DNA of 63,472 nt, the filler included, from Welwitschia mirabilis (taxonomy: Eukaryota): NCBI GenBank assembly GCA_051453625.1. It is 6 parts of one record of this genome, joined end to end, with 100 filler letters (N's around TTAATTAATTAA, not from the genome) between each part and the next. Parts side by side here need not be neighbours in the genome. Positions count along the whole stretch, not along the records: positions 44,780 to 55,243 come from JBOZIK010000001.1; 5 more parts are not named here. The stretch is one strand, 5' to 3'. The notes under the pieces are model-generated. The model was not told where the DNA came from and did not search any database. It was given only the letters and a program-made list of their open reading frames with translations. Shown piece after piece: positions 1-63,472 of this stretch. Numbering within the stretch: the stretch's first letter is position 1; each line of letters begins with the position of its first letter. The position numbers and the translations under genes were made by a program.

Positions 1-179
1 TAAGAGACGATTTTTAAGAAAAAAGAAACTTATGGACTAGAATAAAGTAAAAACATTGGATTTCCTTACCACAATGAAAGTGTTTGGAATACCAAGTAGA
101 AAGTAAGAATTCTCATTACAGTCATTTCTCCTTATCTTCACTTTTTAGAGGTCAAGATGGTATAATAAGTAGTGCATTA

Positions 180-1110
180 AAACAAAATTAAAAGCAAATT
201 AGAGTCTTTACCATGTAATAGTACACCAACGTAGCTTTCTCTACGTTGTGTTTTTACTAAATGATTTAGAGGAATTTATTGAGATTTTGGATTGTGCAAA
301 CACATAATCTATGAGAAGGATCATGCTTGTTTATTACCTGGTATAACCAAATCTAGTTAATAGACCTCCATGATTTATATTATGTAATATATTATAGGGA
401 TTTTCTTTTTTTCTTTATTTTACTTGTTTGTTTCCTTTAATCATTTCCAATGATGAAATGGTAAAAAGGCTTTATAATTGTGGAGCCTATGCCCATTTAA
501 TAAAAATGGAATCTAAAGAAAACCCACTTTTCAAACCAGTATTATTCAAAGATGTGTATCATATATTTAGTTTTTTGATGAAGGACCTTGCTATTCAAGA
601 AGCTTTTATTGCTATTTTCATTATTCATAACATCTATGTTAGTTTTTTAGGCTATTAAAACTTCATTTAAAATAAAAGCCTATGAAATTTTTAGATGATC
701 CTCTTTTTTGAGAGAGCTATTTGATATATTCAGTGGGATATTAATACTCCTATCATTATGTTGAAAAATATGGTTTCTTAGCTGAAATATGATAAGACTA
801 GGGCTCTTCCCTATTCAGTGTTGATTTTTAACATCTGTCACCATTATAGAGTCTAGTTACACCTGAAGTTAGAAACCCTCACTCTTATATTATCCATTGG
901 ACATGCAACATTGTCTCACATGCATATCTTTATAGGTTCAAAGAAATCCTCTAAATCTCTTTCTTCTAAGAAAGCCTCTTTAGAAGAGACTCTTTCATAT
1001 CTGAAGAGAGTAGTCTCTCATACTAGGTACATGAAAGAATCTTTAATTATAGCAAGGTATAAGATTATTAATACTTATAAGGAAAGCCAAAGAAAAAAAA
1101 GATTTTGAAG
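180..1110 (+). pseudogene. Decayed Sirevirus extra ('env-like') ORF
   Basis: Manual translation of ~737-850 gives DINTPIIMLKNMVS*LKYDKTRALPYSVLIFNICHHYRV, resembling the IN.P..I...M....LPY...I..I...GV pattern of extra ORFs in Sireviruses. It lies just upstream of the multi-PPT region. Boundaries approximate; many stops. Confidence 0.6.
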
Positions 1111-1654
1111 AATAATCTGAGGAGGAATAAGAAGAATCTGATTGATCTTGTCTTCTTTTATGTTTTTCATGTTATGCTTGTTTTTCATCTCTCCTTTATC
1201 ATTGATGTTAAAAGAGGTAAAAATAGTTAATTGTATTTTCAAATTTTATAAGTTAGTATTAGATATTTTTAGTGTTTTCATTTGTAATTTATCTTAATTA
1301 GCATCTTTCTATTTGTATTACTAAATATTAAAGTAATGAAAATGCATTTTGTATCACTTTTGCCTTCTATTTTTGATGCATATTTAACTTATCATGAACC
1401 ATAATTTTGTTGCATCTTAATGGTTTTTAAATATCTCTTAAACTATAAATTTTGTCACATATCTAATGGGTTTAACATGTCTTATAAACTATACTAAAAA
1501 AATATTATGTTGATTACTCTTATTAGAAACCCTTTTAAAAATGTTTTAATTGATGTTAATGCTCAATACTCTTTTACAAATTTAATGGGCATTATCTAAG
1601 GAGGAGTTTTTCTAAATTAATATTTTCAACTAAGTATAGTTTATCATTAATATT

Positions 1655-1665
1655 AAAGGGGGAGA
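1655..1665 (+). promoter_or_regulatory. Polypurine tract (PPT) of the Sirevirus element
   Basis: AAAGGGGGAGA directly before the LTR start. Confidence 0.85.
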
Positions 1666-1666
1666 T

Positions 1667-2947
1667 TATTGAAGTAATATTTGTCAAGTTGATGTCAAAC
1701 TAACATTTTCTGTTCAGCAAAGCATGTTGTATCTTGTGCAGGAAATATTAATCCTTATAGATCAGTAGCTAAAACATTTTATCACAAATCAAACCTAAAC
1801 TTAATAGTTTTAATATCCTCAATGGAATCAACTATATTCCTAAGGGTTTAACTAAAACTAAACCATAAAGTATCATAAACCAATCACAAAAGCATTGACA
1901 AGATTCTAGAGGGGTTGACTAAACCTAAGCATTAAATCTTTCACAATTGATCATTAAGGGGTTGACTAAATTTCAAAGGGGTCTATCAAACCTAAGCATC
2001 AAATATTTCATGGCTAATCACAAGGGGTCAACCGAATTCCAGAGGGGTCGATGAAACCTGGACTATAAAAACAATGTCACATTTTTCTGAACATGAAATT
2101 AACTGGATGAATATGTAAGTGACTAAATATGTAGTTAACTGGACATTAAGGAGTTGACTAGATGTGAAATCATAAGAAACACGAATCGACCAAAATAATA
2201 TAAGAGTGACTAACTTCAGTGGCGGTACCAAATGGGGTCAATTGAATATTTCAATGAGTCGACTGGTCTTAATAGAAATAGGATTTATCTAGCTATTTAA
2301 GCATCCATTTTTGTTCATTAGAGAGAGTTTTCAATTGTAAAAATTCTAAAAATATTATCCTCTATGTTTACCATAAGTCAAAATCACTACAACATTTTTC
2401 ATACTTTTGGAATTATTATAGAACTCATTAGCACATTCTCTATCTAAAAAAATATGAATAAAGGGCTATTGTTATCATTTTTACTTGATGAAATCAATTA
2501 TACTATACATTTATGGATTGTACTATCTTTCCAATCAGTGTAGTAATATTATTCTTGATTTATAGATCTAGTGAAACCTATGCATTTCATCACATCATTA
2601 TCACTGCATCACATTCTTCTAAAGGTTGAGACTGAGCCTCAGAAAAGTTCAATTATAGATATTATAGGTAAACATGAAATACTTAAAAAGAGATTAATGA
2701 AGATTCAGATTAGGCTTGAGTAGAAGCTAATCATTGAGAGTGGAGTAGGGGTTTTTCTAAACCATTATAAATCATGTGTGCATCTCCATTGGTACCTTTG
2801 TGCTTTTAGTTCTTTATTTTCATATTATTTTTAGTTTTTCTTTTGCATTAAATATTTTAGTATTCATTTCTTATGAAGATAGCTTGTTAATATATTTGTT
2901 TAAATTTTAAATCCTATTCATCCCCCTCTAGGGTTCTATATCCTTCA
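1667..2947 (+). repeat. Sirevirus 3' LTR with 67-bp palindrome-containing repeats and a putative TATA box (TATTTAA 2294-2300)
   Basis: Bounded by the PPT and the terminal TTCA. Homologous to the LTRs at 27553-29655 and 42315-44001. AAGCAT unit starts at 1927 and 1994 are 67 bp apart. Confidence 0.85.
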
Positions 2948-4085
2948 GCGTGTATACTCATATCCCTATACTCTAATCATCTCTTGAATGACAATTGCCA
3001 TATCATACTCAATGTGTATATATATGCTGACGCACATTAGTCAACTGCTCCTTGATGTGCTAAACTCTTCTTTCAATCATAGATATCCTCTATTATAGCT
3101 CATTAAAGTTTCAGCCTACAACCTCTCTAAGGCCTTATGTAGTATCAAGAAAAAAGATCCTAAATCTATTCAATTATGATACCAATCATAAGTCTCTATA
3201 CCTAAGGTCTCTCTGCCTCTCTTAAAATATAGATGCCTATGTCCTATAGGTAATGAGTTAATGTCTATAGATATATGAATCTCTACTCACCCATAGGCTT
3301 GGGTATACTAAATCACCTTTAACGTAGCTAAGAAGAGACATGAATATCCTAGAGTCTATAGCTATCAAGTTTCAATCATGTCTTGAGTCTTCTCCAAATA
3401 AAAGTTTATAAGTTCATCTACTCCTTGTGCTTGAATAATGTTAACCTTTGTAAATGAGATACTATGGAATGACTATCATGAAATGATGGACTGATGTTAT
3501 GGATCAATCCTCTATAAAGAATCCTATAGTTATATGATAAATGTATCATCAAAACTCCTTGTCTCTCACTAGTATTGTCAGCTAGTATGTCTAATATTAT
3601 GCCATAAACACAGTGCTTCTATGTACTACTAGATGAGTGAATGTGTATACTCCCAATGCCATCAAAGTTAGTAACAACAGTGATGTGGTTCAGGATAATA
3701 GATATCTCAGGTCCTCTAATGATAGCTATAATCATGTTAACTAGGGGATCACAAGCATTGAATCACCTTTTAATGTGCATTATATCATAAAACTCTCTAG
3801 TCTTTAAGGCATAGTTAGCTCTATATCAATCCAAAATCCATCTAAGATAAAGATTTATCAATCTTTGATCTACTTCTAAATCTAATCAACTTAAAAAATA
3901 ATTAAAACTACCTCTTAATTTAGATAAAAGACATCTAAATGGAGTGGAATTACGCCTAGTGAGGTGGATGGTAAATTAGCTTTACCTGCTTAATCGCAAG
4001 TGGTACTAATCATCTACTTCCTACTCTAATGTCTTAGCCTCTACCTTAGGCTATCTAGCTCATCATGTGTATGGTCTAATCAGTT
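2948..4085 (-). pseudogene. Decayed extra ('env-like') ORF of the Athila-type element
   Basis: Reverse complement aligns with 51870-52980 and with 19890-21010; located 3' of integrase. Confidence 0.65.
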
Positions 4086-5722
4086 ATAAACACAAATCAC
4101 ATTAGGAGAAATCAAGTGAAAATCGCTAAAATATATCTCATGAAAGCTCTGAACGACCCTATAAAATAGTTTTTATGTGAAAAAATTATGAAAATATGTC
4201 TCCTCTCCTTCCACTCCAAGAGAATTAATACATACCTAATCATGCAAATAAAAAGTGCAAAACATGAGAAACATTAAAATGTGGAAAACTAGTGGGCCTC
4301 ACAAAAGGTCAAAAATAAAAGTACTCAAATTAAAACTCTAATTCAATAGAAATGTAGAGGTCATTGTACTAATTAATTTACCTATAATGACCATTATGTT
4401 TTAATTTATGGTTTTTAAGAAAATGAGGTTTAAAGTTAAAAACTTAATTCTACCTAGTAAAATACACAAATTCAGATATCTTACAAAATATACAATGAAA
4501 ATTAAATTTGTAAATACTAAATTAAAGAGCATGAAAAACTAATGATATATGTGGAAATTATAAAATAAAAGGCTAAAAAATGAGAGAAATAATAAAAAAT
4601 AACAAAGGAGAGAAAAACATACCTCATTTTAACAAGTTTTCTTAAATCTCGCAATCTGTGGTGCTAAACTCATGGGTGAAAGATCTAAAACATCAGTAGA
4701 TCCTAGTGTGATGGATGTCTCTTAAAAGAATGAATGAAAATGATATTAAAATGAAGAAAAATATGGAAATAAGGATCAAGACATATTTTTATCACATTAT
4801 TATCTCTCAAAAAAATCTCAGCTATCATCTGCCTTATTATTTGGACTACCTGATGGATGAAGAGAATTTGAAAATTTTTACAAAAATGAAAATGTCAGCC
4901 AAACAAGTTAGGATCAGATATCAGCATGAAGGTATTAGATTTTATCAAAAATCATAAAAGATATGGAATGATGAAGAATTGTAATGAATAAGCCTAAGGA
5001 ATAAGAAAAACTCTAAGGAATCAAAAGATGGGGTGATGAAAATGTATTAATATAATAAAGCCAGACAAATAAAACTAAAAAATTATGCTCAAACTAAAAA
5101 ATAATCATAAAATATATAGAACTCTAAAAGACTCAAAAAACATCATAAAAATCATAAAGAACATCATCTAATCAAAATAGAGTATCATCTAGTCAAAATG
5201 CTAAAATAAAATTAACTTTTATTGATAAAACAACATAAGTAAAAATGAAAATAATAAGGAAACTACTAAATGATAAGGTGCTAAAAATGATGATGAAAAA
5301 GTACAGAAATAAATTTGAAATAATAAACCAAACAACTAAATAAAAATAGAATGAAATTAGATAACTAAGAACATAAAGAAGATTATACACTTATCTTAAA
5401 TTCTAACCTTAGCAAACTCCCTTGGAAGATATCATAAAGTAACTTAATTAAAGATGCATGATAAAATATATTGACTTTATAAAGTTCTACTCGAAAATGC
5501 AGTGATTATGATAAAATCAAAGATTAGATGCTAAAAATAATAAGTGATAAGATCAAAAGCTACTTAGAAATGAATGTACTTGCTCAAACCCCAAAATATA
5601 TTTGAATTCTCAAAAGTAAAATGATTACGTGAAAATACTACAAGTTTAAAAAACAAGAAATGCCTCTAATAACATTAGAAAAACCACTGATTCCATATCA
5701 TTAAATTTTTATTACTACTTTT

Positions 5723-5870
5723 CATGATGAGGGGAATGCAACCACAGTCAGAGAAGTAAGAACCCTCAAAGCATGACCAACTGATCTTCTAGTGAAGTTC
5801 CCATTGTTATCAACATTGCCAAAGCTTCCTTTCAAAAAAATTTAACCTAATGTAGTAGGACATCATGATG
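5723..5870 (-). other. Conserved non-coding module of the pol-3' spacer (copy 1), candidate structured RNA
   Basis: Element-sense CATGATGTCCTAC...GGGAACTTCACTAGAAGATCAGTTGGTCATGCTT...GTGGTTGCATTCCCCTCATCATG, shared with five other copies in the window. Confidence 0.7.
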
Positions 5871-6289
5871 ATCATGTATTTTAGCATAGATACAATAGGT
5901 CATGGTCATTATTTTTTCCCCTTTCTTTTCACACAAATAACTCCTCACATAATCACATACTCAAAAAGATGTAGACGAAGCAGTGAGATGAAAGATAGGA
6001 AAAAAACACATCTAAATAATCAAAGACCTCATACCATTGAGAAAGAAAATAAAAACCAAGGAATCTTCTTTTAAAATAATGTTCATAGATATGTGAATGT
6101 TTTAAGATTGGATGAATCCAATTTCATCACTATAAAATGCCTAAGTAAAAATATTAGTCATGGAAACTTCATAAAACAAACACACAATGAAGTTAAAGAT
6201 GATCAAGTAACATCATAACATCTACCAAAGGAATAGGTTAAGAGAGAATTTAGAAAATCATAAAAAATAATACCTCCTCATCGAAAGAA

Positions 6290-9200
6290 ACCTTCAAGAT
6301 AACTTCTTCTATTATCTTTAAGGTTACATCAAAAGGGTTTTCATATATTTTTAATCTTTATCTATTAACTTTCTAAATCTCCCTAGCATGTAGGTTAGAA
6401 ATATCTATGGAGTCATTACAATGTACTTTCTTTATAAGATAAGGATCTAATCATTTAGAGGTTAACTTGTTATGTAAAAGATGCATTCTAATATTGTATA
6501 AAAGAATAAGTTGATCATGTTTTAAACTTTTTATGAAGTAATTTTTTAGCATGTTTGAATTTAGCTTAGGCTTTATGAATGAGTTAATAATGTATAGCAC
6601 ATGTATATATTTCATCTAAGAAATTAAGTTAGATTAATTTATTTTTAAGATTTTCATGAAGATCTATAAGATTAAGTTAATGAAAATAATGATAAAAGTT
6701 ATAACATACATCAACTAATAAAATTAAAACTTCTCCATATAGAAGTTCTTAAGATGAAAAACCAAGAGAATTATGCCAAATAGTATGGTAGGCTCAAAGA
6801 ACATCATTAAACTTAGAAGTTCAAGATTTCTTATTAACAGAGACAAGTTTTTAAATCATTTTTTTTATTCCTCTATTTTCATTTTCAGCTTGACCATTAA
6901 TTTATGAAGGATAAGCACAAGCTATTTTAAGTTCAATTCCAATGGATAAAAGAAGTCTTCTAATATGATGATTAATAAAATAAGCTCTTTAATCACTAAT
7001 GATACTTTTAAAAAAAGCAAAACATGGAAAAATATGGGTTCTAATAAAATTGCAAATAGTTTGGACATCATTCATAAAAGTAGAAATAGATTTAACCCAT
7101 TTAGTAACTTAATCAATAGCCACTAGAATGTACATCTAATCATTAGAAAATGGTTTAATGGGGATTGTAAAATTAATTCCCTAATAATCAAATGGTTCAC
7201 ATTCAAGAATAATTTTAAGGATTATAACATGAGAATGAAGAAGGCTGCCATAATGTTGACAAGAATCAGACCTTCTAGCAAAATTGAAAGAATCCTAAAA
7301 CAGAATAGGCCAATAAAAACTAGAGTGAATAATTTTTTTTTTTTTTCTATCTATTAAAATGACCTCCACAAATACCACTATGAAAAAGATAAAGGATGTC
7401 TAATTTATTTCATTCTTGCACACATTTCTCATGATTTGGTCTTTGCACCTATAGCAAAAATATGGTTCTATCCATTTATAATTATCCATTCTATAAACAA
7501 AAAATTTTCATTAATTATGACTCCAATGTTGTGGTATTTTTATGATAATAATATAATTAATATATCAGGGTATCAAGGAGGAGAATAAGTAGAAGATATG
7601 ACACAAAATTGTTCATCTAGAAAAGAATAATCAATCATAAGATCATTAAAAGAAGAAGAGAAATATGACAAATGATAAACTATACTATTATGTTTCCCTA
7701 TTTTATCAATGATGGTAAAATTAAATTCTTACATAAGGAGGATCTATCTAATGAGTATAGCACTATAATTTTTCTTAATCATGAGGTATCTAATAGCTTC
7801 ATGATCAGTATAAACATTCATATGAAACCCTGAAAGATAGTGTCTAAGGGTATCAATGAAAAAGATTATGGCTAACATTTATTTCTTAGTAGTAGTGTAA
7901 TTCAATGGAGCTTTATATAAAGTTCTACTATGATAAGATATAACTTTGAAATCATTTGCATATTTTTACCAAGGACTCCATCCACAACAATATTACTAGC
8001 ATGACACATTAATTCAAAATATGGTTTTCAATTGAGTCTTATTATAATAAGTGCAGAAGATATTTTATCTTTAAGTCTCTTAAAAGTAAGTTGATAAGAT
8101 TCATTCCAATTAAATTTAGCTTCTTTTTTAAGTAAAAAGTAAAGGAGTTTAAAAATTTTAGCATAATCCTAAACAAAATGATAATAAAAATCATAATAAC
8201 CAAAAAAAGATTGAAATTGTTTTACATTTATTAAAGGAGTTAGGTTTTTAATGATACTTACTTTTTAGGATTCATCTAATTTTCTTCACTAGAAATGTGG
8301 TGATCTAAGACAATTACATTATCAACTAAAAATAAACTCTTCTTTCAACTTAAATATAGACCACTTGCAATGCATCTATTAAGGACTTTCTCTAGCCTTT
8401 CTAATATTTGTTGAAAGTTTTCATCAAATACTGAGTAGTCATCCATAAAAATCTCAATTGAATCCTCTAATATATCAGAAAAGATATTAATCATTACAAG
8501 TTAAAAAGTATTAGGNNNNNNNNNNNNNNNNNNNNNNNNNNNNNNNNNNNNNNNNNNNNNNNNNNNNNNNNNNNNNNNNNNNNNNNNNNNNNNNNNNNNN
8601 NNNNNNNNNNNNNNNNNNNNNNNNNNNNNNNNNNNNNNNNNNNNNNNNNNNNNNNNNNNNNNNNNNNNNNNNNNNNNNNNNNNNNNNNNNNNNNNNNNNN
8701 NNNNNNNNNNNNNNNNNNNNNNNNNNNNNNNNNNNNNNNNNNNNNNNNNNNNNNNNNNNNNNNNNNNNNNNNNNNNNNNNNNNNNNNNNNNNNNNNNNNN
8801 NNNNNNNNNNNNNNNNNNNNNNNNNNNNNNNNNNNNNNNNNNNNNNNNNNNNNNNNNNNNNNNNNNNNNNNNNNNNNNNNNNNNNNNNNNNNNNNNNNNN
8901 NNNNNNNNNNNNNNNNNNNNNNNNNNNNNNNNNNNNNNNNNATCCATAAAATCTCAATTGAATCCTCTAATATATCAGAAAAGATATTCATCATTACAAG
9001 TTAAAAAGTATTAGGAGCATTACAAAGTCCAAAAGGCATGCATCTAAGGCAAATATTCCAAAAGATAAAGTGAAAGTCTTTTTTACTATATCTCATTAGC
9101 TGTACAAACCTAATTATAATTACTGCACCCATCAAGAAAGAAATGAAAGGCATCTCCTTAGATTCTATCAAGTATTTGGTCAAAAAAGATAAAGGGTGAT

Positions 9201-10280
9201 GGTTTTTCTTTATTACCTCATTTAGATTCTTAAATTTAATACACATTCTCTACTTTCCATCTTTCTTAGGTACTATTATCAAAGGGCTAGCCCACTCACT
9301 ATTAAATATGTCATAAATAATTTTAGCATATATTAATTTAATATTTCATCTTTTATTACTTATTTAAGGGCTATATTTAGTCTATGTTGGGATTACCTAG
9401 TAGGTTTTGCATTATCCTCAAGGTAGGTTTTATGTTAAACAATGAAATTAGAAATGGTTGTTAAATCATTATGGTCTAAGAAAATGCATTAATCTTAGAA
9501 TTTAAAAGTGAGATTCAAATCAATTCTTATTGAGGGAAAAGATTCTGGTTTATTATCAATGGTTTATTCTAGTCATTACATAGAAAGATATATTACAATC
9601 CACTGGGTAAAGGTTTTAGATTTAAATTTAGATTTTTAATTTTTGTTAATTTTTTCTTAGAGTTGTCTATTGCCTTAGATCATTATTTGAATGATAGGTA
9701 TGGAAGACCTCTCTCAAAATATGGAATCTTAGTTGTTTTCAAATATTAAACTTCTTCATAAATTAAAGTTTCAGTTTCTTCACTCATTTAGTTAAAATAG
9801 TTTATTGCTAAATGTTCATAATTGAATTCATCATCATTGAAAGCTTTCAAGTTTTCTACTTTAAATGGATCATCATACAAGATAGGATTATAAAGCATTA
9901 ACCATCTCTCTTCAAGTTGATAATGCTATAAAACTAATATTAGCTTAATTTCTTCCTCTACATTCCACTCATTACCTATGTCTTTTTTAGTGGCATTAAT
10001 AACTCTAATGGTAAACTTTTTATTTCTTAAGTGACACTCCATCATTCTAGTTCTTACATCAATAATTCAATGGGCTATTGTACAAAATGCTCTACTTAGA
10101 AGTAGCGGATAACCTCCATTATGCTCAACTTCAATCATAAATATATCTATTAGATAAAATTATTCCTCAATTTGAATCACTAAATCTTTTATTATTCTTA
10201 AAGATTTCTTCATTGATATATCTACCAGTTCTAAGGTAACATATATAAGCTCACTTTTACTTTTCAAACCAAGTTGTTGA
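6290..10280 (-). pseudogene. pol: Decayed pol: protease C-terminus (~9960-10280), RT (~8200-9450), RNase H (~7650-8050), integrase (~6290-7500)
   Basis: Translations include GGYPLLLSRAFCT (PR), MPFGLCNAPNTF and DSIEIFMDDYSVF (RT), and ECEPFDY*GINF...YILVAID*VTKWV (INT core). Many stops and frameshifts. Confidence 0.9.
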
Positions 10281-11452
10281 TGTTGTGATGTGTATTTGTG
10301 ATTCTAATTCCAATATTCTAAAGGTTAAATTTAATTTGCAACATCTGAAAAGTTAAATATCTAATTGTAAATAATACACACTTGTATAGTGAAATCAACT
10401 CAAATGTTGTACACTTAGAAAAGACTTTCGAAAGAGAATAAGAAAAAGTTCTTTCATAAAGAGAAGAATAAATATTTTGGACTTTTTCTTTTAAGGAAAT
10501 AAAATTAAACAATGAAAAGATGCAATGAAATGTAATGTAATGAATGTAATTCTAGTGCAATGAATTAATTAAACTTTCAATTTACTTTCATTTAGATTAG
10601 TCCTTATAACCTATTCAATTACAAATTCATGTCACTTAAATTGTAATTAAGATAAGCCATAAGGAAGAATAATAAAACATTTGAAAATATTTCAATTCAA
10701 TTAAAAATTTTATTAATAAAATTAAAGTACATCCACTTACGAGAATAACTNNNNNNNNNNNNNNNNNNNNNNNNNNNNNNNNNNNNNNNNNNNNNNNNNN
10801 NNNNNNNNNNNNNNNNNNNNNNNNNNNNNNNNNNNNNNNNNNNNNNNNNNAATTAAAAATTTTATTAATAAAATTAAAGTACATCCACTTACGAGAATAA
10901 CTTCTTAATGAAAGATTCACTGCATAACACCAAGATGGACCTCATCACAGGTATGATGAATCTTCTTACCTCCAGCAATCTTTAATTATCACAAGAATGT
11001 AGATGCAAAAGATGATGTTTAATAGAATTTGAAAGGGCCTATTTACAGGTTGGGGTAGGTTGCTAAAGGGTGTGAAAGGAAGATCCACCCTTTCATAATA
11101 ATTTAATTAACTTTATAAATTATTTTCAGTGTTACCCTCATGTCGTCCCCACAACAAAGTGGACGACATACTAACAAGCGTCAAAAATGCTGACTGTTAT
11201 CCCGATGACCATACTTTACTAATTTTTGTCCCCTCTGTCATCCCCACGATAGTGAGGACAACTAAAATATCTTCATCACTTTTCCTTGATCAATCATTAT
11301 CCAAAAATGGCTTCTTATTTGAAATATTATTGCATCTTTTGGTCTATATGGAAGCTCTATAAATTTTTCATAAATCCTTGAAAAAACCTATCAATAGGAC
11401 CTAAAAATTTACTCTATAAGTGCATTAAATAGGTAAAGTTAGCATTACAACA
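10281..11452 (-). repeat. Athila-type 3' LTR
   Basis: Element-sense AGGGACAGACAAATGCTAAGTGAGGCCTA|TGTTGTAATG ... AAATACACATCACAACA; perfect 6-bp terminal inverted repeat. Confidence 0.85.
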
Positions 11453-12285
11453 TAGGCCTCACTTAGCATTTGTCTGTCCCTGATAAAGTAAGTGAGTAAT
11501 AAGTTATAAGCCAACTGACAAAAAGAAAATTAAAACATGTATATCATTTAGAATTAAGAGTAAAACATGTGAAATACATCTATGAAAAAACATAAGTAAA
11601 ATTGATGTATATTATAAATTATTAAGTTTAACATCATATAAAAGTTACATAAGTTATGAAGAAAAGGTAAAGTAGGGTATGAATTTCATGATCATAAGAT
11701 TAAGTGACATAAGAGGATATAAAAAGTGATATTATTAAAAGAAAGGAGAACATTAATTATATCATGTAAAAGGGTAGTTAAGGCATAGGTGAATTTGATT
11801 TAATGTATAAGAATCAAGTGATGAAAGATGTAACAAGTAGACTAGAAAATNNNNNNNNNNNNNNNNNNNNNNNNNNNNNNNNNNNNNNNNNNNNNNNNNN
11901 NNNNNNNNNNNNNNNNNNNNNNNNNNNNNNNNNNNNNNNNNNNNNNNNNNNNNNNNNNNNNNNNNNNNNNNNNNNNNNNNNNNNNNNNNNNNNNNNNNNN
12001 NNNNNNNNNNNNNNNNNNNNNNNNNNNNNNNNNNNNNNNNNNNNNNNNNNNNNNNNNNNNNNNNNNNNNNNNNNNNNNNNNNNNNNNNNNNNNATAATAT
12101 CTAGTGATTATATTTAGTAAGGTATCAAGTTATGTTTATACTATGATTAAATCCCTCTTCAGATATGATAACCATAGTACTTTGATAAGATATCATCTAA
12201 TAATTAATATACTCATATGCTCATGAAGTCTGTGCCTCAGAGTGATGGAAGTTTTAGTCAATGAAGTGATGAATAACACTATTCA

Positions 12286-12450
12286 TCATGATAAGGTGAG
12301 TTCAACCACTGCCAAGAGAATAAGGACCTATAAGCCAAAGCTAGATCATGACCAACTAATCCTTTGATGGAGTTATAGCTATCATATCATACTACCAAAG
12401 GCCCTTCTCGGGAAAATTTGCCATGGTATGCTTGTGATAGTACATCATGG
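12286..12450 (-). other. Conserved non-coding module (copy 2, divergent, with an extended internal hairpin)
   Basis: Element-sense CCATGATGTACTATC...CCCGAGAAGGGCCTTTGGTAG...AGTTGGTCATGATCTAGCTTTGGCTTATAGGTCCTTATTCTCTTGGCAGTGGTTGAACTCACCTTATCATG. Confidence 0.65.
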
Positions 12451-12869
12451 CATAATTACAAGAGGGTCATTTATTTTTGTTTTTCTTTCTTTTTTTCTTT
12501 TCTTTTTCATATTTCCCATTTACTTTAAATTTTTTTTATTCTTTTTCATTAACTTAGACTCCTCATTTGTGATAGCATTGATTAATCATTGGAATAATGA
12601 AGTAACAAAGTATATGACTAAGAGTAAGAATTAGATTAATATAATTGATATTTTACTATAAAATAACTAAAAAGATTGATTGTAGATAGTGGAATATCTT
12701 AATATTAGCTAAATACAATCTTTATAACATGAAAAGCCAAAGTAAAAAATTACTTAATCATGGTAACACCTATGAATTCAAACATAAATTAAGTTAAAGA
12801 TGATTAAGTAGTCTCATAACTTAGATCAAGAAATAAAGCTAAGAAAGAATCTAATAGAAGGCCAATGGA

Positions 12870-15800
12870 AGATCTTTTTTTTTGCAAAGAGGATCTTCTA
12901 AGTTAATTTCTTCTGTCATGTTCAAGGTATAATAAAAATCATCTAAAGATATATAAAGTTTTAACCATTGTCCATTTACTTTTTGGATTNNNNNNNNNNN
13001 NNNNNNNNNNNNNNNNNNNNNNNNNNNNNNNNNNNNNNNNNNNNNNNNNNNNNNNNNNNNNNNNNNNNNNNNNNNNNNNNNNNNNNNNNAATTTATTCTG
13101 TCATGTTCAAGGTATAATAAAAATCATCTAAAGATGTATAAAGTTTTAACCATTGTCCATTTACTTTTTGGATTTCTTGAGTTTAAAGATTAGAGATCTC
13201 AATAGAGCCATTATAATGTACCCTTTTCACATAATAAGGACCAAGCCATTTGAAGATCAGCTTGATATGTGTAAGATGTACTCAGGCATTATGCAAAAGC
13301 ATAAATTTACCTGTGTCTATAAGTGTAGTAATTTTATCCTTAATTGCTAGCTTAATGACAGGATTAANNNNNNNNNNNNNNNNNNNNNNNNNNNNNNNNN
13401 NNNNNNNNNNNNNNNNNNNNNNNNNNNNNNNNNNNNNNNNNNNNNNNNNNNNNNNNNNNNNNNNNNNTATATAATGGTCAAGGACGACTTCTAATATTTC
13501 TAAGATTTGTTCAAAGGAGTCATCAACGATGGAAAATTTATCCATAAATATTTTAATATAATTCTCAACCATATCTAAGAAGATATCCATCTTTATGTTT
13601 TAGAAGGTTATGGAGAATTACATACACCAAAGGACATTCTTTTAAAGGAAAAAGTACCAAAAGGGGATGTGAAGGTTATCTTAGATTAATCTTTATTAGC
13701 AATGCGCACTTGGTTATAACCACTATATCTATAAAGGAAGCAATAGTAAGCATGATCTTGGATCCTATCACAAACTTGATTAAGAAAAGAAAAGGGGATA
13801 TGATCTTTCTTGGTTACATCATTGAGTCTTCTAAAATCAATGCATACTTTCCATTTTCCTTCCTTTTTAGATACTACACTAAGAGGGCTAATCCATTCAC
13901 TATCTAAAATGGCATAGATGATACCTACATTGATACATTTAATGATTTCATCTTTGAATACTTATTTAATTGTAGGATTGAGTCTTCTTTGAGGTTGCTT
14001 AATGGATTTAGCATTATCATCTAGGTAAATTTTATGTTGAATAATATGAGAAGGAATAACACTAAGATCTCGATGAATCCAAGAAAAAGCTTCTAATTTT
14101 GAAGTAATAAGTAGAATTTAGTGTTTTTAGTGGGAGTATGAAGTTGAAAACTAATAATCACTAGTTTATTAGGATTATTATTTAGGAAAATGTTTTTTAA
14201 ACAATTAGATAAGTCTTGGAGTTGAAGATCATTTTCATCCTTCATAGTTATAGAACACCCATCTTGATGTAAAAGATTTTTAATGGATCTTACATGTTGG
14301 ATATCATAATCAAGTATGGGTTTAAAGTTCTGATGAAAATCATTATTAGAAGAGTGGTTTAAAATATTTGGGTTGAGGTTGTAAGGATTAGAGGAGTTTA
14401 AAGATTTAAGACTAACAGAAGATTCTTCCTCATCCTCAAACAAGGTAGAATTATGTAATGAAAGGATCCTTTCTTCTAAAGGATGATGTTGAACTAACAT
14501 GGATGACCTAACTTTTTTTTCTTTATCTAATTCATCTTCCATGTCTTTTTCAATAGCATTGAATACTATGATACTAAACTTTTTATTGCTTATATGATAT
14601 TTTATCATCCCTGTGCGAGTATCAATGACATAATGAATTGTTGCACAAAAGGATCTTCTTAAAAGTAGAGGGTATCCACCATTATGTACAACCTCTATAA
14701 TAACCACATCTATAGGGTAGAAAGCTTCCTTTATTTAAATCACTAAGTCTTTGATTATTCCTATACATTTCTTACTTAATGCATCAACCAGTTCCAACAC
14801 TATTTTGGTAAGTTTAATTCTTCCTTTTGATTTAAGCTTTTTATAAATGTGTAAAGATATAATATTGACACTTGATCCTATGTCTATTATAGCTTTCTTT
14901 ATTTTCTCATTTCCTTCTAAAATAAAACCAATAGTGGCTACCCCTAGATCTTTAAACTTAGAACATTTTTAAGAAACTAAGTTGAAAAAAGATTGAGCAA
15001 TGACTACTTTACTTGAAATTACTCTCTTTTATTTTCTTTTTACTAAGTCCTTCCAAATTTTGTTGTACTTGGGATCCTCTTTAATGATATTTAAAATGGG
15101 TAGGTTAATAGTAACATCATTTATAATTGCTTTCAAACATTCATCATAAGTTAGATTATTGTTTCATCTTTCCAGCCATGGGGGCAGTCTTCTCCTTAAA
15201 ATGTTGGTTTTTGTTATTGAATTTAGGAAAGTTTAGTTAATTAATAATTTTAATATCATCTTCTTGAGGTTTTTCTTTATGGATAAAACTTAAAGGTTTC
15301 TCATGAGGAGTAGTGCTATGTCCACTTCTAGTTACTACTTTCTAATTTTTTTGTTACATCATTTGGATTTGGAATAGTTTGAGTGGCAAGTAATCTTTGA
15401 GGTCTTTGATTTTCTAATATGTTTTAATAGAGGAGTTAATCAAATTTTCTAATTTTTTATTTTAATTTTCTAAGATCTCATTGGTGGCATCTTGTTTCTT
15501 TTTGAGTTCCTCCATCATTTCTCTATAAGGATCATTTTCATTGTAGTTTGAAAAATTGGACTAAGAGTTATGCTTTTTATATTTGTTATCAAATGAAGGT
15601 TGGAAAGATGTTGAAGGTTTATTATTTCTTGGTGGATATTTTTGATTGCCTCCAAAGTTACTTGATCTTTGATTGAATGCATAAACTTCATTGAATATGG
15701 CCTTTCTATAAGTTGGTAAAGTTGGGCATTCCTTGGTAGAGTGGTAGTTTTCATTACATAATTCACAATGGTTGAGTTGATTTAGCAATTTTGCATCAGT

Positions 15801-16582
15801 TAAAGATTTTTTACAACTCTCCAATATTCTAGTAATATCACTAAGTATGGTGTTAACCTTTGGTTATTCTTCTTCATATTACACTTTTTTTGAGTCTCTA
15901 AGTATTTCACCTATAGTTCTAGTGTCTTTACATGTAGTTTTTAGCTAATTTTGACTTCTTTCCATAAGGTCTTCTAATAAGTTTTAAGCATGTCTAAGTT
16001 TAAATTAAGTATATCATCACCACATGAAAAATATATCATTTGTCTAGTTTGACTATTCAATCCACTATAAAAATGATTAATAAGTTTTTATTTTTCAAAT
16101 TTATTCATTGGGTTGAATAATACAGCAATCAAGAATCTTTTATATGTTGAGGAATAATCTTCATGGGGGTATTTTTAAAAATTTATTACTTTATTTCTTC
16201 TTGTACTCATGACTATCTCATTCATGAACCATTTGATAAAGAATTCTTATACATGATTCCATAACTTAAGAATTCTATGTGAAATAGTTTTAAGCCAAGT
16301 CTTTACTTTTCCCTATAAGGTAAATGAATAGACTATCATGTAGGTCCTATCTAAAATTTTATTTTCCCCATTTTCTAAGGTAAGGATGAGTTATTCAGTA
16401 TCATATATGTATTGGAATGGGTCTTCATTAGGTTATTTAAAAAATATAGGATAAGCATTTAAGTTTTTTAACTCTACATCATCTCTAGGGGGTAGGTAAA
16501 ATGGATTCTAAAGTTCCCTCTTTTTTTTTGCTAATATATCCTTTAAAGTGACATTTGAATTAGAAGATTTATCATATATCAT
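12870..16582 (-). pseudogene. gag-pol: Decayed gag-pol: gag ~15000-16560, protease ~14550-14960, RT ~13470-14060, integrase tail ~12870-13365
   Basis: Protease AIIDIGSSVNII and GGYPLLLRRSFCAT (ORF 14093-14707), gag CELCNENYHSTKECP (ORF 15561-15824), RT IKIFMDKFSI (ORF 13282-13590). Confidence 0.88.
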
Positions 16583-16682
16583 NNNNNNNNNNNNNNNNNN
16601 NNNNNNNNNNNNNNNNNNNNNNNNNNTTAATTAATTAANNNNNNNNNNNNNNNNNNNNNNNNNNNNNNNNNNNNNNNNNNNN
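16583..16682. other. Artificial scaffold spacer N44-TTAATTAATTAA-N44
   Basis: Identical 100-nt structure occurs five times; the 12-mer gives stops in all six frames. Confidence 0.97.
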
Positions 16683-17677
16683 TTTTTTTAGTATGATGGG
16701 AAAGATAGCTATATAAGTATAATCACTAATTCATTTTTTACTATTTCTTGAAGTAAGCACTAATTGTTTGATGTTTACTATATGTTGAAGGGGATCTTTA
16801 TCATTTCTCCATTAAAAATAGGATATACATTTAGATTTATTAACTTGTCATCATCACCAGGAGGTAGGTTAAAATGATTTTGGATTGCATGATTTTTATT
16901 TACAATTAATTCTTTAAGAATGACATTAGCATTTGGACTTATGGGGATAGTAGAGATTTCTATCATGATAGAAGGACTAAGTGAAGCTACTTGTTTTTAT
17001 TTTTACATAGAATTTGACATTGAAATAAAACTGTTTTCTTCTAAACTTTCTTTTGAAAAACTTTCTTTGGAAAAATTAGATTCAAAAATAATAAATGCAA
17101 AAAAATCTTATTGCTTAATTCTTGAAATATTTTTCATATCTGGCATGTGCACACCTCGGTTTATTTTGTATAATCAAAACTTTTTAAATGTTTTCTTTAA
17201 TCAATAACAACTCTCTCTAATACTTCTTCTTTTTACTAAAGTTTATCATATCCCAACATGTTTAGCTCTATTTTTATAGATGTAATCTTTATGGTCATTC
17301 AGACAATGTACCTGGACAACAAAAGACTCAAAAAACCCAAAAATGAAAAATAAAAAAAAATAGAATCATGAATTAACACAGAATGAAAACTTATAGTCAT
17401 CCGCTAAGTCATCTGAAAGACAAGGGGGATGATAAGAAAAAGCCTAGCTTTTATGAAAATGAAAAACCCTAGTTTCATGAGCCATCATCACCGCATATTG
17501 TCTAGAAGATAAGGCATTATTTTCAAAATGCAAATTAGAAAATGTGAAAAGAAAAACCTACAGTTCTACTATTAAAATTCTATTATAGATAAATACTTTA
17601 GCCAAAATCCAAACTACTTATCTAGGCAATGATAATCCTTGAATTCTAAGTAGCCTTTTCCAGTAAGGTTATCAAGA
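16683..17677 (-). mobile_element. 5' internal region of an Athila-type element: PBS, 5' UTR, start of gag
   Basis: ORF 16778-16966 (NHFNLPPGDDDKLINLNVYPIFNGE) matches the gag start at ~47240 (NPFDLPPSDDVELKNLNAYPAFQGE). The decayed PBS at ~17656-17674 aligns with the PBS context at 46655-46681. Confidence 0.8.
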
Positions 17678-18993
17678 TATTATGATGCATACTTATGCAA
17701 ATGTTATATCCTCAAACAAATCCTAAAAATTACCCAAATATACATTGCATAACATAACACACTAATATAGATGAGAGTGAACCTGAATGTTATAATTTCA
17801 TCAAAGACATAGGTAAGAAAAAAATAATTGATTTTAAATAAGATAATTATGTACTTTCTAAGTAGAACAAAATAACAATGCTAATGAATACATTATGAAA
17901 AAAAGATGCAAGATTTATTTTAAACGCAACATTTATTTGATTATCAAATCAACCTATCATAAAGATCAACTTTGTATAACTTAGATTAATTAAGGAAAGT
18001 CATCACCAGACTAAGACTAACATATAATATCAGGTTCATCAAACAAAATATGAAAATAATGCAAAATTAATTTAAAAATAAAATGTAATATCCCTAAACT
18101 ACTAGTATCAACCTTAATAAAGATTGCCCTCATGACCTATATCGTAGATGAAGCTATCATAGGATCATAAGCAACATAAATCATAAGGGAGATTTACTTA
18201 ATAAATGATATAAAAATAAAAATAGAGTTTTGATTAATTTATACCAACATTCATGTTACAAAGCAGCAGTACCTTAATAAAGGATACACAGCCCAACACC
18301 AAGGAAGATGTCTCTCTACAATAATAAAGAATGGATCTCCTCTTCTTTAATCTCCTATTATGAGAATTTTCAATGCTAAAAAATATAAAATCAGAGTCAA
18401 GGATGAAGTAGGTACTTATTATAAATAAAAACACTAAAAACAACAAACACTAACAAACACAACAAAACCCTACCTACCACACAAGAAAGTGCATGATACA
18501 TGATGAATGTTTAGTGAAGTTTAGTGAAGAATTATATTTAGGTGTTCATTTTAGTTATCTAGATATAATAAGAGAGGATACCACATCATATAAGATCCAC
18601 ATCAGCTACCNNNNNNNNNNNNNNNNNNNNNNNNNNNNNNNNNNNNNNNNNNNNNNNNNNNNNNNNNNNNNNNNNNNNNNNNNNNNNNNNNNNNNNNNNN
18701 NGTTGGCATAAGTTCTTCTATCATCCATATCATTATCTGGATGATAAGGTGGATTATAGACTTTGTAAAAATATTTCTTATGTTAGATAAATCTATTTGA
18801 TTACATAATTACTGTTTCGGAGAGAAAGTATTGTAATTTTTCTTAAATTATATCAAATGTAATAAATATTACATGATTTTGTGATATTTGCCTTAACTCT
18901 CCATTATCATTAAAACTTAGCATAAACCTGCCTAATGTCCTATAAAACTACTTAAAATATCCTATCAAATAAATATAATTTGATAGTACAACA
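17678..18993 (-). repeat. Athila-type LTR lying between a PPT and a PBS
   Basis: Element-sense AGGGACTAATAAGGATAAGTAGGATGATA|TGTTGTACTATC ... TTGCATAAGTATGCATCATAATA|TCTTGATAACCTTACTGGAAAAGGCTA. Contains an N gap at 18611-18701. Confidence 0.75.
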
Positions 18994-19779
18994 TATCATC
19001 CTACTTATCCTTATTAGTCCCTGATAAATCCAGTGAAACAATTATGATTGTGGATGAAATTGACTAATAAGAAATCAATAAGGGAACTATAAAGTAAACT
19101 CAAAAATAATCTCAAAAATCTTAAAATGCAGAATAAAAATATTAAAAACAATAATTAAATGTTTCACCTATGCAAAGTAAGTTGTGGTATTGTCATCTTG
19201 GTGNNNNNNNNNNNNNNNNNNNNNNNNNNNNNNNNNNNNNNNNNNNNNNNNNNNNNNNNNNNNNNNNNNNNNNNNNNNNNNNNNNNNNNNNNNNNNNNNN
19301 NNNATGTTTCACCTATGCAAAGTAAGTTGTGGTATTGTCATCTTGGTGGTGATCTAGATAATGGAGGGGACAATAAGCTTAAAAATTATTCTTAAAAGTA
19401 GAAGCCTGTGAAAAATTTTCTAAAAAGATAAACATTAAAATGTAATAATATTAACAATCCCAACTTAAATGTACATCATATCATGAAAAATAATCATGTG
19501 TAATAAAAAAAATCATCATAATGAAATATCTCAATAATATGTAAATGGTAAGTAAAAATCTCGAAAATAAAACTAGATATAATAATGATACTTAGAAAAT
19601 GATGTTTATATTAAATAATAAGCTTTTAATATAATCCACAGAGGGAAGATACATAATACAATATANNNNNNNNNNNNNNNNNNNNNNNNNNNNNNNNNNN
19701 NNNNNNNNNNNNNNNNNNNNNNNNNNNNNNNNNNNNNNNNNNNNNNNNNNNNNNNNNNNNNNNNNTAATCACTCCCCTC

Positions 19780-21010
19780 GTTATGTCAAAATGAATTCCT
19801 AATGTGCTTTAAGATTAGGTTCATGTGGAGAAGATAAAGGATGCTTAGGATCTGTAGGGAAATGATAGTCAAATATTGTTGTGTTGGAGTATGCAGTCTC
19901 ATCTCCCTATACTTTGACTACCTCTAGGATGTCAACTGTTGCATCATGTTGAATGCATAATATGCGATGAGGCATATTCATTAGCTACTGCTCATTGTGC
20001 TAAACTCTCTTATCAACTATAAATATCCTCTATTATAGCTCAGTAAAGCCTTAGTTCATGGCCTCTTTAAGGCCTTATGTTGTATCTACTAGGAGTGCCT
20101 ATATTTGCTCGATGATAATGCTAACCCCAGATCTCTATACCTAAGGTCTTTCTGCCTCTCTTGGTATGTGGATACCCATATCCTATAGGTAACAAGCTAA
20201 TATCCATAGATGTATAAATCTCTACTCACTCATAGACTAAGATATACTAAAGTGTCTAAACATAGCTGAGAGAAGGCATTGATATCCTAAAGTCTATAGC
20301 TATCGAGCTTAATCATGGTCTTATGTCTCCTCCAAATAAAAGTTAGTAAGTATAATTGTTTCCCCTTCCTAAATACTACCAACATTCATTAGTGATTCAT
20401 ATGATATAACTATTATAGAACAATGGACTGATGTTATGGATCAACCCTCTATAAGAATCCTATAGGTAGGTAATAAATGTATCACCAAAACCTCCCACCA
20501 ATCACTAGTAACATTAGCTGATATGTTTAATATTATGACCTAAGCATGACACTCCTCTATATTGTCAATTGAGTAAATGTATGTACTCTGATATCACTTA
20601 AGTTAGTAATAGTAATGATGTGATTAGGACAAATAGATATCTTATGGTCATGGATGATATATATAACCATATTGACCAGGTGATCACAAACATCAGATCA
20701 CCTCTCAATATGTATGGTGTCATAGAACTCTCTAGTCTTTGAGGTGTAATAAGCTCCATTTGTATCTAAAATCCATATAAGCTAAAGATCTATTAATATT
20801 TGGTCCACCTCTTACTTTAATTGACTCATAAATTCATCAAAGTTCCTTTCAACACAGATAGAAGTTGTTTAAATGAAGTGGAATCATGTCTAGTGAGGTG
20901 AAGGATGAACTAGATTTGCCCGCTCAGTCTTAGGTGATACTAATGGGTCTACTTCCTACCCTAATATCTTATCCTCTACCTTAGCCTATCTAACTCATGT
21001 GTACATGGCC
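19780..21010 (-). pseudogene. Decayed extra ('env-like') ORF
   Basis: Homologous to 2948-4085 and to the reverse complement of 51870-53100. Confidence 0.65.
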
Positions 21011-22699
21011 TAATTAGTCATAAGCATAGAGCACATCACATGAGAACAAGTGAAAATTTCTAATATGTGTCTCATGGAAGCTCTAAATGATTCCATAAAT
21101 TGGTTTTTATGTGTAAAAGTCATGAAAATATCTCCAGCTCCTTCCTTCCCCTCGTATTAAAAGAATCAATACATCTTGTATTGCCTAATCATGTAAGAAA
21201 AAAGTATGAAACATGAGATAAATTGACATGTATAAAAATAGTGGACCCCACAAAATGTTAAAAATGAAAGTAATTAAATAAAAAATCTAATTGGTATAAA
21301 TGTATAGCATGTCATACTAATAAATTTACATATAAGGACCACTAAATTTTGACTTATAGTTTTTAAGAAAAAGAGGTTTAAAGTTAAAAACCTAATTGTA
21401 CCTCATAAAATACATAAACTCAGATATCTCATCAAATACATGGTAAAAATCAAGTCCATAAGTACCAAATTGAAAAGCACCAAAAAATAAGTGATATATG
21501 TGTAAACTATGTGCTAAAAGGCTAAAAAATAAGAGAAAAAGTAAAAAATAATAAGGGGAAAAAACATACCTAATTTTAATACATTGACTCAAATCTTGCA
21601 ATCTGGGACACTAAACTTATGGGTGAAACATTTAAGACATCAGTGGGCTTAAGAATGATGATTATCTCTCAACGAAATAGATGGAAGCAATGTAAGAATT
21701 TAAAAAATTATGGAAAAGTAGGTTAGGTTACAATTTTATCACACTGTCGTCTGATCATATCATTCAGATAATATCTCTAGAATGACCATCAAAAAAATCT
21801 CATTTGTCATCTGCCTTATTATCTGGATAACATGATGGATGATTGGACTTTTAAAAATTTTAGGAGAAAAAAAGATATTAGTCGAATAAGTTAGGCTCAG
21901 ATATTAACATGAAGGTATCAGAATTTATTAGAAAATCTAAAAGATAATAAATGATGAAAAATCATGATGAATTTGTGTTGGGAATGAGAAAAAATCCAAA
22001 GAATTGAAATATAGGATGNNNNNNNNNNNNNNNNNNNNNNNNNNNNNNNNNNNNNNNNNNNNNNNNNNNNNNNNNNNNNNNNNNNNNNNNNNNNNNNNNN
22101 NNNNNNNNNNNNNNNNNNNNNNNNNNNNNNNNNNNNNNATTATTTAATTAAAATATAATATGATCTAGCTAAAATGCTAAAACAAAATCAACTTTTATTG
22201 ATAAAAAATAGGAGTGAAAATGAAAATAGTAATAAGAAAACTACCAAATATAGGATCTTAAAAATGATGATGAAAAAGTATGGAAATGACTTTGAAATAA
22301 TAAACCAGACAATTAAAGAAAAACTAAATGAAAATGAACAACTAAGGACATGAAAAAGATAGCATACCTACTCTAAATTCTAACCTAGAAAAACCCTTAA
22401 AAACATCATAAATCTAGTTCAATAAAGATGCATAAGAAAACATATCGGTTCTATAAAGTTTCATTTAAAAAGGTAGTGATTATGATGACACCAAATATCA
22501 AATGCTTAAAATAATGAATGATAAAATCAAAATATACTTAAAAATGAACTCACTCACCTTCTCATAATTTAAAACATACTTAAATCCTTAAAATAGAAAT
22601 GAGCATATAAGAATACTAAGAGTTTAGGAAATAAGAAATGCCTCTGATGATACCAAGAACATCATTGATCCCATAGCCTTAAAGTTTTATTACTGCCTT

Positions 22700-22849
22700 C
22701 CATAATGAGAGGAGTGCAACCATAGTCAAAGAAGTATGGACTCACAAAGTATGACTAACTAACCCCCCAGTGAAGTTCCCACAGCTACCAACATTGCCAA
22801 AAGTTTCTTTCAAAAACATTTATCCTAATGTGGTAGGACATCATGATGG
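22700..22849 (-). other. Conserved non-coding module (copy 3)
   Basis: Element-sense CATGATGTCCTACC...GGTAGCTGTGGGAACTTCACTGGGGGGTTAGTTAGTCAT...ATGGTTGCACTCCTCTCATTATGG. Confidence 0.7.
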
Positions 22850-23249
22850 CCATGTATTTTAGCAGAGATATAATAGGTCATAATTGTTATTATTATTATT
22901 ACTATTATTTTGAATAATTTCCACATGATCACGTATTTAAAAAGATGAAGGTGAAGAAGTGAGATGAAAGATGGAAAAGAACACACCTAAACAACTAAAG
23001 ATCTCACACCATTGAAAAAAATACAAGAACCAAGACATCTTCCTTTAAAATGAAGTTCATAGATATGTGAATGTCTTAAGATTGGTTGAATACAATCTTA
23101 TCATTGTAAAATGCTCAAGTACAAATTCTAGTTATGGAAACTTCATAAAACAAATACATAAGTTAAGTTAAAGATGATAAAGTAACATCATAACATTAAT
23201 TAAAGGAATTAACTAAGAAAGAATTCAGACAACGATAGGGAGAAAGTCC

Positions 23250-26200
23250 TTTTCATCAAGGTAAATCTTCAAAACAATTGATTCTATTATGTTCAAGATT
23301 GAATTAAGATGTTTTTCATATATTTTAAACCTTTGTCCATTAACTTTATGAATATCCCTAATGTATAAGTTAGAAATCTCAATAGATTTATTATAATATA
23401 CTTTCTCTACAAGATAAGAACTTAACTATTTAAAGGTCAACTTCTTGTGTAAAAGATGCACTCTAGTATTGTATCAAGAAATAAGTTAACTAGGTTTAAA
23501 CATTTTATGAAGGAATTTTTTATCATATATAAACTTAATTTGGGCTTTGTAAATGAGATAATGATGTATAACTATGTACATTTCTTAGCTAAGTGATTAA
23601 TTTGGGCTAATCATTTTTTTATATTTTCATAAATGTCTATAAGGCTAAGTTAATAGAAAGAACAATAATAGTTATAACACACATCAACTAGTAAAACAAA
23701 AAAATTTTCATATACATGTTCATAAAGTAAAAAACTAAGAGAATTATGTCAAATATTGATAAGCACCAAGAACATCATTAATCGTAGAAGCCTAAGATTT
23801 CTTATTAATGAAGATAAGTTTTTAAACTATATTTTTTATTACTCTATTTGCATTTTTAGCTTGATCCTTGGTTTATGGATGGTAAGAATAAGCTAAAAAA
23901 AGTTTTCTAAAAATATGATTTATAAAATGAGTGTTTTAATCACTAATGATAACTATAGGAAANNNNNNNNNNNNNNNNNNNNNNNNNNNNNNNNNNNNNN
24001 NNNNNNNNNNNNNNNNNNNNNNNNNNNNNNNNNNNNNNNNNNNNNNNNNNNNNNNNNNNNNNNNNNNNNNNNNNNNNNNNNNNNNNNNNNNNNNNNNNNN
24101 NNNNNNNNNNNNNNNNNNNNNNNNNNNNNNNNNNNNNNNNNNNNNNNNNNNNNNNNNNNNNNNNNNNNNNNNNNNNNNNNNNNNNNNNAGGATACCATTA
24201 TATTAACAAGCATTGAACCTTCTAGCAAAAAATCAAAAGAGTTCTAAAAAAGAATAAGCCAATAAAAACCAGAGTAAAGACTTTTTATTACTATTTTTTA
24301 TTTACTAAAATAACTTTCACAAATACTATAATGATAAAGATGAATGATGTCTAGATTTTCCTATTCAAGTATACATTTTCTCATGATTTGATCTTTGCAG
24401 CTATGATAAAGATGTAGCTTCATCCATTCATAGTCACCTATTCTATGAAGAAAAGATTTTCTTTTATTATGACTCCAATATTGTAGTGTTTTCATGGTAA
24501 TAAGATAATTAAGTATCTCATCATATCAAGAAGAAGGATGAGTAGAAGATATGAAAAAAAGTTTTTCATGTCAAAAGAATCATTGATCATAAGATCATCT
24601 AGAGGAAAATAAAGACATGATAAATGATCTACTTAACTATTATGTTTCCTACTTTATTAATGTTGTTACAATCAAATTCTGGCATGAAAAGGAACTGTCT
24701 AACGATTCTAGCACTAGAATATTTCTTAGTCATATGGTATTTAATAGCCGCATGATTGGTATAAAAATTCATATAAAAGCCTAAAAAATATTATCTAAGA
24801 TTATTAAGGTAAAATATTATGGCTAACATCTCTTTCTTAATAGTAGTGTAATTTAATTGAGCTTTAGAAAAAGTTTTACTATGATAAGATATAACTTTAA
24901 AATTATTTTCATATTTTTTTCCTAGAAACCCACCCACGACAATATTACTAGCATTACATATTAATTCAAAATCTTTATTCTAATCTAGTTCCATTATAAT
25001 AGGTGCAAAAGAGATTTTACCTTTAAGTGTTTTAAAAGCAACCTAACAAGATTCATTCCATTTAGATTTAGCTTTTTTTTCAAGTAATGAGTAAAAAGGT
25101 TTACAAATTTTAGCATAATACTAAATAAAACAATGATAAAAATCGTAATAACCAAAGAAAGATCAAACTTTTTTTAGATTTATTAGAGGAGTTAGATTTT
25201 AAATGATACTTACCTTTTTAGGATTTATCCTAATCTGTTTATTAGAAATCTTATAACTTAAGATAATTCCATTATTAAATAGAAAGAAACTCTTCTTCCA
25301 AATTAATTATAGACCACTCTTAATGCATCTATCAAGGACTTTCTCTAATTTTTTTAAGATTTGTTGAAAGTTTTTACAAAAAATTAAGAAGTCATCCATA
25401 AAAATTTTAATTGAATCCTTTAACATATTAGAAAAGATACCCATCATTGCATGTTGATAAGTACTAAGAGCATTACAAAGTCCAAAACACATGTGTTTAA
25501 AAGCAAATGTTCCAAAATATAAAATAAAAGGTATTTTTGTTTGATCATCACTAGCTATACAAACTTGGTTATAATTACTATACCCATCAAGAAATTAATG
25601 AAATGAATTTTCGTAGATTATATCAAGTATTTGGTCAAGAAAAGAAAAGAGCAATGGTCTTTGTTTGTTACTTTATTTAGCTTCTTAAAATCAATACACA
25701 TTCTCCACATTCCCTCTTTCTTAGGCACTACCATCAAATGAATAACCCACTCATTATCAAATATGGCATAAATAATTCTAGCATCCATTAATTTAATAAT
25801 TTCATATTTTACAAATTATTTAAGGGCTAGATTTAGTCTACGTTAGGGTTACCTAACAAATTTTACATCATCCTCAAGGTAGAATTTTTATTGAATAATG
25901 GAAGTAGGAATGGTTGTTAAATCTTTATGAATCCAAGCAAATACATTAACATTAGAATTTAAAAGCGGGATTAAAATTAATTCTTGTTGAGGAAAAGATT
26001 CTCATTTATTATTGATGGTTTATTCTAATAATCATACAAAAAGATATATTTTAGTCACTGGGTAAAGGTTTCAAATTTAAATTTAGACTTTTATTTTCTA
26101 TTAATTTTTTCTTAGAGTTGATTGTCATCTCAAACCATTGTCCAAATGACATGGATAAATGACCTTTCTAAAAATATGAACTCTTAGTTTTTTTTTTTTT

Positions 26201-26580
26201 CAAATGTTAGACTTCTTCATATATCATAGTTTCAATTTCTCCATTCTCCTGATCAAAACAGTTGATTCCCAAATGCTCATAGTTGAGTTTGTCAACATTA
26301 AAAGCTTTAAAAATTTTTTACTTTGAGTGAATCATCATACAAGATAGGATCATAAAGCATTAACCATCTCTCTTCAAGTGGATGATATTGTAAAAGTAAT
26401 GTTAGCTTAATTTCTTTTTCTACATTCCACTCATCACCTAGAACTTTTTTAATGACATCAAAAACTCTAATGATAAATGTTTTATTTCTTAAATGAAATT
26501 ATATCATTTTAGTTCTTATATCAATAATAAAATAAACTATTTTATAAAATGCTCTATTTAAAATTAGTGAATAACCTCTT
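23250..26580 (-). pseudogene. pol: Decayed pol (PR end, RT, RNase H, integrase)
   Basis: FMDD motif at ~25390; colinear with 6290-10110. Confidence 0.88.
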
Positions 26581-29500
26581 GTGTCTTCATGGTTATTTTT
26601 CTTCTCTTCTTTATCATTGATATAAAAAGAGGGAGAAATAATTAGTTATTATTTAGCTTGTTTAGTTGTATTCGCTCTTAATGAGTAATTTTCTATTGTA
26701 ATGTAAATTTTCAATAATAGAACTACACTTTGTTATCATTTCTATCTCATATTTTTATGCCAATGCATTTAATCATGAACTATATTTTTGTTATATCTTA
26801 TGGCTATTAAATAATTCTTAAGCAAAATGTTTTTGTCACATATATTTTGGATTTTACTTGCATTACAAATTGTACTAAAAATTATTTTAATTATGAAATA
26901 AGTTAGAAACTCTCTAAAAATGTATTATTTGATATAAAATATTCAATATCTCTTGAAAATTTAGTGGGCATTTTTTAAGAGGANNNNNNNNNNNNNNNNN
27001 NNNNNNNNNNNNNNNNNNNNNNNNNNNNNNNNNNNNNNNNNNNNNNNNNNNNNNNNNNNNNNNNNNNNNNNNNNNNNNNNNNNGTTTTCATGCTTATTTT
27101 TCTTCTCTTCTTTATCAGTGATATAAAAAGAGGGATAAATAATTAGTTGTTGTTTAGATTTATTTAGTTGTATTTTCTCTTGATGAACAATTTTCTATTG
27201 TAATGCTAAATTTTCAATAATAGAACTACACTTTGTTATCATTTCTATCTCACATTTTGGTGCACATGCATTTAATCATGAAATATATTTTTGTTATATC
27301 TTATGACGATTAAATAATTCTTGAGCAAAATGTTTTTACAACATATATTTTGGATTTTACTTACCTTACAAATTATATTACAAATTATTTTAATTATGAC
27401 ATAAGTTAAAAAATATCTAAAAATATCTTATTTGACATAAAATATTCAATATCTCTTGAAAATTTAATGGGCATTTTTTTAAGAGGAGCTTTTCCAAATT
27501 TAATATTCTCAACTAAATATAAGTTTGCCATCAATGTCAAAGGGGTATAAAATATTGATCATTTCAGGTTAAAAGATGAAACAATTTATCACAATTTTAA
27601 TTTGAGCATCTAATACTTCACAGTTGATCATTAAAGAATCGACTGGATTCCTGAGGGATCAACTAGACCTAAGCATCTAATACTTCACAATTCATCATCA
27701 AGGGGTTGACCGAATTCCTGAGGGGTTCACCAAACTTGAGCATCAAATCTTTCATAATTGATCACCAAGGGGCCGACCAAATTCCTAAGGATTCGAGTGG
27801 ATCTAAAGTGATGTTTTCACCCTTTTTTAGCAAAGGGTCGATTAGACATTTATAGAGTTAACTAGACCTAGAGCAAAAAATAGTTGCAATTNNNNNNNNN
27901 NGTAGGTAACTGGAATAGTAGTTGACCAAACCCTGATGGTTTGACTAAACATCGAATTGTAAGAAACAGGGGCTGACTAGAAGAACATGAGGTCAACTGA
28001 TTTCAGTAACGGTACCAAAGGGGGTCAGTTGGATATTTCAAGGATTCAATCGGTCATGATGAAAATGGGATTTTTATAACTATTAAGAACCCATATTTAT
28101 CTATTGGAAGATGTTTTTGACTTGTAAAAATCCTAAAAGNNNNNNNNNNNNNNNNNNNNNNNNNNNNNNNNNNNNNNNNNNNNNNNNNNNNNNNNNNNNN
28201 NNNNNNNNNNNNNNNNNNNNNNNNNNNNNNNNNNNNNNNCATCAATATCAAAGGGGTAGAAAATATTGATTATTATAGGTTAGAAGATGAAACAATTTGT
28301 CAAAATTTGAATTTGAGCATCTAATACTTCACAGCTAATTATGAAAGGGTTAATTAGATTCCTGAGGGGTCGACTGGACCTAAGTATCTAATACTTCATA
28401 ATCCATCATCAAGGGGTTGACCGAATTCCTGAGGGGTTCACTATACTTGAGCATTAAATCTTTTACACTTGATCACAAAGGTGCCAATTGNNNNNNNNNN
28501 NNNNNNNNNNNNNNNNNNNNNNNNNNNNNNNNNNNNNNNNNNNNNNNNNNNNNNNNNNNNNNNNNNNNNNNNNNNNNNNNNNNNNNNNNNNNNNNNNNNN
28601 NNNNNNNNNNNNNNNNNNNNNNNNNNNNNNNNNNNNNNNNNNNNNNNNNNNNNNNNNNNNNNNNNNNNNNNNNNNNNNNNNNNNNNNNNNNNNNNNNNNN
28701 NNNNNNNNNNNNNNNNNNNNNNNNNNNNNNNNNNNNNNNNNNNNNNNNNNNNNNNNNNNNNNNNNNNNNNNNNNNNNNNNNNNNNNNNNNNNNNNNNNNN
28801 NNNNNNNNNNNNNNNNNNNNNNNNNNNNNNNNNNNNNNNNNNNNNNNNNNNNNNNNNNNNNNNNNNNNNNNNNNNNNNNCTATATATTTGCTAAGAGTAA
28901 AAATCACTATACTACTTTGAATCTTTGTGAGATCATTTGTTGTACTCATTAGCATTTTCTCTACCCAACCAAAGATGAACCAAGAGTTGTTACTACCATT
29001 GTGTACTGAATCAATTCAAATGCACTATACACTTTTGGACTATACCATCTTCTCAAGTCGTGTAGCAATACTATTATTGAGGTAGAGATTGGGTAAAGCC
29101 TATGTATTTTAATACNNNNNNNNNNNNNNNNNNNNNNNNNNNNNNNNNNNNNNNNNNNNNNNNNNNNNNNNNNNNNNNNNNNNNNNNNNNNNNNNNNNNN
29201 NNNNNNNNNNNNNNNTGATCAAGTCAAATGCACTATACACTTGTGGATTGTACTATCTTCTCAAGTAGTATAGCAATACTATTATTGAGTTAGAGATTGG
29301 GTGAAGCCTGTGTATTTTAATATACAATGTTACTAGTTCACATTTTTGCTAAAGATTAAAGCTAAGACTAAAAAAAGTCTGATTGTAAAGGTTATAGGTG
29401 TACTTGAAATACCTAAAAAGAGAGATTAACAAAAAAAAGATCAGGCTTAAAGTAGCGGGTTTCCTGAGATATTATAAATCTTATGTGCATCCTCTTTGAT

Positions 29501-29655
29501 ATTTTTGTGCTTTCTGTTCTTTATTTTTCAGAATTATTTTAGTTTTACTTGCATAAGTATTTTAGTATTTATTTTGAGTAATGATATTTTATGAAGTTAT
29601 TCAATCATTTTTTAAATCCTATTCACACCTTCCTTCTAGGGTTCTCAATCCCATA
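26581..29655 (+). mobile_element. 3' end of a second Sirevirus element (multi-PPT region and 3' LTR ~27553-29655), with several gap-flanking duplicated segments
   Basis: 26581-26980 aligns with 1160-1605. PPT-like AAAAAGAGGGAGAAA (~26624) and TCAAAGGGG (~27537). LTR end CCTATTCACACCTTCCTTCTAGG at ~29620-29640. Confidence 0.82.
27604..27800 (+). repeat. Three 67-bp tandem units with GGGGTCGAC-type palindromes inside the Sirevirus LTR
   Basis: RAGCATC unit starts at 27604, 27671 and 27738; repeated again at ~28315-28490. Confidence 0.85.
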
Positions 29656-30540
29656 GATTGGCTTTGATGGAAATGGGATTTTTTTAGCCATTTTACCTTT
29701 CATTTTTATCTCTTAGAGGATTTATTCCACTTGTAAAACCCTAAAACATTATCCTATATATTTTTCAACCATAAAAATAATTGTAGAACGTTTTTGGCAT
29801 ATATTTTGTTGACTAAAGATGAACAAACATCTTTTGTTATCATCTATACTTGGTTAATTAGTTTGCACTGTATGTTTGTAAATTGTACTATCATCTCAAG
29901 TAGTGTAGCAATATTATTGTTATGCTTCAGATCAAGTGGAACCTATGCATCATGGCATATCACTCTAAAGATTAAGACTAAGCCTTAGAAAAGTTCAATT
30001 ATAAAAGGTTACAAGTTATCTAATATTATTTGGAAAGTAATTAACAAAGATCCAGATCAAGCTTGAGTAGAATCTGATTACTTAGAATGGAGTAGGGGGG
30101 TTCCCAAACCACTATAAATCCTGTGTTAATATCTCTTTGTATTTTTTAATTTCAANNNNNNNNNNNNNNNNNNNNNNNNNNNNNNNNNNNNNNNNNNNNN
30201 NNNNNNNNNNNNNNNNNNNNNNNNNNNNNNNNNNNNNNNNNNNNNNNNNNNNNNNGAGAAAATTTCAATTATAAAAGGTTACAGGTGATCCTATAATATT
30301 TGAAAAGTGATTAACAAAGATCCAGATTAGGCTTGAGTAGAAATTGATCACTTAGAATGGAGTAGGGGGTTTCCCAAACCACTATAAATCATGTGTTAAT
30401 ATCCCTTGGTATTTTTTAATTTCAATTGTTTATGTTCAAATTATTTTGGATTTTTTTTGCATAAATATTTTATTATTTAATACTTATAGAAATAGCTTGT
30501 AAATTTATTTATTTATTTTTTAAATCATATTCACACCCTC
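29656..30540 (+). repeat. 3' half of another related Sirevirus LTR
   Basis: Starts GATTGGCTTTGATGGAAATGGGATT (cf. GACTGGTCTTAATAGAAATAGGATT at ~2261) and ends TATTCACACCCTC at the spacer. Confidence 0.75.
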
Positions 30541-30640
30541 NNNNNNNNNNNNNNNNNNNNNNNNNNNNNNNNNNNNNNNNNNNNTTAATTAATTAANNNN
30601 NNNNNNNNNNNNNNNNNNNNNNNNNNNNNNNNNNNNNNNN
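30541..30640. other. Artificial scaffold spacer
   Basis: N44-TTAATTAATTAA-N44. Confidence 0.97.
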
Positions 30641-33600
30641 AGACTACTTATGTCACTTAACTACTAAGGTAAACACACTTATAAGCATACACATTCAAAG
30701 CAAGCTAAGGAAAAAGGGGTAAAAGACTTATTTCTATAATTAAATACTAGTTATAAATAAATTAACTTAAATATACTATTAGAAACATATTTTATGTACT
30801 CAATTTTCCTATAAAATTTTGTGTAATAATTTTTCTATAATTTTAAACATTAATTATAACATTTTTAAATTTAGGAAGCCATCAAAATTAAAAACTAATA
30901 CTTAATTAATTATGAATAAAAAAATTAAATTATAGTAGTTTTTCAAAAATTAGACACATAATAGGTTTCTTATAATCTAACTTCAACTATTTTGGAATTA
31001 TAAAAGTATTATTTCTAACTTTATCATTTAAGGCTTAAAACTGGCAAATTTTTTAAAAGTGTAGTCCTACACCCTATACTAAATGACCATGAATTTCAAT
31101 ATACTTTGATTTTTTAAATGATTCAAGATGTTTAAAAAAGCTTATTAAAGTTCCTATCACATAGGATAATCAAGTTTGCAAATATCTTCATAGGTAGGTA
31201 CAGAAACATAAATGGCTTGCTTACTATTTTTTGCATTTATTTTATGATGTATTTTAATAAATAAATATTTTAAAAATAATTACTCATCATAAAAGTTAAT
31301 GTTTTTACATTTTTCCATTTGTAACACAATCCTAGACTAACAAATTTTTTTTAACTAATTTATATCTATTAATTAATATGATNNNNNNNNNNNNNNNNNN
31401 NNNNNNNNNNNNNNNNNNNNNNNNNNNNNNNNNNNNNNNNNNNNNNNNNNNNNNNNNNNNNNNNNNNNNNNNNNNNNNNNNNCTATCTTTATCATTTAAG
31501 GCTAAAAACTACCAAATTTTCTAAAAATATAGTCCTACACCCTACACTAAAATGATCATGACTTTCAATATACTTTGAATTTTTAAATGATTCAAGATGT
31601 TTTAAAAATCTTATTAAATTTCCTATCACTTAGGATACGCAAGTTTGCAAATATCTTCATAGGTAGGTACATAAACATAAATGACTTACTTACTATTTTT
31701 TGCATTTATTTTCTAATGTATTTTAATAAATAAATATTTTAAAAATAATATTTTAAAAATAATTACTCATCACAAAATTTACTATTTTTACATTTTTTAA
31801 TTTGTAACACAATCCTAGACTAACAAATTTTTTTTACTAATTTATACCCATTAATTAATATGATATAATGTTTTTATACTATGCCTCTATTCTAGAAATT
31901 TAATTTTCACCATAACAAAAATATGATAGAGTTTCTATAACTACTTAAGCAATAAATCAGATTAGCAAGATAATGTATATACTAATTAATTATTTATGAA
32001 AAGATAAATTAATTATTAAAAAGGAATCATNNNNNNNNNNNNNNNNNNNNNNNNNNNNNNNNNNNNNNNNNNNNNNNNNNNNNNNNNNNNNNNNNNNNNN
32101 NNNNNNNNNNNNNNNNNNNNNNNNNNNNNCTTTGCCCCTAATAAGATGGTCTTAATGCATAATAGATAAACATAAATATAATACTAAATAAACATGGGCA
32201 CCAAGATCTATTGTTTTAATATTTAATAGTAAAACCCCCAATCCCTTGGTCATAATCATCTATTAGTGGTCCACCATCATCAAGCACAAAAGACCCCCTT
32301 ATATCTCACTATAATGTCCTAGTGGAAGTCAATTAGAGAGGACAATATTTTATAATAAATTGTATAAGAGCTATAAATAGTTCTATAATGAAATATAACA
32401 TCATTCTAATAGAAAAGGAAGATCATATGGACAATAAGAGTAAGAAGCTTACTTGGAGAGATTAATAAGACCTTGCTAGTTGAAGATGATGAAGATCCAA
32501 ACTCAAAAGTTCCTTAGCTTTAAGCTTCTAAGATTTTAATTTTTAAGCTTCCAATTCTAAGATCTACAACAGAGAGAGAGAGAGAGAGCGAGAGAGAGAG
32601 CGAGAGAGAGAGAGAGAGAGAAATGAAATGCACTTATAAGAAACAAAAGAAAAGTATTTCCTTTTTATAAGAGAGGAAAGGATCTCTATATATACAAAAA
32701 TAAAGGAACATAGCTCAAGATCACAAGATCATATGATTTGGTATTAATAAGTGGGATGAATAATAAGTAACATTAGAGTACACAAAGAGATCATNNNNNN
32801 NNNNNNNNNNNNNNNNNNNNNNNNNNNNNNNNNNNNNNNNNNNNNNNNNNNNNNNNNNNNNNNNNNNNNNNNNNNNNNNNNNNNNNNNNNNNNNAAATGC
32901 ACTTATAAGAAACAAAAGAAAAGTATTTCCTTTTTACAAGAGAGGAAAGTATCTCTATATATAGACAAACAAAGGCACATAGTTCAAGATCACAAGATCA
33001 TATGATTTGGTATTAATAAGTGGGATGAATAATAAGTAACATTAGAGTACACAAAGAAATCATATTTATAACTTATGTAGCTAACTAGGGTGAGTAATCT
33101 TCTTGCTTTAATTAGCAAGTTTAATTATATGCATCATTTCCTCATGATAGATGTTTTTAATCCTTCATAGGCTCATAAGTAAGTTTAATTCATCCAAAGA
33201 CATGCATAAAAATAATAAATTTATAAATCTCAAATTTATCATATGGCACAATAACAAAAACTCTTCAATTCCAATGAACAAAGCAATGAGTATGCTATGA
33301 CTAAAATGTCCTTACACATCTCAAGGACACAGAAGTTATGGTAGAGTAAATTTACTCATTTAACATTATTGGCTCTAGGTAAGAGTGCATTTACTTGTTT
33401 AAATGCTCATTTATATGTCAATCATATAACACAAGTAAGAAAACATTTATTCATAATATAGTACACATATCACATTTACCAAGTATATAAATGAGTAAAT
33501 AAGATGTAAAATATATTATTATGTCCTCTTAAAACTTCTAATTTATTACTTTTATCATGTGATTTTAATTTATTACATAATGGAACTCTATAATTTTAAA

Positions 33601-33787
33601 TGTTTGGATCAATTTTCTCATAAAATATTTTAACATAATTTTTATCACTTGCATAGTAAATTATAAAGATTACAAACTAAGGTTAATTTTAAAATGACAT
33701 ATTATTTGATAAGGAACTTAAATATAAATAATTATTCATTTTACTAAAGGTTTAACATATTTATTATTCAAGTAAATAAGGTTTACA
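30641..33787 (-). mobile_element. Possible long LTR fragment (Tekay/Del-like?)
   Basis: Non-coding, very AT-rich, contains a GA microsatellite beside a TATA-like region and ends in GGTTTACA (reverse complement TGTAAACC) at 33787, where composition changes. No PBS or PPT seen. Confidence 0.35.
32571..32621. repeat. (AG)n microsatellite with two CG interruptions
   Basis: Directly visible. Confidence 0.97.
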
Positions 33788-33789
33788 AA

Positions 33790-35520
33790 ATATGGAATAT
33801 GACAAACACCCAATTGGAATTGTACAATAAGCATGAGGCAGTGTATGCAATACACACTCTTTAAACATCAAGAGATACTTTTCCAACTATTAGTTTATAT
33901 TACTCTAGGGAAGAAGATCTTGTAACCTCAACATTTTTTGGATATTCATGGAAGAATCCATTAGTGAGATTACCAACTGTCAATGTTCTTGGCCTCTCTT
34001 CCTTCTTTTTTATCACTTTCTCCTTCTTTGTTCTCCTCATCTTTAGATTACCTTTTGAATCTATCCTTCCAAAAAATTATGGTGAATGCTAGTTAAGTTG
34101 TTGTATTCTTTTTCTTTTTTTTTGTTTCTTTTCTCTCTTAAACATAGACCTTTCTATGTTTCTTCACCTCTCGTGCTTTGCTTTTACAAAGTTCTAGGAT
34201 CTTTATCATCTTTTTGATGTAGATATTTGATTCTCTTTTTTAATTTAAATTAAGCGTTACCTCCTTTTTGAGCTCTACCCCTTATTTTGTCTAGCCTCCT
34301 TGAATCCTAGCCTATCCTCCTATTTCTTAGTCTGTAATTTCCTTCTTTCTTATTTATGTTTCACTTTTTTTATCCCCTTTTTTACCTAGTGCTTTTTTTC
34401 TATTTTCTTTTGACTTAGTCTTCGTGTAGCTACTTGCTTCCTTCTCTTTCTATTACCCCTATTTTTGAGGTACTCTTCATCTTCTATGCTTCATCTTTCA
34501 TGAGTGCTTTTTTTTTCCCATCTTCTTACTGGCTTTTTCCTTTCTATATTATTAATTGTTTGAGTTTCTTTGATATTTTCTCTTCATGTCATCTTATGTC
34601 CCCTTTGTTATGACATTGCACTTATCCCTAATCTATTTCCTTACATTCCCTTTCTTTATTTTTTTATCATTATTTATTGTTGATTTGGCTTCTTTTTGTC
34701 TAGCTATCCTCCTTTTTCACTATTGCCTTTTCCATAGTGTTCTTATTTCTATCCTCTTTGATTATCCTTCTTCTTAGTGTCCTCTGTTTTCTATGATTTT
34801 TTCTTCTTGTTGTAGCATGCCTCTTCTTATAGTCCTTCTTTTAACTATTGCTCATTTAATACAATGAACCAAATTTAAAATAAGTTGATACTCAGTATTA
34901 CTCTCTTTACAAGGATAATTAAGGTAGGTTTATAGAAATCACACAACTTTTGCTTGACTTACAAGTTTCAATTAAAGAAAGGAAAAAATAAAGAGAATTA
35001 AAAATGTCATTTTGAAACTTCATTGGAAAGGTAAGAAAGCAAGAAAATTTCAAGTTTTCACTTGACTTGTCCACCAGTGATTTTTTCACTCTAATGATAT
35101 CTTACACTTTTTATAAAACATACATCAAACTAGCAAGTAATGATAGCTCCAATCATGATGACATAATTTCATTTACCATCTAAATATTGATGAACTTAAT
35201 AGCCATTTGATCCTTCACAGCCTTAAAATAAGAATGAATAGTAAGGACCTAAGGTACTCAAAATTCATTAAATTAAAGAATACTAAATCAATTAACTATA
35301 AAATCCACTCAAATGATAATAAAATTTTATAGTAAAGTTTCTAGTTAAGAATTAAAAGAACAAAGTGATTTGCAACTTAGAATCAAAAGAAGACAACTAT
35401 TATGTATTAAATCAATAAAGGCACATTACATTAAAGGAAGAAGAATGCCAAAAAGGAATCCTTAAGCTATCCTTAAAGTAAACTTACTCTCCAAAGAAAG
35501 CACTTAAAATGTCATGTTGT
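33790..35520 (-). pseudogene. Possible decayed ORF with a long K/E/R-rich region, downstream of the integrase at 38760-40400
   Basis: Strong pyrimidine skew on the + strand (34000-34850); codon-like minus-strand translation (YFKAVKDQMAIKFINI*MVNEIMSS*LELSLLASLMYVL). No family recognised. Confidence 0.3.
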
Positions 35521-38500
35521 TTGATACTTCAAAGATTCTATTCTTTTACCAAAATGAAGGATGTTACAAATGAGGGCACAAGGCTCTTTTATAAGTCAGC
35601 AGGAGATGATGGGTGGTTACAAACATTTGGCTTTTAGCATTAAGTGACTGATTATAAAATATAGTATGTAAAATTTTGTCATCTCACATTAGGTAGAAAT
35701 CATCATAAGAATCCTAGCACTTGGCTTCTAGATGTTATTACTTCTATCAACAAATGATGCTACCATTTTTTCCACCATCATCCTACTCAGCATTACCACA
35801 TGTTGCTACTACATATTATCATTACCACCACATGTTATAAAAGGTACTTGTTATTTCTGATGTAAAATTTAATTAAGTTCATAATTACATTCAGCTAAAT
35901 TTTACATGACAAGTTAGGAACATGAGTCTTTAAGTGTTCTACTTAGAAGAATCAGTGGTGATAGTGACATGGATAGTGGTCCTAGCATTTAAGATTGAAT
36001 GATATTAACTTTTACAATGTTCTTCTGAGTGAGATAGCTATTTTGCAAATGTCATAAGAAAATGATGGGTCTGTGATTATTATAAAAAAGTAATAGAAGA
36101 CTTTTTTTATGATAAATTAGTTATATTAATATCTTTCATTAAGATAAATTGATCACATAACTTGACTAGAATGTCAAATTTTACATGTTAACACACCTTC
36201 TAACCATACTTTTGCTAGATCCTTAACAAAAAAAGTTGATAATGAAATGATTAACATATGAAAATTATCTAAGGGAAAATACTTAAGTACAAAAAATGAT
36301 ATATCTTTGAAAACTTTATGATCAATTTTCTAAAATTAAGGCATTAAAATTTAAAAATTCTATGACAAAATAGATTTCATATCCTCTAAATAAAACTAAA
36401 ATTTTTCTTCAAAGTTTTATGATAGAAAGTATTAATTAGNNNNNNNNNNNNNNNNNNNNNNNNNNNNNNNNNNNNNNNNNNNNNNNNNNNNNNNNNNNNN
36501 NNNNNNNNNNNNNNNNNNNNNNNNNNNNNNNNNNNNNNNGATGATGGGTGGTTACAAATCTTTGGCTTCTAGCATTAAGTGACTGATTATAAAATATGGT
36601 ATGTAACATTTTGTCATCTTTCATTAGGTAGAAATCATCATAAGGAGCCCAACACTTGGCTTCTAGATGTTGTTAGTTCTATCAACAAATGATGCTACCA
36701 TTTTTTTCCACCATCATCTTACTTAGCATTATCACATGTTGCTACTACATGTTATCATTACCACCACATGTCATAAAAGGTACTTGTTATTTCTGATCTG
36801 AAATTTGATTAAGTCTATAATTGCATTCAGCTAAATTTTACATGACAAGTTAGGAACATGACTCTTTAAGTGTTCTGCTTAGAAGAATCAGTGGTGCCAG
36901 TGACATGGACAATGGTCCTAGCATTTAAGACTGAATGATATTAACTTTTATAATATTCTTCTAAGTAAGGTAGTTATTTTACAAATGTCATGAGAAAATG
37001 ATAAATCTGTGATTATTATTAAAAAGTAATAGAAGACATTTTTTATGATAAATTAGTTATATTAATATCTTTCATTAAGATAAATTGATCAAATAACTTG
37101 ACTAGAATGTCAAATTTTACATGTTAACACACCTTCTAATCATACTTTTGCAAGATCCTTAGCAAAAAAAGAGTTGATAATGAAATGATTAACATATGAA
37201 AATTGTCTAGGGGAAAACACTCAAGTACAAAAAAAATGATATATCTTTGAACACTTTATGATCAATTTTCTAAAATCAAGGCATCAAAATTTAAAAATTC
37301 TATGAAAAATGGATGTCATATACTCTAAACAAAACTAAACTTTTTCTTCAAAGTTTTATGATAGAAAGTATTAATGAGCATAGCCTTAGAAAGATTTTAG
37401 CAAGTCCTTTTATTAAAGGAAAAAGATGCAGAGAAATGCAACTAAGCTATGAAATAAAACTACCTAATGCGAGACTTTTATTTTTCATGAATAAGTAAAA
37501 ACTCAATCCATAAAAATAGTTTATGCCTTATGATGGATGATGTGAAATGGGTGATGGAGATGAAGAATGAAAATATGATAAAGGAATTGACCACACAACC
37601 AATGAATAAAGGAGATAACCTACTTAAGTCAATAGCCTTTATTATATTTTTGTGATTTTTAATGGATTTCAATATTAAATGAGTGTAGAATCGATCAAGT
37701 AACTTATAATTATTTAATATATTACAATAAATCTTAAGTATAAATGTTAAATAATAATAAAACTCAAAATTCCTCTAATTTCCACTTTTTTTCCCTTTAT
37801 TTTCATTTTCTTCCAACATATATATGTTCTTAGTTTTAATTTTTTNNNNNNNNNNNNNNNNNNNNNNNNNNNNNNNNNNNNNNNNNNNNNNNNNNNNNNN
37901 NNNNNNNNNNNNNNNNNNNNNNNNNNNNNNNNNNNNNNNNNNNNNACTTATAAGTATTCAATATATTACAATAAATCTTAAGTATAAATGTTAAAAGATA
38001 ATAAAACTCAAAATGCCTCTAATTTCCACTTTTTTCTCCTTTATTTTCCTTTTCTTTCAACATATATATGTTTTTATTTTTAATCTTTTGAATTACATTG
38101 AACATCTAGTGTTATGACATTTTCTTCTAATAAAGTTAAGCACATTGCTTTGTGAAAATTTAGTGTTTCATTGCCATTAAGTATTTATAACCCTAACGCA
38201 GTTGATTATGTTATAATTAGATCATTATAGCTACATTGTAAGTGAGCATCCATAGCCCTGTTGTAGTTAACTAAATCCAATTAATGAATAAGGAGATGTA
38301 TATTTAAGAAAAGACGCTATTATTTTTTTCTTTTATCTATATTCTCATATTCGTTTTTTAATGCACATTAGAAGGGTCATTAGCTCATTAGTATGATTAA
38401 AAAAATCCTATTCCCATTAAAAGCTTTTGAACATAAGGGATGTAGTATGAGGTAGGTTCCACCTTTTCAGCCATGTTTCACTAAAATCAAAGACCTTGAG

Positions 38501-38759
38501 AAAATAGACTTTGACAATTAGACTCAAAATAGACATAACCTTTCCTTAAAAATCTGTAAGTATACTTAACTATAACTATGACTTAAGTGATAACAAAATT
38601 GCTTATTATTGATTTTATTAGAGACCATTAACTTAGTCTTGTAAGTCTCATAAATTCATAAGGCGATGGAAGGGATGGATGATAATGTTTAAGGTGATGT
38701 TCATTGACTTTGAATTGTTGGTAATTTTTAGTAATTTTAATGAGAAACACATCATTGGA

Positions 38760-41700
38760 AAAAAATCTCTTTTATTAGAAATGGACCTTTCCACTTAGAA
38801 ATTAGTTTTCTTAAAAATAAATATAATCGTGAGTTATAGAGCAAAAGTAGTTCTTCTTCTTTAAACATTTTTCTAAGGATGTTTTGATCATGCAATTTTT
38901 TAATCCTTTATTTATTGATTTTCATATTTTCATAGGCATTATTCCTGATTTCATCTAACTCATTAAATTGTATGACCCTTTTCTTCCTTACTATCTTCAT
39001 ATCCAAGTTCATGTTTTTAATAGCCTAATACACTTTGCATTCAAGTTCGATGAGTAAATGACAAGATTTTTCATAGACTAAGCTGGATAAGAACATTCAT
39101 AAAGGTGTCTTATAAGCTATTTGATAGGCTCATAAAATGTGATTAAGCTCAAAATACCAATCTTTTCTAGTATAATTTACTACCTTTTATTAAATGTTTT
39201 TAATTTCTCTATTTTTAACTTCAATTTAACTATTAGTTTGGGGATGGTAAGGTGTGGAACTTTATGAATGATCNNNNNNNNNNNNNNNNNNNNNNNNNNN
39301 NNNNNNNNNNNNNNNNNNNNNNNNNNNNNNNNNNNNNNNNNNNNNNNNNNNNNNNNNNNNNNNNNNNNNNNNNTCTTGAAAATAAATATAATCGTGAGTT
39401 ATAGAGTAAAAGTAGATCTCCTTCTTTAAACATTTTCCTAAGGATGTTTTGATCATGTAATTTTTTAATCCTTTATTTATTGATTTTCATGTTTTCATAG
39501 GAGTTATTCCTGATTTCATCTAACTCATTAAATTTTATGGCCCTTTTCTTTCTTACTATCTTCATATTCAAGTTCATGTTTTTAATCGCCTAATACACCT
39601 TGTATTCAAGTTCGATGAGTAAATGACAAGATTTTCCATAGACTAAGCTAGATAAGAACATTTCTAAAGTGTCTTATAAGCTATATAATAGGCTCATAAA
39701 ATGTGATTAAGCTTAAAATACCAATCTTTTCTAGAATAATTTACTACCTTTTATTAAATGTTTTTAATTTCTCTATTTTTAACCTCAACTTGACTATTAG
39801 TTTGGGGATGGTAAGGTATGCAACTTTATGAATGATCTCATACTTAGAAAAAAGGTTTTTAAAAATTCTATTATGAAAGTGCATTTCACTATCACTAATG
39901 AAAACTCAAGGATAACCAAATCGTGTTAAGATATTTTCTTTAAATAATTTCACCATTGTTTGAGCATTGTTAGATTGATACATGTATGCTTCTACCCATT
40001 TAGAAATGTAATTGATACAAATAAGAATATATTCATGTGTATTTGAGGAAGGATATGGGCCTTGAAAGTTAATACCAAATATTAAAGGGTTTAATGATGA
40101 CAATGGGATTTATAGGTATCATATGCTTTCATGAAAGACTACTAAGTTTTTGACAATTTTCACAAGTTTTAAAATATAGATAGGAGTCCTTAAAAATAGA
40201 TGATCAATAAAAACTAGATTGAAGAATTTTTGTGATTGTTTTATTGGCAGAATAATAGCCACTATAAGCTTCAAAATGGAAATGCTTAATAATGTTAGGT
40301 TTTAAATTAAGGGACATATTAATAAATGATTTGATCTAGGTAAGACTTAAACAGATAAGGATCATCTTAAAAGAAGTATTTATCCTAGCTCAAGAATATT
40401 TTTCTATTGTTAAAGGTCTAGTGAGAGGAAATAATCTTGGAAACTAAGTGTTTTGGATTATTTGCAATTCAAAATATTTTTGAAACTGAGAAGAGGCATT
40501 TGAAAAGATACAATTGATGAAAGGAATGTTTGCATGTTTTCTAGTTATTAATGAAATGTGGTCTGCAACTATGTTATCAAAGTTCTTTTTGTTCTTAATT
40601 TCTAAATCAAACTCCTATAAAAGCAAGATCCATCTAATTAATATAAGCTTTAAACCATTTTTAGTAAATAAGTATTTAAGAACTGATTGATATATGTAGA
40701 TAATTATCTTAAAGGCTAATAGATATTACCTTAATTTTTCTAAGGAAAATACTATGATAAGGAGCTCATTTTCTATGATACTATAGTTTAGTTAAGTGTT
40801 ACTTAGAGTTTTACTAGCACAATAAATTATAGTTGGTTTTATATCTATTATTTATTTTAAAATAGCATAATCACTGGTATCACACATAAGTTCAACAAGT
40901 AACTTCCAATTAGGTGGTTAAATGATAAGAGTTGAGGTAAGTTTTTCCTTAATTTTATCAAAAGCATGTTGATACTTGCAGATCCAATTGAAAGAGGTGT
41001 CTTTGTCTAGTAGGTCATACAACAATTTGGGGATGTTTCTAAAGTATTTAATGAATCTCTTGTAATATCTTACATGCCCTAAAAGGGATCTAATATATTT
41101 TTACTTTTGTAGAGTAAGCAGTTGTGTGATTAGAGAAACTTTCATAGGTTTTACTTAAATTTCTTCTGAAGAGATAATGTGTGCTAATAGTATGGCTTTA
41201 CTAATCATGAAATGATATTTTTTCCAATTAAGAAATAAAGAGTTTTTCTATACATCGCATAAGAACAAGATCTAAGTTATGAAGACAATGGTTGAAAGAT
41301 GCCCCATAGATATAGAAATCATCCATAAATATTTCAATTCATGAGTCTAATAAGTCAAAAAAACATTCTAATCATGAAATCTTAAAATGTTATAGGCATA
41401 TTGCATAACCCAAAAGGCATTCTTTTATAAGTAAATATTTCATATAGATCCTCAGGATCTATTTCTATTTGGTTATACCTTGAATACCTATCTAAAAAGT
41501 AGTAAATAGGATATCCTGTAAGTTGTTCAAAAATTTCATTAGAAAATAAAAGAGGAAAATTATCCTTTTTCACAATAGCATTTAGTTTTCTATAATCTAT
41601 ACATATTCTTCATTTGACTATAGGTCTAGTGGGGATTTGTTTTTTGTATTCATTTAGTACTAGGGTAANNNNNNNNNNNNNNNNNNNNNNNNNNNNNNNN

Positions 41701-42314
41701 NNNNNNNNNNNNNNNNNNNNNNNNNNNNNNNNNNNNNNNNNNNNNNNNNNNNNNNNNNNNNNNNNNNNCAGCATTTAGTTTTCTATAATCTATACACATT
41801 CTTCATTTGACTATAGGTTTAGTGGGGATGTGTTTTTTGTTTTCATTTAGTACTAGGGTAATTCTAAATTTATTTGCTACTATTTTAGTTGAACTTATCC
41901 ATTTATTATCTATGATGGAGTAAATAATTTCATTGTCTAAGAGTTTGATTACTTCATTCTTTCCTATCGCTTTCAAGGTTAGTTTTACCCTTTACTAGGA
42001 TTCTATGGATGGATTAGCATTTTTTTAAGTAAATGTAATGCATGAAAATGCTATGATCAATAAACCTAATGACAAAGAGGGTTCATCCTATTACTTACCT
42101 ATATTTCTTTAAGAGGTTTAGCAACTCCATTTTTTGGGATGTTGATAAGGAAGAATTTATTACTACTAATAAAATGAAATTTTTTCCTACTAAAGAATAT
42201 TTGAGATCTTTTATAAGATGCTTAATTTTAATACAAGATTCATCTTAAGTGATATTCATCCTCTTGAGAAAATTCTAAGGCATCATTCTTATGGCAATAA
42301 GTGGAGGATTCTTA
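38760..42314 (-). pseudogene. pol: Decayed pol of a more distant Athila-type element: RT ~41100-42060, RNase H ~40540-40950, integrase ~38760-40400 (tail duplicated across a gap)
   Basis: ORF 41382-41573 (KKDNFPL...YYFLDRYSRYNQI...RMPFGLCN), IFMDDF at ~41320, ORF 39906-40103 (FGINFQGPYPSS...YISKWVEA...ILTRFGYP), ORF 39233-39433 (FKEGDLLLLYNSRL). Confidence 0.9.
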
Positions 42315-44564
42315 TGAAGGATCAACAAACCTTAGAGGAGGTGTGAATAGGTTTTTAATAAATATTTCCTCTTAAACATATAAACACATATAAAATTATT
42401 TTAAGAAAAAAGAAAGAAACTAGCTAAAGAAATTTAATGAGTGCTATCAAAAAGAATATAACAGTAAAAAAAAAAAAAGAAATTGCACACTAGACGAGTG
42501 ATTTATAATGATTCAAGGAACTCCCCTACTCCACTCTTAGCTATTANNNNNNNNNNNNNNNNNNNNNNNNNNNNNNNNNNNNNNNNNNNNNNNNNNNNNN
42601 NNNNNNNNNNNNNNNNNNNNNNNNNNNNNNNNNNNNNNNNNNNNNNNNNNNNNNNNNNNNNNNNNNNNNNNNNNNNNNNNNNNNNNNNNNNNNNNNNNNN
42701 NNNNNNNNNNNNNNNNNNNNNNNNNNNNNNNNNNNNNNNNNNNNNNNNNNNNNNNNNNNNNNNNNNNNNNNNNNNNNNNNNNNNNNNNNNNNNNNNNNNN
42801 NNNNNNNNNNNNNNNNNNNNNNNNNNNNNNNNNNNNNNNNNNNNNNNNNNNNNNNNNNNNNNNNNNNNNNNNNNNNNNNNNNNNNNNNNNNNNCTTTTGT
42901 AAGCTAAGTCTTAAACTTCAACATCAAATTTTACAGGTTAAGTCTCAACCTTCACAATGGACTTTTCAAGCTTAGTTTCAACCTATAGCATGAACTTTTC
43001 AAGGCTTAGTCTCAACCTTTATAAAAAATGATAGTGATGTAGTGATACCTCAATAGCATAAATATCACTCGACCAGAAATTAGTATAATAGATGGAGCTT
43101 TTATCTTGTAGTATTACACTAATGATGCTCTAGATTTGACTTTGAATGCAGTACATGTATCAATAATAGATCTCCTCTAGTTAGATGTGTAGAGGCTAAG
43201 ATACAACAATGATAATGATATCAATACAAAGCTTAATATTTTAGATTCAAATGAGTTAGCCAAATGAGAATACTTCCAAAAGAAATCTTGGTTATCTATA
43301 GCTTAGCTATTTATAATGGAAGGATATTAGGGTTTAGTACATTTGAATTGCACCTTCAACGAATATAAATAGCTAGAAAATGGCTACCTAACAGTTAAAT
43401 AATGGATACATAATGTTTAAAAAAATTTCTTTTTTGTGTTGTTCAGTCAACTTTATAAAAGTCCAGTCGACCCCATGTGGTATCGTGAATTACACAGGTT
43501 ACTAGAAAGAGAAATTTGGTCACCCTAGGTTTTTACGTCTCCAAGTCCAGTAAACCCCATTTGGGTTTGATTGATCCCAGTCTAATTGATCCATCCTGGG
43601 TTGAGTCGACTCCTTATCTTTTAGTCTGGAAATACTGTCTATCAAGTCCTCCAATCTAGTTAACCACATGAAAATCCGATCAACTCCTTAACATTTGGTT
43701 TAGGGATACTTATTCTCCAAGTTATAGGTTTGGTTGACCCCATCAGAATTTGGTTGATCCCTCTGGATTCAGTTCATTTTTCTTTAATAGCTTAAGGTGT
43801 GATCGACCCCTTTAAGATCTAGTCAACTCCTTTAAGATTTAGTCGACCCCTCTAGAAGGTGAATCAATTAAACATATTTTTGGTACATATTTCAGTTCCA
43901 TCTTCAACTTGTAAAAACTCAAACTCTTCTGTACAACATGTACAACATTCGCTATATGAGAGATATTAGTTTGACATCAATTAGTAAAATATAATTCAAC
44001 AATCTCTCTCTCTTTGACATTGATGGTAAACAAATAAGTTATTTTAAGATTAAATAATTTTAAGCCCTTTTACCAAATAAATTTAAAGTATATTATCATA
44101 ATAAGAACCCCCCTTCCCCCCTTTCCTTTCACAAAGCCATACAAACAACATTTAAGCAAAGGGCATATATAAAATATTTCTAAAAAAACCATTTTTAATT
44201 GATGCATATGTTTCAAAATACTACATTTTCTCCCCATTTGACATCAATGGGAAAGAATTATAAACCTTAAATATGTGCCTAGAAATATCAGATTTTTTCT
44301 CCCCTTAACATTATACCATAGTAACAATCCAAGTTTGAGACAAGTTAAGGTATTTTGAACAAACGATATTTTGTGCTTTTGAATGTATCCAAATTAATTA
44401 TACATAATTTAGAAAATAAAAAAGCACAATGATAATCATAATGTGATCAAAGATACTTATTTAATTAGATGATACAAATATTTAAGAGTCATTTTGAAAT
44501 GTTATAATCAATTTCAAGCTTTCTAAAACAAGCACATATAATTTCACACTACCAAATGAGATAT
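42315..44564 (-). mobile_element. 3' end of a Sirevirus element inserted into the gypsy pol: LTR 42315-44001 and multi-PPT region
   Basis: Element-sense TGTCAAAGAGAGAGAGAT|TGTTGAA ... CCTATTCACACCTCCTCTAAGG...TCCTTCA. Extra PPT copies at ~44107-44125, ~44228-44241 and ~44295-44306. GTCGACCCC repeats at 43440-43860. Confidence 0.88.
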
Positions 44565-44679
44565 TGTAACACCCCAACTTTAATTACCCTAATTAACCAT
44601 AATTTTTTTTTTTTTGGGTTATTAACTATCATGCGCAACGGAACCTAGGATCAAATCCTAATTAGACTCTATTAACACA
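44565..44679. mobile_element. Terminus of a probable Tekay/Del-type LTR
   Basis: Begins TGTAACACCCC, a common chromovirus LTR terminus; only 115 nt available before the spacer. Confidence 0.45.
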
Positions 44680-44779
44680 NNNNNNNNNNNNNNNNNNNNN
44701 NNNNNNNNNNNNNNNNNNNNNNNTTAATTAATTAANNNNNNNNNNNNNNNNNNNNNNNNNNNNNNNNNNNNNNNNNNNN
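44680..44779. other. Artificial scaffold spacer
   Basis: N44-TTAATTAATTAA-N44. Confidence 0.97.
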
Positions 44780-45116
44780 AAAGGTAACAACCGTCGAAGA
44801 AAGAAAAAATATCAGTGCAATAACATTGGAGAACTTAAAGGCAATTTTCAAACCTATGAACTTAAATTTACTAAAGATAAAAGTTAAGGTATTGCTTTGA
44901 AATGTATGCAGGAGGATTATAGATTTGACAGATCAGATGAAGAGCTTGATAATGATGAGGTGGCTCTTCTAGCTAGACATTTTAAAAGATTTCTTTATAG
45001 AAAAAGGGAAGGAGAATCAAGCAAGAATCCAAGGAAAAGTAATTTAAAACAAAGAAGAGAATAGGAGAAGGAAAGAAAATCCAGTGCTATTCATGTAAAG
45101 GATTTGGACATATGGC
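44780..45116 (+). pseudogene. gag: Ty1/copia (Sirevirus-like) gag fragment ending in an interrupted zinc knuckle
   Basis: KVTTVEERKNISAITLE/LKGNFQTYEL (cf. KVTAIEE..DL...LEEL.G.L.TYE) and KIQCYSCKGFGHMA, cut by the Athila LTR at 45117. Confidence 0.8.
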
Positions 45117-46654
45117 AGTTTTACCATCAACTTATGTGTATTTGATAGGGTATTTTGAGTTGTTTTGCAGGTGAATTAATAGATAAATTCTTAATCCTTA
45201 TGATAATTAAAAACTAAGATGAAGAGAATGAAAACATGAAGTTTCCAAATAAATTACAAGTATTTCATGTAGATATGGATAAATTGTATTTTTGGATAAT
45301 AGTCCCACAAACAATAAGCAATCAGGCTGACTTAAGATTGAGAAAATACCACTGTCTATCTCATCATCCAGNNNNNNNNNNNNNNNNNNNNNNNNNNNNN
45401 NNNNNNNNNNNNNNNNNNNNNNNNNNNNNNNNNNNNNNNNNNNNNNNNNNNNNNNNNNNNNNNNNNNNNNNNNNNNNNNNNNNNNNNNNNNNNNNNNNNN
45501 NNNNNNNNNNNNNNNNNNNNNNNNNNNNNNNNNNNNNNNNNNNNNNNNNNNNNNNNNNNNNNNNNNNNNNNNNNNNNNNNNNNNNNNNNNNNNNNNNNNN
45601 NNNNNNNNNNNNNNNNNNNNNNNNNNNNNNNNNNNNNNNNNNNNNNNNNNNNNNNNNNNNNNNNNNNNNNNNNNNNNNNNNNNNNNNNNNNNNNNNNNNN
45701 NNNNNNNNNNNNNNNNNNNNNNNNNNNNNNNNNNNNNNNNNNNNNNNNNNNNNNNNNNNNNNNNNNNNNNNNNNNNNNNNNNNNNNNNNNNNNNNNNNNN
45801 NNNNNNNNNNNNNNNNNNNNNNNNNNNNNNNNNNNNNNNNNNNNNNNNNNNNNNNNNNNNNNNNNNNNNNNNNNNNNNNNNNNNNNNNNNNNNNNNNNNN
45901 NNNNNNNNNNNNNNNNNNNNNNNNNNNNNNNNNNNNNNNNNNNNNNNNNNNNNNNNNNNNNNNNNNNTTTACCAAATGTTTTCTCGAGTTGTCGCCACTT
46001 CTTTGCAACTTTACTTTGCATGTCAACTAGGATTTCTCCTTCACTTCTCTGTCAGTTTCCCTTTCTTTTTTGTCTATAAATAAAGGTCTCCCCCTCGATC
46101 CCTAATCATCTTCTATAGTACCTGACATTCTTGTAACAAGAGATGTTAGAATCAAAGAACTATCTTGTAATCCAAAGAGACATTACCTTGGTGTTGAGTA
46201 GTGTATCCTCCATTGAGGAATGAATACTTTGTGATACAGATGTCTTTTATTCTTTTTAATATGAATTATCCNNNNNNNNNNNNNNNNNNNNNNNNNNNNN
46301 NNNNNNNNNNNNNNNNNNNNNNNNNNNNNNNNNNNNNNNNNNNNNNNNNNNNNNNNNNNNNNNNNNNNNNNNNNNNNNNNNNNNNNNNNNNNNNNNNNNN
46401 NNNNNNNNNNNNNNNNNNNNNNNNNNNNNNNNNNNNNNNNNNNNNNNNNNNNNNNNNNNNNNNNNNNNNNNNNNNNNNNNNNNNNNNNNNNNNNNNNNNN
46501 NNNNNNNNNNNNNNNNNNNNNNNNNNNNNNNNNNNNNNNNNNNNNNNNNNNNNNNNNNNNNNNNNNNNNNAGCATACTATGTTTATGCATCTTATTTGTA
46601 ATTAACAAGATTTAGATCAAGACATGAAACATTGCATAAATTCACACTGCAACA
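45117..46654 (+). repeat. 5' LTR (two internal gaps; TATA-like CTATAAATAAAGG at ~46074)
   Basis: Ends TTGCATAAATTCACACTGCAACA, immediately before the PBS. Confidence 0.88.
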
Positions 46655-46657
46655 AAT

Positions 46658-46675
46658 TGGTGTTGTTGCCAGAGA
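46658..46675 (+). promoter_or_regulatory. Primer-binding site, decayed tRNA-Asp type
   Basis: TGGTGTTGTTGCCAGAGA is the Athila PBS TGGCGCCGTTGCCGGGGA after C>T and G>A changes; 3 nt after the LTR end. Confidence 0.85.
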
Positions 46676-47189
46676 AGGCTATTTGGAAATTGAGAGTTGT
46701 TGTTGCTTTGGTCAATATTCTAGATGTTTGTTGTAGTAGTGGTGTACTAGTATTCTGTAATTTTTTTGTTTTAGTTTTAATTTTTAGTAACCTCTGATGT
46801 CTCCTTCGTCGTCCAGACGTCATAGTCAGACGACTATCCCTTTTTAGCTTTCCCTCTTTCTGTGGTTATCTATGTTTTTTGTCTTTGTCATCCAAGATAT
46901 CATCCGAATGACATACAAGATAATGCTTCAGCCCTAAGACCAAATGGTTAAGATTGGAAAAAGTAAAAAATATCAAAGAGAGAAATAGTTCATTGCAGAA
47001 AATATCAGAAAATTTTGCTAAATTTTTAATTTGAAAATCAAAACAACCCAAGTACGCAAACTTTAAAATTTCTTAAAATTTATAGAAGAGTTTGATTTTA
47101 ATTTTGAAAAATCTAATACCATTCAACCACTTACTAAAAACAACCTATCTCTTTGAATACACCCCTTATCGTTAGAACCATTACTCCTA

Positions 47190-49395
47190 CTCCTCATGTG
47201 ACTCTAAGAGATCTCATAGCAAATAAATGACTTGAAATACAAAACCCTTTTGACTTACCTCCTAGCGATGATGTGGAACTTAAAAACTTAAATGCTTACC
47301 CTGCCTTTCAAGGAGAACTTGATGAAAATCCCCTATAACACATCGTTGAAATTGAACAACTCATTCTTACTTCCGATGATGGTAAAAAGTATATAACTGA
47401 TAGAACCTACATGGTCATTTTTCCTATCACATTACAAGATCAGGCTAAAATTTGGCTTAGAAAAATCCCTTATCAGAGCTTAAAATCTTGAAGTCAAGTT
47501 CAAGAAGCCTTTATCAAAAGATTTAAGAATGAAACCACCATCCGGAAATGTAAGAAAGAAGTCACAAACTTCTAATAACTACCTAATGAATACTACGCCT
47601 TTGCCTATGAGAGATTTTTTGTGGCTTTACACTCAAATACTTTAGATGCCTTTTCTGAAATAGAATTAATAGACTATTTTTATAGTGGGTTAAATAGTTA
47701 CATCAAGAAACTTGTAGATTTCTCTTATAGAGGTAACCTCCTAAATAAAACTTTAGAAGATTCTTAGAAAATATTAGAAGATTTAGTCAAAGTAAGTCAA
47801 ACTTGGCCAAAACCCTTATTTAAAGAAAATAGAATAGTAGGCCAAATCATCAAAGACCTTAAAAAAGTCAAACACGAGAAAGCTACAATCAAAATAGAAT
47901 ATGAACTAACTAGCGGTATTAAGGATTTTACTTCTACTTTAGAGAAATACACCTAGATAATTCTTAATGCTAAAGTGGCAACTGAGAAAATTCAAATTAT
48001 TATTCCAACTTGTAATTTGTGCAAGGATAGTTATTAGGTAAGGAAAGAGTATCCTTTACTTTCTACATGTAAAGAGAGAATTTATGAAGAAGTTCATGCT
48101 TTGAACCAAGGACCTTTCAACTACACTCAAACTTATAATCAAAGACAAGTCCCCAATTACAATTTTCAAGTACATTATCTTAACTCCCAATCGTTTTGAA
48201 ATAGATTTGATCATCAAAACTTTCAATCCAGCCATCTAAATGAATTGGCAAGCCCTTCCAACTCCCAGAACCATAGTTATCCTCTTAGGAATTCTATTGA
48301 GGAGTTGAGAAAAACTTAAGAAAAGACAAATGCAAACATAGAAAATTTTTTAAACATTTTACAATAAACCATTCTTGCCAATCAAAGACCAAAAAGGACC
48401 CTTGCCACTTAATTTTTACTAAATCCTAACAAAGTATGAAAAGATTATAAGGTGGTGATAAGGAGTGGAAATGACATAACTCCCTCTACTCATAAGGCTT
48501 CAACTTTTTAAAATGACAAGAACGATGAGGAAGAGGACATAGAAATCTTAGAAAATTATTCCTTCCCTTTTTCACTTCACAACAAAAAGAAAGATTAATC
48601 CAAAAAGAAACCTACTACCCCATGGCTTAATAGGCTTAATGAAAACCCTATCTTTAATGATTATTTGAAAGCCTTAATGTAAAACATAAGCATTAACTTA
48701 TCTTTTTGGAAAATTTGCAAGAAATCCTAAATACTCTAAGATATAAAAAGACCTAATAAGAAGAAAACAAAAATGAACTATCCCTAGTAAAGTCTTCCTA
48801 GCTCAATTCATTAGCAACTTAGTTTTCAAGAAGTGTCCAAAATTTAAAGATCCAGGGGTAGCAATTATTAGTATCACTTTAGAGGAAAATCGAAGAATTA
48901 AAAAAGCCTTGATAGATAGGAGCTAGTGTTAATATCATGCCCTTGTACATTTATAAATGTTTAGGATTGAAAGAATGAATAGAACCTACATAAATTATCT
49001 TAGAGTTAGCTAATACATCTATAAAAATATCCTTACATATAATTAAGGACTTAGTTATTCAGATCGAGAAAGCTTTCTACCCCATAGATGTAGTTGTTTT
49101 AGAAGTTAAGCATCCAAATTGATATCTTCTACTTCTAGATAGAGCTTTCTATGTAACTGTCCATTGCATCATAGACACTAGAACTAGATTAATGAAATGT
49201 CACTTCGAAAATAAACGATTTTCAATATAAGTATTTGATGCAGCTGAAAAAGATTTAAAAAATGATTTAGATTTAGAAGAAGATATAAAACATAGCCTAT
49301 ATTTACAGAACCATCCAAACCTAAAACAAATTGTAAAAGAATAAATCATAAAAGTTATGGGTGGAAAATGGTGTGTACACATAGAAAATGATTAA
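47190..49395 (+). pseudogene. gag: Decayed gag-protease with a vestigial RT stub
   Basis: FQGELDENP, FPITLQDQAKIWL and DYFYSGLN (gag); KFKDPG and ALID..ASVNIMP (protease); then NLKQIVKE*IIKVMGGKWCVHIEND*. Confidence 0.88.
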
Positions 49396-49813
49396 AATGA
49401 CATGAGTATTTTTAGATACAACTATAAACATAGTAGAAGCATTTGTTTTCTACCTAAGTTATTTTTTAGTCTACTCTTTAGGTTAAATATTGTAAATTTA
49501 CTTGATCATCTTTTAACTTAACTTGTATATTACTTTATAAAGTATTATAATTAGGCATTTATAAGTGGTAATATTGGATTCACCCAATCTTGAGACATTC
49601 CCATGTTTGTATACTGTACTTATAGGAAGATACCTTATTTCTTGTGTTGTTTTTTTCAATGATGGGTAAATCCTAAGTTATCAAGGAGTGTTGTTTTTTT
49701 GTATTTTACTTTACTTATTCATCTTAGTCTTTCTTAAGTGTATTATCTTGTGGGAATTATCTTTTATTTAATATAAAAAAAGGACAAAAAGAAAAAAAAA
49801 GAAAAGTAAAAAG

Positions 49814-49954
49814 TATGATGTCCTACTGTAAGTACACTAGGCAAATATTTCTGAGAGGAGCCTTTGGCAGTGTAATATGGTAGCTGTGGGAACTCCACTG
49901 GGGGATCAGTTGGTCATGCTTCGTGGGTTCTTACTCCTCTGATAGTGGTCGCAC
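49814..49954 (+). other. Conserved non-coding module (copy 4, cut by gap)
   Basis: TATGATGTCCTAC...CTGAGAGGAGCCTTTGGCAG...GGTAGCTGTGGGAACTCCACTGGGGGATCAGTTGGTCATGCTTCGTGGGTTCTTACTCCTCTGATAGTGGTCGCAC. Confidence 0.75.
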
Positions 49955-50318
49955 NNNNNNNNNNNNNNNNNNNNNNNNNNNNNNNNNNNNNNNNNNNNNN
50001 NNNNNNNNNNNNNNNNNNNNNNNNNNNNNNNNNNNNNNNNNNNNNNNNNNNNNNTGATTAGTTTTATACTTAAGCATTTATAAGTGGTAAGATTGGATTA
50101 TCACAATCTTGAGACATTCCCATGTCTATGGATTGTATTTACAAGAATATATGTTGTTTCTTATGTTGTTTTTTTTGTGGTTAAGTCTTAAGTTATCGAG
50201 GAGTATTCTTTTCTGTCATTTACTTTACTTATTCACCTTAGTCTTTCTTAAGTGTGTGATCCTATTGGAATTATCTTTTATATTTAAAAAAAAAGAAAGA
50301 AAGAAAAAAATAAAAAAG

Positions 50319-50473
50319 TATGATGTCCTACCGTAAGTACACTGAGGTAAATATTTCCGAGAGGAGCCTTTGGCAGTATAATATGGTAGCTGTGGGAACT
50401 CTACTGGGGGTCAGTTGGCAATGCTTCATGGGTCCTTACTCCTGTGACAGTGGTTGCACTCCTCTCATCATGG
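50319..50473 (+). other. Conserved non-coding module (copy 5, complete)
   Basis: Same motif order as the other copies, ending GTGGTTGCACTCCTCTCATCATGG. Confidence 0.75.
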
Positions 50474-51869
50474 CAAAAGAAATATAACTTTTAGTATTCC
50501 CACTTGATCATTTTACTTTTAGAGATTTCGGTGAATTTGTAGGTAGTAATAGATGAGTCCATTTCTAAGTATCTTTTGACTTTAACCTTCATTGTTCTAC
50601 ATACTTGGAATCTTGGATATCACCATAATTACTGCCTTTTTGAATAAACTTTATTAAGTTAATACATTTTGTCATACATTTTTACTCAAGTAATGTTATA
50701 AAGTTTTCCTTTAGAGTTTGCTATGTTAGTACTTAAAATAGGTAAATAATCTTCTTTTTGTTCTTTGCATCTATTTCCCCTCTATTTTTCTTCTGTTTTC
50801 ATGTCTACTATTTTCTAGTCATTTACATTTTTTTCTTTTTAGAACTTTACTCATTTAGTAGTTTTCATTCTAGTCTTTCTTGTAATTTTTTCAACCTAGA
50901 TAGTATGTTTTCATTTTGTCATAGTTTTTACTTTTCTATGTGCTTTTTAGCTCTATTTTTTCCAATACTGTTACTTTCACGGTTCTATCTGAGCCTAACC
51001 TTCTTGGTTGATACTTCTTTTTTAAAACTCCTTTTTGTAAACAGTCATCCATGTTATCATCTGGATGACATGGAGGACGACGAACTAAATTTTTTTAATA
51101 GTCATCTTCGCACTGATGTCCAAATGACACTATTGGATAATAGTGTGTTGTAACTACAATCAAAACCCTTTTTCCTCATTTTTCACTTGTTTCCTCATAT
51201 TTTTCCTTCATTCTTTTGAGAGAGCAGAACCCTTCTAGCTACTACTGATATTTTGAAACTTGTGCCACCTAATTTTGTTGCTAGAATTGCGAGTTCTTAC
51301 CACATTTGTAAAAATGAGGTATGTTTCTCTCTCCTCCTGTTTTTTCATTTTTTTCCTCTCGTCTTTCAGCCTTTCGATGCATAGTTTTTATGTATATTAT
51401 TCAATTTTGTGCGATCTACATTTTGGAACTTATGGATCTAATTTTCACCACGTATTTTTGAGTTATGATCATTTTTGTATTTTACGAGGAATTCTCCTAT
51501 TTTTACCTTTCACACTCGTTTTCTCACAAACCATAAGTTGAATCGTAGTGGTTCTTTAGGGAAAATTACTCAGTGTGATGTACTCTATGACTTTACTAGA
51601 TTATATTTTTCATTTGAGTACTTTGAATTTTTACCTCTCATGGGACAATCTACATATGCAACGTTTCGATTTTCTTCATTTTTCTCCATTTCTTTTCTTG
51701 TAATTAGGTAATTGGGGATGCATTGCACATTTTCGGAGGGAACAGAACATATTTCCACTATTTTTGATTTTTTTTCCGATTATCAGATCATTTATTATGC
51801 ATCCATGCAACGTTTTTATCATGTTTATCTGGTTTTGCATGCGAGTTTTGTGTTTACGGTTGAGTAGGC

Positions 51870-53100
51870 CATGTACACGCAGAGCTAGAAAAACATAGGC
51901 TTCATCTGAATTAGTAGAGTAGGTAGTAGGCCCTTTGGTTGAGATTGAGATATAGCATGAGGAGCCCGTACACCCACCACATTGACATAGACGATCCTTG
52001 AGCATACAGATAGCTAGCATTTGTGTTGAGAGATACTTTAGTAATTTCATGAGCCATCTAGAGCCTGAGGTTAATTAGAGACTGACAGAGTTATAACTCA
52101 GATGGATCATAGATGCGCATGATACATACTATGTTTTTGAGATGAAAGAATTTTACGACACCATGTATATCGAGAGGTGACTAGATGTTCATGATCAGCT
52201 ATAGGATTACATTATTGCATACATTCGAGACCACAAGATTGCTATCCTCCCATCTTACATCACAATCATCATAGATCTTAGAGGTCTTAGGAGTTTACAC
52301 ATTTATTTAGCTAGTGAGACTGAGGAGCGTTGAGCTTACAATGCCATTTTAGATATTCCAGCTAACATGACTACTGATCGATGAGGGATAAATGTTACCC
52401 AGCTAACCGCCGCATATAGAGTTTTATATAGAGGACTAATTCATAACATCAGTTCATTATACTATGACAGTCATGCTATGGTCGCATATCTATAGATTCT
52501 GGTAGCTTTCCATTAGGGATCTATGATTGAGACATGTCATTTATAGACATGTGAATATCCATGCCTCCTCTCCACTTTGTTCAGATGATTCAGGATCCCA
52601 GAGCCTATAGGTGAGCAATGTTTCTTACATATACAGACTTTTACTCATTATTTATAGGATATGGATATACAGGTACCAGGAGAGGCAGAGAGCCTTAGGA
52701 ATAAAGACCTACAATTGGAGCATTATTAGAATAGATCTAGGCCCTTCTGGCTGAGAGTACCAAGACCCTCAAAGGATTTATAAATTAGAAGATGTAGACA
52801 TTAAAGTAGTGGATCACATCCTTTAAGTAAAGAGTTGAGTAGCAGATAGCATCTATAAAGAGAAGAACATAACACATAGAGGATTAGATCGTGGACATGC
52901 ATCAGCATATTATTTGCATGTAGCAGAATGTGACTGTAGATCTTCTAGAGTTTGTACATGTCTAGGGAGATGAGACGGTCTGATCTATTGTAGCATCCCT
53001 GGATGAACGTCTCCTCACAGATCATGATCATCCTTCTTCCTCTCCCCCTGCTCCTATACCAGTTCCTGATCCAGGATTTACCATGCGTAGACAAGGGAAG
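51870..53100 (+). pseudogene. Decayed extra ('env-like', putative plant transposon protein-like) ORF; 3' half repeated at 53451-54105
   Basis: FEMKEFYDTM...IIAYIRDHKIAILPSYITIIIDL resembles the V.EFY.N....S.VRG..I...P..I...L pattern of Athila ORF2-type proteins; located between the spacer and the PPT. Confidence 0.7.
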
Positions 53101-54650
53101 TAATTCTACATTGTATTTTGTATCTCTTCTTTCTACACGTTTTGTTTTAAAAAAAAACTCTTGTTATTATATATAGATCTATCATTTTGCTTCAATATGA
53201 TGTATGTTTCCATCTAATTTTTATATCAATATCTTGTAATTTTTATGATGAGGATTGCATGTCATTTCAAATACATCTTTTTATTTGACTGTTTATCACA
53301 ATGGGGGGCTACTTGTTATGATTTTCTAGCTAATTATTAGTATTATTTAANNNNNNNNNNNNNNNNNNNNNNNNNNNNNNNNNNNNNNNNNNNNNNNNNN
53401 NNNNNNNNNNNNNNNNNNNNNNNNNNNNNNNNNNNNNNNNNNNNNNNNNNTTTATAGATTTTGGCAGCTTTTTATCAGAGGGAGTAGATGGACTTATCTA
53501 CCTTCATTTGGAGGTGACTTAGATCTATGATTGAGACATGCCATTTACTGACACTTGGTTATCCATGCCTCCTCTCTGCCCTATTCAGACAATTCAGGAT
53601 CCTAGAGCCTATAGGTAAGCAACGTTTCTCACATATATAGACTTATACTCGTTATTTATAGGATATGGATATACAAATACCAGGAGAGGCAGAGAAACCT
53701 TAGGCATAGAGACCTATAGTTAGAGCATCATTAGAGTAGAGCCAGGTCCTTGTGTCTAAGAGTACTAAGATCCTCAAAGGATTTATGGATCAAAAGATGC
53801 AGATATTAGAGCAGCAGATCACATCCTTTAAGTAAAGAGTTGAGCAGAAGATAGCATCTATAGGGAAGAGAACACAGTACATAGAGGATCAGGTCATGGA
53901 CATGCATTAGCGTATTATCTCCATGCAGCAAAATATGACTGTAGATCTTTCAGAGTCAGTACCTGTCTAGAGAGATAAGACGGTCCAATCTATTATAGCA
54001 TCTTTGGATGAACGTCTCCCCATAGATCATGATCATCCTCCTTCCTCTCCCCCTACTCCTGTACTAGTTCCTGACCCAGAATTTATCATGCATAGATGAG
54101 GGGAGTGATCCTACATTGTATTTTGTACCTCTCCTTTCTATACTTTTTGTATTAAAAAACTCTTGTTATTATATTTAAACCTATCATTTTACTTTAGCAT
54201 GGTGTAAGCTTCTGTTTGATTATTTTTACATGTTATCTTTTGATTTTTACAATGAGGATTGCATTTTTTTTAGCACATCTTTTTATTTGACCATTTATCA
54301 TAGTGGGGGACTGCTTGTTATGATTTTATAGCTAATTATTAGTATTATTTAATTAATGAAAAAATTAATTTTTTTCACAGGTTCCAGTTTTTGAAGATCT
54401 TTTGATAAACCTGTCATCCCCATTATCGTTCAGATGATAGTAATAGATGACCAACTTTTGATGCATTAGCAGGTATATCTCATCAGTTTTGAACTTTTTA
54501 GACATTCGGTGTATTGTCAGCTTATGTTGCATATCTTTCTCAGATGCTTTCTTTAGATATCCTAGCTATTTTTATTGTTTAAAAGTTGGCTTGCAAATGT
54601 GGTTTACCACTTAGTTTTATTAGGGACTGATAAGGCTAAGTGAGAGACTA

Positions 54651-55243
54651 TGTTGTGCCACTAACTTATGTGTATTTGATAGGGTATTCTGAGTTATTTT
54701 GTAGGTGAATTAATAGATAAATACCTAATCTTTATGATAATCAAGAACAGAAATGAAGAGAATAAAAACATACAGTTTCCAAATAAATTACAAGTATTTC
54801 ATGTAAATATGAATAAATTGTATTTTTGATAATGACTCCTATAAATAATAAGCAATCAGGCTAACTTAAAATTGAGAAAATACCGCTGTCTATCTCATTG
54901 TTCTGATGTCGGTAGTGGATGATATCTCAAACAGGGCGATAATAAGTTTACATGTAGTTGATGAGCAGTTAGACTAGGAGCTAAATAGATATCTCATTGT
55001 CAGTCTTCATTGTCTCATATCTTGTCTGGATGACTCAAAGAATGACACTATTCTCTCACAATTTTACTGAATGTTTTTCCAAGTTGTCGCACTTCTTCGA
55101 CTTTACTTTGCATGTCAGCTAGGGTTTCTCCTCTACTTCTCTGTCAGTTTCCCTTCCTTTTTCTTTAATAAATAAAGGTCTCCCCCTCGATTTCTAATCA
55201 TCCTTGACAGTACCTGATATTCTCGTGATAAAATATCTTAGGA
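54651..55243 (+). repeat. 3' LTR (truncated by the spacer), preceded by a PPT at ~54622-54650
   Basis: AGGGACTGATAAGGCTAAGTGAGAGACTA|TGTTGTGCCAC; matches the 5' LTR. Confidence 0.88.
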
Positions 55244-55343
55244 NNNNNNNNNNNNNNNNNNNNNNNNNNNNNNNNNNNNNNNNNNNNTTAATTAATTAAN
55301 NNNNNNNNNNNNNNNNNNNNNNNNNNNNNNNNNNNNNNNNNNN
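55244..55343. other. Artificial scaffold spacer
   Basis: N44-TTAATTAATTAA-N44. Confidence 0.97.
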
Positions 55344-56870
55344 GACTAATAAATATTCTAGCACTAGGCTGATTAGATAGATCCTCTTAATATAAGAATT
55401 AAATCTCACCATCATAGATAAGGCAAGAAAATGTAACATGGCATATCACTTATCACATCTTACTTCTTCTTTTTGATAATCTTCCTATCAGTGATTCTTC
55501 TCTAGATGAACAATTATTTCTTGTATCTTCTACTCATTCCCTTCATGATATGCTAATATTGTCAACTACCTTATTACTTAGAAAACACCATAAAATTGGA
55601 GTTATAATCAAAGAAAATCTTTTTTTCTATAAGATAGGTGACTACGAGTGAATAATTCCCCATATTTATCATAGATGTAAGGATCAAATCATAAGAAAAT
55701 GTATACCAAAATTGGAGTAACCTAATGTCATTCACCTTTGTTATAGTGGTGTTTGTAATGGACATTTTAGCAGTTTGAAAATAGCCATGAAAATTCTTCA
55801 CTTTAGATTTTATTTGATTAGTCTTTTTTAGGACTCTTTGGAGTATGCTAGAAGGTGCAATGCATCTCAATGTTTTGGTAGCCTTTTGCAATTATAGAAA
55901 ATGCCCTTCAAACCTATTCTTGAGTGTGAACCTTTTAACTATTGGGAAATCGATTTTATAGGCCCAATTAAACCATCTTCTAATGACAAAAATTACATCT
56001 TAGTGGCTATGGATTATGTGAATAAATGGGTTGAATAAATTCCTACTTCTTCAAATGATGCCTGAACCATTTGTAACTTTTTCAGAATTCAAATTTTTCA
56101 ATGATTTGGTTTTCCTTGAATAATCATTCTGATAAAAAAACTCACTTCATTAATCATCTTTGTAAAAAAATTCTTTTATTCATTGGTATAGTATGTCATG
56201 TAGCTTATGCTTATCATCCTCAAGCCAATGGATAAGCTAAAAATGCTAATAGATAATTTTAAAAAAAAAAACTTTGAAAACTTATCTCTACCAATAAGAA
56301 TTCATGGACTTTCAAACTGAATGATGTTATTTGAACTTACTATATCACTTGATGCAATGTACTTGATTTTTAACCTTATGAACTTGTATACGGTAAAGTC
56401 TATGTTTTACCAATTGATGTTTGTTATAATTCTTATCTTTTTACATATTAACTTAATCTTGTAGATTTAAAAGAGAACCTTAAAACTCATTTAGCTCAAT
56501 TAAATTATTTAGATAAATAATGAACTCGATCTTTTCATCATTCATTTATCCAAAAAGCCCAAAATAATTTCAAGCACAATAAAAAATTGATTCACAAGAA
56601 CTTTCAACTTGGTCTACTATTTTTGTTATACAACACTAGGGTACATCTTTTACATAACAAGTTAACCTCAAAATGATTAAGTTCTTACTTTATTGAGAAA
56701 GTACACTCCAATGACTCTTTTAAAATTTTTAACTTAATCACTGAAATTTATAAACCTAATGAGCAAAGGTTAAAAATATATGAGCAACCTTTTGATCTAA
56801 ACATGATAAAAGTACTAGCCTTAGAGGTTCCCCTCAATGAAAAGGACTTCTTCTCTATCACTATTTGAAG
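55344..56870 (+). pseudogene. pol: Decayed RNase H C-terminus and integrase (tail repeated at 57285-57800)
   Basis: RLIR*ILLI*ELNLTIIDK (RH end), the integrase core above and AYHPQANG; several stops. Confidence 0.88.
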
Positions 56871-58245
56871 TTTCTCTTAGCTTTTTCATTTGGAAGCCAT
56901 TATGACGTCATTTAATTATCTTTTAAACATGACTTATGTATTTATTTCTATGACTAATCTTTAACTTGGGCATTTTATAGTGGTAATATTAGATTCACCC
57001 AATCTTAAGACATTCACACATCTATGAACTTTAGTTTAAAGGAAGATGCTTTATTTTTTATGTCTTTCTTAATGGTGAAAAAGTCTTAGATTGTTTAAGA
57101 ATGTTATTTTCTATCTTTTATCTTATTACTTAACTTTTGTATTTTGGAGTTTTTGATCATGTGAAATGTTTCAGTTGTGCATCANNNNNNNNNNNNNNNN
57201 NNNNNNNNNNNNNNNNNNNNNNNNNNNNNNNNNNNNNNNNNNNNNNNNNNNNNNNNNNNNNNNNNNNNNNNNNNNNNNNNNNNNTAATTGGTTTTTATCC
57301 TTATGAACTTGTATACAGTAAAGTCTGTGTTTTACTAATTAATGTTTGTTATAACTCTTATCATTCTACATATTAACTTAATCTTGAAGATTTAGAAGAA
57401 AATCTTAAAACTTATTTAGCTCAGTTAGATCATTTAGATGAAAAATTAACTTGAGCTATTCATCATTCACTTATCCATAAAGTCCAAAATAAATTCAAGC
57501 ATGATAAAAAATTGATTCATAAAAACTTTTAACTTGGTCTATTAGTTTTGTTATACAACACTAGGGTACATATTTTACATAACAAGTTGACCTCAAAATG
57601 ATTAGATCCTTACTTTATTGAGAAAGTACATTCTAATGGCTCTATTAAAATTTTTGACTTAATCACTAAAGAAATTTATAAAGCTAATGGACAAAGGTTG
57701 AAAATATATGAGTAACCTTCTGATCTAAAACATGATAAAAGTGCTAGCATTAGAGGTTCCCTTCAATAAGAAGGACTTCTTTTCTATTACTATTTGAAGT
57801 TTCTCTTAGCTTTATCATTTAGAGGCCATTATGATATCACTTGATTATCTTTTAAACATGACTTATGTACTTATTTCTATGACTAATCTTTAAATTGGGT
57901 ATTTTATAGTGGTAAGATTAGATTCACCCAATCTTAAGACATTCACACATCTATGAACTTTAGTTTAAAGGAAGATGCTTATTTTTTATATCTTTCTTAA
58001 TGGTGAAAAATTCTTAGATTGTTTAAGGATGTTCTTTTCTATCTTTTATTTTATTACTTCACCTTTGTATTTTAGAGTATTTGATCATGTGAAATGTTTT
58101 AGTTGTGCATTAAAAAAAAATAAAATAAAATAAGACCATGATGTTTTATATTTGAGATAGCTCAAAAACATGGTTACCATNNNNNNNNNNNNNNNNNNNN
58201 NNNNNNNNNNNNNNNNNNNNNNNNNNNNNNNNNNNNNNNNNNNNN

Positions 58246-58329
58246 TGTAGGACCTCCACTGGGAGGTCAGTTAGCCATGCTTCATGGGACCTTACTTCTT
58301 TGACTGTGGTTGCACTCCCCTCATCATGG
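58246..58329 (+). other. Conserved non-coding module (copy 6, 5' part lost in gap)
   Basis: TGTAGGACCTCCACTGGGAGGTCAGTTAGCCATGCTTCATGGGACCTTACTTCTTTGACTGTGGTTGCACTCCCCTCATCATGG. Confidence 0.72.
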
Positions 58330-59468
58330 ATAGTTAGATAATAAAATAATAAAAAATTAGAGGATACAAGATCAGTGGTATTTCTGATCTCATCAGAGGT
58401 ATTGCTTGTTTCCCAAACTCTTAGTCTTTCCACATCATCACTTTATTTCTAAGGATTTAGGTGTTTATTTTGAGATGTAGGTAAGAAATTTCATTTTTGA
58501 GTAATTCTTTGATCTTATCACTTATTATTTATTTGATTTGATTTTTAGCATCGTCATAACCACTACCTTCTCAAATGAAACTTTTTATACATCAAGTCAT
58601 GCATTTTAAAATCAAGTAATGTTATGATTTCTTCCACAAGAGACTACTAGGTTAAAATCTAGGTAGGTAGGCTATATTCTTTATGTTGCCTTATGTCCAT
58701 TCTTTCTTTTTTTTTTTTTTTTGGTTGTTATTAGCTAGTTATTTCAAAGTCATTTCCATATTTTCTCATCATTTTAGAACCTTAGCATTTAATGGTTTCC
58801 TCATCTACTTTTCAATAAAGAATCCATTTCTTATTTAGATGAGTTTTCTTAATTATTTTGTGATGTTTATTTTTAGTTTTTTGGAAGCTCTACATACTAC
58901 TCTTAATAATTTTTATCATGACACATTTGTTGTGCATCCATGAATCTGCTTCATCCTAATTAGCACATTTTTATTAACTACTCTTTCCATGCTTGTTAGA
59001 ATATTTCACACATCTCTATTTTTCAAATTTGGTATTTCTATATTTAGCTTTATATATAATTCATCAATTGTCCAAATTAAAAAAAAAAACCATCTATTAT
59101 CTGCCTTCTCATTCCTGTCTTAAAAAAAAATCCATCATCTGCCTTCTCATCCCTATTTGCTTTCATTACTTCACTAGCCAATGCAGGACGTATTATTTTT
59201 CTCAAGAATGATAGGACTAATTTTTTTGTCTCATTTTCTTAATTTTTTGAGTTATTTTAAAGCTTTTATGAGACATAATTTTTTGAAATTTTTACTTCAT
59301 ACACATGATGCATTACATGTTATTTGACAATGTGATGTATTTGAGACTATTTATGAGCATGTTTTATAATTTCCAAATTGATTTTTTTTAAAAACAACAA
59401 TTTGTCTCACAATTATAGTTGTTCACCTAGTTTTCATTAGGGACTAGCAAAGGCTAAGTGAGAGGCTA

Positions 59469-60708
59469 TGATGCACTACCAAATTGTATGTATTTGATAG
59501 GATGTTATAAGCTATTTTGTAGAACATTTATACAGGTTTAGATGAAATTTTGGGAATTATGAAAAATTAATAGATGATCATATACATGTGGAATTATTAG
59601 CATATTCATAGGTACTTTAGTCACATTCTGATGGACATGGCTTTGAGGGAAGATCACTGATGCAAAAAGAAGACNNNNNNNNNNNNNNNNNNNNNNNNNN
59701 NNNNNNNNNNNNNNNNNNNNNNNNNNNNNNNNNNNNNNNNNNNNNNNNNNNNNNNNNNNNNNNNNNNNNNNNNNNNNNNNNNNNNNNNNNNNNNNNNNNN
59801 NNNNNNNNNNNNNNNNNNNNNNNNNNNNNNNNNNNNNNNNNNNNNNNNNNNNNNNNTGTAACATTTGAGCCATTATCTCCTTTGTTTTCCCAATGACAGT
59901 CAGGATGACACCTGAAAGGATCAGTTAATCTTCATCTGTTTCATTTGTTTCTTCACCTAAACTAAGCATGTTTTGTAGTATATTTTGTATGATGGTTTCA
60001 CTTTCTTAAACCTATAAATAATACCCTTCTTTAATTCTTCTATCCATCTTCATTTGCATTAAATGGTCTCATGACAAGAGATCAAAGGACAGGAGATTCA
60101 TCTTATGAGTTAGAGAAGGACATTCCCTTGATGAAGGGTTATATGTCCTTTATTGAGGCTTAGCTATTTTGTAACCCAGATGCTTGTTCTATTTGTGCAT
60201 TCAATTATATATATATTTTTTTATGATTTATGTTGTCATTGATTTGGTGACAGTTTCATTAACAATATAAGTCTTAAAAGTAGTCTTTATTAAGGTTGAT
60301 AAAAGTAGTTTAAAAATAATTTTATATTAAATTTATTTAATTCACTTAATAGATTAAGTTATTCTTGGTTAATGATAGTCTCCTTGACTGATTTAGATTA
60401 TACAAGACCAATCTTCTTGATAAGTTGATTTGGTACTCGGATAGGTATTCATTTAGATTTGGTTTCACTTGCATTATAGTGTGCCTTTATTTCTTGCATT
60501 GTTCTTAAGTTTGGATACAATTTTCTCTAAAAATCAATCCTTCTTCTTTTCTCATAAGTCTTCAATAGGTTAGGACATTTGGGTTACTTTCATTTATACT
60601 AGATTATATATTTTATAATATATATATATATATATCTACACATACATACATTTATGATTATTAGAATTTATTAAGGCAAAAAGAATTGTAAAAATATGCA
60701 CTGCAACA
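59469..60708 (+). repeat. Athila-type 3' LTR; includes a short (TA)n at ~60618-60635
   Basis: TGATGCA...TGCAACA termini; TATA-like CCTATAAATAA at ~60011. Confidence 0.85.
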
Positions 60709-61649
60709 ATACCCATCATTGCACATTAAAAATTATCAAGAGCATCACAAAGTCTAAAAGGCATGTATTTAAGGGTAAAAGTTCCAAAATATGAATTGAA
60801 AGTTATTTTTACTTCATCCTCACTAGCTATATAAACCTGATTATAAGCTTTATACCCATTAAAAAAATAATAAAAGACATATCCTTGGATTCTATTAAGT
60901 ATTTTGGTCAAGAAAAGATAAAGGGTAATAGTTTTTCTTTATTACTTTATTTAACTTTTTAAAATTAATACACATTCTCTACTTATGACTTATTTAAGGA
61001 CCAGATTTAGTCAAAGTTAAAATTTCCTGACAAGTTTTGCATTATTCTCAAGATAGATTTTATGTTGAATAATGAAAGTAGGAATTGTTCTTAAATCTTT
61101 AGGGATCTAAGTAAACACATTAACCTTAGAATTTAAAAGTGAGATTAAAATTGATATTTATTAAGGAAAAAGATTCTCATTTATTATTAAGGATTTATTC
61201 TAATTATCACATAGAAAGATATATTTTAGTCCATTGAGTAAACATTCTTAATTTAAATTTAGATTTTTAATTTTTGTTATTATTTTATTAAATTTGACTA
61301 TCATCTCAAACTATTATTTGANNNNNNNNNNNNNNNNNNNNNNNNNNNNNNNNNNNNNNNNNNNNNNNNNNNNNNNNNNNNNNNNNNNNNNNNNNNNNNN
61401 NNNNNNNNNNNNNNNNNNNNNTTTTTAATTTTGCCTTTTTTTTTTTTAATTAGAGTTGATTGTCATCTTAGACTATTATCTGGATGACAGAGGTGAACAA
61501 CCTCCTTAAAACATGGAATCTCAGTTATTTTTAGATGTTGGAGTTCTCCATAGATTACAGTTTTAGTCTCTTCACTCTCTTGATTAAAATAATCTATTTC
61601 TAAATGTTCATAGTTGAGTTCATTATTATAAAAGATTTTAAGTTTTTTA
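60709..61649 (-). pseudogene. pol: RT N-terminal half and PR-RT linker of a host Athila-type element, interrupted by the LTR ending at 60708
   Basis: ORF 60726-60911 (YYFFNGYKAYNQV...YMPFRLCDA); colinear with ~25438-26320. Confidence 0.85.
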
Positions 61650-61749
61650 NNNNNNNNNNNNNNNNNNNNNNNNNNNNNNNNNNNNNNNNNNNNTTAATTA
61701 ATTAANNNNNNNNNNNNNNNNNNNNNNNNNNNNNNNNNNNNNNNNNNNN
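61650..61749. other. Artificial scaffold spacer
   Basis: N44-TTAATTAATTAA-N44. Confidence 0.97.
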
Positions 61750-62348
61750 AAATCTGACATTACTCAACCTTGCACTTCATTTAGAAAATTATCCTCTTTT
61801 ACCTGCCTTCTCACTTCCGTTTACTTTCTTTGCTTTATTTTCCAACACAGGATGTATTGCTTTTTCTAAGGGGGGAAAGGAAGGAGCAGAGACCCATTTT
61901 TATGACTCCTTTTTAAAATTTTTTAACTTAATTTAGATCTTTTATAACATAAAATTTTTAAATTTTCATACACATCATGCATTACTTGTCATTTATGTAT
62001 GAAATGTGTTTTATGAGCCTGTTTTATAACTTCTAGATTTATATTTTGAAAAATAAATTAGCTCATAATTATGGTTTTTCCACCTAGATTTTGTTAGGGA
62101 CTGATAAAGGCTAAGTTGGGGGGCTATGTTGCATTGCCAATTTATGGTTATTTGATGGAATTTTATGAGTTGTTTTACAGGACTTTTATACAAGTTTAAG
62201 TGCAATTCTGAGAATTTTAGAGATACAAGAGGAAATTTCAAAAAAGTGCGATTTCTATTTAAATTTGATGTATTAAAGGCACTTTCTGATGCTTAGAGCT
62301 TTAAAGAAGGATTAATTAAAAAAATGCTAAAGTTCTCTTTAAGAAAAT
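61750..62348 (+). mobile_element. Athila-type 3' internal region, PPT and start of the 3' LTR (LTR from 62127)
   Basis: AGGGACTGATAAAGGCTAAGTTGGGGGGCTA|TGTTGCATTGCC. Confidence 0.85.
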
Positions 62349-63472
62349 TGTTGCGGTGTGAATTTATGCAATCTTGAAGTCCTTAGATAAACCTATAAAT
62401 CATATAACTTGTAGAAAAACACCCGCTAGTATAGACGGGAGTTCACCCAAATGTCTTAATCCCAATGCAGGAACTAGGCTCAGAGTTAGAGAATTGATTT
62501 CTAAAAGTAGTTTTGGTATTTTATCTTTTACTNNNNNNNNNNNNNNNNNNNNNNNNNNNNNNNNNNNNNNNNNNNNNNNNNNNNNNNNNNNNNNNNNNNN
62601 NNNNNNNNNNNNNNNNNNNNNNNNNNNNNNNNTTATATGTCAGTGCCATCCTGGCTATCATCTAGATGATGAAGGGAATGACAACTCATCATAAAAGATG
62701 ACTCATCAAGCATGTCCGTAGTCGATTCAGTAGTCCATGTCAGCAACATAGCAGTGTCATCATCCTTCTTGTTGTGGAGATGATAGAGGGGATAACGATC
62801 TTCTTTGATCATTTTCTTAAGAATAAACTTAGCATTTTTGTTAGTAATACTTCTTCAAATCTTTGTGCATTAGAATGTGCTTTTAACACATAAAATCTAG
62901 GTAAGAAATGCATATTTCTGAGATTTCTTAATGTATCTCTAAAATCCTTAGGATTGCACCTAAACTTATGTAAAAGTCCTACAAAATAACTCATAAAACC
63001 ACATCAAATAACCAAAAATTGGTAGTGCAACATAGCCCTCTAATTAGCCTTTGTCCGTCCCTTACAAAAACTAGGCAAAAAACCTTAATTATGAGCTAAT
63101 TTATTTTTTGAAAGATAAATCTCAAAGTTATAAAATAGGCTCATAAAACACATCACATGGATAAATAACAAGTAATGCATAATATGTATGAAAATTTTAT
63201 TTCATAAAAGACTTGAATTAAGTTAAAAATTTTTGAAAATGAGCCATGAAAATGGGTCTTTATTCCTCCCACTCCCCTCCCTCCCTTCTCCCCTCCCCCC
63301 ATCCAAAACAAAAAGCAATATGTCTTGTATTGAAAAAATAAAGTAAAGAAAGTAGATGAGAGTGAGAAGGCAGGTAAAAGAGGACAAATTTATAAATGAA
63401 GTGCAAAGCTAAGTGATGTTATATTTGAAAAATATAGATCTATGAAATATTTTGACAAGTAAATAAAAATGT
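62349..63472 (-). mobile_element. Same-family element in the opposite orientation: 3' LTR 62349-63032, PPT, 3' internal region
   Basis: Element-sense AGGGACGGACAAAGGCTAATTAGAGGGCTA|TGTTGCACTACC ... TTGCATAAATTCACACCGCAACA; 63033-63425 is a reverse-complement homologue of 61750-62126. Confidence 0.85.

Follow-up and report, generated by a model that had tools for sequence, protein, structure and literature searches.

A spliced subgenomic RNA for ORF2/env has been reported for ATHILA (PMC7197481), and splice acceptors are predicted ahead of the env-like ORFs of Athila and BAGY-2 in the accounts given by PMC2829016 and PMC7264820. PMC2829016 also mentions an extra polypurine tract (PPT) in the pol-env linkers of Athila4 and Calypso, and 'TTGGGG' is named in PMC2844528 as PPT core for Athila-like elements. 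A pol-less architecture consisting of gag and ORF2 is described as common for Arabidopsis Athila (PMC2410132). As far as the ATHILAfinder preprint presents them, the lineage signatures published so far are confined to LTR-internal junctions. How the extra ORF behind pol is expressed in Athila and what role the long non-coding linkers play is poorly understood.

Here we describe a block of ~150 nt from such a linker in the window, i.e. the whole stretch of 63,472 nt from Welwitschia mirabilis that was analysed. A first-pass annotation had listed it as a GC-rich candidate structured RNA with six copies from five elements. The whole window was scanned with an nhmmer profile built from the aligned block copies (E<=10), resulting in exactly six matches at the annotated places and no further ones. 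A covariance-model (CM) scan of the window returned the identical six copies. They are summarised in Table 1 together with associated features; host elements carry the letters of their copies. All six copies are in element-sense orientation, as had been claimed, and the block starts ~400-470 nt past the point where pol homology ends in A, B and D (tblastn with the 1909-aa polyprotein P0013), in agreement with the annotated position a few hundred nt behind pol. Its GC content of 0.38-0.51 exceeds that of the flanks (0.2-0.3), with 0-2 CpGs per copy in the window. A sixth element (38761-42232) shows no block according to the nhmmer profile.

Table 1. Block copies and associated features in the window.
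Feature	Position	Strand	Basis and remarks
Block copy E	50319..50475	+	nhmmer match 50320-50474, E=1.6e-50; CM 172.8 bits; least decayed full copy, GC 0.48
Block copy E2	49814..49954	+	nhmmer match 49815-49954; 3' end cut by N gap 49955-50054; 90.6% identity to E within the block
Block copy D	58246..58331	+	nhmmer match 58246-58330; 3' 85 nt only; 5' half under Ns 58181-58245
Block copy A	5720..5868	-	nhmmer match 5867-5721; ~476 nt past last pol homology
Block copy B	22698..22846	-	nhmmer match 22845-22699; 473 nt after pol residue 1889 of 1909 (23318)
Block copy C	12284..12450	-	nhmmer match 12449-12286; most divergent; 11-nt insertion, also in some expressed relatives
Protease-region homology, element E	48726..49239	+	tblastn; no RT, RNase H or integrase between there and the block
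Downstream extra ORF of E, decayed, Transposase_32/ATHILA-ORF1-like	52037..52510	+	tblastx vs A; Pfam PF20167
Candidate tRNA-Asp-type primer binding site of E, decayed	46658..46676	+	2 mismatches to transition-tolerant pattern (FIDEL paper)
3' LTR start of E	54652..54898	+	88% identical to 45118-45364
Purine tract, A-rich, nearly pure	50286..50318	+	just upstream of block E; also in E2 and C
Hairpin 1, imperfect inverted repeat of ~62 nt	50328..50389	+	columns 11-72 of alignment A2; 24 predicted pairs
Terminal inverted repeat, 5' arm	50320..50325	+	ATGATG; CATGATG in A, B and C
Terminal inverted repeat, 3' arm	50466..50472	+	CATCATG
Candidate 3' splice-site module	50445..50479	+	pyrimidine-rich 3' block end, branch-point-like TGAC 50445-50448, first downstream AG 50478-50479; read by eye, unscored

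While the six matches stand, the independence of two of them is less secure. A 100-N assembly gap separates copies E2 and E, which both fall in an overlap of 415 nt with 83% identity and hence are not safely independent. The same pattern of overlapping gap flanks is seen at seven gaps in the window. E2 and E may represent one locus or two mis-joined copies, and a tandem pair is not secure.

The host elements encode protease, RT, RNase H and integrase on a single polyprotein in the order of the Athila clade, with all four regions collinear in A, B and the sixth element (tblastn with P0013 and four further polyprotein fragments). Pfam domains RVT_1 and RT_RNaseH were identified at 24794-25815 on the minus strand, and the only named polyprotein match is to Arabidopsis suecica (45% identity). 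That the block survives in an element devoid of RT, RNase H and integrase is borne out by E, where protease homology is followed by the block. The missing pol of element C may be an effect of the N gaps at 12990-13089 and 13368-13467. The decayed extra ORF of E is related to that of A over 158 aa (44% identity) and scores 149 bits in one frame versus 38 in another (tblastx). With X read at stops, it weakly matches PF20167 (E=0.0032, 17.8 bits, under the cut-off of 45). Post-pol ORFs of the intact Athila-like loci L019, L060 and L074 match PF03078 (ATHILA ORF-1) at 1e-29 and PF20167 with 20-23 bits; no significant BLASTP match was obtained between the ORF2 piece of E and the ORF of L019. The candidate primer binding site of E is situated at the expected place upstream of gag, with at least 2 matches given by 6 of 100 shuffles; the respective regions of the remaining elements are covered by N gaps. 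The start of the block is identical to the start of the LTR of E at 10 of 13 positions, and a role as PPT/LTR-start mimic was rejected as this was judged chance.

The block is non-coding. Lineage-specific indels (one of 4 nt common to A and B, another of 11 nt in C as well as in some expressed relatives), tblastx scores that are alike in all three frames and the lack of a protein match agree with the first-pass statement that there is no shared ORF. Most copies contain stops in every frame. Copy E is open for 57 codons through two private 1-nt indels, and the corresponding frames of the other copies have 1-4 stops. No candidate sharing words with this 57-aa ORF was found among proteins of 31-100 aa, and Pfam returned nothing at the block for 213 stop-free window fragments of at least 45 aa. 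Moreover, the post-pol ORFs of 26 Athila-like loci have no tblastn match in the window at E<=0.01.

Most differences between copies are transitions, the pattern that methylation decay would leave. They are equally frequent within the block and beyond it (0.15-0.23), as decay following insertion would predict. Raw identity of the block (0.70-0.77) is equalled by two flank windows (0.75-0.78), and the block stands out only if transversions are counted separately. These amount to 0.036-0.077 per site in the block versus 0.10-0.27 in the flanks and 0.075-0.130 in the integrase of the same pairs. The RT core, with 0.146-0.153 for C versus A and B, is above the block as well. One-sided Fisher tests on transversions, based on five related, decayed copies and 3-10 transversions per comparison, yield p=0.001-0.026 in four of six comparisons, with no significant difference for the closely related pair A-B (p=0.25 vs RT, 0.09 vs integrase). 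The first-pass description of the block as alignable where flanks are not has to be narrowed accordingly: flanks align in many pairs, D and A even continuously from -2826 to +644 at 70-72%, and it is the lower number of transversions that distinguishes the block. Our data support a stronger nucleotide-level constraint on the block than on flanks and integrase. As the block is non-coding at the same time, a cis-acting element is the natural reading. In this respect the initial proposal of a cis-acting RNA is partly supported, whereas no evidence for a ribozyme or a nuclease-resistant fold was found in the block.

Relatives transcribe the block. In three RNA runs labelled as the same species, from two studies, reads of at least 80% likeness pile on the two block bins; depth in X14 is about 23-28x there versus 0-8x in the bins next to them. 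In the DNA run, coverage over the block is lower than downstream of it, and no excess is confined to the block. RNA reads are mostly <90% alike to the window copies and originate from less decayed relatives. Their overhangs (30 letters) contain several CpGs where the window copies show TG/CA. Counts are equal on both strands, so sense and antisense are not told apart. Splice junctions, read starts or read ends were reported neither at the block nor near it in the three RNA runs (35-156 reads per run), the search being confined to a stretch without 5' leader and with flanks too diverged for reads of relatives to map. Reads leaving the block at 50471-50473 continue into sequence like the genomic flank of C and D, hence those molecules are unspliced there.

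The block was also searched for in 80 Athila-like loci (611,907 nt) collected from metagenome contigs via RT-INT alignment. nhmmer gave no match at E<=1; with filters off, the best match in these loci was AT-rich noise at E=6, and relaxed blastn found nothing under E=0.027. The covariance model, applied to 38 of the 80 loci, did not detect the block either (best match 17.8 bits with E=0.14, neither strand nor place being right). A 23-nt degenerate block pattern, which is satisfied by four of the five window copies reaching that stretch, has no match in metagenome contigs. A block pattern likewise has none in viral contigs; among viral contigs obtained via protein P0008 seven pattern matches appeared, none of which was confirmed. 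The linkers of L060 and L068/L074 do not align although pol is 69-70% identical. Some linkers of other Athila-like families are GC-rich after pol. That of L019 was considered as positional analogue and discarded since it is coding, with the extra ORF starting on the pol stop codon.

We tentatively favour a role of the block as cis element controlling the expression of the downstream ATHILA-ORF1-like ORF. We infer this link to expression, and to splicing, from its position after pol and upstream of an ORF with frame-specific conservation, and from its retention in the pol-less element E. The block lies at the boundary between the gag-pol module and a 3' module with the ATHILA-ORF1/Transposase_32-like extra ORF in one group of Athila-clade families. 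It is composed of the 62-nt inverted repeat (hairpin 1), of ~90 nt kept in sequence rather than in fold with a pyrimidine-rich end, TGAC and a nearby AG, and of the bracketing CATGATG...CATCATG repeat. Acting on the element's own transcript, it could set the expression of the downstream ORF as a tuned 3' splice-site/leader module for the subgenomic RNA reported for Athila, with the hairpin modulating its use. An AG is present 4-9 nt beyond the block in all five copies that reach that far. The molecules that are unspliced at 50471-50473 and the missing junction reads argue against a splice module, as do the change from GC-rich to AT-rich sequence, which is opposite to what plant introns and exons usually show, a uniform conservation over 150 nt that exceeds the need of a splice site, and the fact that nothing comparable was found in the other Athila-like families searched.

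In line with the first-pass annotation the block could be an autonomous structured RNA domain. Hairpin 1 and a second sub-domain would be enclosed by a terminal helix of 7 bp, with a cis role on the genomic RNA in export, packaging/dimerisation or internal translation initiation for the downstream ORF. Constraint at nearly every position is typical of RNA elements and fits this model, which we consider rather unlikely nonetheless; we do not think that the block is a free-standing structured RNA. Compared to dinucleotide shuffles the full block folds no better in any of the five copies (z -0.5 to +0.34), and the predicted topologies differ between copies. Its 3' 90 nt show no fold signal (z -0.8 to +1.2). 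What remains of the proposed ~150-nt structure is the 5' hairpin 1, for which one fold is common to four of five copies (z -1.2 to -2.0) with 92.9% of cells paired. It is backed by a co-deletion in A and B, where 6 nt (columns 16-21) and 4 nt (columns 63-66) facing each other in the stem are missing. Random placement results in p of about 0.02-0.035 in a test chosen after seeing the data. The 11-nt indel lies in a predicted loop. Three copies fold this hairpin better in sense, but copy C far better in antisense (z -3.93 vs -1.98), which counts against a structured RNA domain.

The proposed closing pair ATGATG/CATCAT is kept in every complete copy. Here 20 of 20 cells are paired, there is no informative variation, and the pairing is part of the minimum-energy fold of all four complete copies. 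The only two changes are C>U and maintain G.U in the sense strand. The proposed GAGAGGAG/CTCCTCTC helix did not hold, as only 78.8% of cells are paired and most genomic copies have a C at 50463 facing an A. Covariation did not emerge from the window copies either: the RNAalifold covariation term is +0.13 kcal/mol, and compensatory changes with a transversion are found in 0 pairs. Double changes occur in 4 of 26 pairs proposed in the first pass and in 11 of 45 RNAalifold pairs. Every one is G:C<->A:U and thus the same as the product of methylation decay, exactly the caveat raised beforehand, and shuffles reached these counts in 28/500 and 46/500 trials. However, the decay of the copies weakens all of these fold tests, and therefore they do not exclude a structured domain.

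In accordance with the initial failure to match a known family, a search of the entire window against Rfam at gathering threshold gave 0 matches, as did one of 49700-50700 at E<=10, with decayed copies only as query. A tRNA or SINE origin was rejected (ARAGORN finds 0 genes), and so was a C/D or H/ACA snoRNA suggested by the ATGATG and CTGA motifs, as, in our reading, the box positions are not those required and Rfam is silent.

The block could also act at the DNA level, as a CpG-rich, dyad-symmetric internal promoter or protein-binding site that drives either the downstream ORF or a transcript in antisense without help from the LTR. The dyad symmetry of hairpin 1 and of the terminal repeat functions on both strands alike. 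The CpGs of expressed relatives point in this direction, implying an active form that is CpG-rich amid AT-rich surroundings, and palindromic, CpG-island-forming motifs 5' of env in Sireviruses are taken to support an internal promoter in PMC2829016. We nevertheless regard this as doubtful. Read starts do not pile up at or after the block, and RNA depth drops right downstream of it instead of rising, though flank divergence could hide reads. Promoters are usually conserved in patches and not over 150 contiguous bases. Finally, no tandem or internal repeat family was found within the block, which is a single unit rather than a series of boxes like that of Sireviruses.

It seems quite improbable, yet conceivable, that we are dealing with a new RNA domain, specific to this family, of a plant endogenous retrovirus-like element. 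A protein of the host or of the element would recognise the hairpin together with a sequence-constrained platform, and the domain would select between unspliced transcript, for packaging and gag-pol translation, and mRNA for the extra ORF. If true, plants would possess an equivalent of the transport or response elements of retroviruses.

A functionless fragment captured from the host or other mobile DNA could hitch-hike and look conserved through late spread by recombination. In the L003 group of related elements captured genes occur in the linkers, namely a Lysine_decarbox ORF of LOG type and an NABP ORF of carlavirus type; the ends of the block form inverted repeats of 7 bp, and recombination between distant Athila families is documented in PMC2410132. 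This origin is still very unlikely, because the adjoining flanks are far more diverged in the same pairs and, in every lineage, an exchange would have had to match the block borders exactly. Further points against it are a DNA depth without excess confined to the block, the absence of a target-site duplication at the block ends and Rfam, tRNA and protein searches without match. Lastly, a decayed coding segment, either a short upstream ORF from ATGATG or the first exon/N-terminus of the extra ORF, was looked for and can scarcely be credited: two ATGs at the block start, the open frame of E and the coding GC-rich part of L019 right after pol speak for it, but indels, stops, the lack of a tblastx frame preference and the protein searches all argue against coding.

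Be it as a control element of the downstream ORF or otherwise, a 150-nt linker block that changes slower than integrase and, where the most divergent copies are compared, also slower than the RT core, and that forms a hairpin in part, offers a concrete handle. It can be used for mapping splice sites or internal starts in the family, for testing cis control of genomic versus subgenomic RNA and for recognising decayed or pol-less family members in annotation. Its reach is limited to one family group in one plant, given that it is not found in the 80 other Athila-like loci.

Constitutive transport elements and Rev-responsive elements are cis-acting RNA elements in the 3' half of retroviral genomes. 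They differ from the block, which is unrelated in sequence and by Rfam, lacks evidence for a whole-block fold and comes without a known partner protein. By working analogy only, they share with it the status of a conserved non-coding RNA near env in an element making unspliced and spliced RNAs.

With the extra PPT of Athila4 and Calypso the block region shares a long purine-rich tract, which immediately precedes the block of E, E2 and C. Unlike a second (central) PPT, which should be kept in all copies and resemble the 3' PPT, this tract is absent in A and B, where AT-rich sequence and ~45 extra nt take its place, and it is unlike the purine run at the 3' LTR of E or A. TTGGGG is absent from the block, and TTGGGGG occurs twice in the window, which is chance level.

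The boxes and CpG islands of Sireviruses belong to another superfamily (Ty1/copia) and are short, high-copy motifs with a CGG-CCG core, as opposed to a single 150-nt block that contains no such array of short palindromic repeats. As described in PMC2829016, they resemble the block in being conserved, non-coding, GC/CpG-rich, dyad-symmetric and located just upstream of an env-like extra ORF.

Compared to the predicted acceptor region of Athila and BAGY-2, the block is far longer, more uniformly conserved and equipped with a 62-nt inverted repeat, and junction reads are missing. At its 3' edge a pyrimidine-rich stretch is accompanied by a branch-point-like motif and an AG. It does share with that region, and with the spliced ATHILA ORF2 RNA, the clade and the place between pol and the extra ORF, as far as these are described in PMC7197481, PMC2829016 and PMC7264820.

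With a GC content of 0.13-0.38 per kb the window is rich in AT; it is interrupted by 43 N runs and filled by heavily decayed Ty3/gypsy elements. Outside the N runs only a handful of stop-free frames of at least 120 aa are present, and Pfam recognises nothing but RT and RNase H remnants among 213 stop-free pieces of 45 aa or more. A profile built from aligned copies of the GC-rich block behind pol and a covariance model agree on six copies (A to E and E2, which also name their host elements) at the places assigned by the first-pass annotation, with no further match in the window. Seven 100-N gaps show overlaps of 83-93% identity on both sides, which suggest contig overlaps left unmerged or repeat copies joined wrongly. 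Short tandem duplications in the window are thus not trustworthy. The gap separating E2 from E (49955-50054) lies within a 415-nt overlap at 83% identity, a pattern that is an assembly feature. As the two blocks differ mainly by transitions (11, and 2 transversions), the scaffolder may have joined two paralogues here, and E and E2 were counted as non-independent.

Block copies and gaps flanked by repeats in the window
Feature	Position	Strand	Basis or remark
Block copy A	5867-5721	-	profile of aligned copies
Block copy C	12449-12286	-	profile of aligned copies
Block copy B	22845-22699	-	profile of aligned copies
Block copy E2	49815-49954	+	profile of aligned copies
Block copy E	50320-50474	+	profile of aligned copies
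Block copy D	58246-58330	+	profile of aligned copies; 5' half hidden by Ns
100-N gaps with cross-gap repeats	26984-27083, 31383-31482, 36440-36539, 39274-39373, 49955-50054, 53351-53450, 57185-57284		380-840 nt at 83-93.5% identity

The host elements were mapped by tblastn using the 1909-aa Arabidopsis suecica polyprotein P0013, retrieved with an RT fragment of the window, and another four polyprotein fragments, which place protease, RT, RNase H and integrase in collinear order. The distance from the last pol homology to the block is 473 nt in B, ~464 nt in D and, via collinearity with B, ~476 nt in A; since 20 residues of P0013 remain unaligned, the true distance comes to some 400 nt. E passes from protease homology (48726-49239) straight to the block with RT, RNase H and integrase absent between, in agreement with the earlier statement that the block survives in an element lacking them. 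A candidate tRNA-Asp-type primer binding site, decayed, was recognised in E at 46658-46676 (motif from an excerpt of PMC2844528), as were LTR pieces (45118-45364 and 54652-54898). Behind the block, 158 aa of E and A are alike in a frame-specific way (149 bits vs 38 in another frame); with stops read as X, this segment gives a weak Pfam Transposase_32 match under the cut-off (E=0.0032, 17.8 bits). In metagenome-derived plant DNA, Athila-like loci that are intact have Transposase_32 and ATHILA ORF-1 (1e-29) in their post-pol ORFs, likewise the active sunflower Athila as excerpted from PMC11728184. On this evidence the hosts are classed as Athila-type. E lacks pol and is a derivative with gag and ORF2 (the extra post-pol ORF), a type described as common in Arabidopsis in the excerpted text of PMC2410132. 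A sixth Ty3/gypsy element at 38761-42232 (-), nearer to P0013 from RT to integrase (up to 57% identity), has neither the block nor a GC-rich island behind pol and probably belongs to a different family.

Raw identity is 0.70-0.77 in the block vs 0.46-0.66 in most flank windows; two flank windows are as high as 0.75-0.78, and several pairs can be aligned over long flanks. Transitions (0.14-0.23 per site) are as frequent in the block as around it, the pattern that methylation-driven decay after insertion would give. Transversions per site amount to 0.036-0.077 in the block vs 0.10-0.27 in every flank segment. The proposed conservation above the flanks therefore holds by transversions but not by raw identity, where two flank windows match the block. 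Integrase shows 0.075-0.130 transversions in the same pairs; between C and A or B the RT core shows 0.146-0.153 and the block 0.057-0.071. One-sided Fisher tests gave p = 0.011, 0.0011, 0.026 and 0.0053 in four comparisons; the pair A-B, closely related, gave p = 0.25 and 0.09. Each block comparison counts 3-10 transversions, among related copies. Small as these numbers are, they point the same way throughout: the block evolved slower than integrase while the lineages were active, and slower than the RT core between the divergent C and A/B. A second conserved, AT-rich patch lies in the spacer between pol and block (~50060-50180, +, matching -340 to -200 of the other copies). It shows an identity of 0.72-0.77, transversions of 0.146 and a short inverted repeat inside, and receives RNA reads of relatives (~7.7x in RNA run X14).

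The run index lists only DNA runs for the window sequence. Three RNA runs from two studies and one DNA run, all with the same species label, were mapped as raw reads on 50055-53350 at 80% likeness. The mapped RNA reads (156, 59 and 35) are almost all <90% alike. X14 reaches 28.2x and 23.2x on two block bins vs 0.6-7.7x in adjoining bins, the reads of X17 and X18 are likewise focused there, and a lower plateau extends across the ORF2 region. The read overhangs are homologous and less decayed, with CpGs in place of TG or CA of the window copies; some contain the 11-nt insertion of C, and their sequence past the block is like the genomic flanks of C and D. Transcription therefore runs through the block in younger, related elements, and the molecules sampled by these reads were left unspliced at the 3' edge of the block. 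The RNA peak itself is mainly a mapping effect, since no part but the block is alike enough for reads to map. The three RNA runs yielded no reported junction, start or end on 50055-53350, and since both mate orientations are equally frequent the reads do not tell the strand. Among the five majority differences with the best support in the block, four bring back a C or G (50334, 50378, 50402, 50463), confirming the decay of E compared with its family. The DNA run peaks just downstream (~9,800-12,200x at 50605-50824 vs ~3,000-5,700x on the block), climbing to ~12,000x at 50715-50824; in 273 DNA reads 50824 is followed directly by 51704, with 879 nt left out, and 9,830 exit 50824 into T-rich sequence. 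Depth and junction reads near 50495-50824 thus indicate that most genomic relatives differ and that E holds an insertion or variant segment.

Our leading, still tentative, reading is that the block represents a cis module which would govern production of the downstream-ORF mRNA. This non-coding unit of 150 nt lies at the junction of pol and the extra-ORF module, is under near-uniform constraint, is retained in the pol-less E and carries an inverted repeat in the 5' part. Its 3' end is pyrimidine-rich with a TGAC motif, and an AG can be read 4-9 nt on in all five copies reaching it. According to excerpts, a spliced subgenomic RNA serves for the expression of ATHILA ORF2 (PMC7197481), and Athila and BAGY-2 have predicted splice acceptors upstream of their env-like ORFs (PMC2829016, PMC7264820). 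Position, constraint, inverted repeat, 3' motifs and this literature rank the cis-module reading first.

That the block is a self-contained structured RNA domain is unlikely. The first-pass annotation had proposed this for the whole block, a view that comparison with dinucleotide shuffles did not support: no copy folds better (z -0.01, -0.14, -0.31, -0.50, +0.34, +0.10), predicted folds vary among copies, and the RNAalifold consensus (-10.95 kcal/mol) has a covariation term of +0.13. Its five helices have 88.3% of cells paired vs 86.1% in shuffles (15/500) and double changes in four pairs (28/500 shuffles), each between G:C and A:U, which fits its own caveat on apparent covariation. The weakest helix, GAGAGGAG/CTCCTCTC, is not supported, with 78.8% of cells paired and ~87% of DNA-run reads putting C opposite A at 50463. 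For the closing pairing, the terminal CATGATG/CATCATG repeat is retained in all complete copies, with no informative variation in support. By contrast, the 5' 62 nt (hairpin 1) taken by themselves adopt one shared, long hairpin in four copies, E, E2, B and C (z -1.89, -1.22, -1.73, -1.98); A alone fails to form it, its basal helix being lost by G>A changes. Of the cells of this hairpin 92.9% are paired, a level reached by 9/500 shuffles. The 6-nt and 4-nt deletions common to A and B take out opposite strands of one stem segment. In the minimum-energy fold of E2, three of the four bases lost on the 3' side pair with bases lost on the 5' side, which random placement of two such deletions equals in 2.0% (E2 fold) or 3.5% (E fold), in a test picked post hoc on a single event. 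The 3' 90 nt give no fold signal (z +0.08, -0.79, +0.05, +1.19, +0.87). The reverse complement of the 5' 62 nt folds too (z -0.97, -0.43, -1.33, +1.06, -3.93), hence these are established as an inverted repeat, not as to strand. A CpG-rich, dyad-symmetric DNA regulatory island is just as doubtful as the RNA domain.

Two readings are less likely than these three. A hitch-hiking fragment is improbable for a block with fewer transversions than every flank segment. Decayed coding sequence is very improbable and was rejected: the sole long open frame (57 aa, E) hinges on two private 1-nt indels, the remaining copies have stops in the corresponding frames, no frame survives the lineage indels (6, 4 and 11 nt, the last present in some expressed relatives and missing in others), tblastx scores are alike in all three frames, and no protein of 31-100 aa has words in common with the ORF. 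The block was thus rightly called non-coding and outside familiar RNA families, as Rfam gave no match at gathering threshold in the whole window or at E<=10 in 49700-50700; ARAGORN found no tRNA-type match.

Eighty Athila-like loci from metagenome contigs were compared (51-74% amino-acid identity to the query, 611,907 nt), 40 extending to the integrase C-terminus and 26 with at least 1.2 kb past pol. The block is absent from all 80 by nhmmer and relaxed blastn and from 38 searched with the covariance model; on these searches it appears specific to its family group. Linkers behind pol are heterogeneous among the loci and are unalignable between L060 and L068/L074, whose pol is 69-70% identical. 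In L019 an intact 480-aa ATHILA ORF-1 gene (7257-8696, +) begins on the pol stop codon (ATGA overlap), and the A-rich tract right after pol codes for a lysine-rich stretch; post-pol A-rich tracts in the clade can thus be coding instead of polypurine primers. Similar ORFs of 129-169 aa (stop to stop) begin ~140-380 nt past pol in L003 (5087-5524, +), L006, L012, L024, L025 and L049, elements from plant DNA in these contigs. The L003 ORF matches carlavirus-type cysteine-rich nucleic-acid-binding proteins (Viral_NABP 8e-7, Carla_C4 1.8e-5), and such a virus-like gene in a retrotransposon linker is worth separate study. A LOG-type Lysine_decarbox ORF (PF03641, 4.8e-32) in L004 (10776-11438, +), also found in L003, L011, L012, L023, L025, L027, L056 and L072 ~930-1050 nt past pol, is apparently a captured host gene fragment. 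The linkers of the L003 group hold captured genes.

Wright & Voytas 2002 reportedly mention motifs in the post-pol non-coding region, so something similar may have been described earlier in Athila4 or Calypso. Full-text searches and the excerpts consulted gave no description of a conserved, GC-rich block behind pol for Athila. The excerpted ATHILAfinder preprint uses only LTR-internal junction motifs, and the excerpted Retand survey (PMC11963269) describes tandem repeats and antisense ORFs in the linker and no block of this sort. Taken as a DNA regulatory island, the block would resemble one proposed upstream of the Sirevirus env in the excerpt of PMC2829016.
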